The notes under the pieces are model-generated. The model searched no databases. It had not been told where the DNA came from and was given only the letters and a program-made list of their open reading frames with translations. This document shows, piece by piece, positions 1 to 64,000 of a stretch of DNA of 64,000 nucleotides. Position 1 is the stretch's first letter, and each line of letters begins with the position of its first letter. Origin of the DNA: Bernardetia sp. ABR2-2B (GTDB taxonomy: Bacteria > Bacteroidota > Bacteroidia > Cytophagales > Bernardetiaceae); NCBI RefSeq assembly GCF_037126435.1, contig NZ_CP147020.1:1971293-2035292 (forward strand), written 5' to 3'. The translations under genes were made by a program, and so were the position numbers.

Positions 1-515
1 TCGTAGTCTTTTGACAAGACAAATTCTTTACTTTTTGGAATTAGCTCTTTGAATTTTTGAGTATAAAAATCTGTATCTAACTCTTCTCTATCATAACGGA
101 CAGAAAGATAATTGATAAGATTATCCCAATCTGTCAAATACAAATGCGTTGGTTTGTGCGACCACGCATCAAATTTGTCTTGTTCTTCTTGAAATGGATT
201 TTTTGCATTTATTTTTTTATCAGTATCTCTTATCCATTTTATCGTATCGTTTATAATCTGACTTGTTAGAGATTCGTTTTCTTTGGCAAGTTTGATAATT
301 GTCTGGTTTTCAAAAATACGATCTAATGTCTTTCTGAGATAAGAAAAATAAGAGGCTTGAAACTCTTCATTCTCAATTCCTAAATCATTTTTGTTACCAT
401 CTCCTTTCAAAATAGAATAGAGATAAAACACCAAAAACTTTCGTGTTGGCTTGTCTAATACTTTTCCAAAATCTATAAAACGGCTAAAGGTAGTTTCTAA
501 TTCTTCGAAGGACAT
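1..515 (-). CDS. hypothetical protein, N-terminal 171-aa fragment (CDS continues past the window start)
   Basis: ATG at 513-515 on the minus strand, with an in-frame stop 4 codons upstream (528-530). The frame stays open to position 3 with no stop; I checked it triplet by triplet. Translation begins MSFEELETTFSRFIDFGKVLDKPTRKF. It is absent from the ORF track because it runs off the window. No recognisable family. Confidence 0.4.
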   Translation of the reverse strand, partial: MSFEELETTFSRFIDFGKVLDKPTRKFLVFYLYSILKGDGNKNDLGIENEEFQASYFSYLRKTLDRIFENQTIIKLAKENESLTSQIINDTIKWIRDTDKKINAKNPFQEEQDKFDAWSHKPTHLYLTDWDNLINYLSVRYDREELDTDFYTQKFKELIPKSKEFVLSKDY

Positions 516-546
516 TTTTTTTCTTGTCAGTTATTAATAATGTAAC

Positions 547-732
547 TAACGTGAACTCGGTATTAAAAACAGTCTGAAATATCTCTCTATCTACAAGGAA
601 AGCTACTTTCGGTCTGCTCTAACGAGACTGACCTACTTTTAATCAAGGTCAGCCCGAAAGGGCAGCACCGAAGATTAAAAATAACAGGCTAACTATTTGA
701 CAATCAGTAGGTATAATCCCGAGTTCACGTTA
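547..732. repeat. about 186-bp intergenic element bounded by a perfect 14-bp terminal inverted repeat (TAACGTGAACTCGG ... CCGAGTTCACGTTA); MITE-like element or structured RNA candidate
   Basis: The repeat arms are at 547-560 and 719-732 and are exact reverse complements. The interior holds a CTGACC/GGTCAG stem (629-634 / 647-652) and a GCCC-GAAA-GGGC tetraloop hairpin (652-663). The interior also holds motif copy A (610-636), shared with 9191-9216. Confidence 0.5.
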
Positions 733-847
733 ACTACTGTAATACATTTTAGGATACCAAATTGTTAGATATTAACGAGAATATTTAATAACAAAAAAAC
801 AGCTCCTAACTAAGGTCAAGAGCTACTTTTAATTTTAATAGGCAATT

Positions 848-1993
848 TTAATTATTTATTTCTAAAATAAAATCATTGCATAGTGGAGATATACTATTCT
901 GAAAATCTTCCACATTAGATAACACAATTACACCTATTTTTTTGTTCTTATCAAGCATTAACATAGATGAAAATCCTCCAGTTCCTCCATCATGAGTATA
1001 TATTGTAAATTCATCATCTTGATAAATATACCAACCTAATCCTATATGAAAGTTATCTTCAGTTTTGAAAGTCTTGACTTGTGGAAGATTATAGACTACA
1101 TCATTTTCAAAGTTTTTTTGAATAAATTTTGCCATATCTATTACAGATGATTTTATAGAACCACCACCTGATAAGGTTTCTGCAAAATTCCAATGAGAAA
1201 CAACTTGACCATTTATATCTCGTGGTTCAACCAATTTTGTAGCATCTACTTGTTCTATCAAGGTAGTTGTGTTTTCCATTCTTAATGGCTGAAATATTGT
1301 ACTTTGTAACAATTCTTCAAAAGTAGAATTTCTTTTCTTAGCTAGAGAATATCCTAAAATACCTGCTCCTAAGTTAGAATACTCATACTTAGTTCCACTT
1401 GTTGCATTCAAAATAATGTGATTTTGCAAATAACTTTTCAAGTTATCATAACTGTACACTGCATATGGGTCTTCTAAGTTGAGATTTTGTATTTCATTAG
1501 AGTTTGTAGGGATAACAGGAAGTCCAGAAGTATGATTTGCCAACTGTTTAAAAGTAATGTCACCACCCGTTCGCAATGGAAAATCAAATTGACTTTGCAA
1601 CGTTTCTGTTAATGAAACTTCATTTGAAGTTACCATTTCTGCAAGACAAATACTTGTAAACACTTTTGTTATAGAACCAATTTCAAATATTTTATCTGCA
1701 TTGTCTGTTTTTATAAGTTCATTATTTTGATTTGTTACTCCCAAATAGTCTGTATTTCCATTATGAACTAAAGCAATAGCTACTTGAGCATTATTTGGCA
1801 ATGTTGATAAGTTATTTTCTAATATTTCAACATATTTCTTATTTGAAATATCACTACCTAACATACTTGGTAGCACATCATTTTTTGTGCAACTTATACA
1901 AGTTATACCAATTAGTAGTGGTAGTAACACTAGTTTGAAATTACTTATTAATCTCTTTCTGATTGTTTTTTGTTGTTGTGATGGCTTGTTCAT
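848..1993 (-). CDS. serine hydrolase, beta-lactamase/penicillin-binding-protein family (exported)
   Basis: 381-aa ORF with an N-terminal hydrophobic signal. S-x-x-K active-site motif (GSITKVF). Overall resembles class C beta-lactamase-related esterases. Confidence 0.75.
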   Translation of the reverse strand: MNKPSQQQKTIRKRLISNFKLVLLPLLIGITCISCTKNDVLPSMLGSDISNKKYVEILENNLSTLPNNAQVAIALVHNGNTDYLGVTNQNNELIKTDNADKIFEIGSITKVFTSICLAEMVTSNEVSLTETLQSQFDFPLRTGGDITFKQLANHTSGLPVIPTNSNEIQNLNLEDPYAVYSYDNLKSYLQNHIILNATSGTKYEYSNLGAGILGYSLAKKRNSTFEELLQSTIFQPLRMENTTTLIEQVDATKLVEPRDINGQVVSHWNFAETLSGGGSIKSSVIDMAKFIQKNFENDVVYNLPQVKTFKTEDNFHIGLGWYIYQDDEFTIYTHDGGTGGFSSMLMLDKNKKIGVIVLSNVEDFQNSISPLCNDFILEINN

Positions 1994-2097
1994 TATTTTG
2001 AAGGTTTAAGGTAAATAAATAAAAGTTTACACCAACAAATCTATATTAGGGCGAATAAAAGATAGTCTCAATATCTCTAAAGTGAACAAATTAGGAC

Positions 2098-3261
2098 TTA
2101 TTTATGTGTTTTTCGGTACATATTTGGAGTCATTCCTGTTATTTTTTTGAACCAGTTGTAGTAAGTTGCTTTGGAAGGGAAACCACATTCTAATCCAATA
2201 GATAACAGACTGTAGTTATCAAACTCTTTGTTTGAAATTAATTTTTTAGCTTCTTCTACACGAAACGTATTGATATAGGTAGAGAAGTTTTCATTTGTTA
2301 TGGAGTTAATGAGTTGAGAGACATAGCTTGGACTAATACCTAACATATCGGCTACTTTATTTCTATCTAATGTACTATCCATATAAATTTTTTGATTAGA
2401 ACAAAGAGCTTCTAATGTTTGATAGTGTATATTTTCGGAAGACGTTATAGAGGTTTTTATTGTAGTTTCATTAGTTTTTTCTATTTTTTTAGATAAACCT
2501 AAATCATATGAAACAGTTTTTACTTCTTCTAGCTTACTAGAATTTGATATTAACTCTTTAATTTTCTTTTTTTCATTAGCTAGTTTGAGTTTATAAACAC
2601 CTGCATAGGCTACCCAGTGAATAAGTAGTGAAGTAAATACAGCTATAATATGCATTAGGCTAGTAATTTCATACTCAATGAACATACTTAATACTACTGT
2701 CAATAACCATGATGTTAGAAATATGAATTCAAAAAGCCATAGATAAGTTAGCCACTTTTTTTCTTGTTTATCTTTTGAGAGTTGAATAAACTGATATGTT
2801 TTCAATAAAACAATAGGGATAAAAAAGAGTGTTATCAAAAAAAGAAGAAAGCCTAGAACAGTACTAAAAAGACTAAAAAAAGATGAATTAAGATTTGCTT
2901 GTGTACTTGTATCTATTTCATCTAAGATGCTGTAAAAGACAGAGAGTATAAAAGGCAAAAATAGCCAAAGTATTTTTTTGGAGTTTTTTTGTGGATAACG
3001 GACTTGATGAATAACAAATAATAATATTAACACTGGAAACAATACTGCTGAATCTACTATATCTATAAATTTGAGTAGTGGATATTCAGAGAAGAGTTCT
3101 GTAATATCCATTACTAAATTAAGTAGAGACCAAGAAAGTGAAAGTATTGCAAATGCTAAATACTGATTGGTTTTACTCTTAAAAAATGGAGAATTTAGAA
3201 GAATAAAACTAATAACAATCCCTTGAAAAATGGCAATATTTAGTAGGGTTAATTCTATCAC
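2098..3261 (-). CDS. membrane-anchored AraC-family transcriptional regulator
   Basis: The N-terminal ~200 aa form several hydrophobic TM helices. The C-terminus has the classic AraC HTH pair (…DMLGISPSYVSQLIN… and …GFPSKATYYNWFKKITGMTPNMYRK). Confidence 0.8.
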   Translation of the reverse strand: MIELTLLNIAIFQGIVISFILLNSPFFKSKTNQYLAFAILSLSWSLLNLVMDITELFSEYPLLKFIDIVDSAVLFPVLILLFVIHQVRYPQKNSKKILWLFLPFILSVFYSILDEIDTSTQANLNSSFFSLFSTVLGFLLFLITLFFIPIVLLKTYQFIQLSKDKQEKKWLTYLWLFEFIFLTSWLLTVVLSMFIEYEITSLMHIIAVFTSLLIHWVAYAGVYKLKLANEKKKIKELISNSSKLEEVKTVSYDLGLSKKIEKTNETTIKTSITSSENIHYQTLEALCSNQKIYMDSTLDRNKVADMLGISPSYVSQLINSITNENFSTYINTFRVEEAKKLISNKEFDNYSLLSIGLECGFPSKATYYNWFKKITGMTPNMYRKTHK

Positions 3262-3293
3262 AAACTATCTGATTAATTTAGATATTCAATAAT

Positions 3294-3899
3294 TTAATTA
3301 TGCCACTCAAAAGTCTCCAACATGTGCATCATATCATCTTTTGTATATTTCAAAATAGGAGCAAGAGAATCATTTTGGCTAGAAGTCGGAACATACATAG
3401 CAGCTCTCAAAAAGTGCGTAGAAGAATCAGAAACCCAATAATTAAAAACTGTCGGAACTTCACCTTCTGAAATTGTATAAACAATTCCATTTCCTTTTTT
3501 TGAATCAATTACTTGGTCAATGGCAGACGAACGAGCCGTATTTATTTCATTAAAAGTAATTTTGTGAGCGTCATTTACATATTCCATAAAAAGTTTGGGT
3601 TCATTTTTTATCTCCTTGTAGGTAATATGAATTTCGGCTACACTTGTCGGTTCGTATTTTAGAGTAATCCAATAATCTTCTGCATTTTGACTTGTATTTT
3701 TTACAACTTTGGCATATTTAGAATGCTCAAAAGAATATGGGAAATCGCCTTCTAGTTTTGTATAACTTTTTTCTGGCAGTTCGATTCTAAAATAACCATA
3801 CGGCTTTGGAATAAAACTATCTTCTTCACTCTGACAAGAAGAACAAAACAAACTCATTGATAAAATAATGACAAATAGGAAAGGAATAGTTATTTTCAT
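3294..3899 (-). CDS. lipoprotein (GldD-like gliding-motility lipoprotein?)
   Basis: Signal peptide plus lipobox (…LFCSSC) followed by PKPYGYFRIELP, which resembles the conserved N-terminus of GldD-family lipoproteins. I am recalling this family from memory and could not verify it. Confidence 0.45.
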   Translation of the reverse strand: MKITIPFLFVIILSMSLFCSSCQSEEDSFIPKPYGYFRIELPEKSYTKLEGDFPYSFEHSKYAKVVKNTSQNAEDYWITLKYEPTSVAEIHITYKEIKNEPKLFMEYVNDAHKITFNEINTARSSAIDQVIDSKKGNGIVYTISEGEVPTVFNYWVSDSSTHFLRAAMYVPTSSQNDSLAPILKYTKDDMMHMLETFEWHN

Positions 3900-4014
3900 T
3901 TTGCTATGTTGAGGTTCTCTAAATAGTTACAGGATTGTGTTTGAATCTATATAACTAGAAAAAAATATTTTTGGTATAAATTATTTCCCATTCAATTTAT
4001 AAAATAAGCTAAAA

Positions 4015-4620
4015 TTAAAAAGCAATTCCGAGAGTAATACCTAAACGTAAATCATTTTTGAACCCCTCATTCAATTCAATTGTCTCTCCTGAAGAGCCTG
4101 AAATTGTGGAATTATTTGTTTCAGATAAATAAAGAGGCAGTCCATATCCTGCAAAAGTAGAAAGAGCAAGACGTTTGTAATTATATCTATATCCTAAATT
4201 AAGTCCTGCAAAAATAGCATTATATCTATGAGAATAATCTATATTTTGAGAAGGTAAAATTTGTTTTGTTTCTTCTCCCCTACGATACTTAGAATACAGC
4301 CCAAGAAATAAACCATCACTAAATTTATGAGTTGTTTTGGAGAAAAGATAATAACGATATTCTGCTGCGATAGAAGTCATCTGTCGGTCTTCTTCTTTCA
4401 AAAACCCATTTAAATGATAGTTAAAGCCTATCCAAATAGCTTGTTGTTTGAAAGCTCGTTCGTAGCTAGTTACCAAATTGGCAGAGGTAAGCCCCAAAAG
4501 ATTTATAGAAACTCTATTTTTATACGTTGGGTACATCGTTTCTGCTTCAGTTGCTGTTTGAGCAAAAATAAAATTGAGAGTCAATAACGTAAATAGAAAC
4601 CCAAAAAATATAATTTTCAT
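4015..4620 (-). CDS. small outer-membrane beta-barrel protein
   Basis: Signal peptide, alternating aromatic/hydrophilic beta-strand pattern, and a C-terminal …GITLGIAF ending in Phe, typical of OMP barrels. Confidence 0.5.
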   Translation of the reverse strand: MKIIFFGFLFTLLTLNFIFAQTATEAETMYPTYKNRVSINLLGLTSANLVTSYERAFKQQAIWIGFNYHLNGFLKEEDRQMTSIAAEYRYYLFSKTTHKFSDGLFLGLYSKYRRGEETKQILPSQNIDYSHRYNAIFAGLNLGYRYNYKRLALSTFAGYGLPLYLSETNNSTISGSSGETIELNEGFKNDLRLGITLGIAF

Positions 4621-4669
4621 AGATAAAATTGATTGTGTAAAAAATCAGAATTACAACAATTTAAGCATT

Positions 4670-5440
4670 TTATTTTATTGGCATTTCATCAAAACTACTT
4701 TTTAGTGTATTTAGATTATAGTGCTTCATTGTGAGCTTATTTTTTGTAGCCTTTGAGTTAAAATAAGAAATAATTTGTGTCAGACTGACTGTTCCTCCGT
4801 GTGGGTCTTGCATCAAAATTTGTTCTCTAGGAATAGCATTTTGTTTCTCTCCCCCTTTTACATGAAAATGCCACAAAACTTGAGAAATAGAATCTGTTTT
4901 TTGTCCTTTTTTCAAGTAAAATTCTGTCCATTCTTCGAACCACTCTTCTCGTTTTTCTGCTATTTCGGAAGTATAAAGCGTTGCTGAAGACCAAATATAG
5001 GCGTATTTCGTATCTATATTCTTTTTGTATAATTTATTTTCTTCTTCTACCCAACGATATTCTGTGAGCAAAATAGCGTTACTTTTTTTCTCTATCCAAA
5101 TAAGTGTAAATGATTCTATTTTATCAAAGTTATAGTTTTCAATCTCATTTTCAGAGTCCATAGCTAAGAGTTCCATCAAGATAATTCCTCTGCTTTTTCT
5201 GTAAGGAGTATTTCTGATATGCTTTTTAAAAGCTCCATTCAAAAGGCAAAGCGTACGTCCTTTTTCAGTTATTCCAATCCAAGAACCTCCTGCATCTCCA
5301 TCAACAGGGCGAAGAATTTTTTTATTATTTAGTTTCGTAAAAGAAGGTAATTCAGAGTTTTTGCGAGTTTTTTGTTCGTCTCGGCTAGAAGTGAGAATAA
5401 AATTATTGTTTTCTAAAGGAACAAAAGTAAGCGTACACAT
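4670..5440 (-). CDS. NRDE-family (TANGO2-like) protein
   Basis: An internal ATG gives the N-terminus MCTLTFVPL; an N-terminal Met-Cys is the hallmark of this family. SSRDEQ matches the NRDE signature. The ORF track extends the ORF to 5479 with 13 extra residues. Confidence 0.6.
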   Translation of the reverse strand: MCTLTFVPLENNNFILTSSRDEQKTRKNSELPSFTKLNNKKILRPVDGDAGGSWIGITEKGRTLCLLNGAFKKHIRNTPYRKSRGIILMELLAMDSENEIENYNFDKIESFTLIWIEKKSNAILLTEYRWVEEENKLYKKNIDTKYAYIWSSATLYTSEIAEKREEWFEEWTEFYLKKGQKTDSISQVLWHFHVKGGEKQNAIPREQILMQDPHGGTVSLTQIISYFNSKATKNKLTMKHYNLNTLKSSFDEMPIK

Positions 5441-5589
5441 ATATTGAAATAAAATATTTTGATAAAAACTATAAAACACAAAATTACGTATAAATTGTTT
5501 ATGGTTATTAGTATTACTACTGCAAAAATACCAAAAACGGCTTATCTAAAATAAATAAATGTTCTATTTGTATAGAAATATAAATCTAC

Positions 5590-6243
5590 TTGCTTAAACC
5601 CAAACCACTTATGAAAATATCCTTTTTTGCTTTATTGATAATGACCTTAATTTTAGCTAGTTGTGATGAAAACAAAGAGAACCAAAATCAAGCAAACTCT
5701 GACATAGTTTTGAATGAAACTCCACAAGTTCTTGAAGATAAAGATAATTATGAAGTTAGGTCTATTTCTAAAAGATATGATTCTGATATAGTTGTAGAAC
5801 TATATAATGAGGCTCTTGAAAAAAACCTAAAACTAAAACAGCTCAATGATGAAATAAATCAAATGTATCAAACAAAGAGGGATAGTTTGGCTGAGTATTC
5901 AAAGTTTTCAAATACAAATGAAAAATATTGGATGAATGCTAGAAATCATATCAACCAAATTCAAGATTCTGTTCTTAGAGAAGCTACTCTTGAAACTTTT
6001 AAAGCTATAGAAGTCAATTATAAAAATAAAATGGCTGGTTATGAGCCGAAAATTAAGGAAATTCAAAGGAAAGATATTCAGCTAAATGACCAGTTGATAC
6101 TAATGAAATTATTTATTACTGAATCTATGATGAAAAATTATCAAGTAAATGAACAGCCAACTATCAAAACTTTGGAAAATATTATTGATAAATACGATAA
6201 CTTAATTGAAGAGACTAAAGAATATACGAAGATGAGCAAATGA
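5590..6243 (+). CDS. hypothetical lipoprotein
   Basis: Signal peptide with lipobox (LILASCDE). The remainder is charged and predicted helical or coiled-coil. Confidence 0.5.
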   Translation: MLKPKPLMKISFFALLIMTLILASCDENKENQNQANSDIVLNETPQVLEDKDNYEVRSISKRYDSDIVVELYNEALEKNLKLKQLNDEINQMYQTKRDSLAEYSKFSNTNEKYWMNARNHINQIQDSVLREATLETFKAIEVNYKNKMAGYEPKIKEIQRKDIQLNDQLILMKLFITESMMKNYQVNEQPTIKTLENIIDKYDNLIEETKEYTKMSK

Positions 6244-6355
6244 TCAGTTACATTTTTTTATAAAAAACAAAATTCCTATTTTAAGTCTTTGTGCTGTCAT
6301 AGGATTTTTTTATTCCTTTTTGACATCACTCCAACAATAAAAACACATACAAATA

Positions 6356-7195
6356 ATGATTTTACATACAATAGATACAGGTCTTTTCAAATTAGATGGT
6401 GGTGCAATGTTTGGCGTTGTGCCAAAGGTAATGTGGCAAAAACTCAATCCTGCTGATTCGGCTAATATGTGTACGTGGGCGATGCGCTGTCTTTTGATAG
6501 AAGATGGAAATAAATTAATTCTTATTGACACAGGAATAGGAGACAAGCAAGACGAAAAATTTACGGGTCATTTTCATTTACATGGAGAAGATACATTAGA
6601 AAAATCATTGAAACAAAAAGGATTTTCTACTTCTGATATTACAGACGTTTTTCTTACCCATTTGCATTTTGACCATTGTGGAGGAGCAATAAAAAGACAA
6701 AAAGACAAACTAATTCCTGTTTTTGATAAAGCAACCTATTGGTCAAATGCAGAACATTGGAACTGGGCTACCGACCCAAACCCACGAGAAAAAGCTTCTT
6801 TTTTGAAGGAAAACATTCTTCCTATAAAAGAAAGTGGACAATTAAAACTTCTTTCTAGCAATCAAAAAACAGATTCTTTGCCTTTTGATTTGCGCTTTGT
6901 GGATGGACACACCGAAAAGCAAATGCTACCTCAAATAAAATATAAGGACAGAACGATTGTTTTTTGTGCTGACCTTATTCCATCAGTTCATCATGTGCGT
7001 TTGCCTTACATCATGGCGTATGATATGCAACCTCTAAAAACACTTTCAGAAAAAGAAGACCTATTAAATGAAGCTCTTGAGAACGATTATATTTTATTTT
7101 TCGAACACGACCCAGTAAATCAATGCTGTACGCTACAAAAAACAGAGCGAGGAATTATGCCAAAAGACATTGGAAAGCTAAGTGATTTTGTATAA
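6356..7195 (+). CDS. MBL-fold metallo-hydrolase
   Basis: HxHxDH zinc motif (THLHFDHCGG) plus downstream His/Asp ligands. Length 279 aa. Confidence 0.8.
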   Translation: MILHTIDTGLFKLDGGAMFGVVPKVMWQKLNPADSANMCTWAMRCLLIEDGNKLILIDTGIGDKQDEKFTGHFHLHGEDTLEKSLKQKGFSTSDITDVFLTHLHFDHCGGAIKRQKDKLIPVFDKATYWSNAEHWNWATDPNPREKASFLKENILPIKESGQLKLLSSNQKTDSLPFDLRFVDGHTEKQMLPQIKYKDRTIVFCADLIPSVHHVRLPYIMAYDMQPLKTLSEKEDLLNEALENDYILFFEHDPVNQCCTLQKTERGIMPKDIGKLSDFV

Positions 7196-7443
7196 AAAAA
7201 GATTCTGTACTATCATTTATTTGAAACCTTTTTTGAAATAATTCGTATAAATTTTATTTTTTTGACAAAAAAAGTTTTCATTTTGAAAAAATAAAATAGA
7301 TGGAATAAAAAACAAATACCATAAGCACCTAAAAACCAACAACTTACAAACAATCCAATTCTAAAAAAAGGTTTGGATTTAATTTTGGCATACTTGAAAT
7401 AGATATAATACAACTTCTAAAAAAACATTAATTATTTATTTCA

Positions 7444-7578
7444 ATGCTCATATATTTACTCTTCTTTATTATTGGTTTTACAATGCTATTTAGTTTCTTT
7501 AAAGGGCTAGAGTTTATTTCTCGTTATAAAGTTTCTAAAAAGAAAAAAAGCAAGAGAGAAAAACAAGTAATTCTGTAA
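7444..7578 (+). CDS. possible 44-aa small membrane protein (MLIYLLFFIIGFTMLFSFFKGLEFISRYKVSKKKKSKREKQVIL)
   Basis: ATG-initiated ORF with one hydrophobic helix and a Lys-rich tail. It is followed directly by a strong hairpin terminator. Not in the ORF track because it is under 60 aa. Confidence 0.3.
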   Translation: MLIYLLFFIIGFTMLFSFFKGLEFISRYKVSKKKKSKREKQVIL

Positions 7579-7585
7579 TTTATAA

Positions 7586-7633
7586 AAAGGTCAATTCGAA
7601 CTATCATTATCGATGGTTTGAATTGACCTTTTT
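7586..7633. terminator. bidirectional intrinsic terminator
   Basis: Perfect 12-bp stem (AAAGGTCAATTC … GAATTGACCTTT). It is flanked by an A-run on the 5' side and a T-run on the 3' side. It can terminate the small ORF on the plus strand and hmgA (stop at 7692) on the minus strand. Confidence 0.55.
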
Positions 7634-7691
7634 ACATTTTTAAAATGTTGTTGTTATCTGCTAAGACACTAAAAAAATAGCATTTTGCTTT

Positions 7692-8882
7692 TTATTCTAA
7701 CCAACTATACGCATAGTTTGTATCTACATAATCCAATGCTTGTTTTGTCAGATAAAGAGGACGGAACGTATCTACCATAACAGCATATTCGTGTGTCGCT
7801 TTTTTACCAATACTTGCCTCATAAGTTCCAGGGTGAGGACCGTGAACGATTCCTCCTGGGTGGATAGTAAAAGAACCTCTATCAATTCCTTTTCTGCTCA
7901 TAAAATCTCCTTCTGCATAAAACAGAACTTCGTCCGAATCAATATTTGAGTGATTATAAGGCGCAGGAATAGAGTCTGGATGATAATCAAAAAGACGAGG
8001 TACAAATGAACAAATCACAAAACCACCTTCTGATTGAAAGGTTTGATGCACTGGTGGTGGCTGATGAATACGCCCAGTAATTGGCTCAAAATCATAAATA
8101 GAAAGCGTATAAGGATACAAACAACCGTCCCAACCCACAACATCTAAAGGAGAAAAATCATAAACATGTTGATGTAAAAAATTTCCTTTTTTTGTTTTGA
8201 TGAGTGTTTCTTTCGATTCTTTTTCTGTTACTAACTCTTGTGGAGGATGAATATCTCGCTCACAATACGGAGAATGTTCTAAAAGCTGTCCCATTCTGTT
8301 GCGATAACGATTAACTGTTTCAATAGGCGCACGAGATTCAGTAATCATCATTCTGACTTCTACTTTATTTCCATTTTCATCTACCTCATTTTCGTCAAAT
8401 TCCATTTTATAAACTGTCGTTCTTGGAATGACGACATAATCACCTTTTTTTACTCTTAACTTTCCTTGTGGACAATATAAATATCCATTTCCATCGTGCA
8501 TATAAATTACCTCATCGTGTTCTCCATTTTTATAGAAGTAATCCATCGTATTTTTACTTGGATTACAGATAGACAAAACACACTCGTTATTGGCAAGTAA
8601 AGGAACACGAGCTTCTAAAAAATCGCCTCCTGTTCTTTCAGAAAGAGATGTTTTGAGGTGCATCGGTTGAAGTGGATAGTCAGTAAGCAATTCCGTTTTT
8701 ATAGAAATCGGCTCAAGCATTTTTTTTATTTGCGTTGGAGGATTGATATGATAAAGAATTGTATAAATACCATCAAATCCACGAGAACTGACAAGCTGCT
8801 CATGATACAAACTACCGTCTTCTTGTCGGAACTGTGTGTGTCTTTTGGGTGGAATATGACCCATTTTTTGGTAATAACTCAT
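7692..8882 (-). CDS. hmgA: homogentisate 1,2-dioxygenase
   Basis: 396-aa cupin-fold protein with conserved HGD blocks (…HQPPPVHQTF…, …VDENGNK…). Full length for HmgA. Confidence 0.88.
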   Translation of the reverse strand: MSYYQKMGHIPPKRHTQFRQEDGSLYHEQLVSSRGFDGIYTILYHINPPTQIKKMLEPISIKTELLTDYPLQPMHLKTSLSERTGGDFLEARVPLLANNECVLSICNPSKNTMDYFYKNGEHDEVIYMHDGNGYLYCPQGKLRVKKGDYVVIPRTTVYKMEFDENEVDENGNKVEVRMMITESRAPIETVNRYRNRMGQLLEHSPYCERDIHPPQELVTEKESKETLIKTKKGNFLHQHVYDFSPLDVVGWDGCLYPYTLSIYDFEPITGRIHQPPPVHQTFQSEGGFVICSFVPRLFDYHPDSIPAPYNHSNIDSDEVLFYAEGDFMSRKGIDRGSFTIHPGGIVHGPHPGTYEASIGKKATHEYAVMVDTFRPLYLTKQALDYVDTNYAYSWLE

Positions 8883-9190
8883 TGATTTATGCTATTTTAT
8901 GGTTGATTGTGTGATTGATTTTATTTTTTTTTATAAAAATAGAACTCTATAAGGTTGTTTTAGTTTATGGGTAAAGATGATTACTATTTTGACTTCTAAC
9001 TGCTTTAAGTTATAAAAGTATAGCTTATTATCAAAATGGAAATTTACATAAATTTAGTGCAAAATCTTTATTAGCAAGGTCTTTTTTATGTTATCTTTGT
9101 GTCTATTTCAATACTATTAGACATTTTTACTAAATAGGTCATTCCTAAAAGGCTGACCATCTATTGAAAACTAAACCTATTGGCTACAAA

Positions 9191-9216
9191 CGGTCTGTTC
9201 TACAAGACTGACCTAC
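9191..9216. repeat. copy B of intergenic motif CGGTCTG(C/T)TCTA…AGACTGACCTAC
   Basis: About 23 of 27 positions match 610-636. Both copies lie in long intergenic spacers next to GGTCA…TGACC hairpins. Confidence 0.4.
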
Positions 9217-9374
9217 ATGAAAATAAAGAGTCAATAGTTTTTGTCTAGTAGTATAGTCTGTTTCATTATTAGATAATGATAGTTTTATTTTTTGAAAAGA
9301 ATACTTTCTTTTAGAAGAAACAGCATTAAGTGAGAAAACCTCTTCTATCTTAACATTCAAAACCTAACCCACAC

Positions 9375-10487
9375 TTGAACAATCCTAAAAAAATAACTGC
9401 TAAAGCTCCTAATGAAAAGGAAGTTTTCAAGACGCTCAACACAAATAAAATTTATATTCCTGTTCTGATTGGTTTGGGTGTTGCTATTTATTTTTTCTTG
9501 GAGAAAGTTGATATTCCTATTTTTTTAGAAGCTTTAGGAAAGTCAAACTGGTATTGGTTTTTGGGTGCTTTGATTATGCTTTTGGCTAGAGATGCAGGTT
9601 ATATTTATCGCATTCGAATGATTAGTGATGATGAGCTTTCTTGGAAATCTAGTATTTATATTATCTTACTATGGGAGTTTGCTTCTGCTGTTACGCCTTC
9701 TGTGGTGGGGGGAACAGCCGTTGCCATTTTTATTCTGAATAGAGAAGGATTATCTTTTGGAAAGTCAATGGCATACGTAATGATGACTGCTCTGCTGGAT
9801 AACTTCTTTTTTATTGTTTTTTCTCCCTTAGCTATTTTTGTTTCCAATTCATTTGATTTTATGGTTTTTCCTGCTATTTCGGCAGGTATGTTTAATGAAT
9901 TTGTACAAAAGCAAGGGTTGAAAGGAGCTTTTTATGTGAGTTATGGTCTTACAGTTATCTATGCTTCTTTTTTCGTTTATGGCTTACTAATAAATCCTCG
10001 TGGCTTCAAGTGGCTTTTAGTAAAAATAACGTCTATCAAACTTCTTAGAAGATTCAGAGAAGGTGCAATAAATACGGGCAACGAAATGATAATTGCAGCC
10101 AAAACATTGCGTGGAAGTGGTATTTCATTATGGATAAAAGCTATTTTCTTGACTTTTTTCATTTGGATAGCTCGTTATTTGATGCTCAACTGCTTGATTT
10201 CAGCTTTCACACCTCTTGAAGCAATAGACCACCTTTTTGTTTTTGCTCGTCAGATAGCTATGTGGATTGTAATGCTTCTTTCTCCAACCCCTGGAAGCAG
10301 TGGAACAGCAGAAGCTGTATTTTGTCTGTTTTATGTGGAGTATTTGAGAAGCGAATTTTGTGCTGCTGTGGGTATTTTATGGAGGCTATTCTATTATTAT
10401 CCTTACCTTTTTGTTGGAGCGTTGATTTTACCTCGTTGGTTGATTAGAGTAAATAAAAACAGAAGGAATAATGAAAAAAAGAGCTAA
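9375..10487 (+). CDS. flippase-like / lysylphosphatidylglycerol-synthase TM-region (UPF0104) family membrane protein
   Basis: 370-aa polytopic membrane protein with the characteristic UPF0104 N-terminal blocks (…LGALIMLLARDAGYIYRIRMI…). Confidence 0.65.
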   Translation: MNNPKKITAKAPNEKEVFKTLNTNKIYIPVLIGLGVAIYFFLEKVDIPIFLEALGKSNWYWFLGALIMLLARDAGYIYRIRMISDDELSWKSSIYIILLWEFASAVTPSVVGGTAVAIFILNREGLSFGKSMAYVMMTALLDNFFFIVFSPLAIFVSNSFDFMVFPAISAGMFNEFVQKQGLKGAFYVSYGLTVIYASFFVYGLLINPRGFKWLLVKITSIKLLRRFREGAINTGNEMIIAAKTLRGSGISLWIKAIFLTFFIWIARYLMLNCLISAFTPLEAIDHLFVFARQIAMWIVMLLSPTPGSSGTAEAVFCLFYVEYLRSEFCAAVGILWRLFYYYPYLFVGALILPRWLIRVNKNRRNNEKKS

Positions 10488-10504
10488 TTAAGACTTCCAT
10501 AAAG

Positions 10505-12529
10505 TTAAATCTTCACACCCAAAACTGTAATATCATCACGCTGTTCTACTCCCCAGCTATGGGTTTGAAGCTCGTCGTTGAGGTCTTGTTTTTGAACAGG
10601 AAGTGGAAGAGTTGCATTTTTTTCTAAAAATTTTAGAAGGCGTGTAGTTCCAAACTTTTTGTTATCAGAATTTTGTTGGTCACTAAAACCATCTGTCATG
10701 AGATACAGGCAGTCTCCTTTCATCAGATACAAATCTTGTGTAGTAAAAGGTTTTGCTTTCCTATCTCTACCTCCAATAGACTTTACATCTCCTTTTAAGG
10801 TCTGCAAAGATGAATTTTGGAAATAATAAAGTGGACGTTTTGCTCCTGTAAACTGTACGTGTGCCGTTTCATCAGCATTAAAACGAATTGTACAAATACA
10901 AACATCCATTCCGTCATCATTTGACATGTTATTTTGCTGTAATGATTTTTTTACGCCTTCGTGCAAACGTGTCAAGATTTGAGCCGTATCAAATATTTTT
11001 TCTTGATTTACAATTTCGTTCAAAAGAGTATTTCCAATCATCGACATAAATGCCCCCGGAACGCCATGACCCGTACAATCGACGGCTGCCAAAACAGTTA
11101 CCTGCCCCTCTAGTGTATATTGATTTGTCATCCAATAAAAATCTCCTGAAACCATATCTTTAGGAGAAAAAAGCACAAAATGGTCTGCAAAAGCCTTTTC
11201 AAATTCTATTTCAGCAGGAAGAATAGCTTCTTGGATAGTTTGGGCATAGCGAATTGAATCAGTAATTTTTTGATTCTTTGTTGTTACTTCTTTATTTAAT
11301 GTTTCTATTTGTTCAATTTTAGTTTCTAGTTCTCCCTTTGTTTGATTAAGGTCGTGGTTTGATTTTTCTAAATCTTCATTTTGCCTATTGATTTTACGAG
11401 AGACAAAATAAGCACCACCAGCAACAACTAAGAGAAGTAAGGCGACAATACCAGCAATAATCATTTGAAGACGAGCTAGTTCTTTTTCTGCTTCTACTTC
11501 TTCTATTTTTTCTGTAAAAGCTGTTGTGATAGAGTCTTTTTCATATAAAAGCCCTCTAATCTTATCCATCAACTTACGAGTTTCTACTTGCGCTTCCTCA
11601 AAGGCAGTTTCATTTTTTATGAGCTGATTAGCTAAGGCTTCTAATTCTTTCCTCAATCTACTTTTTTCTGCTGCCGTTACACTACTACCATTTAGTTCTT
11701 CAGCTATACGCTCCATTTCTGCACGAATTTTATAACCTTGTTCAGCAAGCATACTCTTTTGCATCTCAAGGTCATTGACTACTTTTTCTAAATTGATACG
11801 TTCCTGTATTTTTGCTGTATCCTCTTCTACCTTTATACTTTCTTCTATTTCTTCTTTTTTTGGTTTCTTCTCTTGCTTCAAAACAGGATTAGATAAATCC
11901 CCTGAAAGCACTATTTTTACTTCATTTAGTCTTTTATTATAAGAGAAAAACTTCCCATCAACTTTTTTTCCATTGACTATAAACTCTGAGGAAGAAGTTA
12001 CTGTTTTGCCATTAGGAATCTCCATATAAAAGTTACCCACAGCATCAGCTTGTTTTGTCTTTTCATAATTTACCCCCTTCCAAGTTACTTCTGCACCAGC
12101 TAAAGGAGTATTTTTTTGAGCAAATACTTGTCCCTTCAATACCTTACCTAACTCTCTTAATGTAATAGAAAGTCCATTTTTTCCCATATCATAATCTACC
12201 AAAGAATATCCTTCTTTCTCAACATTTACTTTTTTGGGAAACCCTTTTGCTGCTGGATATTCTATTGTGAAGCCACCATTGCTATTACTAGCCCCTTTGC
12301 CAATATTAGGCATAATTACCATAACACCCTCCACAGGATTACCTTTTGTATCATTAGTCGTCCCCATAATAATTTTTGTTTGTGCTATTGTTCTAGCAGA
12401 AAAGCAAAACAGAAAAACTAATACAAATAACGAACGAATAAAAGAGAGATTATTTATGTGAATATATGGTAATTTGGATAGCATATGTAAGGTAGAATGG
12501 ACAAATTCTTGGTTTCGACTTTTAATCAT
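10505..12529 (-). CDS. membrane sensor SpoIIE/PP2C-family Ser/Thr phosphatase with an extracytoplasmic CarbopepD_reg-like beta-sandwich
   Basis: Order of parts: signal peptide, one or two carboxypeptidase-regulatory-like domains, coiled coil, one TM helix (IIAGIVALLLLVVAGGAYFV), coiled coil, then a C-terminal PP2C/SpoIIE domain (DSIRYAQTIQEAILP … VDCTGHGVPGAFMS … DGMD … TDGFSDQ). A start at the internal Met near 12484 is possible. Confidence 0.75.
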   Translation of the reverse strand: MIKSRNQEFVHSTLHMLSKLPYIHINNLSFIRSLFVLVFLFCFSARTIAQTKIIMGTTNDTKGNPVEGVMVIMPNIGKGASNSNGGFTIEYPAAKGFPKKVNVEKEGYSLVDYDMGKNGLSITLRELGKVLKGQVFAQKNTPLAGAEVTWKGVNYEKTKQADAVGNFYMEIPNGKTVTSSSEFIVNGKKVDGKFFSYNKRLNEVKIVLSGDLSNPVLKQEKKPKKEEIEESIKVEEDTAKIQERINLEKVVNDLEMQKSMLAEQGYKIRAEMERIAEELNGSSVTAAEKSRLRKELEALANQLIKNETAFEEAQVETRKLMDKIRGLLYEKDSITTAFTEKIEEVEAEKELARLQMIIAGIVALLLLVVAGGAYFVSRKINRQNEDLEKSNHDLNQTKGELETKIEQIETLNKEVTTKNQKITDSIRYAQTIQEAILPAEIEFEKAFADHFVLFSPKDMVSGDFYWMTNQYTLEGQVTVLAAVDCTGHGVPGAFMSMIGNTLLNEIVNQEKIFDTAQILTRLHEGVKKSLQQNNMSNDDGMDVCICTIRFNADETAHVQFTGAKRPLYYFQNSSLQTLKGDVKSIGGRDRKAKPFTTQDLYLMKGDCLYLMTDGFSDQQNSDNKKFGTTRLLKFLEKNATLPLPVQKQDLNDELQTHSWGVEQRDDITVLGVKI

Positions 12530-12688
12530 TGCTAGTCAATTTATTTAAGAATAGTTTAAATATATCAACAACTAAAAATGATAATTAGATTACAGACGGT
12601 TTTCCAAATATATAAAATCCGTATCTATCTACCTACAAAAAACAGCAAAAAAAATTACTTTTGAATCAAAAAAGAGTTTTTTTATAGC

Positions 12689-13459
12689 TTACTTTTTAAA
12701 ATAAACATCTCTAGCCTTTTTGAGAGCTTCAGTAAAGGCTTCTTTTGAAGAAAATATTTTTTTAAAAGCACTTTGATAAGTCGTAGGGTTTTGATTTATC
12801 TCCTCTTCAGAATCTTGATTTAATGCAGAACTATTTTTTGTTTCTATTTTACTTTTTGCTTCGCTTTCTTCTCTCTGACTAATTTCTGCATCTATTTCTT
12901 TAGATAACATTTTATCTTCTTTACTTTGTTCTTCTCGTAGCTTATCAGCTTTTTCAAAACGCTTATTTGCTTTCAGTTGATAACCTACCTTTTCTTCTAA
13001 AAGCCCCAAATTATTATGAGCAATTGCATCTTCTGGGTCTAGTTCTACTGCTTTTCTATAATCTTGCATTGCCAAAACAATCATTCCTGCTGCTGCACGG
13101 ATATAAGCACGACTAGAATATCGATATGGATTATCTGGTTCTAGCTCTAGGGCAATATTCATATTTACTAAGGCTTCTGATAGTTTTCCAACTGTAAAAT
13201 AAAGCACACCACGCTCACTATACGCATTTGGATTTTCAGCTTTATGAATGGATAAGTTATAATCCCTTAATGCTTTCTGAAACTCTTGTAACTTGAAATA
13301 AGCATAACCACGACGAAACAAAACTTCACCCTCAGAAATAGATTTTAATTCCTCTTTTTGAGGATTTTGAGCAAAATCATTTATTATTTTTGTACAAATT
13401 TGGATAGCTTCTTCATATTTTCCTTCTTGAATAGCTATATTTATAGTTTGAATATTCAT
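12689..13459 (-). CDS. TPR-repeat protein
   Basis: Several 34-aa TPR-like repeats (…AYFKLQEFQKALRDYNLSI…, …ALVNMNIALELEPDNP…, …AMQDYRKAVELDPEDA…). Charged C-terminal tail. Confidence 0.75.
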   Translation of the reverse strand: MNIQTINIAIQEGKYEEAIQICTKIINDFAQNPQKEELKSISEGEVLFRRGYAYFKLQEFQKALRDYNLSIHKAENPNAYSERGVLYFTVGKLSEALVNMNIALELEPDNPYRYSSRAYIRAAAGMIVLAMQDYRKAVELDPEDAIAHNNLGLLEEKVGYQLKANKRFEKADKLREEQSKEDKMLSKEIDAEISQREESEAKSKIETKNSSALNQDSEEEINQNPTTYQSAFKKIFSSKEAFTEALKKARDVYFKK

Positions 13460-13492
13460 TTTGAATAATTTTTTATGAAACAGATAATTTTT

Positions 13493-13987
13493 ATGAATAA
13501 AATAGTATTGCTACTTCTTGCTTTGTGTTGCTTCTCTTGTCTATCAAAGAAAAATAAAGAGACAACCGTTGATAAAGAAAAAGGAGTAATTAAGACAGAG
13601 AAAAGCAAAAATTTAATCAATGACCCTCGTTCTCCTAATCCAAGTAGTGAACTAGCTGTTTTGATGCGTGATATGTGGGAATATTCCGATACGCTAAAAA
13701 CTGCTATTTCTAATGGAAACACAGATTCTCTACCAAAATATGTTCATCATTTTGAGCATATTCTACAAGCAGAACCCACAGACGAACACACAAAAAGTCC
13801 CTCTTTTGATGCAATGGCAAAGATAATGCTTCAAAAATTAGAAAACGTATATCAGAATGCAAATGCAAAGGAAAAACAGAGCGTACAAGTAGAAGGTTTC
13901 AACTTATTTGTCAAAAGCTGTTTACAATGCCACGAGCAGCAATGCCCAGGTCCTATTTCAAAGATTTCTAAGTTAGAAATAAAGTAG
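13493..13987 (+). CDS. lipoprotein with a C-terminal CxxCH haem-binding motif (putative small c-type cytochrome)
   Basis: Signal peptide with Cys lipobox (LLLALCCFSC), then CLQCHEQQC near the C-terminus. The ORF track starts 6 codons earlier at 13475. I prefer this ORF over the antisense ORF 13456..13722. Confidence 0.5.
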   Translation: MNKIVLLLLALCCFSCLSKKNKETTVDKEKGVIKTEKSKNLINDPRSPNPSSELAVLMRDMWEYSDTLKTAISNGNTDSLPKYVHHFEHILQAEPTDEHTKSPSFDAMAKIMLQKLENVYQNANAKEKQSVQVEGFNLFVKSCLQCHEQQCPGPISKISKLEIK

Positions 13988-14039
13988 ATTTTGATGTTTT
14001 TGATTTATTTATAGTTCTTAAATTTTATTTTTATAAAAA

Positions 14040-15839
14040 ATGCTTTTTACATTCAAACATATACTACTTCTAAGCTTATTTTTTATAAAAACATCTTTTT
14101 TAGTTGCTCAAAATCATCATATTTTGGAGGATAAACCTCACGAAGATATAGATAACTTTGAAATTCTAATTGATAAAAATTATACATTCGAACAAATTCT
14201 TACTGATTCTACACTTAAGTTTCAAAAAAATCCTGAACGATATAAGTTTGAAACTGAAGAATATTGTTGGTTTCGGTTTACTATAAAAAACCCTTCCGTT
14301 TACACAAAAGAAATTTATCTAGTTACAGCACCTAAAATAAATAATACACTCTATTTTTATAATTATGAAGACAAAGAGTGGCAAACTAATCAAGCGGGTA
14401 TTGCCATAACTAACTCTAAAATGCGTAAAACGTACTTTCATATTTATCTACAACCCAAAGCACTAAATTATTTCTATGTTAAAGTAAAAGTAAGAGAACT
14501 ACACACACAAGAACACTCCGTCAGAACATATATTTACTTTAAATCCAAAGAGAACTTCGAACAAAAAGTGCAGTTTGTGATAGTTTCTTGTATAGTAGTC
14601 TGTTTTGCCATGTGTCTATTTTTCATTTATAACCTTTATATTTTTACTGTTTTTAGAGATTTGACTTATCTCTACTACTTAATTATTATTGTGGGAGGTG
14701 TTTTGTATATCATAGAATCTAGTAATGTAATTGATTTTGTTATTCCTATTAGTTTTTATGGTTTAGGGGTACAACCAGATGGAAATTTGTATTTCTATCA
14801 AGCCAAAAACATTATAAATATTGCAAATCTTTTATTGATTTTTTTCGGTTATATACAGTTTTCCAGAAACTATCTAAAACTTCAGACTTATTTAGTTTTT
14901 TGGGATACTATTATGAAATATACTTTATATATATTCTGTTCGTTTAGCATTTTCTTTATTGCTTGTTCATTTTCTAAATCATTTTATCTATATACTCAGT
15001 TAGCATTTTTTCATAATATACTATGTACTGTAATTATTTTATTGATTTTTGGTGTAAGTATATTTTTATATAAAGAGGGATACAAACTAGCTCGTTATTT
15101 TTTACTTGCTAACACATTTCCTTTATTGGGAATACTTAGTATCGCTTTTTATCTAGTTTTGTATAAATCACCTACAATTAATTTACAATTAATTCCTCAT
15201 ATAGCTATAATATTACAGACAGTCGGCTTTGCTATTGCACTAGTTGCTCGTATAAATCTTTTAAAAGATGAGCTAAAAGAAAAACAACTTAAAGCAGAAC
15301 AACTAGAAAAAGAAAATGACAAAATGTTGGCTCGTAATCGTTATATTGAATTAGAAAATGAACATATTATTTCTGAAATGGCACAAGAAGTCAATCAAAA
15401 TGCAGATTTACAACAAAAACTAGAAGTCAATCAGAGAGAGCTTACGGCAAATATGCTTTATCTTTATCAAAAAAATGAAATGTTGGCTAGTCTTCAAAGG
15501 CAAATAAAAAACCTTTCTTTTAAAGATACCACAGATAAAAATAGAGCAGGAATCAGAGAAATAAAATCTACAATTAAAAATGATTTATACTTAGAGAACG
15601 ATTGGGATAAATTCAAGATTCACTTTGAAGAAGTTCATCCTAATTTCTTTAGAAATTTAAAAGAAAAATACCCTACGCTTACACCAAACGAAATACGTCT
15701 TTCAGCTTATTATCATCTCAATATGTCAGCAAAAGAAATAGCCACTTTACTAAATATTAACCCTACAAGTGTGCATAGAGCTAAGTCAAGATTAAACAAA
15801 AAAATGGAGAAAGCCAATAAAGAAAAGCAAGGAAATTAG
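14040..15839 (+). CDS. 7TMR-DISM-type membrane receptor fused to a C-terminal LuxR-type HTH (one-component membrane regulator)
   Basis: Signal peptide plus a ~150-aa extracellular domain, then seven hydrophobic helices (residues ~185-400), a coiled coil, and a C-terminal LTPNEIRLSAYYHLNMSAKEIATLLNINPTSVHRAKSRLNKKM that matches the LuxR/GerE HTH. Confidence 0.65.
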   Translation: MLFTFKHILLLSLFFIKTSFLVAQNHHILEDKPHEDIDNFEILIDKNYTFEQILTDSTLKFQKNPERYKFETEEYCWFRFTIKNPSVYTKEIYLVTAPKINNTLYFYNYEDKEWQTNQAGIAITNSKMRKTYFHIYLQPKALNYFYVKVKVRELHTQEHSVRTYIYFKSKENFEQKVQFVIVSCIVVCFAMCLFFIYNLYIFTVFRDLTYLYYLIIIVGGVLYIIESSNVIDFVIPISFYGLGVQPDGNLYFYQAKNIINIANLLLIFFGYIQFSRNYLKLQTYLVFWDTIMKYTLYIFCSFSIFFIACSFSKSFYLYTQLAFFHNILCTVIILLIFGVSIFLYKEGYKLARYFLLANTFPLLGILSIAFYLVLYKSPTINLQLIPHIAIILQTVGFAIALVARINLLKDELKEKQLKAEQLEKENDKMLARNRYIELENEHIISEMAQEVNQNADLQQKLEVNQRELTANMLYLYQKNEMLASLQRQIKNLSFKDTTDKNRAGIREIKSTIKNDLYLENDWDKFKIHFEEVHPNFFRNLKEKYPTLTPNEIRLSAYYHLNMSAKEIATLLNINPTSVHRAKSRLNKKMEKANKEKQGN

Positions 15840-16450
15840 TCTTTTAATCATCCTTTTTCATCAAAACCTTAAAGCAATTTTATAGCAAGTCTATGAAATT
15901 GCTTTTTTATTTACATTCATATAAAAATGATTTTTTTCTTATAAATTTTAATCAGAGCATTCTAACACACTCAAATAGTTTAATTAATTATGAATATAAT
16001 TATAAAAACCACCAAAAAAGCTATTTTTTCTGTCTTGTCTATACTTTGTCTATACTGTTTTTTTTGATTTATGAGTCAAAAAATATTGATTTGAAGTATG
16101 TAATGATAAAAATGCTAGTAACAAAACAAGAGTTCTTTTCAAATTTTCATATAGCTGTTATTTACCCTGTAAAAGTAGTAACGCTAGGAATTAATTAATA
16201 ATTTAAAGTAGCGTATCAAAAAACCATTTTTCATTGAAGGATGGTTTTTTTATTTTTCTTATTTTAATCGCTTTTGACAATGACTAGAAAATTAACGACC
16301 TTTGTGTTTATTTTTTATCTGTTTTTTACACAATTTTGCGTATTTTATTGATTGAATAAAAGAATTTGAGTAAAAGAAATTACTTTAAATTCTGAATATT
16401 CATAATTAATATGTAATTCGTAATTTTTAATTTGTAATCGTTTTCAACCT

Positions 16451-17446
16451 ATGCAAGTCAATACTGCCAAATTTTTAGAAAGCAATCCGTCTGTAAAGAC
16501 TTGTCCTTCTCCTCATATGCCCGAATACGCTTTTATTGGGCGTTCGAATGTCGGAAAATCTTCTCTTATTAATGCAATGACCAATCGTAAGAGTCTTGCC
16601 AAAACGTCCTCAACACCTGGAAAGACACAACTCATCAATCATTTTTTGATAAATGAAAGTTGGTATTTAGTTGATTTACCTGGATATGGTTGGGCAAAAG
16701 TGAGTAAATCTCAACGCAGAGATTTTGAAGGCTTAATTACAGAATATCTTTCTGAACGTGAAAACCTAGTGGTTACTTTTGTTTTGGTGGATATTAGACA
16801 CGAACCACAAGCGATTGATTTAGAGTTTTTTGCTTGGTTAGGAGAGAATCAGATTCCGTTTGCGATTATATTTACAAAATCTGATAAGCTAAATAATAGC
16901 AAACTTGTTGCTTCTTTAGATCGTTATGAAACAGTTTTGAAATCTGCTTGGGAAGCATTACCTCCTAATTTTATTACCTCAGCAGTAAAAAATGAAGGAA
17001 CAGAGGATATTTTGGCTTATATAGAGAAATATAATAAAGCCTTAGAAGAAAAATTTTCTCAAATTCAACCTATTAAAGTAATAAAGGAAGTTCCAGAACA
17101 ACCTGCAAAACAAGTTAAGAAGACAAACTCTAAACCTAAAACATATAAAAAGGAGGAAAGTGAAAGTGAACTCAATGAGTTTGAAAAAAAATCATTTGAG
17201 AAAGCTGCTCCAAAACCTTCAAAGTATGCTTCACCTAGAAAAACGAACTCTAAATATACTGTTCCTTTTTCTAATGAAAACAAGAACGAAAAATCAAAAG
17301 ATAAAGGAAAAAGACCTGCAACAAATGTAAAGCGAAATTCGAAGGCAGCAGAAAGCAAACAATTCAAATCAGCTTCTAAATCATCAAAGGGTGCTAAGAA
17401 CAAATCAAGTCAAAAACCAACCTCTTTCAAAGGAAAAAGAAAGTAA
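16451..17446 (+). CDS. engB: ribosome-biogenesis GTPase YihA/EngB with a ~130-aa lysine-rich C-terminal extension
   Basis: G1 P-loop GRSNVGKSSLIN, plus G3 DLPGYG and G4 TKSDK motifs. After ~200 aa it carries a K/S/P-rich low-complexity tail. Confidence 0.8.
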   Translation: MQVNTAKFLESNPSVKTCPSPHMPEYAFIGRSNVGKSSLINAMTNRKSLAKTSSTPGKTQLINHFLINESWYLVDLPGYGWAKVSKSQRRDFEGLITEYLSERENLVVTFVLVDIRHEPQAIDLEFFAWLGENQIPFAIIFTKSDKLNNSKLVASLDRYETVLKSAWEALPPNFITSAVKNEGTEDILAYIEKYNKALEEKFSQIQPIKVIKEVPEQPAKQVKKTNSKPKTYKKEESESELNEFEKKSFEKAAPKPSKYASPRKTNSKYTVPFSNENKNEKSKDKGKRPATNVKRNSKAAESKQFKSASKSSKGAKNKSSQKPTSFKGKRK

Positions 17447-17638
17447 ACCAAAATTCTATTTTATTTTTACTATTTTTGCGCTCTTGTATTTATTCTAATT
17501 AAGAATGTAGCCTAGGCTTTAGCATCCGAATAAAATTTTAGTTCACAAAAAATGTTTTTCTGAATAAACTCGTTTTTGTACGAAAATTGAAGTATAATTC
17601 TATTATAAAACTAATCAACAAAACTCTACATAGTATAT

Positions 17639-18412
17639 ATGAAACTTAAAGAAGTAGCCGTTATTTCGGGCAAACCCGGACTGTATCAAATTCTTAAACC
17701 TACTCGCAACGGAGTAATTATTGAAGCTATTGGAGGAGTTCGCTCCAAAATTATGGCTGATGCCAGTCATCGTATTTCTATATTAAAAGAAATTTCTATT
17801 TATACAACTACTGAAGAAGGTTCTGTGCCTTTGCAAGATGTGTTTCATAAAATATATGACAAACATGCACTCAAATTAGACATCAAAACATCTGATAATA
17901 ATGCTTTGAAAGGTCTTTTAAATGATATTTTACCAGAGTGGGACAAAGACCGTGTTTATACTTCTGACATCAAGAAATTAGTGATGTGGTACGGTATCTT
18001 AGCAGAACACGCACCCGAACTAATAGACCCAGCTCAAAAAGAAGAAGACGAGGAAGAAGAAGCTGTAAAGAGCCAAAGAGAGGAAAGTCAGGCAAAGCTA
18101 GAAGAAAACCCTGAAGAGCCAGTTACTATTTCTAAAATGGAAACAAAGCCAAAAACAAAAGCTAAAACTAAAAAAGCAGAAGCTAAATTAGATGCTATCG
18201 TAGAAGCAGAAACTTCTGCAACAGAAGACAAACCAAAAAAGACAACTACGAAAAAAGCTACTACTAAGAAGACAACTGCCAAAAAAGAAGACAAAGATAC
18301 AAAACCAAAGAAAGCAGCAGTCAAAAAAACAACTAAGCCTTCAGCAAAAACTCAAAAACCAACAACAAAAGCAGCTACCAAGGCTGTAAAAGGTAAAAGA
18401 GGAGATAAATAA
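17639..18412 (+). CDS. DUF5606-like protein with a histone-H1-like K/T/A-rich C-terminal tail
   Basis: The N-terminal ~130-aa conserved domain (MKLKEVAVISGKPGLYQI…) is typical of a Bacteroidetes DUF. It is followed by KKTT/KKAT low-complexity repeats. Confidence 0.5.
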   Translation: MKLKEVAVISGKPGLYQILKPTRNGVIIEAIGGVRSKIMADASHRISILKEISIYTTTEEGSVPLQDVFHKIYDKHALKLDIKTSDNNALKGLLNDILPEWDKDRVYTSDIKKLVMWYGILAEHAPELIDPAQKEEDEEEEAVKSQREESQAKLEENPEEPVTISKMETKPKTKAKTKKAEAKLDAIVEAETSATEDKPKKTTTKKATTKKTTAKKEDKDTKPKKAAVKKTTKPSAKTQKPTTKAATKAVKGKRGDK

Positions 18413-18527
18413 TCACAGTTTTTCTGTCAAAAAAAACCTAAATAGAATACTATCTATTTAGGTTTTTTTTGTTAAGAAAATTCTCTAATGCTATTTCAAC
18501 AAGAAAGAGCTAATCAGTTTTTAAGAA

Positions 18528-19415
18528 TTAAGCATTCGCTGTTTCTAAAACGTCTTTCATTGTTTTTCCAATATTTGCAGGAGAATCTACTACATGGATT
18601 CCACATTCACGCATAATACGCATTTTTGCTTCGGCTGTATCATCTGCACCTCCGATGATTGCACCTGCGTGTCCCATACGCTTTCCTTTAGGAGCTGTTT
18701 GTCCAGCAATAAAACCAACCACTGGTTTTTTATTCCCTGTTTCTTTAATCCAACGAGCAGCATTAGCTTCTAAGTTACCACCAATTTCTCCAATCATAAC
18801 GATTGCATCTGTTTCAGGGTCATTCATTAAAAGTTCTACTGCTTCTTTTGTAGTTGTTCCGATGATTGGGTCTCCACCGATTCCGATAGCTGTTGAGATT
18901 CCCATACCTGCTTTTACTACTTGGTCAGCAGCTTCATACGTCAAAGTTCCTGATTTAGAAACAATTCCGATTTTGCCTTGCTTAAATACAAAACCAGGCA
19001 TAATTCCTACCTTTGCTTCCCCTGGTGTAATTACCCCTGGGCAGTTAGGACCTACCAAACGGCAATCTTGTTTGTCCATTACATACGCCTTCGCTTTTAC
19101 CATATCTTGAACAGGAATTCCTTCTGTAATAGCAATAATTACTTTGATTCCAGCATCAGCAGCTTCCATAATTGCATCAGCAGCAAACGCAGGTGGAACA
19201 AAAATAATTGAAGTATCAGCTTTTGCACCTTCTACGGCATCAAGAACAGTATTGAAAACAGGCAAACCCAAGTGAGTTGAGCCACCTTTCCCTGGTGTAA
19301 CTCCACCTACTACATTTGTTCCGTATTCAATCATTTGCTCGGCGTGGAAAGAACCTTCTTTTCCTGTAAAACCTTGAACAATAATTTTAGAATCTTTATT
19401 TACAAGTACGCTCAT
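18528..19415 (-). CDS. sucD: succinate--CoA ligase [ADP-forming] subunit alpha
   Basis: Full-length 295 aa with the CoA-binding Rossmann fold and the phosphohistidine loop (…MGHAGAII…). Unambiguous family match. Confidence 0.9.
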
Positions 19416-19567
19416 AGTCTGTATAGTTATTTTTTGTGAGTGTAAAAAATGATATAGACAAAAATACCTTTTATTTTGATAAAATAATAATTATGAGATT
19501 GTGATTTTGGAAAAATGTTGGAAATTTGGTTCTTACAACATAAGACAATAGCAAACGTAAGTATTTC

Positions 19568-20107
19568 TCATTTCCAAATCTGAGTTCCTAATGTATCATC
19601 TACATCTCTATATTTAACTTTAGGCTTAATTGAAAGGTCTTCAACAATTTTACTATTTATATAAAAAATGTTTTTACAGTTTTGTGCATAAAAAGTTAAA
19701 GTGTCTAATTTCAGATTATTATTATCTATAAAAAAATCAATAGAAATATCAAACCTAATATCTTGTGCTTTATTAGGAGGAACTATGTATTCATCAAGTA
19801 TATCATCAAATAGTTCTATTGAATCTTTGTTACACACACAAAAAGCTTTATCTCTAGCGTTCTCTAAATTAGTGTTTTCTAAGGCTGCAAACATTTTAAA
19901 ATCTAAAATGATTGTATCTTTTGTATTATTGAAAAAACTATAATAGAAAAAAACATAAGGTAAATCTTCAATTTCTTTATTTTCGTGTTGATTAATAAAA
20001 ATGCTATCTAACTTTATTTCTACATTAGTAATTGGTTTAGAGTCATTACAAGATTGTAGTAAACATACCATAAAAAATATAATTATGAGCCTAGCTTTCT
20101 GTATCAT
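19568..20107 (-). CDS. hypothetical lipoprotein
   Basis: Signal peptide with lipobox (LLQSC). No recognisable domain. Confidence 0.45.
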   Translation of the reverse strand: MIQKARLIIIFFMVCLLQSCNDSKPITNVEIKLDSIFINQHENKEIEDLPYVFFYYSFFNNTKDTIILDFKMFAALENTNLENARDKAFCVCNKDSIELFDDILDEYIVPPNKAQDIRFDISIDFFIDNNNLKLDTLTFYAQNCKNIFYINSKIVEDLSIKPKVKYRDVDDTLGTQIWK

Positions 20108-20240
20108 TAAATTATCAGTTAGGTTATTTTTGCAATTTTAGTTGTAGAGCAAAACTGCTATTTTATTTAAAATACAAGGTTACGTCTGTAACTAAAATCC
20201 ATTAAATCTAAAAGGTAACTTAATTAGAAGTATTAATTCC

Positions 20241-20861
20241 TCACTCATTCTTCAAATGGTCTAAATACAATATTCCATCAAGGTGGTCTATTTCATGTTG
20301 AAAGATAACAGAAGTAAAACCATCAACAATTTCTTGATGTAACTTTCCATCTAAAGTCTGGTATTCAATTGTTATTTTGTCTGGACGAATTACTTTTTCT
20401 CTACGGTTTGGAATAGAAAGACAGCCTTCCATTGTTTCTTTTACTTCGTCGCTGTATTTGATGATTTTTGGATTGATATAGACTTCAAAAGGCATTTCTT
20501 CCTGCTCTTTATCAAAGCGTTTTACCCAAATAATACGTTTATTGATTCCTACTTGTGGCGCAGCAATTCCTACTCCCATTGAACTAGGATGACGAACCGT
20601 TTTGAAAAGTCGGTGTACGAAATAATGAATGGTTGTATCTGTAGGATTGAATTTTACTTCTTGAGATTTTTTTCTCAAAAATATAGAATCTTCTTTATTG
20701 GTAATTTTCCAAACACGCATGGCTTGACTAGAATCCTGCTCATAAATCAACTTTAATTCTTCTTCTGAAAAAAATGAAGTGCTAGAAGTAGAAGGTAGAT
20801 TTTTACAAGAATTGAGAGTAAGTAGTGCCAACAGAAAAAGGAAAAAATAATTTGATTTCAT
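20241..20861 (-). CDS. def: peptide deformylase with an N-terminal lipoprotein-type signal peptide and a ~60-aa extension
   Basis: All three PDF motifs are present: GVGIAAPQVG, EGCLSIP and HEIDHLDG. The N-terminus MKSNYFFLFLLALLTLNSC looks like signal peptide plus lipobox. The ORF track extends to 20891 with an apparent non-ATG start. Confidence 0.8.
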   Translation of the reverse strand: MKSNYFFLFLLALLTLNSCKNLPSTSSTSFFSEEELKLIYEQDSSQAMRVWKITNKEDSIFLRKKSQEVKFNPTDTTIHYFVHRLFKTVRHPSSMGVGIAAPQVGINKRIIWVKRFDKEQEEMPFEVYINPKIIKYSDEVKETMEGCLSIPNRREKVIRPDKITIEYQTLDGKLHQEIVDGFTSVIFQHEIDHLDGILYLDHLKNE

Positions 20862-20880
20862 TGTAATTGAATAAATAAAC

Positions 20881-20975
20881 GAAACCCACAACGGCTTTAG
20901 CCCTCAGCGAAGCTAATTTTAATCGTGGGGAAACAGCCTGTTTTGTTTCCCATAACTAAAGTTATGGGTTTCGTT
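20881..20975 (-). promoter_or_regulatory. multi-hairpin structured leader or attenuator immediately upstream of def
   Basis: Hairpin CCCATAAC-TTTA-GTTATGGG (8-bp stem), hairpin GGGAAACA…TGTTTCCC (8-bp stem), and a long-range ~13-bp pairing CGAAACCCA(C/T)AAC / GTTGTGGGTTTCG that excludes the first hairpin. A U-rich tract follows on the def strand. Confidence 0.3.
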
Positions 20976-21182
20976 GTTTGACTACATTAGTAAAGATTCT
21001 AAATTTAAGAAAATAGCATCAAAATAAACTAAAAAGTAAAAAAATAAGCAACTACATTTTATTGTAATTGCTTATTCTTCATTAATTGGAAGAGGGTATT
21101 TGTTCAATTATTTAATTATCATAGCTGGCTTTTTTCAGTTACCAGTTACCAGTAATTAGTAACCAGTTAATTTCTTTTGTTT

Positions 21183-22250
21183 TTAAAGTCTTATTCCGAA
21201 GCTAAAGGCATTTAGTTTTGGTAGATTAGAGTTTTCTGTAAAAAGTGTATTGACGTCATAATTAAAGAAAAGGCGAAGTCCACTATCAAATTTATCTTCT
21301 CCAATTCCGAGTTCTGCTCTTACTCCATATCTCCAATCATTCAAACGGAAATTAGAATGTTCTTTATCTTTCTGACGGTCGCCTCCATCGTGATAAACAA
21401 TTTTGGTATAACTGCCCACTCTATATCCTGCATAACCTCCAAAAGCTAATTTTAGACCTTTTCTATTATTTTCTGCAAAATCTAAATGCACCATCAAAGG
21501 CAAATTTATATAAGCAGCTGTCAGTTTTGATTTGTCTAAAGAAGTTTCATATTCAGGAAATTCAACTCCACTTCTTGTTTCTAAAGCATAATTATCTCCA
21601 GTAAACATAAAATTATTCCAAGATGCTTCTAAGCCATATTGTAACAACAGAGGACTTTTCTTTCCACCGACTTGAGTCTTGAACATTGTACCAAAAGCGA
21701 AGTAACGAGAACCCCAAGAACGCAATTCATATGGTTGTCCTGTTGGTGTTTCTCCAAAATTTCCATCTTGAAAATAATTATTCAATCCAAAATCAATCGG
21801 AATTTGATGGCGTGTTCTTCTCCAAAAATTATTTTTAGGTTTTCTTTCATCAATCTCTCCGTCACCATCATCATCGTGTTCTATGCGAATGCCTCTCAAA
21901 CCAAAAACAATAGTGCTTGTTTTGATATTTTCTTCAGAAGAATTTTCTTCTTTTATTTCACTTTCATCATTAGCTTCACTTTCATTCTCCGTTTCATTAT
22001 CATTGTTTTGATGTGCCTCTTCAAGATAATTAGCTGTTTTTTCCATAATCAAGTTCCAGTCAATATCACGAATTGCTTCGGCATCTTTTTGGTTCTGAAC
22101 ATAGACTGTTACTTTACTACTATCACCAAAATCAATAAGTATAGTGTCAGCTTTTGATTGAGCAGATGAGTTTGAGATACTAGAGAAAATAAATCCAGTT
22201 ATCAAAGTGAGTAATAAGAGTCCTCGCAAATTAATCTGCCTGAATTTCAT
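21183..22250 (-). CDS. outer-membrane beta-barrel protein with an acidic low-complexity insert (third gene of the ECF sigma operon)
   Basis: Signal peptide (MKFRQINLRGLLLLTLITGFIFSS…AQS), a D/E/N/S-rich stretch, a C-terminal amphipathic beta-strand pattern, and a final …FSFGIRL. The ORF track start at 22295 is 15 codons further upstream. Confidence 0.5.
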   Translation of the reverse strand: MKFRQINLRGLLLLTLITGFIFSSISNSSAQSKADTILIDFGDSSKVTVYVQNQKDAEAIRDIDWNLIMEKTANYLEEAHQNNDNETENESEANDESEIKEENSSEENIKTSTIVFGLRGIRIEHDDDGDGEIDERKPKNNFWRRTRHQIPIDFGLNNYFQDGNFGETPTGQPYELRSWGSRYFAFGTMFKTQVGGKKSPLLLQYGLEASWNNFMFTGDNYALETRSGVEFPEYETSLDKSKLTAAYINLPLMVHLDFAENNRKGLKLAFGGYAGYRVGSYTKIVYHDGGDRQKDKEHSNFRLNDWRYGVRAELGIGEDKFDSGLRLFFNYDVNTLFTENSNLPKLNAFSFGIRL

Positions 22251-23217
22251 TGTTTTGGTTAGATTGATTAGTTGTGTTTTCGTTTGCTTTTTCATTATTC
22301 GGAAGTATGTTTTGTAAATTAACTTTTTTGCCTGTTTTCAAATTCCAAACTTCTTTCAAGACATTTTTTGCTTTATCAAACTGCGAAGAATTTTGATTTT
22401 TCTCCATTCCTGTTGCCTGACTAGCATTTCCATAACTCTCATTATTTCCTACCTTAATTGTGATAGCAACCATCTGATTATCAATGTTTAATTGATGTAT
22501 ATCTGAATTTTGCTTTTCCTTTTTAAGAGAAGGATTAGAACTATGAACTACAAAATCACTTGCCCAAACATTATCTGAAATGTGCGTACTTGGATTAGTA
22601 AATCTTTTATCATTTATTTTATCCTGTGATTCTTGATTCTTGATTTTGGTTTGGTCTTTTTCCAAACTGGCTACTGCTCTTTCAATATGCTTTTGAGAAT
22701 TAATTCCTTTTACACCTTGATTTTTAGAGACCGTATTTTTTGTATTAATTGTTGGGGGTATTTGTTGCTTATTAGATGCAATTACTTTTGAAGAGGTTGC
22801 GTCAGTATTTTGATTTTCTTTTTTATTTTCTAAATCATTTATAGAAGAATTAGAAGTAACGGATGTGACCCTATTTTTTTCATTCAAATCATTTACAACT
22901 TCTGTTTGAGAAGAGTTTGCAATCGTATTTGAGTTTATATCTACATTATTTGAAGTAGAAGGATTAAAAAATACAGCCCAAATCACAAGTGATGCAGCAA
23001 CGCCACTTACAGCCGACCAAAGAGGAAGGTAAGAACGTTTAGTAATCGATTTGGTAATGGGAGCAACTGTTCCTTTCTTATCTGCTAATCCGTGCTGAAT
23101 TCTTCTCCAAACGTGGTCTTCGGTAGGAACAGCATGATTCTGTAAGGCTTCTTTAAAAAGAAGGTCTAAATCAGAATCCGAATTATTTGTAGAAAATTTA
23201 TTTTTTTGATTGTCCAT
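22231..23217 (-). CDS. putative membrane-spanning anti-sigma factor
   Basis: Lies immediately downstream of the ECF sigma gene. Has a cytoplasmic N-terminus, one TM helix (LWSAVSGVAASLVIWAVFF), and a low-complexity N/S/T/Q-rich periplasmic region. No FecR signature. Confidence 0.45.
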   Translation of the reverse strand: MDNQKNKFSTNNSDSDLDLLFKEALQNHAVPTEDHVWRRIQHGLADKKGTVAPITKSITKRSYLPLWSAVSGVAASLVIWAVFFNPSTSNNVDINSNTIANSSQTEVVNDLNEKNRVTSVTSNSSINDLENKKENQNTDATSSKVIASNKQQIPPTINTKNTVSKNQGVKGINSQKHIERAVASLEKDQTKIKNQESQDKINDKRFTNPSTHISDNVWASDFVVHSSNPSLKKEKQNSDIHQLNIDNQMVAITIKVGNNESYGNASQATGMEKNQNSSQFDKAKNVLKEVWNLKTGKKVNLQNILPNNEKANENTTNQSNQNNEIQAD

Positions 23218-23295
23218 AGGACTTATATATTTAAAAAGATTTTTTGAAATCTTTATGTAAAAGACAAAATTATTATTGTTGTATATTCTTAGCTT

Positions 23296-23910
23296 TTATA
23301 GTACAAAGCTGTTAATAGATTGATTATTCAAAGTATCATCTGTATTTGTATCTATTTGCTCCAGCCATTTTTTCAGTAATGCCCTTGCTCTACTAAGTTG
23401 AGATTTTGAAGTATTTTCAGAAACTCCTAATTTTTCAGCAATTTCTTTGTGTGAAAACCCTTCAATAGCATACATATTAAAAACAGTTCGGTAGCCATCA
23501 GGCAATTGCTTGACCAATGCTAGTAAATCATTTGTTTCTAAAGCCGTAGAAGCAGGGTTATTTTTTCCCTTATAATCTGCGTTTTCTATTTCTTCCATAA
23601 ACACTTTTTTGCGTTTTCGGATAAGACCTAAAGCTTCATTACTTACAATTCTTCTAATCCAACCTTCAAAACTTCCTTCACCTTTGAAAGAATCCAAATG
23701 CTCAAAAACTTTCATAAAAGCAGTAACTAGCACGTCTTCGGCTTCATGATGATTACCTACATAGCGCAGAGCGACACCAAACATTTTACCAGAATGCTGT
23801 TCATAAAGTTGTTTTTGTGCTTTACTACTGCCATTCTTACAGGCTTCTATCAGTTCGCTTTCTGATAAATCTTGAGTAGAGCGTTCTTTATTGCGAAGAA
23901 ATCCGAACAT
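23296..23910 (-). CDS. RNA polymerase ECF-type sigma-70 factor
   Basis: Region 2 (…HEAEDVLVTAFMKVFEHLDSF…) and region 4 HTH (…FSHKEIAEKLGVSENTSKSQLSRARALLKKWL). Confidence 0.85.
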   Translation of the reverse strand: MFGFLRNKERSTQDLSESELIEACKNGSSKAQKQLYEQHSGKMFGVALRYVGNHHEAEDVLVTAFMKVFEHLDSFKGEGSFEGWIRRIVSNEALGLIRKRKKVFMEEIENADYKGKNNPASTALETNDLLALVKQLPDGYRTVFNMYAIEGFSHKEIAEKLGVSENTSKSQLSRARALLKKWLEQIDTNTDDTLNNQSINSFVL

Positions 23911-24069
23911 AAAATTATTTCATAAAAAAGGTTGAATACGTATTTCAAAATTTATTTAAAAATACGCCAGATATAAGTTGTTTTTGTTTCTTGCTTTAAT
24001 AGATGTAAAAGCTTTTGGAAAGGTTGCGTGGACTATGAAAAATTTTTAAAATAAAGTATCTAGATAAAA

Positions 24070-24696
24070 TTATCCATTCAAAAACTCTACTTGTGTATGT
24101 GTTTCAAATACTTTCAACTTGCTAATACTGCCATAATCAATCGAAACAGAAAAAGCCCTTTGCAGAGGAATCTCTAAAGCATAACACAAAATAGAACGAA
24201 TAACTCCTGCATGACAAACAATAAAAGCAATTTTTCCTTTTTGTGATTTAATATTTTTTTGCCAAAAATCAATCACACGCTCATTCAAAATCTCAAAACT
24301 TTCTCCATTTGGGGCAAACTCTGTTACAAAATTATCTGTCCATACTTTCAGCTCTTCTTCATTTATTTCGTTCCACTTTTTGAGTTCCCAATCTCCAAAA
24401 TTCATTTCTTTCAATTTATCATTTTCCTTTACTTTGGATTTGAAATTATTTTGAATAAATACATTCAAATCTTTAGCTAGAACAGAACAGCGTTGTAACG
24501 GACTTGTATAAATTTCTATTTCTTGTTTTGATTTGTCTTTGTTTTTCAAATACTGTTTTTGAAGTCTTTGGAGTAACTTTTCTGACAAAATAGTAAGTTC
24601 TTCTTGATAAGAATCTGTAACCTCCAAATCTGAAAAACCATAACAAACTCCCTTTTCTATTTTTGGTGTGGTATGACGAATAAGATAAACTTCCAT
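24070..24696 (-). CDS. histidine phosphatase family protein (phosphoglycerate mutase-like / CobC-like)
   Basis: N-terminal YLIRHTTP matches the RHG-type catalytic motif. C-terminal CHAGVIRSIL matches the conserved HGGxIR block. The ORF track start at 24732 adds 12 residues. Confidence 0.7.
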   Translation of the reverse strand: MEVYLIRHTTPKIEKGVCYGFSDLEVTDSYQEELTILSEKLLQRLQKQYLKNKDKSKQEIEIYTSPLQRCSVLAKDLNVFIQNNFKSKVKENDKLKEMNFGDWELKKWNEINEEELKVWTDNFVTEFAPNGESFEILNERVIDFWQKNIKSQKGKIAFIVCHAGVIRSILCYALEIPLQRAFSVSIDYGSISKLKVFETHTQVEFLNG

Positions 24697-24773
24697 TGTG
24701 ATTTGTTTTTGGTTGGACAATAAAAAAGACACTCTAAGAAGTGTCTTGAAGAATTTTGAGCGTGTTTTTTATA

Positions 24774-25325
24774 TTATTCTAATGTTTTTAGAAGCTCCCA
24801 TTTGTCGTATTCTTCTTCCATTTCTTCATAAACTTCTTTTCCATAAAACTCTATTTTGTCTTCTTTTTTGATAGCATAAAAATTTTCTCCTGCACCTGCC
24901 CACCAACACGCACATGCCCAAGTTGCATCAGTTGGAACTTTCATTGATTCATAGTTTTCTTTTTCTACTACATTGCAGTTTGAAGCTCTAGCCAATTCTA
25001 TATCTTTTCCATTTATAGTTGCTGTAATAGTGCTTTCATTTCCATTAATATCATCTTCTACATTAGAAATGAGAAAGGTAATTTCCATCTCTTGCTTTTC
25101 TTCTGCAATTCTGATTTCTTGATTTTCACTTGCATTTGCTTCTGTTGTGGTAGATTCAGAATTTGTATCAGAACTAGTAGTTGATTGACAGGAAAAAAAA
25201 CCAAAACAACATAATAAACTTGATAAAACGAAGCATTGAATAGATTTTAAATAATTGCTTTTCATAAAAGATGGGTTTGACTGAAAGTTCGAAATAATGA
25301 GTTGGGAGAAATAACGCCTTTTCAA
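24774..25325 (-). CDS. hypothetical secreted protein (Cys/Trp-rich C-terminal module)
   Basis: Signal peptide, Ser/Thr/Glu-rich linker, then …TDATWACACWWAGAGENFY…. No family recognised. Confidence 0.4.
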   Translation of the reverse strand: MKRRYFSQLIISNFQSNPSFMKSNYLKSIQCFVLSSLLCCFGFFSCQSTTSSDTNSESTTTEANASENQEIRIAEEKQEMEITFLISNVEDDINGNESTITATINGKDIELARASNCNVVEKENYESMKVPTDATWACACWWAGAGENFYAIKKEDKIEFYGKEVYEEMEEEYDKWELLKTLE

Positions 25326-25475
25326 AAATACATTTTTTTACTCAAATCTTGAAATTCTGTCTATAAAAATTTAGTTCAAACAATCTACTCAAAATTGCTG
25401 TTTAGTTTTTTTATTTCTAGCTTAATCAAGAGAAATAATCTATTTTTTAATCTTACATTTTTACTCTCTCTTTAT

Positions 25476-26390
25476 ATGGATGCAGCCGAAGAAATACAAG
25501 CAAAACTAGTTTCCTATTGGCATATACTTTTAGAAAGTGTTCCAAGAATTGCTCTTTCTATTATCGTAACAACTGTTTTTATTCTTGTTGCTATCGGAAT
25601 TACGAAGCTTTTTCGTAAGAAAATGATGCAAAAAGCTGAAAACAAACTAGTTGTTGATTATGTAGTTCGCCTTGTAAAAACGCTGCTTATTTTAGCAGGA
25701 GTTATTTTGGGATTACATACTATGGGACTTACAGGAATAGCTGGAGGACTTTTGGCAGGTGCAGGAGCTGGTGCAGTAATTTTAGGTTTTGCCTTCAAAG
25801 AAATTGGAGAAAACTTTTTGGCAGGAATCATTTTAGTTTTTGACCGTCCTTTTAATTTGGGCGATACCGTAACCGTTGAGGGAAATATGGGCAAAATAGT
25901 TTCTCTTAATTTCAGAACGACGCAAATGAAAACCTTTGACGGACGTGATGTTTATATTCCCAATATTTTAGTAATTACAAATGAGGTATATAATCACACA
26001 CAAGATGGATTTTTGCGTTTGGATTTTTTGATAGGCATTGATTATGATGATGATGTAAAGGAAGCTATTAAAGGAATTACAGAAATTGTTAATTCAAATA
26101 AAGAGGTCTTGAAAGATGAAAAAACGATTGTTTTGATAGATGAATTTGCAGCCAGTACCGTCAATTTGAAGGTTATGTTTTGGGTAAATACCTTAGATTA
26201 TAAAGTTTCAGCCTTAGAGACCAAAACAGAAATTATGCGAACCGTCAAAAACTTTCTTCTTGAAAACAAATTTGGTCTTCCTGCCAACATTCAAGAATTT
26301 AAGATGTATAAGCCAGACCCAATTCCTATTATTATCAAACACGAAGGAAAGAATCAAGATAATTCTATTTCTCTGACAAAAAATGATTAA
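25476..26390 (+). CDS. mechanosensitive ion channel family protein (MscS-like)
   Basis: Three TM helices followed by the conserved MscS beta-domain (…FDRPFNLGDTVTVEGNMGKIVSLNFRTTQMKTFDGRDVYIPN…). The ORF track start at 25395 is a TTG; the first ATG is at 25476. Confidence 0.8.
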   Translation: MDAAEEIQAKLVSYWHILLESVPRIALSIIVTTVFILVAIGITKLFRKKMMQKAENKLVVDYVVRLVKTLLILAGVILGLHTMGLTGIAGGLLAGAGAGAVILGFAFKEIGENFLAGIILVFDRPFNLGDTVTVEGNMGKIVSLNFRTTQMKTFDGRDVYIPNILVITNEVYNHTQDGFLRLDFLIGIDYDDDVKEAIKGITEIVNSNKEVLKDEKTIVLIDEFAASTVNLKVMFWVNTLDYKVSALETKTEIMRTVKNFLLENKFGLPANIQEFKMYKPDPIPIIIKHEGKNQDNSISLTKND

Positions 26391-26428
26391 TTTTGAATAA
26401 AATCTGTACAACTTATTTTCTATAAACT

Positions 26429-27394
26429 ATGGCTTCTAATTTTCCAACTAATTCTAATCAAGATATTTTTGAACAAGACTTGCGCCTAGCAGCCATTGAT
26501 ATTGGTTCGAATGCGCTTCGTTTGCATATCAGTAGAGTTCGTTTTTCTGAAAAAGAAAGTATTCCTAGTTTTAAAAGAATTGAGCAGGTTCGTTTTCCTC
26601 TCCGATTAGGAACTGATGTTTTTAGTCTTTCTCACAAAATTAGTCCAAAAAATGAAGAAAAATTTCTTCAAGTAATGCACGTTTTCAAGCAGGTAATGGA
26701 AGTTTTTGAAGTCAAAGATTATATGGCTTGTGCTACTTCTGCAATGAGAGAAGCCAAAAATGGAAAAGAACTTGTTGAAAGAGTAAAGCAAGAAGTCGGT
26801 ATTCCGATAAATATTATTAGTGGAGATATGGAAGCAGAATTGATTAATAAATCTATTTTGAGTTATGTTTCGACTGAAAATTTTGTTCATATTGATGTTG
26901 GGGGAGGAAGCACAGAAGTAAATATTTATCATAATCTTGAAAAAACAGATGCACATTCTTTTGATATGGGTTCAGTTCGTTCGATTACGACAGATAAAAA
27001 AACTGCAACAAAAGAATTTATAGAAAAAGAAGATAAGAATCTTAAAGATTGGATTCAGAAGGCAGTAAAGCCATTTTCAACTACCGTAAATGCTGTCGGA
27101 ACAGGAGGAAATATTAATAAACTCTACGACCTTTCGAAAAACTCAAAAAGTGGAAAGTCATTGAGTATTAAAGAAATGGAGCGTTTATACAAGGAACTCA
27201 AGAAAAGAAATTATCAAGAAAGAATTAGAGATTTTGGTTTGAATGATGATAGAGCTGATGTGATTCTTCCAGCAACAGAAATTTATTTAAAGGTCATGAA
27301 AGCAGCAGGAATCAAGGAAATTATAGTTCCTAAAGTGGGTTTGAGAGAAGGAATTATACAACATTTGTTTGAGAAAAATAATGTTTTTCATTGA
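26429..27394 (+). CDS. exopolyphosphatase / guanosine pentaphosphate phosphohydrolase (Ppx/GppA family)
   Basis: N-terminal AIDIGSNALRLHI phosphate-1 motif, and DVGGGSTE corresponding to the DIGGGTTE block. Length 321 aa, so only the N-terminal sugar-kinase-fold half. Confidence 0.75.
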   Translation: MASNFPTNSNQDIFEQDLRLAAIDIGSNALRLHISRVRFSEKESIPSFKRIEQVRFPLRLGTDVFSLSHKISPKNEEKFLQVMHVFKQVMEVFEVKDYMACATSAMREAKNGKELVERVKQEVGIPINIISGDMEAELINKSILSYVSTENFVHIDVGGGSTEVNIYHNLEKTDAHSFDMGSVRSITTDKKTATKEFIEKEDKNLKDWIQKAVKPFSTTVNAVGTGGNINKLYDLSKNSKSGKSLSIKEMERLYKELKKRNYQERIRDFGLNDDRADVILPATEIYLKVMKAAGIKEIIVPKVGLREGIIQHLFEKNNVFH

Positions 27395-27556
27395 TTCTAT
27401 TTTCAAAAAAGTAATTTTTAAAGCTAATCTAATTCTTTTTAGGTTAGCTTTTTTGTTGGTCATTTGTAGATACATAACCAAACTATTTATTAACAACGTA
27501 CGTACAATATAATAAATCTTAATTTTTAATTTAACTACTTTCCTTAATTTTATTCC

Positions 27557-28465
27557 ATGAAATATATCAATTTTGTATTTAGTCTTTTCATCTGCTCGTT
27601 ATTTTTTAGTTGTGGTTCTGATACGTATGAAAGAGAATTAGAAAAATCTAAACATGAAAATAAAGAAACAATGCGTTTCGAACTTGGCTTGGATTTGACT
27701 TTAGATGGTAAAAATATATCAGCACTAAACTGCAAAAATCCGATTGATAATGTTCGCCTTGAAAAAATACTGGAAGAAATAGAAGACAACTTCTTTGATG
27801 AGAGCAAACTTGAAACAGCAAAAGAATTGACCTTAGAAAACTGCCTTACCGTTTATCAGATTACTTCAATCTTAACTTATTTAGATGAATATGATAGAAT
27901 GGAATTTGTTCGTTTTTCGTATGGAAGAACTTCTGAAAGACACCTTTTTTATAAAATAAAAGGAATGATAAATGAAGAACAACACGAAGAGTTCGAACTC
28001 TTATATCAAAACTCATCAACATCACAAACTAAAAAACAAGTAAAAAGTAGAGAAAAGACTAAAGAAAAAACTTCTGAGCAAGATGAAACCGAAAGTATAG
28101 AAAATCAGTCGACTTGTGAGGGAAGTAGTATTAATGATGAAAAATTTGAAAAGGTAATTTCTGCAATTTCGGAAGGACACATGGCTGATGATAAAGTAAA
28201 AATTGCAAAGAGAATAATTTCAGAAAACTGCATTACTGTTTATCAACTGATAGATATTTTAGATATTATTCAAATGCCTGATGAGCAAGTTATTTTTGCC
28301 AAATATGCTTACAAAAGAGTAATCAATAAATCAGATTTTTGTGATGTCAAAAAAGCTATTATTTCTCCTATGCACCATGTAAAAATAACTGATTTCTGTA
28401 AGAGAAAAGGCATAAACTGCGAATCATCAGGGCAGTTAGAAGACCTTTTTGAGAATGCTTTTTAG
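27557..28465 (+). CDS. lipoprotein with two tandem DUF4476-like repeats
   Basis: Signal peptide plus Cys. Two ~95-aa internal repeats (…ENCLTVYQITSILTYLDEYDRMEFVRFSY… and …ENCITVYQLIDILDIIQMPDEQVIFAKYAY…). Confidence 0.55.
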   Translation: MKYINFVFSLFICSLFFSCGSDTYERELEKSKHENKETMRFELGLDLTLDGKNISALNCKNPIDNVRLEKILEEIEDNFFDESKLETAKELTLENCLTVYQITSILTYLDEYDRMEFVRFSYGRTSERHLFYKIKGMINEEQHEEFELLYQNSSTSQTKKQVKSREKTKEKTSEQDETESIENQSTCEGSSINDEKFEKVISAISEGHMADDKVKIAKRIISENCITVYQLIDILDIIQMPDEQVIFAKYAYKRVINKSDFCDVKKAIISPMHHVKITDFCKRKGINCESSGQLEDLFENAF

Positions 28466-28508
28466 GAAAAAGGACAAGTCATGACTTGTCCCTACAAAAA
28501 AATATATT

Positions 28509-31259
28509 TTAAAACCCAAACCTCAAACGAAGACCAAAGTTTTTGCCTAATCCAGTCTTAATTTCATTTTGCAAACTAGGATTAACAGCCCAAACAGCAT
28601 CTACTCTCAAAACTTTGAAAATACGCTCAAAACCTACACTAACTTCTGTATAATTGGGCGTATTTGGTGTGTGAAGATAATGCGCTCCTGCTACAAGTTG
28701 CCATTTTAGTTTTTTCAAAAGTGGAATTCTATTCATTATATAGCCATTGAAATGATGTTCTGCATGAGCTTCTACAAAATTATCTGTTGTGCTATATTGG
28801 TAGTAAGGCAAAAGAAGAAACTGACGCAAACGAGATTGAGCTAAGAGCAAAGGCGAAGTTTGAAAATGGAAATTATCAGCAAACGAAGTATAATTCTTCC
28901 ATAAAAATGTTCCTGCTTGTGCTTCATAATTCAGCGAACCGACAACTCCCAAACTAACATCATCTTTTACATTAAAAATCAACTGACCAAAATCGGTCTT
29001 GCTATCAAACACAGTTGGAACGCCTTGTGAATATGTTAATGTAAGCGTTGGGTATCTACTACCTATTGTAATGCGTTGTTTTGGACGCAAAATATATTTT
29101 TCTCCAATTCTGTAACGAAGCTGTGCCTTCAAAATAAACGCATTGTGTTTTTCAAAAAAGACATTATTTCCATCAAAATCAACAGGCATATTTTGTGTAA
29201 ATTCTACTTCATCTCTATCAAAGTAAGGCTTTAGAGTTGGGTCTGCATTTTGAAGTGGAATACGCTGTTCGAAGTTTGCTTGTAGATTCAGAAATGCGCC
29301 ATCAAAAATACGTGTTCCTGTCGTGATTTTGGCAAAACGCTTTTCGAATAATTTTTGATAATTCTCTTCTCTAAAAAGTGTATAAATTCCGTTTACAAAA
29401 GGCGAAATTGCATCAGCATCAAATTGTTCTACAAAAACACCTCCTTCTGCACGAATATAAGAACTATTTATTTGATTAAAACGATGAAGAAAATTTCCTT
29501 TTGCATAAAACTGATTGCTACTAAAGCCATAACGTCCGTCTAACCCAACTAATGTAGTGCTATAATTTTTCTCTCTAAACTTCCTCAAATTAACCCCTGC
29601 ATTCAAGACATAACCTTCAACTGTATTGGCTTGAATATTTTGAGTAATGGGAACAAAGTTAAAAGTCAATTCTCTTTTTCGATTTCGATAAGTATAACCT
29701 GTAAGCAAATCAAGCACTTTGAATTTGTTTGCTTTTCTATCCATCGAGTCCAAATAAACAGGGTCATTTTGTGCTTTTTCTACGCTATCACTTTTTACAT
29801 AATGCCCACTTTCTTCTTCTGTAAGAGGAACTGGACGCATTTTTTCCCAATATTCTGCACTTTTCAAATTTGAGCTATCTGAAATAATTGAAATATTTTT
29901 ATTAAAGAATTTGCGTTCCAAAACCATTGCTTCCACATCATTTTTTAGATTAGAAAGAGAATCTTTTTCTGTATTTTGAGCTAAATTTTCTGTTGTTGTT
30001 TCAGTTTTATCCTCTACTTCTGTTTGATTTTTCTGTTCTGTTTGATTCTCTAACTTTTCTTTTTTAGATTCAATTATTCTCTTTTTATCTTTTTTTGATA
30101 ATGCAAGACTGGGTAATTTTTGCCCTTTTGTATCGGCTTCTAATTGCGCTTTTGTAAATTTAGGAGTTACATCATAATTCGAAAAGCTTCCTGTATAGTC
30201 TCCGTGTCCGACTACTTTTGCGCCCATCATGGCAATCGAATACTTAAAGGAAAAAGCCTGTGTACTACATAGCCAAATATCATCAGAGTTTTTGTTTGCA
30301 ACAGGAACAAATGTTTGTTTGATACTCAACTTATCAATAAACTCTAGTCCTACATCTTTTGAAACCTCCAAGTCCGTACTGTGAACTCGCCACGTACTAT
30401 CTTGAATATAAATCAGTCCACCAAACAAAGGCTGTCCTTTCGAACGAGGAAAAACACGTATTTTATGAACATTTACGCCCTTATCAATAAACTCTCCTTC
30501 GTGTTGGTACTCATAATAAAGCATTGCACCTGCTGCAATTGGCGAAACAAAAGGACGGTCTCCAATAGGTGCATCAATTGTATTTTCATAAATATCAAAG
30601 CTCAAATAAAGCGCACTATTCCATGAAAAACCACCTCTATCGCCACTTACTTTTGAAGAAATAACCACTTCTTTTCGTTTGTTTGGAGCAAGAAAATAAT
30701 ACTTTGAAACAGATTCGGAAAAATAAACAATTTTATTTTTTTCCCATTCTTTACGAAACTCTTCTACATCATCATTTTCTAAAAGTTTCGGTACTTTAAA
30801 CTCATCTAACTTCTGTACATTTTTGATATAGACATTGCAAGAAAAAGCCTTGTTTTGAGTGCGATAAAATTCTCTTTTTTTCTGCGCTGCACGAATAACA
30901 GCATAAGCAGGGTCTTCTCCATTTGGTGTAACTACGACTTCCTTCAAACCAATAGTAGAAGATTGCATAACCACATCTAGTTTGACATCTTTGCCATTTT
31001 TTATAATAACTGTATGTGTTTGGGATTGAAAACCAACATATCTGAAAACTATTTGATGTGTTCCTTCTTCTAGTTCCAAAAAATAACTACCCTCTTGGTT
31101 GGTAGTTGTTCCATAGGTTGTTCCCTCTTCATAAATCGTCAAAAAAGGCATTTTTTCGCCATCTGATGCTGTTACTTCTCCAAAAAGACGAGCAGCATTT
31201 GAATTAGATACAAGGAAAAAGCAAAGAAAAAATAATAGTAAAGTTGAAAAATAACGCAT
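28509..31259 (-). CDS. large outer-membrane protein with an N-terminal CarbopepD_reg-like domain (DUF5686-like)
   Basis: 916 aa. After a signal peptide, LFGEVTASDGEKMPFLTIYEEGTTYGTTTNQEGSYFL matches a carboxypeptidase-regulatory-like domain. The C-terminus ends …GLRLRFGF, a beta-barrel signature. No TonB plug detected. Confidence 0.55.
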   Translation of the reverse strand: MRYFSTLLLFFLCFFLVSNSNAARLFGEVTASDGEKMPFLTIYEEGTTYGTTTNQEGSYFLELEEGTHQIVFRYVGFQSQTHTVIIKNGKDVKLDVVMQSSTIGLKEVVVTPNGEDPAYAVIRAAQKKREFYRTQNKAFSCNVYIKNVQKLDEFKVPKLLENDDVEEFRKEWEKNKIVYFSESVSKYYFLAPNKRKEVVISSKVSGDRGGFSWNSALYLSFDIYENTIDAPIGDRPFVSPIAAGAMLYYEYQHEGEFIDKGVNVHKIRVFPRSKGQPLFGGLIYIQDSTWRVHSTDLEVSKDVGLEFIDKLSIKQTFVPVANKNSDDIWLCSTQAFSFKYSIAMMGAKVVGHGDYTGSFSNYDVTPKFTKAQLEADTKGQKLPSLALSKKDKKRIIESKKEKLENQTEQKNQTEVEDKTETTTENLAQNTEKDSLSNLKNDVEAMVLERKFFNKNISIISDSSNLKSAEYWEKMRPVPLTEEESGHYVKSDSVEKAQNDPVYLDSMDRKANKFKVLDLLTGYTYRNRKRELTFNFVPITQNIQANTVEGYVLNAGVNLRKFREKNYSTTLVGLDGRYGFSSNQFYAKGNFLHRFNQINSSYIRAEGGVFVEQFDADAISPFVNGIYTLFREENYQKLFEKRFAKITTGTRIFDGAFLNLQANFEQRIPLQNADPTLKPYFDRDEVEFTQNMPVDFDGNNVFFEKHNAFILKAQLRYRIGEKYILRPKQRITIGSRYPTLTLTYSQGVPTVFDSKTDFGQLIFNVKDDVSLGVVGSLNYEAQAGTFLWKNYTSFADNFHFQTSPLLLAQSRLRQFLLLPYYQYSTTDNFVEAHAEHHFNGYIMNRIPLLKKLKWQLVAGAHYLHTPNTPNYTEVSVGFERIFKVLRVDAVWAVNPSLQNEIKTGLGKNFGLRLRFGF

Positions 31260-31383
31260 TGAGTTAGTTTGTTAAAAAAGTAAGTAAGTCTTTTATTTTG
31301 GTTAATCTGTTCTTTAGACTACAAACAAATTACAAGTGTTGCTTTTACTATTATTTTTTTAAGGAAAATTAAGTAATAAAAAA

Positions 31384-32409
31384 TTATTCTTTCTTCTGAG
31401 GTCGATATTTAGACTGCTCAAAAATATCTTTATGATTTTTCATTTTCATAAGCTGTGGCAGTGTAACTTCTGGATTTTGTTTCATGTATGCTCTAACAAT
31501 TTGCCAACCGAGCCATTGAGCAATACGTCCGGGGCATTCTTGACCAATTTCGAAAGTATGAGGACGAGCTTCTAAATATTTTCGTTTTTCTACTTGTGAA
31601 GTGGCATAGAATAATTCATTCTTTACAAAATGCCCCCAAACATCGGTTTGATAGGTTTCGCAGTCTTGAATTTCTTGAGATGAATAACCAATAACTAAAG
31701 AATCAGCAGCTTTTGGAACTACTTTTTCGATAAAATAATATGTTTTTCCCCACCAAATCATTTCATTTATTAAGCTATTATCAGACGGGTTACTCAAATT
31801 ATACCTTCCTGAAAGTTCTCTAGCAATATGTGTTTGTATGGCTTCTGGATGATAACGCTCCCAAAGATAATTCGGAATGGCTTCAATAGGAGGACGATAA
31901 TACGATTGCTCTCCCAAGAAATAATCCAACCCTACCAAAAACATGCTATCACTCGGCACTACATCCATTTCGTAACCTGCTACAATTGTATATACTTTAG
32001 GAACATAAAAATTAGGATAATAGAATTTTGTATAACTAAAAACATCATTTAATTGCTGCCTCAACTCATCAAAATCATACAATTTATCTACTTGATTTTG
32101 GACAGTATCAATGTAAGGGTCGTTTGCTCGTTTTACAAGTTCTTCCAAAATTCGAATATCATTGACACGAAAACCTTTTAGTAATAAATCAGGGTTTTCT
32201 TTTAAATAAGTTAGAATCTCCTCTTTGCTTTGTCCATCAAATATTTTTCTATCTACTCTTTCTATTTCCACATTAACTTTCAAATCTGAAATATCAGGTA
32301 GTGTTTCTTTTTGTGTCAGACAAGATGAGAAAACAAAAGAACTGATTAGAGAAAGACAGAAAAAGATAAAAACAGGGGATTTTATTTTTTGCATAATTTG
32401 ATTTATCAC
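31384..32409 (-). CDS. lipoprotein, possibly gliding-motility lipoprotein GldB family
   Basis: Signal peptide plus lipobox (FVFSSC). The C-terminal …PGRIAQWLGWQIVRAYMKQNPEVTLPQL… resembles the conserved GldB C-terminal block. Recalled from memory, not verified. Confidence 0.45.
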   Translation of the reverse strand: MINQIMQKIKSPVFIFFCLSLISSFVFSSCLTQKETLPDISDLKVNVEIERVDRKIFDGQSKEEILTYLKENPDLLLKGFRVNDIRILEELVKRANDPYIDTVQNQVDKLYDFDELRQQLNDVFSYTKFYYPNFYVPKVYTIVAGYEMDVVPSDSMFLVGLDYFLGEQSYYRPPIEAIPNYLWERYHPEAIQTHIARELSGRYNLSNPSDNSLINEMIWWGKTYYFIEKVVPKAADSLVIGYSSQEIQDCETYQTDVWGHFVKNELFYATSQVEKRKYLEARPHTFEIGQECPGRIAQWLGWQIVRAYMKQNPEVTLPQLMKMKNHKDIFEQSKYRPQKKE

Positions 32410-32639
32410 TTATAATTGATTTTATTTTTTTAGTTTTGAAAACAAGATGATTATTCTATATCTTTTATGTTTTTATTAACGAGAGTTTGGGTAAAGAAGT
32501 ATTCTATATCTAAAAAAGCAAATCAAAATTAATGATTTTTGTGGAAATAAAACTTCTTTAAACACTAAGCCACAGAGAGAAATTAAGCTGCACAAGAAAT
32601 ACAACTACATTTTGAACTACAGAACTTAAAGAGAATAAG

Positions 32640-33820
32640 CTTACTCCATTGACAAAACTTTAATTTTTTGATCAAATTTAGTTTCACTAGTCATTGGATT
32701 ATTGAGTATTTTTTTAATTTCTATTAATCCATATCTGAAAAAAGAGTATTCATTATATCCATTTGAACAGACTCTTATTTTTGTTTTTTTATGTTTCCAT
32801 TCTCCTACTTTGTAACACCAAACAAAGGCAATGGAACACAAAGCAATTAATTTAGCTATTTTATTTGGTTCTGTTAATTTTGTATTTTCTAAGTTAAAAC
32901 CTTGTGATTTTAGTGCTTTAAACAACGTTTCGATTTCCCAACGTTGTTTATAAATTTCAAAAATATTATCCAATAAAACAGGTGATGCTAAATAAATATA
33001 TCCTTTTTGTGTTCGACTTACAGATAAATATACCTCTGCTTCATTGACTACAAATGTTCCATCTAGTTGATAGGTTTCTGAAATCGAAAGCCCTCTACAC
33101 CATGCTACAATAGACTTTGTTTTCCCTTTTCTAGTAGCTTTAAAGTTAGATTTTATACGCATTACAAAATCAAATTTTTTTGTAGCTAAATAGAAAAACC
33201 ATTTTTTACCTATAAACTCTCTATCTGCTACAAGAGCAGTAATAGATAAATTAGGAAATTGATTTAAGAAATCTTCTATCAAATCAATTCGTTGTTGAGT
33301 AGCTGAATTTCCTGTCCTCGAAAGTACAGACCAACAAAGAGGAATAGATACCCCTTTATGAGCTGCTGAGAGAAGCAAAATATTAATATGCTCTTTTCCA
33401 ACTTTCCAATTCGTTCTATCCAAACACAGTACGATATTTTCCCATTGTTCAATGCCTTCTAAGGAAATAATCAAATTAGTAATTGCTTGAAAATCAAGCT
33501 CATAATAATTTAAAAAGCGTTCTATACGACGTAAAGAAGAACTGTATTCTACATTCCTTTCAAACGCAGTTGCAATTTGAATTAAACCTCCTAGACCTAC
33601 CTTTATAACAGCTATTACAAAAAGACCTATAAATTGAACTCGGGCTAAATGAAACCCTTTTAAATGAGAAGATAAAACACTAACTAATTTTGTAACTTTA
33701 CCACTAGAAGCATACTTTGCTTTCGCCATAATTGAGAAAATTTTGTGAGAAAAATTTTGTGAGAAACTCAATTATGGCTTTTTTTTATCTAAATTTAAAA
33801 TCTTTTGTCAGAGGACTGAG
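32640..33820. mobile_element. IS4-family insertion sequence (~1.18 kb) flanked by a 9-bp direct repeat GAGAATAAG (target-site duplication)
   Basis: Direct repeat copies at 32631-32639 and 33821-33829. Imperfect terminal inverted repeats CTTACTCCATTGACAAAAC (32640-32658) and CTCAGTCCTCTGACAAAAG (reverse complement of 33802-33820): 14 of 19 match, with the terminal TGACAAAA block identical. A single DDE transposase ORF lies inside. Confidence 0.6.
32641..33729 (-). CDS. IS4-family DDE transposase
   Basis: C-terminal YKQRWEIETLFKALKSQGF is the classic IS4 Y-(2)-R-(3)-E-(6)-K signature. LVADREFIG marks the second D. The ORF track's 14-aa N-terminal extension (to 33771) falls in the repeat-rich IS end, so I start at MAKAKY. 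Confidence 0.85.
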   Translation of the reverse strand: MAKAKYASSGKVTKLVSVLSSHLKGFHLARVQFIGLFVIAVIKVGLGGLIQIATAFERNVEYSSSLRRIERFLNYYELDFQAITNLIISLEGIEQWENIVLCLDRTNWKVGKEHINILLLSAAHKGVSIPLCWSVLSRTGNSATQQRIDLIEDFLNQFPNLSITALVADREFIGKKWFFYLATKKFDFVMRIKSNFKATRKGKTKSIVAWCRGLSISETYQLDGTFVVNEAEVYLSVSRTQKGYIYLASPVLLDNIFEIYKQRWEIETLFKALKSQGFNLENTKLTEPNKIAKLIALCSIAFVWCYKVGEWKHKKTKIRVCSNGYNEYSFFRYGLIEIKKILNNPMTSETKFDQKIKVLSME

Positions 33821-33892
33821 GAGAATAAGAGAGAATTTTAATTTTATCTTTTGTTTTTGTATTTATTTCTAACTTCTAAATTTATTCTAATT

Positions 33893-34309
33893 ATGTCTAA
33901 TCAAAAATTTGAAACCAATAACGCACCCAAACCAGTAGGTTTGTACCCTCACGCAAGAAAAGTAGGCGATTTATTATTTCTTTCTGGCGTAGGAGCAAGA
34001 GATGCCAAAACAAACGAAATACATGGAAATGTTTATAATGAAGATGGAAAATTAGTTTCTTATGATATAGAAGCGCAATGTCATACTGTTTTTCAGAATG
34101 TAAAAGCAATTTTGGAAGCAAGTGGAAGCAGTTGGGATAAGCTAGTTGATGTTACAGTTTTCTTGACAAATATGGAAGATGATTTTAAGAAGTATAATAA
34201 AGTATATGCAGAATATTTTAAAGATAATCAGCCTTGCCGTACGACTTTAGGAATTAGTTCTCTTCCGACTCCAATTGCTATTGAATTAAAATGTGTAGCT
34301 ACAATTTAA
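33893..34309 (+). CDS. RidA/YjgF/L-PSP family reactive-intermediate deaminase
   Basis: 138 aa starting MSNQKFETNNAPKPVGLYPHARKVGDLLFLSG… with C-terminal …RTTLGISSLPTPIAIELKCVA, typical of RidA. The ORF track start at 33851 adds 14 hydrophobic residues. Confidence 0.8.
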   Translation: MSNQKFETNNAPKPVGLYPHARKVGDLLFLSGVGARDAKTNEIHGNVYNEDGKLVSYDIEAQCHTVFQNVKAILEASGSSWDKLVDVTVFLTNMEDDFKKYNKVYAEYFKDNQPCRTTLGISSLPTPIAIELKCVATI

Positions 34310-34393
34310 TAAAATTGTGTAATTTTGCATCTTGTTTTACAAAACAGAAATTACAAACTAGAAATTTAATAGAACAAAACATATAGATTACCA

Positions 34394-34810
34394 ATGACTG
34401 AATTTCAAATTTTAGCCGAAACACCACAATATTTAATAAAACTAAATCCAGAAGTGCCTTGCTTGATGATAAAATGGCGTGGCGATATGCACAGCGAAGG
34501 TTATCGCAAAGCATTAAATGATGTAATTGGTTGGATGGAAGAACATCAGATTTCTAAAATTATAAATGATGACCGTAAGATAGCAAAAGGAATTTCTAAG
34601 CAAGACCTAACGTGGGCTATGGAAGATTGGCTAAAACGTGCATTAGAAGCTGGTTATCAATCTATGGCAATCATACAAGAGCGTGATTTCTTCAAACGTT
34701 ATCCTGCTGCTCAAATTTCAGCTATGGCTCGTATGCACTATCAAGACCTTATTAAAGTTGAGTATTTTAGTACAGTAAAATCTGCTGAAGATTGGATAAA
34801 AGTAGCTTAA
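34394..34810 (+). CDS. hypothetical protein, possibly SpoIIAA/STAS-like fold (DUF)
   Basis: 138 aa with an alternating beta/alpha pattern and a C-terminal …SAEDWIKVA like STAS-like DUFs. This is weak pattern similarity only. Confidence 0.3.
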   Translation: MTEFQILAETPQYLIKLNPEVPCLMIKWRGDMHSEGYRKALNDVIGWMEEHQISKIINDDRKIAKGISKQDLTWAMEDWLKRALEAGYQSMAIIQERDFFKRYPAAQISAMARMHYQDLIKVEYFSTVKSAEDWIKVA

Positions 34811-34941
34811 TTCAATTACAGATTACGGAATTTCAACAATTACATTGATAAAGCAAGACATTCCTTAAAGATTAATTAATGCTATAGTTTTAATGTATCT
34901 GATTTTCAATTCGTAATTTGTAATTGACCATTATTAATTGA

Positions 34942-36729
34942 TTAAGAAACCTCTTCCTGCAACTGCTTTTCATAGAGTTCTGTATAAAGCCCATTACTTT
35001 CTAAAAGCTCATCGTGTGTTCCTTGTTCTACTATTTTCCCTTCATCTAAGAAGATAATATAGTCAGCAAGTTTGGCAGAAGAAACACGGTGTGAAATAAT
35101 AATAGAGGTGCGATTTTTCATTATACGTTTCATATTTTGAAGAATCGCATTTTCTGTTTTTGTATCTACTGCTGAAAGACTATCATCCAAAATCATTATT
35201 TTTGGATTACGAATAATTGCTCTAGCAATACTGACACGCTGCTTTTGTCCTCCAGAAAGTGTAATTCCTCGTTCGCCAAGCATTGTTTCGAATCCTTTTG
35301 GAAAGCGTTCGATGTTTTCTAACAAATCAGCATCTCTTGCAGCTTCTTTGATTTGATTTTCTTCAAAATCATTTTCATTGAATCCAAAAGCAATATTATT
35401 TCGAATAGAATCAGAAAACAAAAATACTTCTTGTGGAACATAACCGACATTCGAACGCAAATACTGTACTTCGTACTCTTGAAGTGCTGTTTTGTCTATC
35501 ATAATTTGTCCTTCATTTACGTCATACATTCTACAAATAAGGTTTGCAATCGTACTTTTTCCTGAGCCTGTCGTACCCAAAATTGCAAGTGTTTGTCCTT
35601 CACGAATCTCAAAACTGACATTTTCTAAGGCTTTAATTCCCGAATCTGGATAAATGAAAGTTACATCATCAAATTTTACCTTTCCTTTTATTTCCGTCTT
35701 TTTATTTTCTGTCGATACAATTTCACTTTTTGTATTCAAAAATTCATTGATACGTTCTTGTGAAGCTGCTGCACGTTGTGTAAGGCTCGTAACCCAACCC
35801 AAAGAAGCAACAGGCCAAGTCAAGAGGTTTACATAAATCACAAATTCAGCAATATTTCCTGTCGTAATTGTTCCTCTCATTACCTCAATTCCCCCAACAT
35901 AAACCGTCAGAATTGTACTAAGCCCAATAAGTCCGATAATTAAAGGCAAAAAAAGCGAATTGACACGCACCAAATCCAATGATTTATTAAAATAATCTTT
36001 TGTTTCGCCTTCAAATTCTCTTGAAAAATCATCTTCTCTAATATAGGCTTTCATCACACGAATACCAGAAAAAGCTTCTTGTACGAAAGTGGTCATTTTA
36101 GAGAGGCTTTGCTGAATCAGAATAGAGCGTTTATTGATTAAATTATTGACATAATAAATACTAATCGAAAGAATAGGCAACGGCAAAAGCGAGAAAAGCG
36201 TAAGGCGTACATTAATTGTAAGCATATAAGAAATTACCAAAACAGCCGTTCCGACCATATTAATAGTGTACATAATAGCAGGACCAAGATACATTCTAAC
36301 TTGTGAAACATCTTCTGATATTCGGTTCATTAGGTCACCAGTATTGTTTTTTCTATAAAAAGCTAACGGCAATTTTTGATAGTGAACATAAATATCGTTC
36401 TTCAAATCATACTCAATCAGCCTAGACATAACAATAATCGTCTGGCGTTGGAAGAACAAAAATAGTCCACGAATAAGAGCCATCAATAAAATAAGTCCTC
36501 CGTAAAGCAAAACTACATTTCGAAAGGTAATCATCACTTGCTCTTGCCCTACTGTGCCTTCAAAAAGGTCATTCATTCTGATTGTATTGGTTATCAAATC
36601 AAAAGCATGACGCACAATTTGGGCAGGAATAATAGCAAAAACACAGGACATCAATACGAAAAAAATACCACCCAAAAGATGCCATTTGTATCGATAAAAA
36701 TATTTATTTAAGGCAAAAAGTTCTTTCAT
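34942..36729 (-). CDS. ABC transporter, fused permease/ATP-binding protein (MsbA-like exporter)
   Basis: Six-TM N-terminal domain, then Walker A GTTGSGKST, ABC signature LSGGQKQRVSIARA, and Walker B ILILDDSLSAVD. Confidence 0.88.
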   Translation of the reverse strand: MKELFALNKYFYRYKWHLLGGIFFVLMSCVFAIIPAQIVRHAFDLITNTIRMNDLFEGTVGQEQVMITFRNVVLLYGGLILLMALIRGLFLFFQRQTIIVMSRLIEYDLKNDIYVHYQKLPLAFYRKNNTGDLMNRISEDVSQVRMYLGPAIMYTINMVGTAVLVISYMLTINVRLTLFSLLPLPILSISIYYVNNLINKRSILIQQSLSKMTTFVQEAFSGIRVMKAYIREDDFSREFEGETKDYFNKSLDLVRVNSLFLPLIIGLIGLSTILTVYVGGIEVMRGTITTGNIAEFVIYVNLLTWPVASLGWVTSLTQRAAASQERINEFLNTKSEIVSTENKKTEIKGKVKFDDVTFIYPDSGIKALENVSFEIREGQTLAILGTTGSGKSTIANLICRMYDVNEGQIMIDKTALQEYEVQYLRSNVGYVPQEVFLFSDSIRNNIAFGFNENDFEENQIKEAARDADLLENIERFPKGFETMLGERGITLSGGQKQRVSIARAIIRNPKIMILDDSLSAVDTKTENAILQNMKRIMKNRTSIIISHRVSSAKLADYIIFLDEGKIVEQGTHDELLESNGLYTELYEKQLQEEVS

Positions 36730-36747
36730 TTTATTAATTTATATTCT

Positions 36748-36775
36748 GTATAACAGACTGTGAAGTCTGTTATAC
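36748..36775 (-). promoter_or_regulatory. perfect 12-bp stem / GTGA tetraloop hairpin in the 5' leader of the ABC exporter gene
   Basis: GTATAACAGACT-GTGA-AGTCTGTTATAC. It sits ~19 nt upstream of the ATG at 36729 and is not followed by a U-run on either strand. Confidence 0.35.
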
Positions 36776-36976
36776 GTAACTTCAAAAACGATTGTAGCTA
36801 CAAGTATTTGGTCTTAACGATAAAGATACATCAAAAGTTAGAGAGAATTTTATTTTTATAGGTTAGGAAAAGACTTGTTTTGATTTTTTAAGAACCAAAG
36901 ATAGTCTGAGGAGTTTATCAAACATCAAATAATATTTAACGAGATATATTCTTAGCTATTTTAATTCTATAAAAAT

Positions 36977-37711
36977 ATGAGTTTCCTAAAAGCTGAATGG
37001 CGAAAATTAGCGATTGCAAATTATGAAATTGACCCTAATATACTGTATCCTTACCTTCCTAACGGAACAGAATTAGATTTTTGGGAAGGAAAGTGTTATG
37101 TCAGTCTGATTGGTTTTATGTTTAAAAATGTGAGATTATTAGGAGTACCTATTCCTTTTCATATCAATTTTGAAGAGGTCAATTTGCGTTTCTATGTCAA
37201 GAGATACGATACAGACGAGGATAAAATGAATAATGATTATAAAAGAGGTGTAGTTTTTATAAAAGAGATTGTTCCTAAACCAGCCATTACTTTTGTCGCC
37301 AATACAGTGTATGGAGAAAATTATCAGACAATGAAAATGAGCCATCAATGGATTGAAAATCAAAATGACAGAGAGATAGAATATACGTGGCAAAAGAACT
37401 CAAAAGAAAAACTCAATTCTATTTATCTCAAAACTGAAAAAAATCTGAGTGAGATAGAAAAAGAAAGTAAAGCAGAATTTATCACAGAACACTATTGGGG
37501 ATATGCAAAGAAAAATAAAAGAGAAACTAATGAGTATGAAGTTACACACCCAAGATGGCAACAGTATAAAGTTTTGGATTATAAAATAGAGACTGACTTT
37601 GAGAAAATGTACGGAAAAGAGTTTGCCTTCTTGAATCATCAAGAACCAGCTTCTGTACTACTTGCTGAGGGTTCGGAAATTACCGTAGAGCCAAAAAGTA
37701 AGATTAGATAA
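36977..37711 (+). CDS. DUF2071 (YqjF-like) family protein
   Basis: N-terminal MSFLKAEWRKLAIANYEIDPNILYPYLPNGTELDFWEGKCYVSLIGFMF matches the conserved start of DUF2071/YqjF proteins. Confidence 0.55.
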   Translation: MSFLKAEWRKLAIANYEIDPNILYPYLPNGTELDFWEGKCYVSLIGFMFKNVRLLGVPIPFHINFEEVNLRFYVKRYDTDEDKMNNDYKRGVVFIKEIVPKPAITFVANTVYGENYQTMKMSHQWIENQNDREIEYTWQKNSKEKLNSIYLKTEKNLSEIEKESKAEFITEHYWGYAKKNKRETNEYEVTHPRWQQYKVLDYKIETDFEKMYGKEFAFLNHQEPASVLLAEGSEITVEPKSKIR

Positions 37712-37887
37712 GTAAAAAAGATGCTTTTAGATAAATTCTGATGACTTTTTGAGGTTTGTCTATACTTTGTCTATATGCTCTTTTAGGAATTGAGTAACAA
37801 AATAGACTTAATTGCAGTATGTTTTAAAAACGAAAAATAATATTTTATTCAAACGCTCACTTTATTTTAAACCCAAACTCATTTATT

Positions 37888-39087
37888 ATGAATATTCTTA
37901 AATTTCCTGTGCTGTTAGTAGTAGTTTTATTATTTACTTTTTCACTCTCAAGTTGTGGTGGTGGAGATAGCGACCCAGAACCTGATGTAGATGTTGTTGA
38001 TCCTCCTGCAGATGGAGACGATGATGGTAACGCCAGTACAGACGAACAAATATTTGATGACTTCGTGGCTTCTCAAATGTCATCTCAACGCCTTCCTGCT
38101 GTGGGCGCAATTATCTTCAAAGATGACCAGATTTTACATGAAGGGTATTATGGAAAATCAAATGTAGAGCAGAACTTACCTTTAGAAGAAAGTCATTTAT
38201 TTTTGATTGCTTCTATCTCAAAAACAGTTACAGGAGTTGCCTTGCTTCGTTTGTATGATGAAGGCAAGTTTGACTTAGATGACCCAATCAATGATTATCT
38301 TTCTTTTCCTGTCAATAACCCTAACTCTGACACACCCATTACTTTTCGAATGCTTCTTACTCACACTTCTTCTATTATAGATGGAGATTTATTATATGAT
38401 AATTATACATTTGGTGGAGACACGCCTATTGCATTGAAATCGTTTATGGAAAGTTACCTCAAAGAAGGTGGTTCTCGTTATGATGCAAATGATAATTTTT
38501 CAGATGCAGAAGCAGGAACAGAATTTAATTATAGTAATGCAGCTTCTGCGCTTATTGGTCTTTTGGTAGAAGAAATTTCGGGAAAGAGTTTCGTAGAATA
38601 TACAAGAGATGATATTTTCACTCCTCTAGGAATGCTTTCGACAAGCTGGAGATTAGATGAGATTACAGAAACAATTGTTCAGCCGTATGAAGTGGAAGAT
38701 GATGATTTCGTAAAAATTGATCATTATACTTTTCCAGATTATCCAAATGGTGGATTGCGTACGACACCAAGAGAAATGGCTAACTTTACGGCTGCCATCG
38801 CTAATGGAGGTAGTTTTGATGGTTATGAGCTGCTCAAATCTTCAACAGTAGAAGAAATGCTTACAAAACAAATTCCAAATCTTGATGAGACAATGGGTTT
38901 ACATATGTTTCTTCAAAACGAATCTTTAGGTCTTTGGGGACACAATGGAGGCGAACAAGGCACAAGTACAGAGATGGCTTTTGACCCTGTTACCAAAATT
39001 GGTGTTCTTGTATTTACGAATATGAGTGATGCAGACTTGACAGAAATATATGAAGAAGCATTTGAATTAGGTAAAAAATTACAATAA
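37888..39087 (+). CDS. beta-lactamase-family serine hydrolase lipoprotein
   Basis: Signal peptide plus lipobox (SLSSCGG), a Asp/Pro-rich linker, and the SxxK motif (ASISKTVTGVA) in a class C-like fold. Confidence 0.75.
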   Translation: MNILKFPVLLVVVLLFTFSLSSCGGGDSDPEPDVDVVDPPADGDDDGNASTDEQIFDDFVASQMSSQRLPAVGAIIFKDDQILHEGYYGKSNVEQNLPLEESHLFLIASISKTVTGVALLRLYDEGKFDLDDPINDYLSFPVNNPNSDTPITFRMLLTHTSSIIDGDLLYDNYTFGGDTPIALKSFMESYLKEGGSRYDANDNFSDAEAGTEFNYSNAASALIGLLVEEISGKSFVEYTRDDIFTPLGMLSTSWRLDEITETIVQPYEVEDDDFVKIDHYTFPDYPNGGLRTTPREMANFTAAIANGGSFDGYELLKSSTVEEMLTKQIPNLDETMGLHMFLQNESLGLWGHNGGEQGTSTEMAFDPVTKIGVLVFTNMSDADLTEIYEEAFELGKKLQ

Positions 39088-39205
39088 AATTTAGCTGTTG
39101 AATATACTCCAGCGAAAGTATTTTTCGAAACCCTAAGGTTCTTTAAGACACTTAGGATAGGGTGTTCAGAATTTAGCTATTTTTTCGTACAGTTTTTAGT
39201 CATTT

Positions 39206-39320
39206 AGCTGCGTAGCTGCGTGATGTTTGTAGAACAAGATTTTAATTTTCATAAAGCTGCGTAGCTGCGTAATATTGAAACTTAACACATTTTGAACAAA
39301 AACAGCCATATTACGCAGCT
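39206..39320. repeat. GC-rich AGCTGCGT octamer array in an AT-rich spacer: two AGCTGCGTAGCTGCGT 16-mers 49 bp apart plus one inverted copy forming a 13-bp perfect inverted repeat
   Basis: The 16-mers are at 39206-39221 and 39255-39270. AGCTGCGTAATAT (39263-39275) pairs with ATATTACGCAGCT (39308-39320). A separate 9-bp inverted repeat AAACCCTAA/TTAGGGTTT (39128-39136 / 39395-39403) brackets the whole spacer. Confidence 0.5.
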
Positions 39321-39469
39321 AAAATACAATTTATTCTTATGCGTTTTTAAAAAAAATTGAACGAAGGAATTTCAAAATTCTAAACACCTTACCTTTAGGG
39401 TTTAATACAAAAATTTTAATTACGAAACAGTATAAAAAACCTGTTTCTGATTACTCAATTAGAAAAATC

Positions 39470-40174
39470 ATGATAAGGTCTATTTTCAAAATAGTTTATT
39501 TACTTAGCTTTCTCTTCTCAACTTTATCTTGTACAACCAAAAAATCAGACAAACCAGTACAATCTCTGAAAGAAAATCTAGTTCAGAAGCAGAAACAAAC
39601 TCAAGAAAATAACATCATAAACGAAGGAGATATTATTTTTCAAACTTCTATCTCTTCACAAAGCAAGGCTATTCAACTCGCCACACATTCAAAATATAGC
39701 CATGTCGGTATTATTTTCAAATCAGAGAAAGATTCTACTAATTTTCTTGTCTTAGAAGCTGTTCAGCCAGTGAAATTTACACCTTTGAAAGAATGGATAA
39801 AAAGAGGGCAAGATGCTCATTTTGTAATTAAACGTCTGAAAAATGCTGACAAAATACTAACTTTTGAGGCTTTGCATAAAATGAAAAATCTAGGAAAAAC
39901 TTTTTTAGGAAAAAACTATGACCTCTATTTTGAATGGTCTGATGAAAGAATATATTGTTCCGAGCTTGTTTGGAAAATCTATAAGGAAGGCATAGATATA
40001 GAAATTGGGGAATTAGAAAAACTGTCTAGTTTTGACTTAGAAAGTAAAGCTGTCAGAGAAAAAATGAAAGAGCGATATAAAAATCAAATTCCTTATGATG
40101 AAAATGTAATCTCCCCTGCTGCTATTTTTCAGTCTGATAAACTAATTTCTGTTCCTAACCCTACCAATTTTTAA
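39470..40174 (+). CDS. YiiX-family permuted papain-fold (C92) peptidase-like lipoprotein
   Basis: Signal peptide plus lipobox (TLSC). Conserved GDIIFQTS…SHVGIIF…ERIYCSELVWKIY blocks of the YiiX/YaeF family. Confidence 0.65.
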   Translation: MIRSIFKIVYLLSFLFSTLSCTTKKSDKPVQSLKENLVQKQKQTQENNIINEGDIIFQTSISSQSKAIQLATHSKYSHVGIIFKSEKDSTNFLVLEAVQPVKFTPLKEWIKRGQDAHFVIKRLKNADKILTFEALHKMKNLGKTFLGKNYDLYFEWSDERIYCSELVWKIYKEGIDIEIGELEKLSSFDLESKAVREKMKERYKNQIPYDENVISPAAIFQSDKLISVPNPTNF

Positions 40175-40206
40175 AATTCGTAGGGTTTTCTTTTATAAAA
40201 ATCCAC

Positions 40207-40342
40207 ATTAAACCTTTGCTTTCTATTTGTATCTAACCCTACGAAAAGCAGAAAGACTTTTATCTGGGCTACTAAAATATTTTTTCTAAAAAATATATTT
40301 CAAATTAAACCTTCGCTTTTCACTTGTATCTAACCTTACGAA
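40207..40342. repeat. two 39-bp direct repeats (34 of 39 identical) 97 bp apart, upstream of the LTXXQ gene, each ending in CTAACC(C/T)TACGAA
   Basis: Unit 1 at 40207-40245 and unit 2 at 40304-40342. The same CTAACCCTAC core also occurs at 40155-40164 and inverted (ATTCGTAGGGTT) at 40176-40187. Confidence 0.55.
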
Positions 40343-40417
40343 TACCAACAAGAATTGAAGTGTATTCAAAACTATTCACTAAAACATATTTCATTCAACA
40401 ATTAATTTATATCAATT

Positions 40418-41035
40418 ATGAAAATCATTCAAAAAATCGCAATTTTATCTTTAGCCTTATTCTTTACTTTTTCATTTACTACATTTGCACAGCACGACGG
40501 AGAAGGCAGACATGGAAGACACCACAGCCACAAAGAACGCATAGAAAAAATGAAACAAGAACTTGGCCTTTCAGATGCACAAGTAGAACAAATAAAAGCT
40601 TTGCACGAAAAGAAAAGAGAAGAAAGAAAAGCTGATGCAAAAGCAAACAGAGCCGAGTTTAAGGCAGAGATGGACAAAATTTTGACACCAGAACAACGCA
40701 AAAAAGCCGAAGCTCTAAGAGCAGAACACAAAGACCCAAACAAGAGAGCTGAAAAGCGTATTGAAAAATGGAAAACAGAACTTTCTTTGACAGATGCACA
40801 AGCAACAAAAGTAAAAGCTGCTTTAGTTACTAGAATGACCAAAATGCAATCTCTGAAAGAAGCTGCAGGAGATGAAAAAGTAGATAAAGAAGAGCGTAAA
40901 GCCATTAAAAATGCTTTTGAAACTGGATTGAAGTCTATTCTTTCTAGCGACCAGTTTACTAAATATGAGCAAATAAAAGCTGATAAAAAAGACAAACATG
41001 GTAAAGGAAGAAAGCATGGTAGAGACGATAAATAA
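40418..41035 (+). CDS. periplasmic LTXXQ-motif protein (CpxP/Spy family)
   Basis: Signal peptide. Three LS/TDAQ or LTPEQ motifs (LSDAQVEQIKALHEK, LTPEQRKKAEALRAEH, LTDAQATKVKAAL) in a helical K/E-rich protein. Confidence 0.7.
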   Translation: MKIIQKIAILSLALFFTFSFTTFAQHDGEGRHGRHHSHKERIEKMKQELGLSDAQVEQIKALHEKKREERKADAKANRAEFKAEMDKILTPEQRKKAEALRAEHKDPNKRAEKRIEKWKTELSLTDAQATKVKAALVTRMTKMQSLKEAAGDEKVDKEERKAIKNAFETGLKSILSSDQFTKYEQIKADKKDKHGKGRKHGRDDK

Positions 41036-41115
41036 TAGCCTACTAAAAAATCCTTCCGAATAATTACACAAGCTAAAAGCCTTCATTTTGATAAAAATGA
41101 AGGCTTTTTCTATGA

Positions 41116-42396
41116 CTACTCTTCTTCATCTTCTTGCGTTCCGTCAGGCATATAAATCAGACGATGTAAATTCTCTTCTCTGAAAATCTCTTGTGCAATC
41201 TCTTGCAAGTCTAAGACTGTAAGCGCATCTATTTGGTCAAAAAACTCTTGTAGAGAAACCATTCTTCCAAAATCCAAAAATGATTTTCCCATTCCTATCA
41301 TCAAACCCGAATTACTCTCACTAGACATTGCTAACTGCCCTTTAAACTGCTGTTTGGCCGTATGAAAAAGTCCACTTCCTAATGTTTTTTCTTTGAGAAG
41401 ATTGAGCTGTTTCAGAACCAAATTCAAACTTTTATTCAAACTCTTTTTTTCTGTGGCAAACGAAATAGCAAACATTCCAGAATCGCTATATGCCGAAAAA
41501 CCCGAATCAACAGAATAAACCAAACCATATTTTTCTCTAAGGGAAAGATTTAGACGAGAGTTGAGCGCAGGTCCTCCTAGGTAATTGTTCAAGAGTGCAA
41601 AAGGAATGCGTTTTTTATCATGTAAATTATAAGCTGCACCACCAATCATACAGTGTGCCTGTGAAATAGATTTTGGTTTTATAATATGTTGTGCTTTTAT
41701 GAAAGGTGCAGGATTTCGATATAAAGTAGAAGAATATACAGGAATATCAGCAATATATTTTTCTACCATTTTTTTTACTTTTTCAAACGGTAGGCGACTA
41801 ACAGAAGAAAAAATAAGGCGACTTGTATCTAAATTTTGCCCTACAAACTCTTCAAAATCAGTCTTTTTGAATCGCCTCACACTTTCAGTTGTTCCCAAGA
41901 TTTGTTTTCCTAAGGCGTGATTTCCAAAAACTACTTCATCAAACTCATCATCCAATAAATCAACAGGATTATCTTTATACATTGCCATTTCTTCCAAAAT
42001 AACACCTCTTTCTTTCTCAATTTCTTTATCTGGAAAAATAGAACGAAAAGCAATATCTGATAAAATATCAATTGCTTTTTCAGAATGCTCATCTAAAACA
42101 GAAGCATAAAAAACAATCTTTTCTTTTGTCGTAAAGGCATTGAGTTCGCCCCCAACAGCATCCAAACGATTAATAATATGAAAGGCTTTTCTTTTTTGAG
42201 TTCCTTTGAAAGCCATGTGTTCCCAAAAGTGAGCGATTCCTTCTTGATGCTCTTTTTCGTCTCTGCTTCCTACTTCTAAGCTAAAACCACAATGCGCTAT
42301 TTTGGTATGATTTACTCTACAATGAACCAAACGAATGCCATTTGGAAATGTATGGATTTGGTAATTATCTGAATTAGTTGAATTTTCTGAACTCAT
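41116..42396 (-). CDS. M16-family zinc metallopeptidase (insulinase/pitrilysin-like), cytoplasmic
   Basis: Inverted zinc motif HFWEH at the N-terminus plus a downstream Glu (…NAFT…E). 426 aa, no signal peptide. Confidence 0.8.
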   Translation of the reverse strand: MSSENSTNSDNYQIHTFPNGIRLVHCRVNHTKIAHCGFSLEVGSRDEKEHQEGIAHFWEHMAFKGTQKRKAFHIINRLDAVGGELNAFTTKEKIVFYASVLDEHSEKAIDILSDIAFRSIFPDKEIEKERGVILEEMAMYKDNPVDLLDDEFDEVVFGNHALGKQILGTTESVRRFKKTDFEEFVGQNLDTSRLIFSSVSRLPFEKVKKMVEKYIADIPVYSSTLYRNPAPFIKAQHIIKPKSISQAHCMIGGAAYNLHDKKRIPFALLNNYLGGPALNSRLNLSLREKYGLVYSVDSGFSAYSDSGMFAISFATEKKSLNKSLNLVLKQLNLLKEKTLGSGLFHTAKQQFKGQLAMSSESNSGLMIGMGKSFLDFGRMVSLQEFFDQIDALTVLDLQEIAQEIFREENLHRLIYMPDGTQEDEEE

Positions 42397-42487
42397 ATTT
42401 ATTTTAAAATCGTCGTTTTTTACTTTAGCTTTACAAAGTAACGAATAAGTATTGATTTTGTCTAACTGAAAGTTTTAACTTTACTTT

Positions 42488-43180
42488 ATGAATACATCTG
42501 AAACCATAATTTATCTATTTTCTGGACTTGGTGCAGATAAGTCAGTATTTGATAACCTTTCGTTTCTCAAAGAAAAAAAACATAGATTTATAGAATGGGA
42601 AAAACCAAAAACTGATAATTTGGAAGAGTATGCTCTACAACTTTCTTCACAAATAAATACAACAAAAAAAGTAGTTCTGATAGGCGTTTCTTTTGGTGGA
42701 ATGTTGGTCTCAGAGCTTTCAAAACATATCAAGACAGAAAAAAATATTTTAATTTCAAGTGCCTCAAATCCGAATGAAATTCCATTTTTATACAAACTCT
42801 TTGGGAAACTAAAACTGTATTATTTTATTCCTACTTTTCTACTCAACAAGCCTAATAAACTTCTTAGTTTTGCTTTTGGAGTAACTAGCAAAAAATATAG
42901 AAAAGAAGAAAAACAGCTTTATCAAATCATAAGAAACTCAAATCCAACGTTTGCTAAGTCATTTATAAAGATGATTTTAAATTGGGAAAATAACGACAAA
43001 AAGATTATTTCAGATGTGATATTTAAAATTCACGGCACAAATGATTTAGTAATTCCTTTTTCTACAAAAAAATTAAACGCAACTCATTTTATGATTGAGG
43101 ATGGGGGACATTTTATGATTCTTACACATTCAGACGAAGTAAATAATCATATAAAGTTTATTTTATCACAAGGCAACTAA
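42488..43180 (+). CDS. alpha/beta-hydrolase fold esterase
   Basis: G-x-S-x-G nucleophile elbow (GVSFGG), a late His (…EDGGHFM…), and ~230-aa length. Confidence 0.6.
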   Translation: MNTSETIIYLFSGLGADKSVFDNLSFLKEKKHRFIEWEKPKTDNLEEYALQLSSQINTTKKVVLIGVSFGGMLVSELSKHIKTEKNILISSASNPNEIPFLYKLFGKLKLYYFIPTFLLNKPNKLLSFAFGVTSKKYRKEEKQLYQIIRNSNPTFAKSFIKMILNWENNDKKIISDVIFKIHGTNDLVIPFSTKKLNATHFMIEDGGHFMILTHSDEVNNHIKFILSQGN

Positions 43181-43252
43181 ATTATGGCTAATCATTTGAA
43201 TAGAGTAATTATAAAAACTATCCTAAGTCAATTGACTAAATGACGCTTTAAC

Positions 43253-45202
43253 ATGAAAAAATATAATTTTGATAAAAAAATACTGGTGGGTATTTTATTT
43301 CTACTTTTCACTTCTCTTTCTAGTAATTTGTTTTCTCAAAATCTACTTTTAGAAGAATATCGAAAAATTTATCCTAAAGAAAAAGCTGTTTTTGTTTTCA
43401 GAAAAAAAGAAATAAATATTGATTTTGATACAAAAAAAGATAGTTTCAAAATTATTTCACAAATAGAATCACGCATGTTGCATCTGCGTTTGCACTCACA
43501 AGCCTACGCACAAGAAGCAATTTCTTATTCAGATTATACAAAAATATCAGATATTGATGCCTATTCTTTGGTTCAGACGGCAGATGGAATAAGAAAAAAA
43601 CAAGTAAATAATTTTCAAACTCGTGATGCTGTTTCAGACGATGTCTTTTATAATGATGTTAAAGAAAAAGTTTTTTTATTTTCTAATATCACAGCAGGAA
43701 CACAGACACACCTTGCTTACAAAGAAGAACTTTTAGAACCTCGTTTTTTAGGTAGTTTTTTCTTCACTTCTTATATTCCTTCTCAAAAAACAGAAATTAG
43801 AGTTTCAGTAGCTGCTAATATAGAAATTGGTTTTGAGCTTTTTGGAGTGGACACAAGTAGAATTGAGTTTACAGAAAAAACACAAGAGAATAGAAAAATT
43901 TATACGTGGTCTTTAGAAAATGTTTCTAAATATATAGATGAAAAATCGTCGCCAAACCTTCGTTATTATGAACCTCATATAGTTTTATTTATTAAAAACA
44001 GAGAGCTAGGAAATAACAAAAAAGTACCTTTATCTTCTTCTATTAAAGATTTGTATGATTGGTATTATCCTTTCGTAAAAGAAATTGATACAATGAAAGG
44101 CTTTCCAGAATTGGAATATTTTGTAGATGAACTAACAGCAAATGATACTACACAACTAGCCAAAGCAAAAACTATTTTTGATTGGGTTGCGACACAAGTA
44201 CAGTATATTGCCTTTGAAGATGGAGAACGTGGATTCAGACCAGCACAGCCTCAAAAAGTCTGTAAACGAAAATATGGAGATTGTAAGGATATGGCAAGTG
44301 CGCTTTTAGCAATGCTTAGAGTTGAGGGAATTGAAGCGCATTTTGCGTGGTTAGGCTCAAGAGATTTGCCCTATACTTATTCTCAAACGCCAGTTCCTTT
44401 AGTAGATAATCATATGATTGTAGTTGCTAAAATAAATGATAAAAATTACTTTTTAGATGCAACAGGAAACCAAGAAACATTTGGAACTCCTTCTTATTTT
44501 ATACAAGCTAAAGAAGCTTTGGTAGCCATTGATTCTGAAAACTTTGAGATACTAAATGTTGATTCTGCTCCCTATTCACAAAATAGCATTTATGATAGCG
44601 CAAAAGTAAAGATTGATGGAGCAAAAATAATTGCAACAGGAAACATGACTTTAAAGGGTTTTCCCAAAACTACAATTCTTCCTTATCTACAATTTCAAGA
44701 CAAAGAGAAGGAAACAGGAGCCTTCAAACGCCTTCTCAACCCTCATGAACTTACTCTTCAACTAAAAAAAACAGAGGTTTTACCAACAACAAGAGAAAAC
44801 CCTTTACAGATAAGCTATGAATATGAAATTCCAAATCATACGCAGTCTTTGTATAGCGAGTTTTATATTAACCTTCATCTAAACCCTATTTGGAGAAATA
44901 CAGAAATTGATAGTTTGAGAAAAACTCCTGTAAGTGCAAATTACAAATTTGAAAAAACACAGGTCTATGTATTAGAATTACCAAGAGGAGCAAGTATTAA
45001 ATATCTACCTCAAAATCAAAAATATGATTCAGAGTATTTTGGCTTTTTAGTAGAATATACACGAACCTCTGAACAAATTATTTTGAAACATTCTGTATAT
45101 AGTAATTATCTGATTCTGCCTGTTTCAGAGTATGAGAAATGGAATGAAATGATAAAACAATTACACCAAGCTTACAGACAGAATATTGTCTTGCAGCGTT
45201 AA
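43253..45202 (+). CDS. DUF3857 + transglutaminase-like cysteine protease domain protein (exported)
   Basis: Signal peptide. Transglutaminase core C-x-DMA (…YGDCKDMASALLAMLR…) followed by His/Asp (…NHMIVVAKIN…D…). Confidence 0.7.
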   Translation: MKKYNFDKKILVGILFLLFTSLSSNLFSQNLLLEEYRKIYPKEKAVFVFRKKEINIDFDTKKDSFKIISQIESRMLHLRLHSQAYAQEAISYSDYTKISDIDAYSLVQTADGIRKKQVNNFQTRDAVSDDVFYNDVKEKVFLFSNITAGTQTHLAYKEELLEPRFLGSFFFTSYIPSQKTEIRVSVAANIEIGFELFGVDTSRIEFTEKTQENRKIYTWSLENVSKYIDEKSSPNLRYYEPHIVLFIKNRELGNNKKVPLSSSIKDLYDWYYPFVKEIDTMKGFPELEYFVDELTANDTTQLAKAKTIFDWVATQVQYIAFEDGERGFRPAQPQKVCKRKYGDCKDMASALLAMLRVEGIEAHFAWLGSRDLPYTYSQTPVPLVDNHMIVVAKINDKNYFLDATGNQETFGTPSYFIQAKEALVAIDSENFEILNVDSAPYSQNSIYDSAKVKIDGAKIIATGNMTLKGFPKTTILPYLQFQDKEKETGAFKRLLNPHELTLQLKKTEVLPTTRENPLQISYEYEIPNHTQSLYSEFYINLHLNPIWRNTEIDSLRKTPVSANYKFEKTQVYVLELPRGASIKYLPQNQKYDSEYFGFLVEYTRTSEQIILKHSVYSNYLILPVSEYEKWNEMIKQLHQAYRQNIVLQR

Positions 45203-45278
45203 ATCAAAAAAAACTACTCTAATTATTTTCCAATAACTAAAATAGTTTTCTTATTTATAAGTAATCTTTAAGCTTTGC

Positions 45279-45647
45279 TTAGTCCATATTTTCTTTTTTA
45301 CCTTCCAATACTTCACGCACTGTATAGGTAGCAATCATAAATTCTTCTCCTTTATGCTGCCTTATTTTTCCTATAATCTGTTCTTGTAAAGAGGCATTAT
45401 TTTTTAGCTCATCATAGAGTTTGTCTTCATTAGAAATAAGTGAGCCTGAAAGAGCAATTTTCACTTCTGGATGTATGGCTTCACATATATAATGAAAACT
45501 ACTATAACCAGACTTGTAATTTACATCACAAGGTTTCATTGGTTTTCTTGTAATTGGACAGATATTTCCTCTAAGAAATTCGTCTAGTCTTTCTGCAAAT
45601 AATTTTGAGTTGTAATATCCCATAGCTTTAGTGGCTGTTTTTGACAA
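45279..45647 (-). CDS. hypothetical protein (122 aa; three conserved-looking Cys: C…C…C)
   Basis: ORF with reasonable composition and no family recognised. It is divergent from 46101 across a 450-bp AT-rich region. Confidence 0.4.
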   Translation of the reverse strand: MSKTATKAMGYYNSKLFAERLDEFLRGNICPITRKPMKPCDVNYKSGYSSFHYICEAIHPEVKIALSGSLISNEDKLYDELKNNASLQEQIIGKIRQHKGEEFMIATYTVREVLEGKKENMD

Positions 45648-46100
45648 TTTTATTTTTTTAGTGTTTTACTTCATAAAGGCACTTCTAAAAAAAGATTCTA
45701 TGAAATTATTTTGAATTAATAGAAATCCCTCAAACAGACACTAAGGACAAACTGTAAAAAGAATTTTAATTGTTTTTTCTGATTATTTTACTTAATAAAG
45801 ATACTATTTTTATATCAAAAAAACAAACCCTAACTTAACAAAAATCACTTCTTGTAAAACAAATTATTATATTTGTGTATAAAAAAATAAATAAAGCTAA
45901 ACAAAAAATATATTTGTATAGCTTTACTAGCTAAAAGAAAATATTCTAACTTTATAGAGTAGCTTTACTATTACTTTTTATTATCCTCTAAATAAGTGTT
46001 AAAAAAAGACTGTTTTAATTATAAATTGAATAGATACTGCAACCTTTCAGAAAAAATATTGTCTCTAAAATAAAAGTAGTACCCTAAATTATTATATTCA

Positions 46101-46964
46101 ATGAAATCACTTCTCACTCCTGTTGTATTTTTTTTACTCTTCACATTTCCTCTCTTGACTTTTGCACAAGACACTGAAAATAAAGAAGATAAATCAGAAA
46201 AAGAACATTACCGTATAGACGCAAACACGCATACTAAAACCAATCGAAAACGAGTAATTATCATCGAACAAGACGATATAGATGAATTAAGACAAGAACT
46301 CAAAATAAATTTAAAAGGATTAAAAGTTGAACTCAAAAATGCTTTCAAAGAACTTGAAGAAGTTGATTGGGAAGAGGTAAACGAAGAAATTGAAATCGCT
46401 ATGGAAGAAGCAAGACAAGGATTAGAAGAAGCAAACGAAGAATTAGCTCAAATTCGAATCGAAATTGATGAAGATTTTGAAGAGGATTTACATGAAGGTT
46501 TGGAAGAACTTGAAGAAGAATTACACGAAATGCACATCAATAATGGCTCTCCTCGTATTCGCATTCTTACACAAAATAGCCGTCCTTATAAAGAAAGAAG
46601 GAATATAGAGCGTAATTTCTCTGAGCTTAATGTAGAAAAAAATCCAATTCTTTCGGAGAAAATGAAGAAAGAAACAACTACTTTATTTGATGAAACTGTT
46701 CAAAGCTCTGTCAAAATCACTCCACAAGAAAAAGAAGGAACATTTACTCTAAATTTCTCATTATCAAATAATAAGGCTGATAAGAAAACAACTTATATCG
46801 AAGTTTATGATTCTGAAGGAAATGCAATTTACTTTGAATCTTTAGTTGATTTTTCTGGAAATTATGAAGGAAAAGTTGATTTGGCTGTCAATGGAACAGA
46901 TACTTATACGCTTGTTGTTCGTCAAGGAAAAAACTATTTGAGTAGAAAAATTGAATTGAAATAA
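46101..46964 (+). CDS. hypothetical secreted protein with an acidic coiled-coil region
   Basis: Signal peptide, then a ~120-aa E-rich heptad region (…EELEEVDWEEVNEEIEIAMEEARQGLEEANEELAQIRIEIDEDFEEDL…), then a beta-rich C-terminal domain. Confidence 0.45.
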   Translation: MKSLLTPVVFFLLFTFPLLTFAQDTENKEDKSEKEHYRIDANTHTKTNRKRVIIIEQDDIDELRQELKINLKGLKVELKNAFKELEEVDWEEVNEEIEIAMEEARQGLEEANEELAQIRIEIDEDFEEDLHEGLEELEEELHEMHINNGSPRIRILTQNSRPYKERRNIERNFSELNVEKNPILSEKMKKETTTLFDETVQSSVKITPQEKEGTFTLNFSLSNNKADKKTTYIEVYDSEGNAIYFESLVDFSGNYEGKVDLAVNGTDTYTLVVRQGKNYLSRKIELK

Positions 46965-47176
46965 AAATAATCTTTAGGTGGTTTTATACTCTTAAAGACT
47001 AGAAAAAGCATTTGATTCATTAAAATCAAATGCTTTTTTGTTTATTTGAATTGTTCTACAACTAAAAAGTCTTTTCTAAAAATTTTACATTAAAAAATTC
47101 AATCATTAGTTTCCCTAAAGTTTTTATAAATTTGTATTCTTTTTTCTAGTTTGGACAAAGTTATTTTAGAAAATTT

Positions 47177-48235
47177 ATGGATTCAGTTACACAAATCGTA
47201 TTAGGAGCAGCTGTTGGCGAACTTATCGCAGGGCGAAAAATAGGAAATCAAGCTATGCTTTGGGGAGCAGTTGCAGGAACAATTCCAGATTTAGATGTTT
47301 TGGCAAATCCATTTTTGGATATTGTACAAGAACTGCGTTGGCATCGTAGTTTGATGCACTCTGTGTTGTTTGCAGTTTTGATAGCTCCTCTTTTGGGCTG
47401 GCTTTTTAATTTTTTGGGAACGAAATATAAGCTCAAATTTCTATCAGAGATGAGCTTTTGGAGATGGACACATTTGTTTTTTTGGGGAATGATTACACAC
47501 TCTTGGTTAGATATTTTTACTACTTGGGGAACAAAAATTTTCTATCCTTTTTCAGATTATGGTTACGCTACAAAGACTGTTTTTGTAGTTGATTTTTTCT
47601 ATACTATTCCTTTTCTTATTTTACTTCTTTGGGCTAGGTTTCTTCCTGTTTTTAAAGAAAATTCATACAATGAAAAACGTGCTTTTTTGGTTTGGTTTGG
47701 CGTGGGAATGTCTTCTTTTTATTTGTTGATGGGAGTGATTAATCAGCAGCGAGTAAATTCTGTTTTTGAAGAAAACTTAAAAGCACAAAATATTGATTAC
47801 CTACGTTACGATACCAAGACAACACCTTTGAATATTCTACTTTGGAATAATATTGTCGAAACAGAAAACGGTTATTATAGTGGATATTATTCTGTTTTGG
47901 ATAAAAATACGGAAATAAAATATTATTCCTTTGATAAAAACTGGCAGCTTTTAGACCCAATAAAAGATAATGAAAAAGTCAAACAACTCTTAGAAGTTCC
48001 ACAAGGATATTATACTGTAGAAACAAGAACAGAAAATGGAAAAAAAATCTATCAAATCAATGACCTTCGTTTTGGGCAATTAGATGGTTGGCAAAATGGA
48101 AATGGAGATTTTGTTTTTACTTATTTGATTACAGAAAACAAAGACGGAAGTTTATCTTTCGAACAAAAGAAAAACAACTTTAAGGAAGGATTCGCACTCC
48201 TACTCCAACTTTTTGAAAGAGCTTTAGGAAAGTAA
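47177..48235 (+). CDS. membrane-bound metal-dependent hydrolase (DUF457/YdjM-like) with an extra C-terminal domain
   Basis: N-terminal MDSVTQIVLGAAVGE…GTIPDLDVL… and …HRSLMHS… match the DUF457 His-rich TM hydrolase family. A C-terminal ~170-aa soluble extension follows. Confidence 0.6.
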   Translation: MDSVTQIVLGAAVGELIAGRKIGNQAMLWGAVAGTIPDLDVLANPFLDIVQELRWHRSLMHSVLFAVLIAPLLGWLFNFLGTKYKLKFLSEMSFWRWTHLFFWGMITHSWLDIFTTWGTKIFYPFSDYGYATKTVFVVDFFYTIPFLILLLWARFLPVFKENSYNEKRAFLVWFGVGMSSFYLLMGVINQQRVNSVFEENLKAQNIDYLRYDTKTTPLNILLWNNIVETENGYYSGYYSVLDKNTEIKYYSFDKNWQLLDPIKDNEKVKQLLEVPQGYYTVETRTENGKKIYQINDLRFGQLDGWQNGNGDFVFTYLITENKDGSLSFEQKKNNFKEGFALLLQLFERALGK

Positions 48236-48310
48236 TTATAATTCATAAAAAATGCTTACAAAATCAATTTGATTCTGTAAGCATTTTTGGTAGAACAATC
48301 TAACTTTTTT

Positions 48311-49585
48311 TTATTTAGCTGGAAGAACTTTTCCACTTACTTCGCCAAAACCAATTCTTACAGAATCATTCTGACAAAAACCACGCATTACAATCGTATC
48401 ATTATCTTGAATAAATTTGCGTTCTCCTCCATCTTTCAAGTTGATTGTATTTTTTCCTGCCCAAGAAAGTTCCAACATTGAGCCATACGCTGTTTCATCT
48501 TTTCCACTAATTGTACCTGAAGCACACATATCGCCAACATTAATATTACAACCATTTACAGTATGATGGGTAAGTTGTTGCGCCATATTCCAATACATAT
48601 ATTTGAAATTAGACTTTGAAATTGTAGTTGCTTCTCCACCTTCTGGCATCAAATCTACTTCTAAATTAATATCAAAATTATGTTTTTCTTCGTATTTTAG
48701 ATAATCCAAAACTTCTGGGTCTTGCTCTGGACTGGCTACTCTAAATGGCTCTAAAGCATCAAGAGTAACTATCCAAGGAGAAATAGAAGAGGCAAAGCTT
48801 TTTCCTAAAAAGGGACCCAATGGCACATATTCCCACTTTTGAATATCTCTAGCCGACCAATCATTAAAGACAACCATTCCAAAAATATGATTTTCGGCTT
48901 CGCTGATAGAAACAGAATTTCCTAAAGCAGTAGATTTTCCAACAATGAACGCCATCTCTAATTCAAAATCTAGCAAACGACAAGGCGAAAAAATAGGCTC
49001 TGTGGCATCTTTTGGAAGAATTTGTCCTTTAGGTCTATGAATATCTGTACCCGAAATCACAATTGAAGAAGCACGACCGTGATAACCAACAGGAATATGT
49101 CGCCAATTTGGAAGGAGTGCATCGCCATTTGGACGGAACATTTTGCCTACATTGGTAGCATGTTCGATACTAGAATAAAAATCTGTATAATCACCTACTT
49201 TTACAGGCATGTGCATCGTTACCTGTTCAATCGAAAAAAGAACTTTGTCTTTATGTCGTTCTAAATCAGAACCTGCTTGTAATAATTCTGAAATTTTTTC
49301 TCGTGTTGCTCTCCAATTTTGTTGCCCTAATTCTATAAAAGGATTGAGAACATTTTCATAAAAAACGCTGTGGTCAAAATCCAAATTGTCAAAAAGATTG
49401 AGTTCTGAAAGCTCTGCCAAATCCAATACAAAATCTCCAATACGCACACCTACACGAGCATCTTGTGCATTATCAGTAGAAAAAATACCGAATGGCAAAT
49501 TTTGAATTGGAAAATCAGAATCTTTCGAAACTTCTACAAAAGATTTTAAGGCTGGATTATTAGCTTTGAATGTGTGTGCTGACAT
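48311..49585 (-). CDS. fahA: fumarylacetoacetase
   Basis: 424 aa with the FAH N-terminal domain (…FPIQNLPFGIFS…) and C-terminal catalytic domain blocks. Full length for fumarylacetoacetase. Confidence 0.8.
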   Translation of the reverse strand: MSAHTFKANNPALKSFVEVSKDSDFPIQNLPFGIFSTDNAQDARVGVRIGDFVLDLAELSELNLFDNLDFDHSVFYENVLNPFIELGQQNWRATREKISELLQAGSDLERHKDKVLFSIEQVTMHMPVKVGDYTDFYSSIEHATNVGKMFRPNGDALLPNWRHIPVGYHGRASSIVISGTDIHRPKGQILPKDATEPIFSPCRLLDFELEMAFIVGKSTALGNSVSISEAENHIFGMVVFNDWSARDIQKWEYVPLGPFLGKSFASSISPWIVTLDALEPFRVASPEQDPEVLDYLKYEEKHNFDINLEVDLMPEGGEATTISKSNFKYMYWNMAQQLTHHTVNGCNINVGDMCASGTISGKDETAYGSMLELSWAGKNTINLKDGGERKFIQDNDTIVMRGFCQNDSVRIGFGEVSGKVLPAK

Positions 49586-49779
49586 GAAATATGTGTCGTT
49601 TTATGGTAAGAATATTAGTTTTCAAGATTGCTATACTGCAAATATACATAATCATATAGAACCTTTTTTGTTACGGAAAAATGATAATGAAAATAAATTA
49701 GCTCCTATAAATAAACCAAAAGCCCAAAACTAAATTTTAATTTTGGGCTTTTTTAATTTTATGAAAATGAATTTACCTT

Positions 49780-50487
49780 TTAAGATAACAACAGCTTTTT
49801 ACCATATTTTTTATCTAGTTCTGTGAAAGCAATTTGTCTTTTTGATGAAGTTTTTGAGACTCTTACCTTATCAGCCATTTTTTCATATTCTTTTATCAGA
49901 GTACGCTCTTCTTGTGGCTCAAAGAAATAAATATATCCTGCTGACATTCCTTTGAGAGTGTCTTCATCATCATTCAAATCAATAAAATCTCCCAAAAAAG
50001 GAATAAAACGAAAGAACATCAAAAAATTCATATTGATAGGGTTTTTGTCAATAGACTGTGTAAGTGTCTTGTCTATAATTGCTATTTCCTGTCCTTCATT
50101 TACCCCCAAAACATCATCAAAATAAATAATTCCTTCTTCTACATCTATATCCACAATTCTGAAAAGTGAAGTATAAGATTTATCAAAAGAAGGCACAAAC
50201 TTATTTATCAAAGCAGCTTCTTTTTCTTCTGCTTGTTCTTTTAAGTAAATTTCATATGCCTTGTATTTCTGTACTCGCTGCTCTAAAAGCACATAATCTG
50301 TAAAACAATTGCGATGAGCATTGGTAGCAAAATTGATTTTGGTAGCATCTCCTTGATTATTTATACTTCCAAATGCAGGAATTGCTTCTTGCACAAAATA
50401 TCCATTATAAGCATCAAAAACAGCTTGGAGACTTTTTTTCATGTCATCAGCAAAAGTCTTATAATAATTGAGCGTGTAGTTTTCCAT
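49780..50487 (-). CDS. hypothetical protein
   Basis: 235-aa ORF with no signal peptide and no recognised domain. It sits between the fadL-like gene and the FAH gene on the same strand. Confidence 0.4.
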   Translation of the reverse strand: MENYTLNYYKTFADDMKKSLQAVFDAYNGYFVQEAIPAFGSINNQGDATKINFATNAHRNCFTDYVLLEQRVQKYKAYEIYLKEQAEEKEAALINKFVPSFDKSYTSLFRIVDIDVEEGIIYFDDVLGVNEGQEIAIIDKTLTQSIDKNPINMNFLMFFRFIPFLGDFIDLNDDEDTLKGMSAGYIYFFEPQEERTLIKEYEKMADKVRVSKTSSKRQIAFTELDKKYGKKLLLS

Positions 50488-50671
50488 ATTATTTCTATAA
50501 AATTGATATAGTTTCTGATTAAAATTCTTTAAATTAAAATATCTTTGAAATTACAAAAGTACGAAAAAACTATGGCTTAAAATCTTCATCAATAAATAAG
50601 AAAAAAACCAACTACTATTTGAAGTAATTGGTTTTACTATATTTTGTCAGTTCACTTGTGATTTTCTCTTT

Positions 50672-52288
50672 CTAAAAGTGAAAACCAACTGTTGCAACTA
50701 CATTAGTTGTCGTATTTCTTATATCAATAGTAGGATTTGAATTATCAGATAAGCTATAAGGTGTATAAGCAGTATTAGTAGCCTGTTGAACAACTGCCAA
50801 ATCTACATAAAATGCCTTTTTATGAATGCCCAAACCACCCGAAATACGAGTTTGAAAAGCATCTTCATCTTCTCTACGGAAATCTTCTTTCATTGTGTTT
50901 CCATACAGACCGATTCCACCACGCAAGTAAAATGTATTCAGACGAAGTTCTGCTCCTAAACGATAGTTCATAGTAGAAGCATATAGATTTTTGATAGTTT
51001 GATTATCTGCCGTAAAGCTAAATTCAGCAGGTGGACTAAGTAATTTTGAAGATTCATAATTAATAAAATCAACGTCAGCACTAATAAAACCAAACTTTCC
51101 TACAAAAAATGCAGCTCCTAAAGAGGCACGTAAAGGTGTAGTCATATTATATGTACTTTCTATATCAACTGTACTTTCACCTACATCATTTAAAAAAAGT
51201 GGATTTTCATCTGTTCCATAATTATAATTATTATAAAAAGCATCTATACTTGCATTATACGTATCATTGATAGAAAAATAAGTAGGTGTAGTAATACTTG
51301 CGCCCAAACGAACAGCATAGATAGGACGATAAATCACACCTGCTGTAAGATTTATGCCTGTTCCAGAAATAGATAAGTTTTCACCAATAATCACATTGTT
51401 CAAAACAGGAACTATCGTTTGGTCTGTTACAATTTCTTCGTATTGTTTTACCTCATCATAATTAAATGATTGGATTCCTAAACCTACGCCAAAGAATAAT
51501 TTATCATCATAATTTCCACCATATGAAAAATTCCATTGACTTTGCGCTCCAGAATACTCTATTGTTTCACGTTGTAGAGTTGTCGCATAAGGTACAGGAG
51601 AATCATAGGTGTTCATTCCTCCATTATCATCATTACTTTCTTCAGTCAAGTAAGTATTATAAGCAAGTGCCAATAAATCAGTTGCTCCACCTGATGCTGG
51701 ATAAATTTGACTCCAAGGAATTCCATTAGATTGATCTATAAAATAATCTATAATAGAGTTTTGAGAATTTGTTCCTTCATAACTAGTACGTCTGTGAAAG
51801 CTATTTAATCGACTATATGAAATAGAAAATGCTCCTCCCTTGTAGCCTGATGAATTATTGGAAGGCAAAACAAATGCTCCTCCAAGTTGGGCAAAGTTAA
51901 AATTGAGTTTTGCATCTTCTGTTGGTGTATTTTGAGAACCCAAATTATAAGTAGCATCAGAACCTAAGAAAGAAAGTGAGGGCGAAAATGTAATTTCTGA
52001 ACGCTGCAAATATCCAAGACCAGCAGGATTAACAGAAGCCGAGCTAATATCTCCACCAATAGCTGTTGCTGCACCACCAATGCCTTGAATACGAGCATTT
52101 GCCCCCATGGTAGGAATAGTTTGGGCAAAACGATTAGCATCGATATAATATCCAAAAGCACCTTGTGCTACTGGATTAGTTTGAGCAGAAGCAAAGTCGG
52201 AATAAAAAAAAGTAGTTGCTAAAGTAACTATTCCTATAATTTTTCTTATTGAAAATTCATTTAATTGTATGAGTTTTATAGTTTTCAT
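50672..52288 (-). CDS. FadL/TodX-family outer-membrane hydrophobic-compound transporter (putative)
   Basis: Signal peptide. Conserved N-terminal region with the NPAGL hallmark (…GGDISSASVNPAGLGYL…). Gly/aromatic-rich barrel with a C-terminal …ATVGFHF. Lies directly downstream of susD on the same strand. Confidence 0.55.
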   Translation of the reverse strand: MKTIKLIQLNEFSIRKIIGIVTLATTFFYSDFASAQTNPVAQGAFGYYIDANRFAQTIPTMGANARIQGIGGAATAIGGDISSASVNPAGLGYLQRSEITFSPSLSFLGSDATYNLGSQNTPTEDAKLNFNFAQLGGAFVLPSNNSSGYKGGAFSISYSRLNSFHRRTSYEGTNSQNSIIDYFIDQSNGIPWSQIYPASGGATDLLALAYNTYLTEESNDDNGGMNTYDSPVPYATTLQRETIEYSGAQSQWNFSYGGNYDDKLFFGVGLGIQSFNYDEVKQYEEIVTDQTIVPVLNNVIIGENLSISGTGINLTAGVIYRPIYAVRLGASITTPTYFSINDTYNASIDAFYNNYNYGTDENPLFLNDVGESTVDIESTYNMTTPLRASLGAAFFVGKFGFISADVDFINYESSKLLSPPAEFSFTADNQTIKNLYASTMNYRLGAELRLNTFYLRGGIGLYGNTMKEDFRREDEDAFQTRISGGLGIHKKAFYVDLAVVQQATNTAYTPYSLSDNSNPTIDIRNTTTNVVATVGFHF

Positions 52289-52569
52289 TATATAAGTTAG
52301 TTTTTAGTAAAAATCAAGAGTTAAAAAATGTCTAGAAAATGATTAGAATAAAAATCATTTGTCTAAGTAGTTTAAAAAGTAGATGCAAAAAACACTCAAA
52401 AGGTCGCATCTGTTTCTCATAAATAACTAACTGATAGAGTTAAAAATAGTTAAGTATGATTTTTGATTTAACAACTAGGCATAAAAAAACCACTAGAAAA
52501 ATTAATTCTTAGTGGTTTTTTGATTTATTAAATTCTAATATGATAGAATAAAACGTAAGTTACTTATTA

Positions 52570-53949
52570 TTAATAACCAGGGTTTTGTTCTAAGACACCT
52601 GGGTTTGCATCTCTTTCACGTTCAGGAATAGGTAGAATGATTTTAGGATCATTAAAATCGATTACACTTGGTGCACCACCTAAGTTTGTATTCTCAATTC
52701 TAGTTACTCCTAATCCATTACGTGTAAGGTCAAACAAACGATGTCCTTCAAATGCAAGTTCTCTTCTTCTTTCTTCAAGAACTTCATCTACTGTAATAGA
52801 TCCTAAAGCATCTGCTCCTCTAGCTGAACGAATTGAATTTACATCTGCCAATGCTGCACTAAGATTTCCTAGTTTAGCCTGTGCTTCTGCTCTATTCAAT
52901 AATACTTCGGCATAGCGAATGACTCGTGGACTAGATAGACCAGATATTGCATTTTCACCACCAAACTTAAAATTATAGTCATCTCCATCATCAGGTCTGA
53001 TAAAACCCAAACGGACATCACCTGCTGAATAAACATCAATTAAGTCATTTGTAGGGCGGATATCGCCATAACCACTAGGAATGAAAATATCACCTAAGTT
53101 GTCAGCTCCTCTGTTCTCATCAGCAGCAAATCTTAAAGTAAAGATTTCTTCAGAAGAACCAGAAGCAGCCCATGAATCTACGTAAGCTTGTCCTTGAAGC
53201 AGATCAAATCCATCTACTTGGTTAGCAGCATCAATTGCTTGTTGGTTATCTCCTTTGTAAAGATATACTCTTGATAAAAGTGCATAAGCAGCTTGGTCAG
53301 AGATACGGAAAGGAGTAGAGTATGACATCAATGGAGCAGCTTCTTCCAAGTCTGCAATGACTTGTGCATAAACTTCTGCTACAGTAGCACGTCCGTTAAA
53401 TTCATCCTCAGCCCCTAAGACTACAGGTACTCCTAAGTTAGCGCCATTGCCGTCCGTATAAGGACGACCAATGAGACGTACCAAGTTAAAATGAGATAGT
53501 GCACGACCAAATAAAGCTTCTCCTTTAATAGAGTTACGTAATGCTTCATTTTCTGCTCCACTTGCCTCCAAATTATCTATGTTGGCTAAGATATTATTAG
53601 CAGCTTTGATAGTCTGATAAGCTCTAGTGTATAGATCACGAATAGTACCTGTTTGGGCTACTACATTATAAGAGTAATAATCTACGTAACGTCCAGAGTT
53701 TGCGCTAGTAATAAGTGTATTATCAGCCATTAAATCTGGAATTACTATAATATCACGTCCATAGTAATTTAGTGTCTGCATACGATCATACATACCTAGG
53801 ATTGCAGCATTTGCTGCATCTAAAGAACTAAATACTTGATCATCATTTAGCGACTGTTCTGGCTCTACATTCAGAAAGTCATCGCAGCTAGTTGTAGCAA
53901 GAAGTGTTGCTGCTAATGCGGCCGCTGTTATATATTTTCTTATAGTCAT
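52570..53949 (-). CDS. SusD/RagB-family nutrient-binding outer-membrane lipoprotein
   Basis: Signal peptide plus lipobox (LLATTSCDD…). TPR-like helical SusD architecture. Immediately downstream of the SusC-like gene. Confidence 0.88.
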   Translation of the reverse strand: MTIRKYITAAALAATLLATTSCDDFLNVEPEQSLNDDQVFSSLDAANAAILGMYDRMQTLNYYGRDIIVIPDLMADNTLITSANSGRYVDYYSYNVVAQTGTIRDLYTRAYQTIKAANNILANIDNLEASGAENEALRNSIKGEALFGRALSHFNLVRLIGRPYTDGNGANLGVPVVLGAEDEFNGRATVAEVYAQVIADLEEAAPLMSYSTPFRISDQAAYALLSRVYLYKGDNQQAIDAANQVDGFDLLQGQAYVDSWAASGSSEEIFTLRFAADENRGADNLGDIFIPSGYGDIRPTNDLIDVYSAGDVRLGFIRPDDGDDYNFKFGGENAISGLSSPRVIRYAEVLLNRAEAQAKLGNLSAALADVNSIRSARGADALGSITVDEVLEERRRELAFEGHRLFDLTRNGLGVTRIENTNLGGAPSVIDFNDPKIILPIPERERDANPGVLEQNPGY

Positions 53950-54036
53950 TTTTTATTAAATTTTATTTGTTTTTAGACAAATTTTTATAATAGATATATC
54001 TATAAGATATATCTATTATAAAATATTTTGAAGTAA

Positions 54037-57000
54037 TTACAGAGTGATATCCAGTCCAAATGTAAGTGCTTTTCCATTTGGATAACGGAAGAACTCTGTT
54101 CCAACTTCACTTGCTTCAGGATCAAATCCTGTATAATTAGTAGCAGTCCAAAGGTTAGTACCTTGTACATATACTCTTACTCCAGCTAATTTAGCCTTAG
54201 AAAGCACACTTGTAGGAAGTGTATATCCTAAAGTAACATTTCTCAAACGAACATAAGATGCGTCTTCTAAGTAACGAGTAGAAGCTTGATTTGCATTTAA
54301 GTTACCACCTATTAATGCTTGTGGACGACTTGCAATATCTCCTGGTTGTCTCCAACGATCTTCAATAGTAGCTGCACTTTGATTCAAGGCGTAGAATGCA
54401 CCATCAGAATCTGTGATACGACGAGTATCATTATATAGACTATTTCCTTGTACTACATAAAGTAATGCTGAGAAATCAATACCTTTATAAGATACTGAAT
54501 TGATGAAACTACCATACCATTTAGGCTGTGCATTTCCAACAATTCTACGATTTGCGTCACCATAACTAGAAGTAAGTGTACCTTCTTCAGTAAGCCAAGT
54601 AGGAGCTCCTGTTTCAGGGTCTGCACCTTGATAATCTCTTAAATAGAATGAACGAACTGGCTCTCCTTCTCTAAGTACTTGTGTACCTTGAACGATATCA
54701 ACTCCACCTGGAAGTTCAACTACTTCATTTTTGTTTGAAGTAAATAAGAAAGTGCTTGTCCAAGAAAATCCATCTCTACCACCTACGATATTACGAGTAA
54801 CAACCTGTACTTCTACACCTGTATTACGGATTTTACCGATATTATCATTACGAGTAGTAAAACCTGTTGTAGAAGGAACTGGAACTTCAAATAATAAATC
54901 TACTGATTCACGACTATAATAATCAATTGAACCGTTGATTCTCTCCTTTAAGATTCCAAAGTCTAATCCAACATCAAACTGAGAAGTTCTTTCCCATTTC
55001 AAGTTAGGATTAGCAATTTGTGAAGGAACCGCAGCTGGTTGTCCATTGTATGCAGCTGAAAAGCTGTATAAACCTAAACTAGGAAAGTTATTGTTTGGAG
55101 AATCTTGCGTAGAGAAGTTTGCATTACCAGAAATACCATAACCTGCACGAAGCTTAAGAAGATTGATAATTTCTACATCTTGTAAGAAAGATTCATCTTT
55201 CACACTCCATGATCCACCAACAGCCCAAAAAGTAGCAGATTGATTATTTGCACCAAATCTTGAAGAACCATCTCTACGAACACTTGCAGTAAGACGGTAT
55301 TTACCCATATAAGAGTAATTCGCATTAGCAAAAACAGAAGCAAAGTTATTATCACTACTTGCTCCAAAAGTAGATTCAGGAACAGCTGCAGAGTTAAGTG
55401 TCAATAACAGTCCATTTGCAAAGCCAGTACCTCCAGTACCAAAAGAATTATTTTTGTTAGATTGTGTTTCACCACCTACCAAAACATCAAATGTGTGTAC
55501 TTCATTGAAAGTACGGTTGTATCTCAAAACAGCTTGACTTGTAAGTGTAAAGTTCTCTGTTATACCTTGTGTAATACGTCCTCTAACACCACCGTCAGGG
55601 TCTCTAAGACCACCATCACTAGTAGTAAGGTCAGTAATAGATTTCTCAGAAAGATTAATCCAGTCTATACCTACTTTAGCATCTAAAGAAAGACCTTTAA
55701 TGATTTTATAACTTGCATTTAAATTACCAAGAGTACGGAATGTTCCACTATTTCTTTTATTTAAAGCCGTAGTACGAACAAAATTATCTTGAATAAAAGT
55801 GGCATAACCAACTCCATTGACAAGCTCTCCAGTAACAGGGTCACGAGGCGAATCATAAGGAGCATTTAAATAAGCACCTAATAATGGACTATTGAATTGA
55901 TTACCTGGCGAAGCACTTCTTCTATCAGTATAAGAAACATTCAATTGAGTACCAAAAGAAAACTTGTCATTCGCTTTATGATTGATATTAACACGACCAG
56001 AATAACGGTCAAAATCACTTCCTATCAAAATACCTTGCTGTTCAAAGTAAGAACCTGAAACAAAAAATGTAGTTTTTTCATTTCCACCAGAAGCAGATAA
56101 GTCATGGCTCTGAGTAATACCTGTTCGGAATGCCTCATCTACCCAATTTGTATTTGTATTTCTAGCATCATTAGGAAACTGTGCATCTATTACGCTTTGA
56201 GGAAAGCCTGAGTTTTCAAGTGCTTCAGTATAATAATCCAAATACTGGTCTGTTGAAAGGTTTTCATAACCATTGAAGTTTGGAGTAGTAGTTCCATACT
56301 GAGAACTTAACTTAAATTTTGTTTTTCCACCTTTACCTGCTTTAGTAGTAACTAAGATTACACCGTTTGCACCACGAGAACCATAAAGAGCAACTGCAAC
56401 AGCATCTTTTAATACTGTAATATTCTCTATATCATTAGGATTGATATTGGATAATGGATCTTGAATCAGAGATGTCTCTGTACCACCGTCATTTGTATAA
56501 ATAGCAGAAAGGTCTGGAGAATCCTGAACAATCACACCATCAATTACGTAAAGTGGACTACGGTTTGCACCAACAGACCCTGTACCACGCACTCTAATTT
56601 GAGCAACAGCACCAGGTTGTCCTACACTACTTGTAGTTTGAGCACCCGCTACACGACCTTGAATAAGCTGATTTACATCAGTCAAGGGTACTTGAGCAAT
56701 CTCTTCACCCTCTACTACAGATATAGCAGAAACAAGTTCTTCACGAGTTTTGTTTCCTGTATATCCAGTAACAAAGACAGTCTCTAAGGCTCCATCAGCC
56801 ATAGTTACATCTATAACTGTACGGTTTCCAATAGTCTCTTCTACCACTTTGTAACCTACAAAACGATAAACAAGGGTTTCTGTACCTTCAGGAACAGAGA
56901 TAGAGTATCTTCCTTCCATGTCAGTTTGTGTACCTTGTGTTGTTCCTTTTATTTGAACGGTAGCACCAGGTAAAGCTCCGTCTGCAGAAGTTACAGTACC

Positions 57001-57078
57001 TGTTATTGTTCGTTGTGCCCATGCTGAACTAACAAGCAAGAACATCAACATCATACTAAGTAATAATTTTCTCTTCAT
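54037..57078 (-). CDS. SusC/RagA-family TonB-dependent outer-membrane transporter
   Basis: 1013 aa. N-terminal CarbopepD_reg extension (RTITGTVTSADGALPGATVQIKG…), plug domain, 22-strand barrel, and a C-terminal …TFGLDITL. No STN/anti-sigma coupling domain. Confidence 0.9.
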   Translation of the reverse strand: MKRKLLLSMMLMFLLVSSAWAQRTITGTVTSADGALPGATVQIKGTTQGTQTDMEGRYSISVPEGTETLVYRFVGYKVVEETIGNRTVIDVTMADGALETVFVTGYTGNKTREELVSAISVVEGEEIAQVPLTDVNQLIQGRVAGAQTTSSVGQPGAVAQIRVRGTGSVGANRSPLYVIDGVIVQDSPDLSAIYTNDGGTETSLIQDPLSNINPNDIENITVLKDAVAVALYGSRGANGVILVTTKAGKGGKTKFKLSSQYGTTTPNFNGYENLSTDQYLDYYTEALENSGFPQSVIDAQFPNDARNTNTNWVDEAFRTGITQSHDLSASGGNEKTTFFVSGSYFEQQGILIGSDFDRYSGRVNINHKANDKFSFGTQLNVSYTDRRSASPGNQFNSPLLGAYLNAPYDSPRDPVTGELVNGVGYATFIQDNFVRTTALNKRNSGTFRTLGNLNASYKIIKGLSLDAKVGIDWINLSEKSITDLTTSDGGLRDPDGGVRGRITQGITENFTLTSQAVLRYNRTFNEVHTFDVLVGGETQSNKNNSFGTGGTGFANGLLLTLNSAAVPESTFGASSDNNFASVFANANYSYMGKYRLTASVRRDGSSRFGANNQSATFWAVGGSWSVKDESFLQDVEIINLLKLRAGYGISGNANFSTQDSPNNNFPSLGLYSFSAAYNGQPAAVPSQIANPNLKWERTSQFDVGLDFGILKERINGSIDYYSRESVDLLFEVPVPSTTGFTTRNDNIGKIRNTGVEVQVVTRNIVGGRDGFSWTSTFLFTSNKNEVVELPGGVDIVQGTQVLREGEPVRSFYLRDYQGADPETGAPTWLTEEGTLTSSYGDANRRIVGNAQPKWYGSFINSVSYKGIDFSALLYVVQGNSLYNDTRRITDSDGAFYALNQSAATIEDRWRQPGDIASRPQALIGGNLNANQASTRYLEDASYVRLRNVTLGYTLPTSVLSKAKLAGVRVYVQGTNLWTATNYTGFDPEASEVGTEFFRYPNGKALTFGLDITL

Positions 57079-57581
57079 GAGTAAATTGATTAATTTGATA
57101 ATGAAAAATTTAAAAAAAATAGTTTTCGGAGGGTATATTTATTTTGATAGTTATATAATAACTCATTTAGCTTTTCTGTTCAGAAAAATTATGAATTATA
57201 ATGACTAATTATCATAAATTATATTAAGTCATAAAAATTGACTTTTGTTAGTATAGAACTTGAAGGGGTCATTAAGTTAAGTCTTTTTTAACAGAAAACC
57301 TATTAAATACCATAAAAAGAATAAATTAATTTGATAATTATCAATTTCTAGTATCAATAGCACATCATTGTTCTTAACAAAAGGTAATTTTTATGAATGC
57401 AATTAAGTCAAAATTTATATTAAGACAAAATGATTTTTACAAAATTTTATATAAAAGGGTGTTAAATAATGGCTTTTATCTACTAAACTACTCTATTTCA
57501 AGTTGTTAAACAGTAGCCTGTGCAATGTAAACAATAGTATTTTTTTTAATACAAAGTGTTCTTAATTTAAGATTACTGATT

Positions 57582-60500
57582 TTACATCCGTATTCCCACT
57601 ACAAGCATGTCATCAATTTGGCGTTGTAATCCTTGCCAATGTGTAAAGCTACCTTGTAGTTTCTTTTCTTGCTCTGCTAGAGGAAGATGTTGTATTTTAC
57701 TTAATAATTCTATAAATCGTTTCTTAGAAAATTTTTTGTTCTCCCCACCACCAAACTGGTCTAAAAATCCATCTGTTGTTAAATAAATCATATCATTTTT
57801 TTGAAGGCTAATATGTTTATCAGTAAATGCCTTTTGTTTGTTTTTTAACGTACCTCCAATAGAAAACCTATCTCCTTTTATTTCCTCAATTTTTCCATCT
57901 TTGGTATAAAACAATGAATTTTTTGCTCCAGAGAATGTTACTTTGTAGTTTTCTTTATCTAAGGAAATCATAGACATATCCATTCCATCACGACTTTTCC
58001 ACATTTTACCTGTCTCGTGGAGTACGTTTCCTTCGTTTTGTTTGAGCCAATCTACAATTCCCTCATTCATTTCAGTAAGAATTTTAGAGGGTTCATCTAT
58101 TCGCTTTACTTTAGTCGTCTGCTCAAGCATAGCAAAACCCACTACGGACATAATTGCCCCAGGAACACCGTGTCCAGTACAATCTACTACTGCAAACTGA
58201 CTTATTCCATTTTTTTTCCATCCCCAATAAAAATCTCCACTTACAATATCACGAGGCTGAAACAATACAAAATGCTCCGTAAATGCTTCTACCATTTCTT
58301 CCTCTGAGGGGATAATGGCATCTTGAATACGCTGTGCATAACGAATAGAGTCTGTAATTTTCTTATTTGTAGATTCTATAATTGTGTTCTGTTCCTCTAC
58401 TTTTTCTTTTTCTTTAATAAGTTCTGTTGTACGCAATACTATTTTATCTTCTAATTGCTTTTTCTTCTGCTCTACTCGCCATATTCTCCATCTATAAATA
58501 AGAAAAAGAATTAATAAAGCTATGAGAGCAAATCCTATTTTTGCTTCAAGTGTATTGTACCAAGCTGCTGTAATACTAATTTCGACTGAAATAGGATCTT
58601 CATTCCACACACCATCCGAATTAGAACCTTTAACTAAAAAAGTATATTCTCCTGCATCTAAGTTAGTGTATTGAGCTTCTCCTCTGTCAGACTCTATCCA
58701 GTCTGAATCAAATCCCTCTAATTTATATTGATACTTATTTCGCTCTGGAAGTGAATAATGTAGTGAAGCAAAAGAAAAGGAAAATGAACTTTGCTTATAA
58801 GTAAGTTGTATTTTATCAACAAGGGAAATATGATTCTGAATAAGACTACTATCTCCTATTTCTACCTCTTTATTATTGACTTGAAAATTGGTAAATAAAA
58901 CAGGAGCAATATAGCTATTACCTTTTATACTATCAGGATGAAAATAATTAAGACCATTTATTCCTCCAAAATACATCATTCCACCTCTTCCTTTTGCATA
59001 AGCACCCGAATTGAATTCATTGGCTTGTAAACCATCTTCTACACCAAAATTGGTAAAAGTTGTATCTTGAGGATTAAATTTACTAATCCCTCTATTGGTG
59101 CTAAACCACAAATTCTTTTTAGAATCTTCTAACACTCCATATAACACATTATTAGGAAGTCCATCTTCTTCGGTAAAGTGGGTAAATTTACTGCTTTTTC
59201 TATCTAATGTGTTTAAACCTCCACCGTACGTCAAGACCCAAAAGTTATTCTCATCATCTTCATAAACAGGATATACTCGGTTTGTACTAATACTGTATTT
59301 ATCGTTTACATTGCTTTTATAAGCAGAAAAAACTTCATTTTTTGCATCAAACTTATTAAGTCCTCCACCATATGTACTTATCCATAGTGTTCCTTCAGAG
59401 TCTTCATAAATACCTCTTACTCTATCGTTTGATAAAGAACTAGGAACATTAGGGTCATGTGCAAAAGACTTAAAAGAATTTGTTTTTTCATCATACCTTG
59501 ACAAACCTCCTTTATCTGTGCCTACCCATATTGTACCTGCTTCATCTTGATAAATTACACGTATAGAATTACTCAAAAGTCCTTTTGAAGTTCTTGTTGT
59601 AAAACGCTTTTTCAGAACTGCACCGAGAGAAGGGTTTCTATTATCAAAGACATAAATTCCATCCTCTATTGTACCTACCCAAACTTGACTTTGATTGTCT
59701 TCATATAAAGCATAAATTCCTTTTCCTGCCACTGTTCCGACAGTAGAAGCATTTTCTAGATCTTCTCTATATTTATTCAGTCCCTGTACTGTTCCTATCC
59801 AAAGTATTCCGTGTTGGTCTTCCAAAACACTACGTACAGTATTATCACTCAAACCTGTACGAGAAGCTGTATAGGTGTCAAATTTTATTCTATTTCTATC
59901 AAATTTATTGATACCATAGCCATTTGTACCAATCCAAATAATACCAGCTTGGTCTTCAAACATCGTCAGAATATCATTCGAAGAAAGGCTAGATGGATCT
60001 GTATTACGAGAACGAATAACACGTAAACGAGGCGACTTCCACCATGGTCTCAAATACTGCAAACCATCGTCTGTCATGAGCCAAAGAATCCCTTTGTCAT
60101 CAAGAAAAACACTATTTATATTCAAATACCTATTCTGGACAACATCTATATGATTCGATGTTAAAAAAGTTCTTTTGAAAAGCCCACCTGCTCCACCTGC
60201 CCAAATATTGCCCTCATTATCCATAGTTATACAATTGATAGCATCACGCTTAAAGCCTCTCTCTTCAAACTGCTTTGTTTTTCTATCAAAAAGAGCCAAT
60301 CCTGCATTTGTGCCTATCCATAAGTTTCCTTCTTTGTCTTCAAAGAAACAGCGAACAATACACTCATCAATATCTTTTGTTCTGAATGTCTCAAATGTAT
60401 TGGCATCTTTGATAAAATGAACTAAACCTTCGTCTGTTCCTGCCCAAATCTCACCATTTTTATCACAGATAATAGAACGAACTGTATTGCTGATAATACT

Positions 60501-60971
60501 TGTTTCGTCAATAGGATTGTTTCTGTATCTGATAAAATGTTGCTTTGCAAAGTCAAAAACATTCAACCCTCCCTCTGTTCCTATCCACATATTTCCTTCT
60601 CTATCTTCTGTAATACACAGAATAAGATTATCTGAAATAGAATTTATATTATCAACAGCACGTTTGTAATGATGAAACTTGATTCCATCATACATATTTA
60701 GTCCATCTTGTGTACCTATCCAAAGTAAGCCACGAGAATCTTGAAAGAAAACATTAGGAGTATTTTGAGAAAGTCCTTCATCGATAGTAATATGTTCGAA
60801 AGACATGTTTCCTTGTGCATAAGAAACAGAAAATATACTCTGCCCAACCAAACAGCTTATAATTAAAGCTAGTGCATAAAAAGACATAGAAAAAAGTTTT
60901 GCAAACTGATACGGCAAAATATCTTTTTGATAGTTTTTGGTTATGATTATATTTTCTTTATTAGAGTTCAA
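57582..60971 (-). CDS. membrane sensor phosphatase: periplasmic double beta-propeller (Reg_prop ~14 repeats) + Y_Y_Y domain + TM + coiled coil + SpoIIE/PP2C Ser/Thr phosphatase
   Basis: ~14 repeats of the (L/I)W(I/V)GTxxGLxx(F/Y)D motif. Y_Y_Y block (…YQYKLEGFDSDWIE…GEYTFLVKGSNSDGVW…). One TM (GFALIALLILFLIYRW). C-terminal PP2C (DSIRYAQRIQDAIIP…VDCTGHGVPGAIMS…DGMDMS…TDGFLDQFGG). Possible alternative start at 60887. Confidence 0.8.
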   Translation of the reverse strand: MNSNKENIIITKNYQKDILPYQFAKLFSMSFYALALIISCLVGQSIFSVSYAQGNMSFEHITIDEGLSQNTPNVFFQDSRGLLWIGTQDGLNMYDGIKFHHYKRAVDNINSISDNLILCITEDREGNMWIGTEGGLNVFDFAKQHFIRYRNNPIDETSIISNTVRSIICDKNGEIWAGTDEGLVHFIKDANTFETFRTKDIDECIVRCFFEDKEGNLWIGTNAGLALFDRKTKQFEERGFKRDAINCITMDNEGNIWAGGAGGLFKRTFLTSNHIDVVQNRYLNINSVFLDDKGILWLMTDDGLQYLRPWWKSPRLRVIRSRNTDPSSLSSNDILTMFEDQAGIIWIGTNGYGINKFDRNRIKFDTYTASRTGLSDNTVRSVLEDQHGILWIGTVQGLNKYREDLENASTVGTVAGKGIYALYEDNQSQVWVGTIEDGIYVFDNRNPSLGAVLKKRFTTRTSKGLLSNSIRVIYQDEAGTIWVGTDKGGLSRYDEKTNSFKSFAHDPNVPSSLSNDRVRGIYEDSEGTLWISTYGGGLNKFDAKNEVFSAYKSNVNDKYSISTNRVYPVYEDDENNFWVLTYGGGLNTLDRKSSKFTHFTEEDGLPNNVLYGVLEDSKKNLWFSTNRGISKFNPQDTTFTNFGVEDGLQANEFNSGAYAKGRGGMMYFGGINGLNYFHPDSIKGNSYIAPVLFTNFQVNNKEVEIGDSSLIQNHISLVDKIQLTYKQSSFSFSFASLHYSLPERNKYQYKLEGFDSDWIESDRGEAQYTNLDAGEYTFLVKGSNSDGVWNEDPISVEISITAAWYNTLEAKIGFALIALLILFLIYRWRIWRVEQKKKQLEDKIVLRTTELIKEKEKVEEQNTIIESTNKKITDSIRYAQRIQDAIIPSEEEMVEAFTEHFVLFQPRDIVSGDFYWGWKKNGISQFAVVDCTGHGVPGAIMSVVGFAMLEQTTKVKRIDEPSKILTEMNEGIVDWLKQNEGNVLHETGKMWKSRDGMDMSMISLDKENYKVTFSGAKNSLFYTKDGKIEEIKGDRFSIGGTLKNKQKAFTDKHISLQKNDMIYLTTDGFLDQFGGGENKKFSKKRFIELLSKIQHLPLAEQEKKLQGSFTHWQGLQRQIDDMLVVGIRM

Positions 60972-61156
60972 AAATAGGGGAACAGAAAAATGAATAAAAA
61001 TTAAAAGGAAATATTTCTTGGGTTGATAGAACTTCCAACAAACAAAGTTGCTTAAAATTATGATAAAAATCCACTACTATTTTATATTTTTTCTACTTTC
61101 TGTGTAATTTTTACTCTAAAAATCAATAAAAGCAGCTAAGTAATCGTTTTTCTAGT

Positions 61157-61187
61157 TTTGAGTTTGAAAAAGGGTTTTCTAATTTTG
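61157..61187 (+). promoter_or_regulatory. Bacteroidetes sigma-A-type promoter: -33 TTTG, 19-nt spacer, -7 TAATTTTG
   Basis: TTTG at 61157-61160 and TAnnTTTG at 61180-61187, 33 nt upstream of the 61221 ATG. Confidence 0.45.
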
Positions 61188-61220
61188 CATATTCATTTAT
61201 AAAAATAATCAAAACTAACT

Positions 61221-61964
61221 TTGAAACAGAAATTAGTACGCTCTCTAAAAGCTTTTATCAATAAATTGGGCTACCACATAGATAAAATAGACCGAAACTC
61301 CCTTACAATGGCTGGTGGGTTAGAACGCAGTGCAAAACATACTTCCCCAAAAAGCTTTATCGATGTAGGAGCTTCGGATGGAAGATGGACAGAACTAGCG
61401 ATGCAATTCTTTCCAAAATCACATTATCTGCTAGTTGAGGCACAAGAAGGACACCGTAAGGATTTAGAGTATTTTCAATCAAAAAAGCAAAATATTTCGA
61501 TTTGTATGGCTGCTGCTGGAGATGCCGAAGGAGAAATTTATTTTGATGCTTCCGACCTTCACGCAGGATTGGCTTCTAAAGAAAAACTAGATGATTGTAT
61601 TACTGTTCCTGTTACAACGATAGATTTGCAGGTAGAAAAAAATAAATTACAACCTCCTTTTTGTGTAAAATTAGATACACACGGTTTTGAGATTCCAATT
61701 TTGGAAGGAGCAACCAAGACATTAGAACAAGCTGATTTATTAATAATAGAAGTATATAATTTTCAGATTGTACAAAACGATGAAGATGCTTCACAAAATA
61801 GCCTTCGTTTTTATGAATTATGCCAATATTTAGATAAAAAAGGCTTTTACTGTGCTGATTTGGTAGATATAATGAGAAGAAAAAAAGATGATATGCTTTG
61901 GCAAATGGATATGTTTTTTTATAGAAAAGAGAATAAGGTTTTTGAGAGTAATTCGTATGATTAA
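61221..61964 (+). CDS. FkbM-family SAM-dependent methyltransferase
   Basis: FIDVGASDGRWTE glycine-rich SAM motif in the FkbM arrangement. Length 247 aa. Confidence 0.65.
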   Translation: MKQKLVRSLKAFINKLGYHIDKIDRNSLTMAGGLERSAKHTSPKSFIDVGASDGRWTELAMQFFPKSHYLLVEAQEGHRKDLEYFQSKKQNISICMAAAGDAEGEIYFDASDLHAGLASKEKLDDCITVPVTTIDLQVEKNKLQPPFCVKLDTHGFEIPILEGATKTLEQADLLIIEVYNFQIVQNDEDASQNSLRFYELCQYLDKKGFYCADLVDIMRRKKDDMLWQMDMFFYRKENKVFESNSYD

Positions 61965-62050
61965 AATGACAAATGAAGAGAAAAATGAATAGTAACTAAT
62001 CGACGGCTAGATTTTTTTTTACAAAAATGGAACACTAATAAGGACACAAC

Positions 62051-62749
62051 ATGAAAATACAAAAATTGACTTATTTATCGTTAAAAACCATACTTATTTT
62101 ATTTTTTTTATCAAAAAGTTTTAATTGTGTAGCACAATACAATATTGATACTCTAAAAATTAGTGGTGTAGATTATACTGACTCTGTTCTTTATGAAATG
62201 AAAAATAATAAGATAAATGCAGTTATAGAATCTATAGATAGAAGGCTATATTTTAATTTGAGAAACTCTAAAACACACTTTACAAATATTCATTTTTTTA
62301 AAAATATAAGTGGTTGTCTTGCTGTAGTATCTGATAAAAACTATATGAAACCTAAGAATGAGATTGAAATATATTCATTAAAAGGAGATAGCACCATTCG
62401 CACATCTAATATAGATTCTATAACTAATGTCATAGAAATAAGCAATAAAAACTATCATCTTCTTTTCATAGAAGCTTATGCTACAGAAGTTGGCGAACAG
62501 ATTTTTTATTATGATGTCATAACCGTAAACAAAGAAACATGTACAATACAGTATAACGGCTTTAGTAAATTCTTTTCAGTTCCTAAAAATGATGATATGG
62601 AAATAGTAAGAAATTGCTCTATAGATATCTATATAAAAGATGAAAAATTATATCTTGATTATAATTGTTTAAAACATGAGGTGCTAAATAAACATAAGAA
62701 GACTTTTATTTTTTCAGAAAAGAAGGGTAAATTTATTTTAAATAACTGA
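62051..62749 (+). CDS. hypothetical secreted protein
   Basis: Signal peptide. No recognised domain. Confidence 0.4.
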   Translation: MKIQKLTYLSLKTILILFFLSKSFNCVAQYNIDTLKISGVDYTDSVLYEMKNNKINAVIESIDRRLYFNLRNSKTHFTNIHFFKNISGCLAVVSDKNYMKPKNEIEIYSLKGDSTIRTSNIDSITNVIEISNKNYHLLFIEAYATEVGEQIFYYDVITVNKETCTIQYNGFSKFFSVPKNDDMEIVRNCSIDIYIKDEKLYLDYNCLKHEVLNKHKKTFIFSEKKGKFILNN

Positions 62750-62877
62750 TCCTTTGTTGTTGCTGTTATTAGTCTTTAATTTCAGTTTTCCGTTACGATG
62801 ACAAATAAATTCAATCAAACTTTCTTATCTTTATCACTTCAAAAAACAAAATTCAATTTATAAGCAAACAGAAGAAT

Positions 62878-63756
62878 ATGCTAAAATCAATGACAGGTTA
62901 TGGAAGTAGCAACCTAGAAAACGAAGAATATACCATCAATACAGAAATAAAAACAGTCAATTCGAAATACTTAGATTGTAGTCTTCGCCTTCCAAAACTG
63001 TTTGCAGATAAAGAAATTGAAGTCAAAAATCTAGCTCAAAAAATACTAGAAAGAGGAAAGGTTTATATTAATCTCAATTACGTTTCGAAGGGAGAGAGTA
63101 TTTCTGAGTTGGTTGTCAATCAGCAGCTTGTAAGTAGTTATTATGAAGCTATGATGAGTTCGGCTAGAGAATTAAATGCGCCGACCAATGATATTTTCAG
63201 AATTGCGATGATGCAAGACAATGTTTTTATAGAAAAAGCAAATGAAGAAGCCATCGAATCGCATTGGAAAGCCATTTATCAAACTATTGAAAAGGCTCTT
63301 TTGGATTGCAATGAGTTTAGAAAAGACGAAGGAAAATCTTTGCAAAATCATATTGAAGGCTGTTTGAAATCTATTCAACATTCACTTACAGAAATCAATA
63401 AAATAGAACCTCGTAGAGTAGAAAAAATCCGTCAAAAATTAGAGAAAAATATTGAAAGCGTAGTCAGTTCAGAACACTTTGATAAAAATCGCTTTGAGCA
63501 AGAAGTTATTTATTATGCCGAAAAGTTAGATATTGCCGAAGAACAAGTGCGCTTAAAAACGCATATTGACTACTTTTTGAAAGAATTAGCAAAGGAAAAC
63601 ACTAGTGGTAAGAAGCTAAATTTTATTACGCAAGAAATGGGAAGAGAAATAAATACCATAGGCTCAAAGGCAAACGACGCAGATATGCAACATTTTGTAG
63701 TAGAAATGAAGGAAGAGCTAGAGAAAATAAAGGAACAGACTTTGAATGTACTTTAA
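62878..63756 (+). CDS. yicC: YicC-family stress-induced protein (YicC_N / DUF1732)
   Basis: N-terminal MLKSMTGYG signature and C-terminal …EMGREINTIGSKAND… block, both typical of YicC. Confidence 0.8.
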   Translation: MLKSMTGYGSSNLENEEYTINTEIKTVNSKYLDCSLRLPKLFADKEIEVKNLAQKILERGKVYINLNYVSKGESISELVVNQQLVSSYYEAMMSSARELNAPTNDIFRIAMMQDNVFIEKANEEAIESHWKAIYQTIEKALLDCNEFRKDEGKSLQNHIEGCLKSIQHSLTEINKIEPRRVEKIRQKLEKNIESVVSSEHFDKNRFEQEVIYYAEKLDIAEEQVRLKTHIDYFLKELAKENTSGKKLNFITQEMGREINTIGSKANDADMQHFVVEMKEELEKIKEQTLNVL

Positions 63757-63791
63757 TTTAGTGATAAGTTATTAATTATTAGTGATGAATT

Positions 63792-64000
63792 ATGAAATTA
63801 TATTTTAGTCTTTTTCTTCTGTTTTTAGGACATTTTCTATGTCCTAACTTGTACAGTCAGAACAATTACCCAAAAGAAAAGGTACGACTAGAAAATGATA
63901 TTTGGTTTGGCTTGAATGCTCAAATTAGCCCAAATAAATTAAATCAGAATAGTAACCTTGATAGTAACTTTGTTTCAAAAAATGTGTTTCTTATTCAGCT
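63792..64000 (+). CDS. hypothetical exported protein, N-terminal fragment (runs off the window end)
   Basis: ATG at 63792 followed by a signal-like MKLYFSLFLLFLGHFLC. Open through 64000 with no stop. Confidence 0.35.
   Translation, partial: MKLYFSLFLLFLGHFLCPNLYSQNNYPKEKVRLENDIWFGLNAQISPNKLNQNSNLDSNFVSKNVFLIQ

Follow-up and report, generated by a model that had tools for sequence, protein, structure and literature searches.

A Reg_prop/Y_Y_Y sensor joined to a predicted SiaA-like PP2C phosphatase beside an exchanged susC-susD cassette in Bernardetia

The 64-kb window, i.e. the whole stretch of Bernardetia DNA analysed here, carries a sensor-phosphatase gene followed on the same strand by a susC-susD pair and a gene for a FadL-like outer-membrane barrel (Table 1). 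The ORF coordinates, the minus strand and the 503-bp gap before susC given by an earlier note on this DNA were all reproduced from the ORF list, and its SusC/SusD pair was recovered by TIGR04056 for SusC (795 bits) and by PF14322 and PF07980 for SusD. The sensor-phosphatase is 100% identical to a database protein of Bernardetia sp. ABR2-2B; its translation more probably begins at the ATG at 60890, which would give a 1102-aa protein with the N-terminus MSFYALALII..., than at the TTG of the listed ORF, because orthologues measure 1093-1099 aa. Other neighbours encode a 235-aa unknown protein, an FAA hydrolase, YdjM, an FkbM methyltransferase and YicC, and Sua5 is encoded next downstream in B. 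litoralis.

Table 1. Genes and protein segments at the locus (window positions; all on the minus strand)
Feature	Position	Strand	Basis
Sensor-phosphatase gene	57582..60971	-	ORF list; Pfam Reg_prop, Y_Y_Y, SpoIIE; 1129 aa from TTG
N-terminal signal peptide or anchor, aa 28-50 in ORF numbering	60822..60890	-	Kyte-Doolittle peak; sequence MSFYALALIISCLVGQSIFSVSYAQ
Periplasmic sensor, Reg_prop double beta-propeller and Y_Y_Y	58554..60815	-	Pfam; phmmer
Y_Y_Y domain within the periplasmic sensor	58572-58757	-	Pfam
Single TM helix, aa 807-830	58482..58553	-	Hydropathy peak 2.28
Charged helical/coiled-coil linker, without HAMP	58257..58481	-	Composition and SiaA-PP2C alignment
PP2C/SpoIIE domain, SiaA-like, metal-binding motifs intact	57588..58196	-	PF07228; NCBIfam SiaA; 6K4E
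Intergenic spacer, sensor gene to susC	57079..57581	-	503 bp
susC, SusC/RagA TonB-dependent transporter, without STN domain	54037..57078	-	TIGR04056, 795 bits
susD, SusD/RagB lipoprotein	52570..53949	-	PF14322 and PF07980
FadL/OmpP1/TodX-fold outer-membrane barrel, 538 aa	50672..52288	-	Homologues, AF2 model, Foldseek, profile matches
Second SiaA-like PP2C paralogue, 674 aa, N-terminal region differs	10505..12529	-	tblastn, PF07228, NCBIfam SiaA

The assignment of the 538-aa protein to the FadL family, also made in the earlier note, stands through its homologues and its fold but not through a Pfam match of its own: neither PF03349 nor any other Pfam family matched it at E<=0.01, and phmmer against the PDB returned nothing meaningful, but PF03349 is present in its homologues, which go by the name OmpP1/FadL, its profile matches are 3DWO and TbuX, and its AF2 model (pLDDT 89.9) matches FadL, TodX and TbuX in Foldseek at E ~1e-15. 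The model predicts a FadL-like beta-barrel whose N-terminus forms a plug-like segment. Structure matches to 9N2D, 9HIV and 9HJM, in which the Bacteroidota BAM-associated barrel is seen, brought that barrel into consideration; the sequence profile matches FadL/TbuX homologues only. The gene is kept at 79-86% in four of the five Bernardetia genomes and, in two contig look-ups, homologues elsewhere do not lie beside susCD, i.e. it travels independently.

Our Pfam and hydropathy analyses agree with the architecture proposed earlier for the sensor-phosphatase: a Reg_prop double propeller (E=1.1e-64, eight stretches), a Y_Y_Y domain (E=9.3e-20, residues 739-800), one transmembrane helix, a coiled coil and a C-terminal PP2C/SpoIIE domain (PF07228, E=8.4e-17, residues 926-1128; 62.2 bits against a gathering cut-off of 25). 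All three models are significant, and the C-terminus is indeed PP2C. Hydropathy gives two hydrophobic segments, at residues 28-50 and 807-830, and residues 836-905 of the linker are 46% E/K/R/D/Q. No HisKA, HATPase, receiver or AraC match was found in the 1129-aa protein with Pfam and NCBIfam, as the proposal of an output with no kinase, receiver or AraC domain had held, and HAMP had no Pfam match. The periplasmic sensor matches HTCS periplasmic domains very strongly in phmmer (4A2L, E=3e-119; 3V9F, E=9e-92); 4A2L/4A2M is the solved BT4663-type sensor of a Bacteroides HTCS.

The C-terminal module has a single match among solved PP2C structures, 6K4E (E=2.3e-40 to 2e-39, ~290 residues aligned); no other solved PP2C scored, even at E<=10. 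This structure is SiaA-PP2C (PMC7647112). The alignment takes in the helix before the catalytic domain, and the charged linker pairs with the helix at the N-terminus of the crystallised SiaA-PP2C construct. The NCBIfam SiaA model matches the C-terminus at E=1.2e-62 over model positions 378-657 only, and its score of 212 bits against an equivalog cut-off of 700 falls short of full-length equivalence to SiaA. The PP2C motifs SGDFYW, DCTGHG, DGMD, TDGFxDQ and DD are conserved, and the catalytic Asp/Gly motifs vary little or not at all across 25 diverse family members, including this one. At the level of sequence, the predicted output, a PP2C of the partner-switching kind and specifically a SiaA-like one, is supported. 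The second SiaA-like protein in the window is 40% identical over 305 aa to the C-terminal region of the sensor-phosphatase (tblastn) and matches PF07228 (E=8.5e-20) and the NCBIfam SiaA model (E=3.7e-56).

Judged by database matches, the sensor-PP2C architecture is not rare but belongs to a very large, routinely annotated Bacteroidota family: a collinear Y_Y_Y-TM-PP2C junction occurs in 77 of the 120 best matches, the family comprises at least 598 loci among species-representative genomes, and existing pipelines name its members "SpoIIE family protein phosphatase" or "ligand-binding sensor domain/serine phosphatase RsbU". Other proteins carry this sensor domain, at similar identity, joined to HK, HK-RR, GGDEF, sigma-54 activator and cyclase outputs. 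The earlier note knew of no functionally characterised example of the pairing, and in the literature that we searched no functional study of a Reg_prop/Y_Y_Y-PP2C protein was found.

Genes of the SiaA system lie beside some of these relatives. The SiaC family (PF09345, E=4e-36) is found at seven of 80 family loci (about 9%) and, of the signalling families, it alone recurs among 103 small neighbours, STAS and HATPase_c_2 being absent from the recurrent neighbour families of the same set; a SiaB-family kinase scores above its curated cut-off at L009, L081 and L038 and was detected by tblastn at L064 and L082. The PP2C nearest to that of the Bernardetia sensor among the matches listed (L008, 48% identity) has a SiaC gene immediately before it. 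One Microscilla SiaC gene is an orphan. At the Bernardetia locus, Pfam and NCBIfam searches that included small unannotated ORFs found no SiaB, SiaC or STAS gene in the 64-kb window or the Bernardetia flanks and no RsbW in the window, and GGDEF, the domain expected of a SiaD-type diguanylate cyclase output, had no match among the ~30 of ~52 window ORFs scanned; a word-index search with the Cytophagales SiaC of L008, within the limited reach of the index, gave 84 matches, Cytophagales included, and none from Bernardetia. Given a SiaA-like PP2C module, and SiaC or SiaB genes on the flanks of some members of the family, a partner-switch-type output is plausible; as linked SiaC occurs at so few family loci, the substrate is assigned by family association. 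The partner-switching-like signalling suggested earlier thus gains from the phosphatase and from the relatives, but no partner gene in the window bears it out.

On balance we lean, by a little, towards the reading that the sensor-phosphatase is a SiaA-type partner-switch input with unlinked partners, and that its position beside susC-susD-fadL is genus-level synteny. Binding of a periplasmic ligand would alter the dimer geometry of the propeller/Y_Y_Y sensor (HTCS sensors are known to undergo a "scissor-blade" closure on ligand binding), and the coiled coil would relay this change to turn the PP2C dimer on or off. The PP2C would dephosphorylate a small SiaC-type (DUF1987, STAS-related) phosphoprotein, which a SiaB-type kinase would re-phosphorylate; the unphosphorylated SiaC-type protein would bind and control an effector, completing a partner switch. 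The Bernardetia genes for partner, kinase and effector would be unlinked and outside the 64-kb window, susC would have its own conserved regulatory region, and the susC-barrel/susD segment would be a recombining cassette whose changes are not tied to the sensor.

It is unlikely that the PP2C instead feeds an RsbV/RsbW-type switch, in which dephosphorylation of a STAS antagonist, and not of a SiaC-type module, would free an alternative sigma factor for general stress or envelope functions. The Pfam SpoIIE family is common to RsbU, RsbP and SpoIIE, JGI pipelines call relatives "serine phosphatase RsbU", ECF sigma-factor genes adjoin two of the 80 family loci, an ORF at 34394..34810 has a weak, sub-threshold SpoIIAA-like match, and SiaC itself is structurally STAS-related (PMC8457831). 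However, SiaC and not STAS or HATPase_c_2 is among the recurrent neighbours, the kinases accompanying the family are of the SiaB and not the RsbW type, and among solved PP2C structures a sequence search detects only SiaA.

The earlier note had further proposed that the sensor controls the adjacent susCD. The sensor gene does lie directly upstream of susC in all five Bernardetia genomes, but this synteny, kept within the genus, is absent outside it: there is no susCD near the sensor in the two nearest non-Bernardetia relatives (52% and 50% identical), and of 79 family loci in other Bacteroidota not one lies within 10 kb of a SusC homologue, compared to six of eight classical HTCS control loci with SusC/SusD by the same test (Fisher p=7e-8). 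Outside the genus, this is the outcome that the earlier note had named as refuting its proposal. The controls, from a metagenome scan, were only those loci with a Reg_prop sensor, an AraC end and long flanks (n=8); "HK-only" loci were left out as not being HTCS, and the AraC-type HTCS locus P0072 was left out for its contigs of 10-11 kb and flanks of 2-4 kb. The window holds a susC/susD pair, as a PUL does, and no CAZyme genes were found in it; with neither CAZymes nor a partner-switch or sigma gene nearby, the region is therefore not a canonical PUL.

Comparison of the Bernardetia genomes shows that the transporter genes have changed while the sensor has not. The susC-barrel/susD segment occurs in three allelic classes with 23-45% identity and has been replaced at least twice, while the sensor remains 81-92% identical. 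According to blastn breakpoints, the 5' ~270-290 nt of susC, encoding the N-terminal CarboxypepD_reg domain, are conserved across Bernardetia and the remainder is swapped: the N-terminal 95 aa of SusC are 77-93% identical, against 30-39% for the rest, and SusD is 23-36% identical between allelic classes. The sensors of L085 and L086, for example, are 92% identical, yet their cassettes belong to classes C and B, respectively. Replacement of the cassette beside an unchanged sensor argues against a shared ligand. Moreover, the upstream housekeeping genes for the methyltransferase and YicC are equally syntenic in Bernardetia, so conservation of the sensor-susC adjacency does not exceed the background. 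A shufflon or shared operator was considered and rejected: the window contains no second susC 5' segment or conserved 80-bp block, and only short AT-rich chance matches.

In the five-genome alignment of the spacer, per-bin invariance is poor over the first ~120 nt past the sensor stop, and conserved islands at ~57381-57460, ~57261-57300 and ~57079-57140 have 70-85% invariant columns, equal to or above coding sequence. These islands are presumed to be a susC promoter, operator or leader. No terminator-like hairpin and no Rfam family were found in the spacer, and sigma-70 promoter-like matches are no more frequent there than in shuffled sequence.

These observations bear on a second alternative, i.e. 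that the sensor-phosphatase is a dedicated regulator of susC-susD-fadL in Bernardetia, in which sensing of a periplasmic breakdown product would, by way of an unlinked partner switch and a sigma or transcription factor, activate the conserved putative promoter of susC. Adjacency and orientation kept in five of five genomes despite repeated cassette replacement, the invariance of the spacer islands, a sensor domain of the HTCS glycan-sensing type and the fact that no other regulator gene adjoins susC all speak for it; HTCS-type sensor domains typically serve glycans imported by SusCD. We nevertheless consider it improbable, given the family loci and nearest relatives that have no SusC, sensor similarity that does not track cassette class, the equal synteny of the methyltransferase and YicC genes, and the lack of a partner-switch, sigma or CAZyme gene nearby. 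The susCD adjacency is most likely, from these comparisons, genus-level synteny and not a dedicated regulatory pairing. There is little evidence that the sensor-phosphatase controls the neighbouring SusC/SusD transporter, because it adjoins SusC/SusD only in Bernardetia.

We give low credence to a broader possibility, in which the HTCS-type sensor and SiaA-type phosphatase, by way of an unlinked SiaB/SiaC-like (or STAS/sigma) switch, would control a conserved promoter platform ahead of susC in Bernardetia and so govern whichever SusC-barrel/SusD cassette occupies the site. It is very improbable that the PP2C acts directly on a substrate outside partner switching (a Hanks-type kinase substrate, a transporter or an envelope protein) or that the protein is a non-catalytic scaffold: no cognate partner lies in the window or the Bernardetia flanks and about 90% of family loci are without linked partners, but the (near-)invariant catalytic motifs of 25 family members and a strong, specific SiaA similarity that extends to the regulatory N-terminal helix argue against both.

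Nutrient uptake in Bacteroidota is thought to be regulated mainly by HTCS, ECF-sigma/anti-sigma and SusR-like systems. Our analysis draws attention to a large, unstudied family in which a glycan-type periplasmic sensor would drive a SiaA-type Ser/Thr phosphatase; the linked SiaB/SiaC partners in some genomes point to a partner-switch input module, and the family offers a tractable way into Ser/Thr-phosphorylation signalling in Bacteroidota. Since the family shows no association with susCD elsewhere, their adjacency within a single genus should not be taken for regulation; if one Ser/Thr circuit did preside over interchangeable SusC-barrel/SusD cassettes, it would be a third SusCD regulatory logic beside HTCS and ECF-sigma/anti-sigma. 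The exchangeable susC-barrel/susD behind a conserved putative promoter and SusC N-terminal domain illustrates how transporter alleles are replaced in nature, and the exchange may reflect diversifying selection, e.g. by phage or toxin receptors or by substrate shifts.

Compared to known systems, the Bernardetia protein shares with Bacteroides HTCS the Reg_prop double propeller and Y_Y_Y followed by a single TM helix, but its output is PP2C, with no HisKA, HATPase, receiver or AraC domain; HTCS genes usually lie beside susC/susD, whereas the sensor-PP2C gene does so only within Bernardetia. Like SiaA of the Pseudomonas aeruginosa SiaABCD system, it is predicted to be a membrane-anchored PP2C phosphatase; SiaA, however, spans the membrane in two regions and carries a HAMP domain (PMC7647112). 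The Bernardetia protein has instead a signal or anchor, a ~750-aa propeller/Y_Y_Y sensor, a single TM helix and a coiled coil but no HAMP match, and its locus has no siaB-siaC-siaD operon. With RsbU, RsbP and SpoIIE of Firmicutes it has in common PF07228 and, putatively, a regulated PP2C acting on a small STAS-like phosphoprotein, but its PP2C detects none of their solved structures by sequence, and STAS/RsbW neighbours are not recurrent at its family loci. In the Firmicutes proteins the N-terminal regulatory domains are cytoplasmic or polytopic, and the substrates are STAS proteins. Chlamydia RsbU, from another phylum, is a TM protein whose cytoplasmic PP2C, part of a partner-switching pathway, is under the control of a periplasmic ligand-binding domain; its sensor fold differs from and is unrelated to the propeller/Y_Y_Y sensor. 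The Bernardetia protein combines an HTCS-type sensor with a SiaA-like output, in an architecture already widely annotated.

Our analysis bears out the architecture that the earlier note had assigned to the sensor-phosphatase, namely a Reg_prop/Y_Y_Y module, one transmembrane (TM) helix, a coiled coil and a SpoIIE/PP2C domain: Pfam matched all three named families (Reg_prop, E=1.1e-64, in 8 stretches; Y_Y_Y, aa 739-800, E=9.3e-20; SpoIIE/PP2C, aa 926-1128, E=8.4e-17) and found no kinase, receiver or AraC domain anywhere in the protein, and hydropathy placed an N-terminal signal/anchor segment at aa 28-50 and one TM helix at aa 807-830, after which comes a helical stretch rich in charged residues. 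Compared with solved structures, the periplasmic part resembles the sensor domains of BT4663-type hybrid two-component systems (HTCS; 4A2L/4A2M, E=3e-119), and also 3V9F; for the cytoplasmic part the match is 6K4E (E=2e-39). A protein database search returned a 100% identical Bernardetia sp. ABR2-2B protein. The TTG start is probably mis-called: it puts 27 extra residues (60890..60971) ahead of an ATG at 60890, which opens a typical signal peptide (MSFYALALII...) and is the likelier start because the orthologues are annotated at 1093-1099 aa.

Coordinates of the sensor-phosphatase gene, its neighbours and a second phosphatase gene (window positions)
Feature	Position	Strand	Size	Basis or remark
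Sensor-phosphatase gene	57582..60971	-	1129 aa, counted from TTG	ORF list
Spacer between sensor gene and susC	57079..57581	-	503 bp	
susC	54037..57078	-	1013 aa	TIGR04056, 795 bits
susD	52570..53949	-	459 aa	PF14322, PF07980
FadL-like barrel gene	50672..52288	-	538 aa	Homologues, AlphaFold model, family profile
Exchanged susC-barrel/susD cassette	52527..56807	-		susC from about nt 270 to susD; compared with four other Bernardetia genomes (L003, L004, L085, L086)
Second SiaA-like PP2C paralogue	10505..12529	-	674 aa	N-terminal region unlike that of the sensor, with weak CarboxypepD_reg-like matches

The output domain points to one particular phosphatase type. The PP2C metal-binding motifs SGDFYW, DCTGHG, DGMD, TDGFxDQ and DD, invariant or nearly so in an alignment of the family's Y_Y_Y-TM-PP2C junction (A1), are all present in the sensor. 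Its cytoplasmic 300 residues match positions 378-657 of the NCBIfam SiaA model (E=1.2e-62), and 6K4E, the Pseudomonas aeruginosa SiaA PP2C domain (PMC7647112), is the sole PDB sequence detectable with this part (E=2.3e-40); no other PP2C structure among all PDB sequences scores even at E<=10. Whether SiaC (DUF1987, STAS-related) is phosphorylated is controlled by SiaA together with the kinase SiaB; in its unphosphorylated form SiaC activates the cyclase SiaD (PMC7647112; PMC8457831), and the SiaA PP2C domain is a homodimer (PMC7647112). The output of the sensor is apparently an active SiaA-type PP2C.

The architecture is that of a large family rather than a one-off. A collinear Y_Y_Y-TM-coiled coil-PP2C junction occurs in 77 of the best 120 matches from a search of 5.8 billion proteins, in Cytophagales, Bacteroidales, Flavobacteriales and even Desulfobacterales, and scanning species-representative genomes with A1 yielded at least 598 family loci. 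Existing pipelines name such proteins 'SpoIIE family protein phosphatase' or 'ligand-binding sensor domain-containing protein/serine phosphatase RsbU'. The same sensor domain, at comparable identity (35-41%), is also fused to histidine kinase, HK-receiver hybrid, GGDEF, sigma-54 activator and adenylate cyclase outputs, so the periplasmic domain is a freely shuffled input module. The literature holds no functional study of any Reg_prop/Y_Y_Y-PP2C protein that we could find, in keeping with the earlier note, which had known of no characterised example of this pairing; the family is abundant, already annotated and uncharacterised, and the architecture merits study.

The genes surrounding family members support the SiaA-type assignment. 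In a census of the best 80 family loci, SiaC-family genes (PF09345, E=4e-36) were found at seven, and SiaC was the only recurrent signalling family when Pfam was run on 103 small neighbouring ORFs; STAS and RsbW-type kinase families were not among the recurrent ones. SiaB-family kinases lie at five loci of other genomes, above the curated cut-off at L009, L081 and L038 and by tblastn at L064 and L082. Extra PP2C paralogues, frequently in tandem arrays, accompany 24 of the 80 loci, as genes or fragments; arrays of two to five sensor- or TPR-PP2C paralogues occur for example at L039, L077, L061, L034, L064 and L020.

In the 64-kb window itself we found no SiaB-, SiaC- or STAS-type partner gene; SiaC genes are frequently unlinked in Cytophagales. 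The window's sole STAS-like hint is a 138-aa ORF at 34394..34810 (+), 23 kb away from the sensor gene, with a sub-threshold match to SpoIIAA-like PF11964 (22.8 bits against a cut-off of 25, E=1.6e-4) and no NCBIfam match. The second SiaA-like PP2C gene adjoins genes for a TPR protein (12689..13459) and a 7TMR-DISM membrane sensor (14040..15839), whose C-terminal ~200 aa contain no confident domain, and 10505..15839 may be a second signalling cluster.

The ORFs of the earlier note all lie on the minus strand at the coordinates stated, and its susC, susD and FadL-family barrel genes were confirmed by the ORF list, by domain matches and, for the barrel, by homologues and fold. SusC comprises an N-terminal CarboxypepD_reg domain, a plug and a barrel, with no STN domain. 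The 538-aa FadL-like protein itself has no Pfam match; its homologues bear PF03349 and are named OmpP1/FadL, its AlphaFold model (mean pLDDT 89.9) matched FadL, TodX and TbuX at E about 1e-15, and its family profile matches 3DWO and TbuX. The FadL-fold barrel family counts over 4000 representatives, which are ~510 aa long and for the most part have no Pfam match. The model also resembles FadL-like barrel chains of new Bacteroidota BAM complexes (9N2D_B, 9HIV_F, 9HJM_F), but by sequence profile the protein is linked only to FadL and TbuX. In Rhodocytophaga and Algoriphagus the FadL-like gene sits in a conserved context (ProRS, unknown gene, FadL-like gene, shikimate kinase), and outside Bernardetia it is not a susCD accessory.

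The earlier note had further proposed that the sensor-phosphatase is a local, partner-switching-like regulator of the adjacent susCD genes. One of the two main supports for this proposal is the persistence of the adjacency within Bernardetia: the order methyltransferase, sensor, susC, susD is kept in 5/5 genomes examined, and the FadL-like gene in four, being missing in MNP-M8. The other is the spacer. In a five-genome alignment its first ~120 nt past the sensor stop codon show little conservation (10-30% invariant columns), whereas two islands, ~57381-57460 and ~57079-57140, reach 70-85%, at least as much as the adjacent coding sequence, and another at ~57261-57300 is sharply conserved. These islands suggest that susC has a conserved regulatory region of its own; searches of the spacer for a terminator-like hairpin and for Rfam families found none, and sigma-70-type sites are not in excess there. 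An imperfect inverted repeat of 22 nt (57375-57396 against 57229-57250) ties the first island to a segment further downstream that is conserved in part; as the repeat is AT-rich, it could be due to chance.

The transporter genes themselves have been exchanged. Nucleotide homology of ~79-81% to other Bernardetia reaches from the methyltransferase gene past the sensor gene and all of the spacer to ~270-290 nt into susC, is then lost, and returns just 3' of susD; one breakpoint falls within the conserved segment coding for the SusC CarboxypepD_reg domain. Protein comparisons among the five genomes define three allelic classes of the cassette: A (the window), B (B. litoralis and MNP-M8; 88% and 79% identical) and C (OM2101 and a MAG; 79% and 73%). 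Between classes SusC is 32-45% and SusD 23-36% identical, as against 77-93% for the N-terminal 95 residues of SusC, 81-92% for the sensors and 79-86% for the FadL-like proteins. The most similar sensors (92%), those of OM2101 and MNP-M8, nevertheless stand beside cassettes of different class, and class distribution is incongruent with both sensor similarity and flanking genes. A periplasmic sensor that recognised a product of what the transporter imports would be expected to change in step with the transporter; it does not, which speaks against local control. The exchange is a separate and reasonably interesting by-product of this work. Gene content also varies 3' of the FadL-like gene: the window has an unknown 235-aa protein and fumarylacetoacetase (48311..50487), B. 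litoralis and OM2101 have Sua5 there, and a MAG has CNNM; in OM2101 a restriction-modification gene is inserted between yicC and the methyltransferase gene.

Beyond Bernardetia the adjacency disappears, an outcome that the earlier note had listed as refuting its reading. The two nearest non-Bernardetia relatives, 52% and 50% identical, lack susC/susD within 10 kb, and tblastn with the window's SusC, SusD and FadL-like proteins drew no match at any of the 79 family loci of other Bacteroidota that could be analysed. Flanks of 3 kb or more are available on at least one side at 75 of these loci, and the encoded protein is full-length (1000 aa or more) at 57. The same test on classical HTCS loci from metagenomes (Reg_prop sensor with HK, receiver and AraC) found SusC and/or SusD at six of eight with long flanks (Fisher's exact test, p=7e-8); as these were detected at only 24-29% identity, the test was sensitive enough (one control, L102, gave 42% over a short edge-cut fragment). 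The sensor-phosphatase family thus lacks the susC association that defines HTCS. Comparative evidence lends no support to phosphatase-based control of the SusCD locus, and we regard the local-regulator proposal as improbable.

We favour, with modest confidence, a SiaA-type partner-switch sensor phosphatase not dedicated to regulating susCD. In this protein, one TM helix and a coiled coil join the HTCS-type periplasmic ligand-binding domain to a SiaA-type PP2C; a ligand-induced rearrangement of the sensor dimer would be relayed by the coiled coil to the PP2C dimer. The phosphatase would then reset a SiaC-type phosphoprotein (a STAS-type substrate being less likely), opposed by a SiaB-type kinase, and the unphosphorylated partner would control an effector through direct binding. 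As these 64 kb contain two SiaA-like phosphatases, shared partners may receive input from several sensors.

The sensor would work as SiaA does, yet it does not qualify as a SiaA equivalog: its sensor domain is a different one, a HAMP domain and a siaBCD operon are both lacking, and its score is 212 bits against the full-length equivalog cut-off of 700. With HTCS it has the periplasmic input domain in common, but neither their defining kinase, receiver and AraC features nor their family-level susC association. We place it among the sensor-PP2C partner-switch phosphatases.
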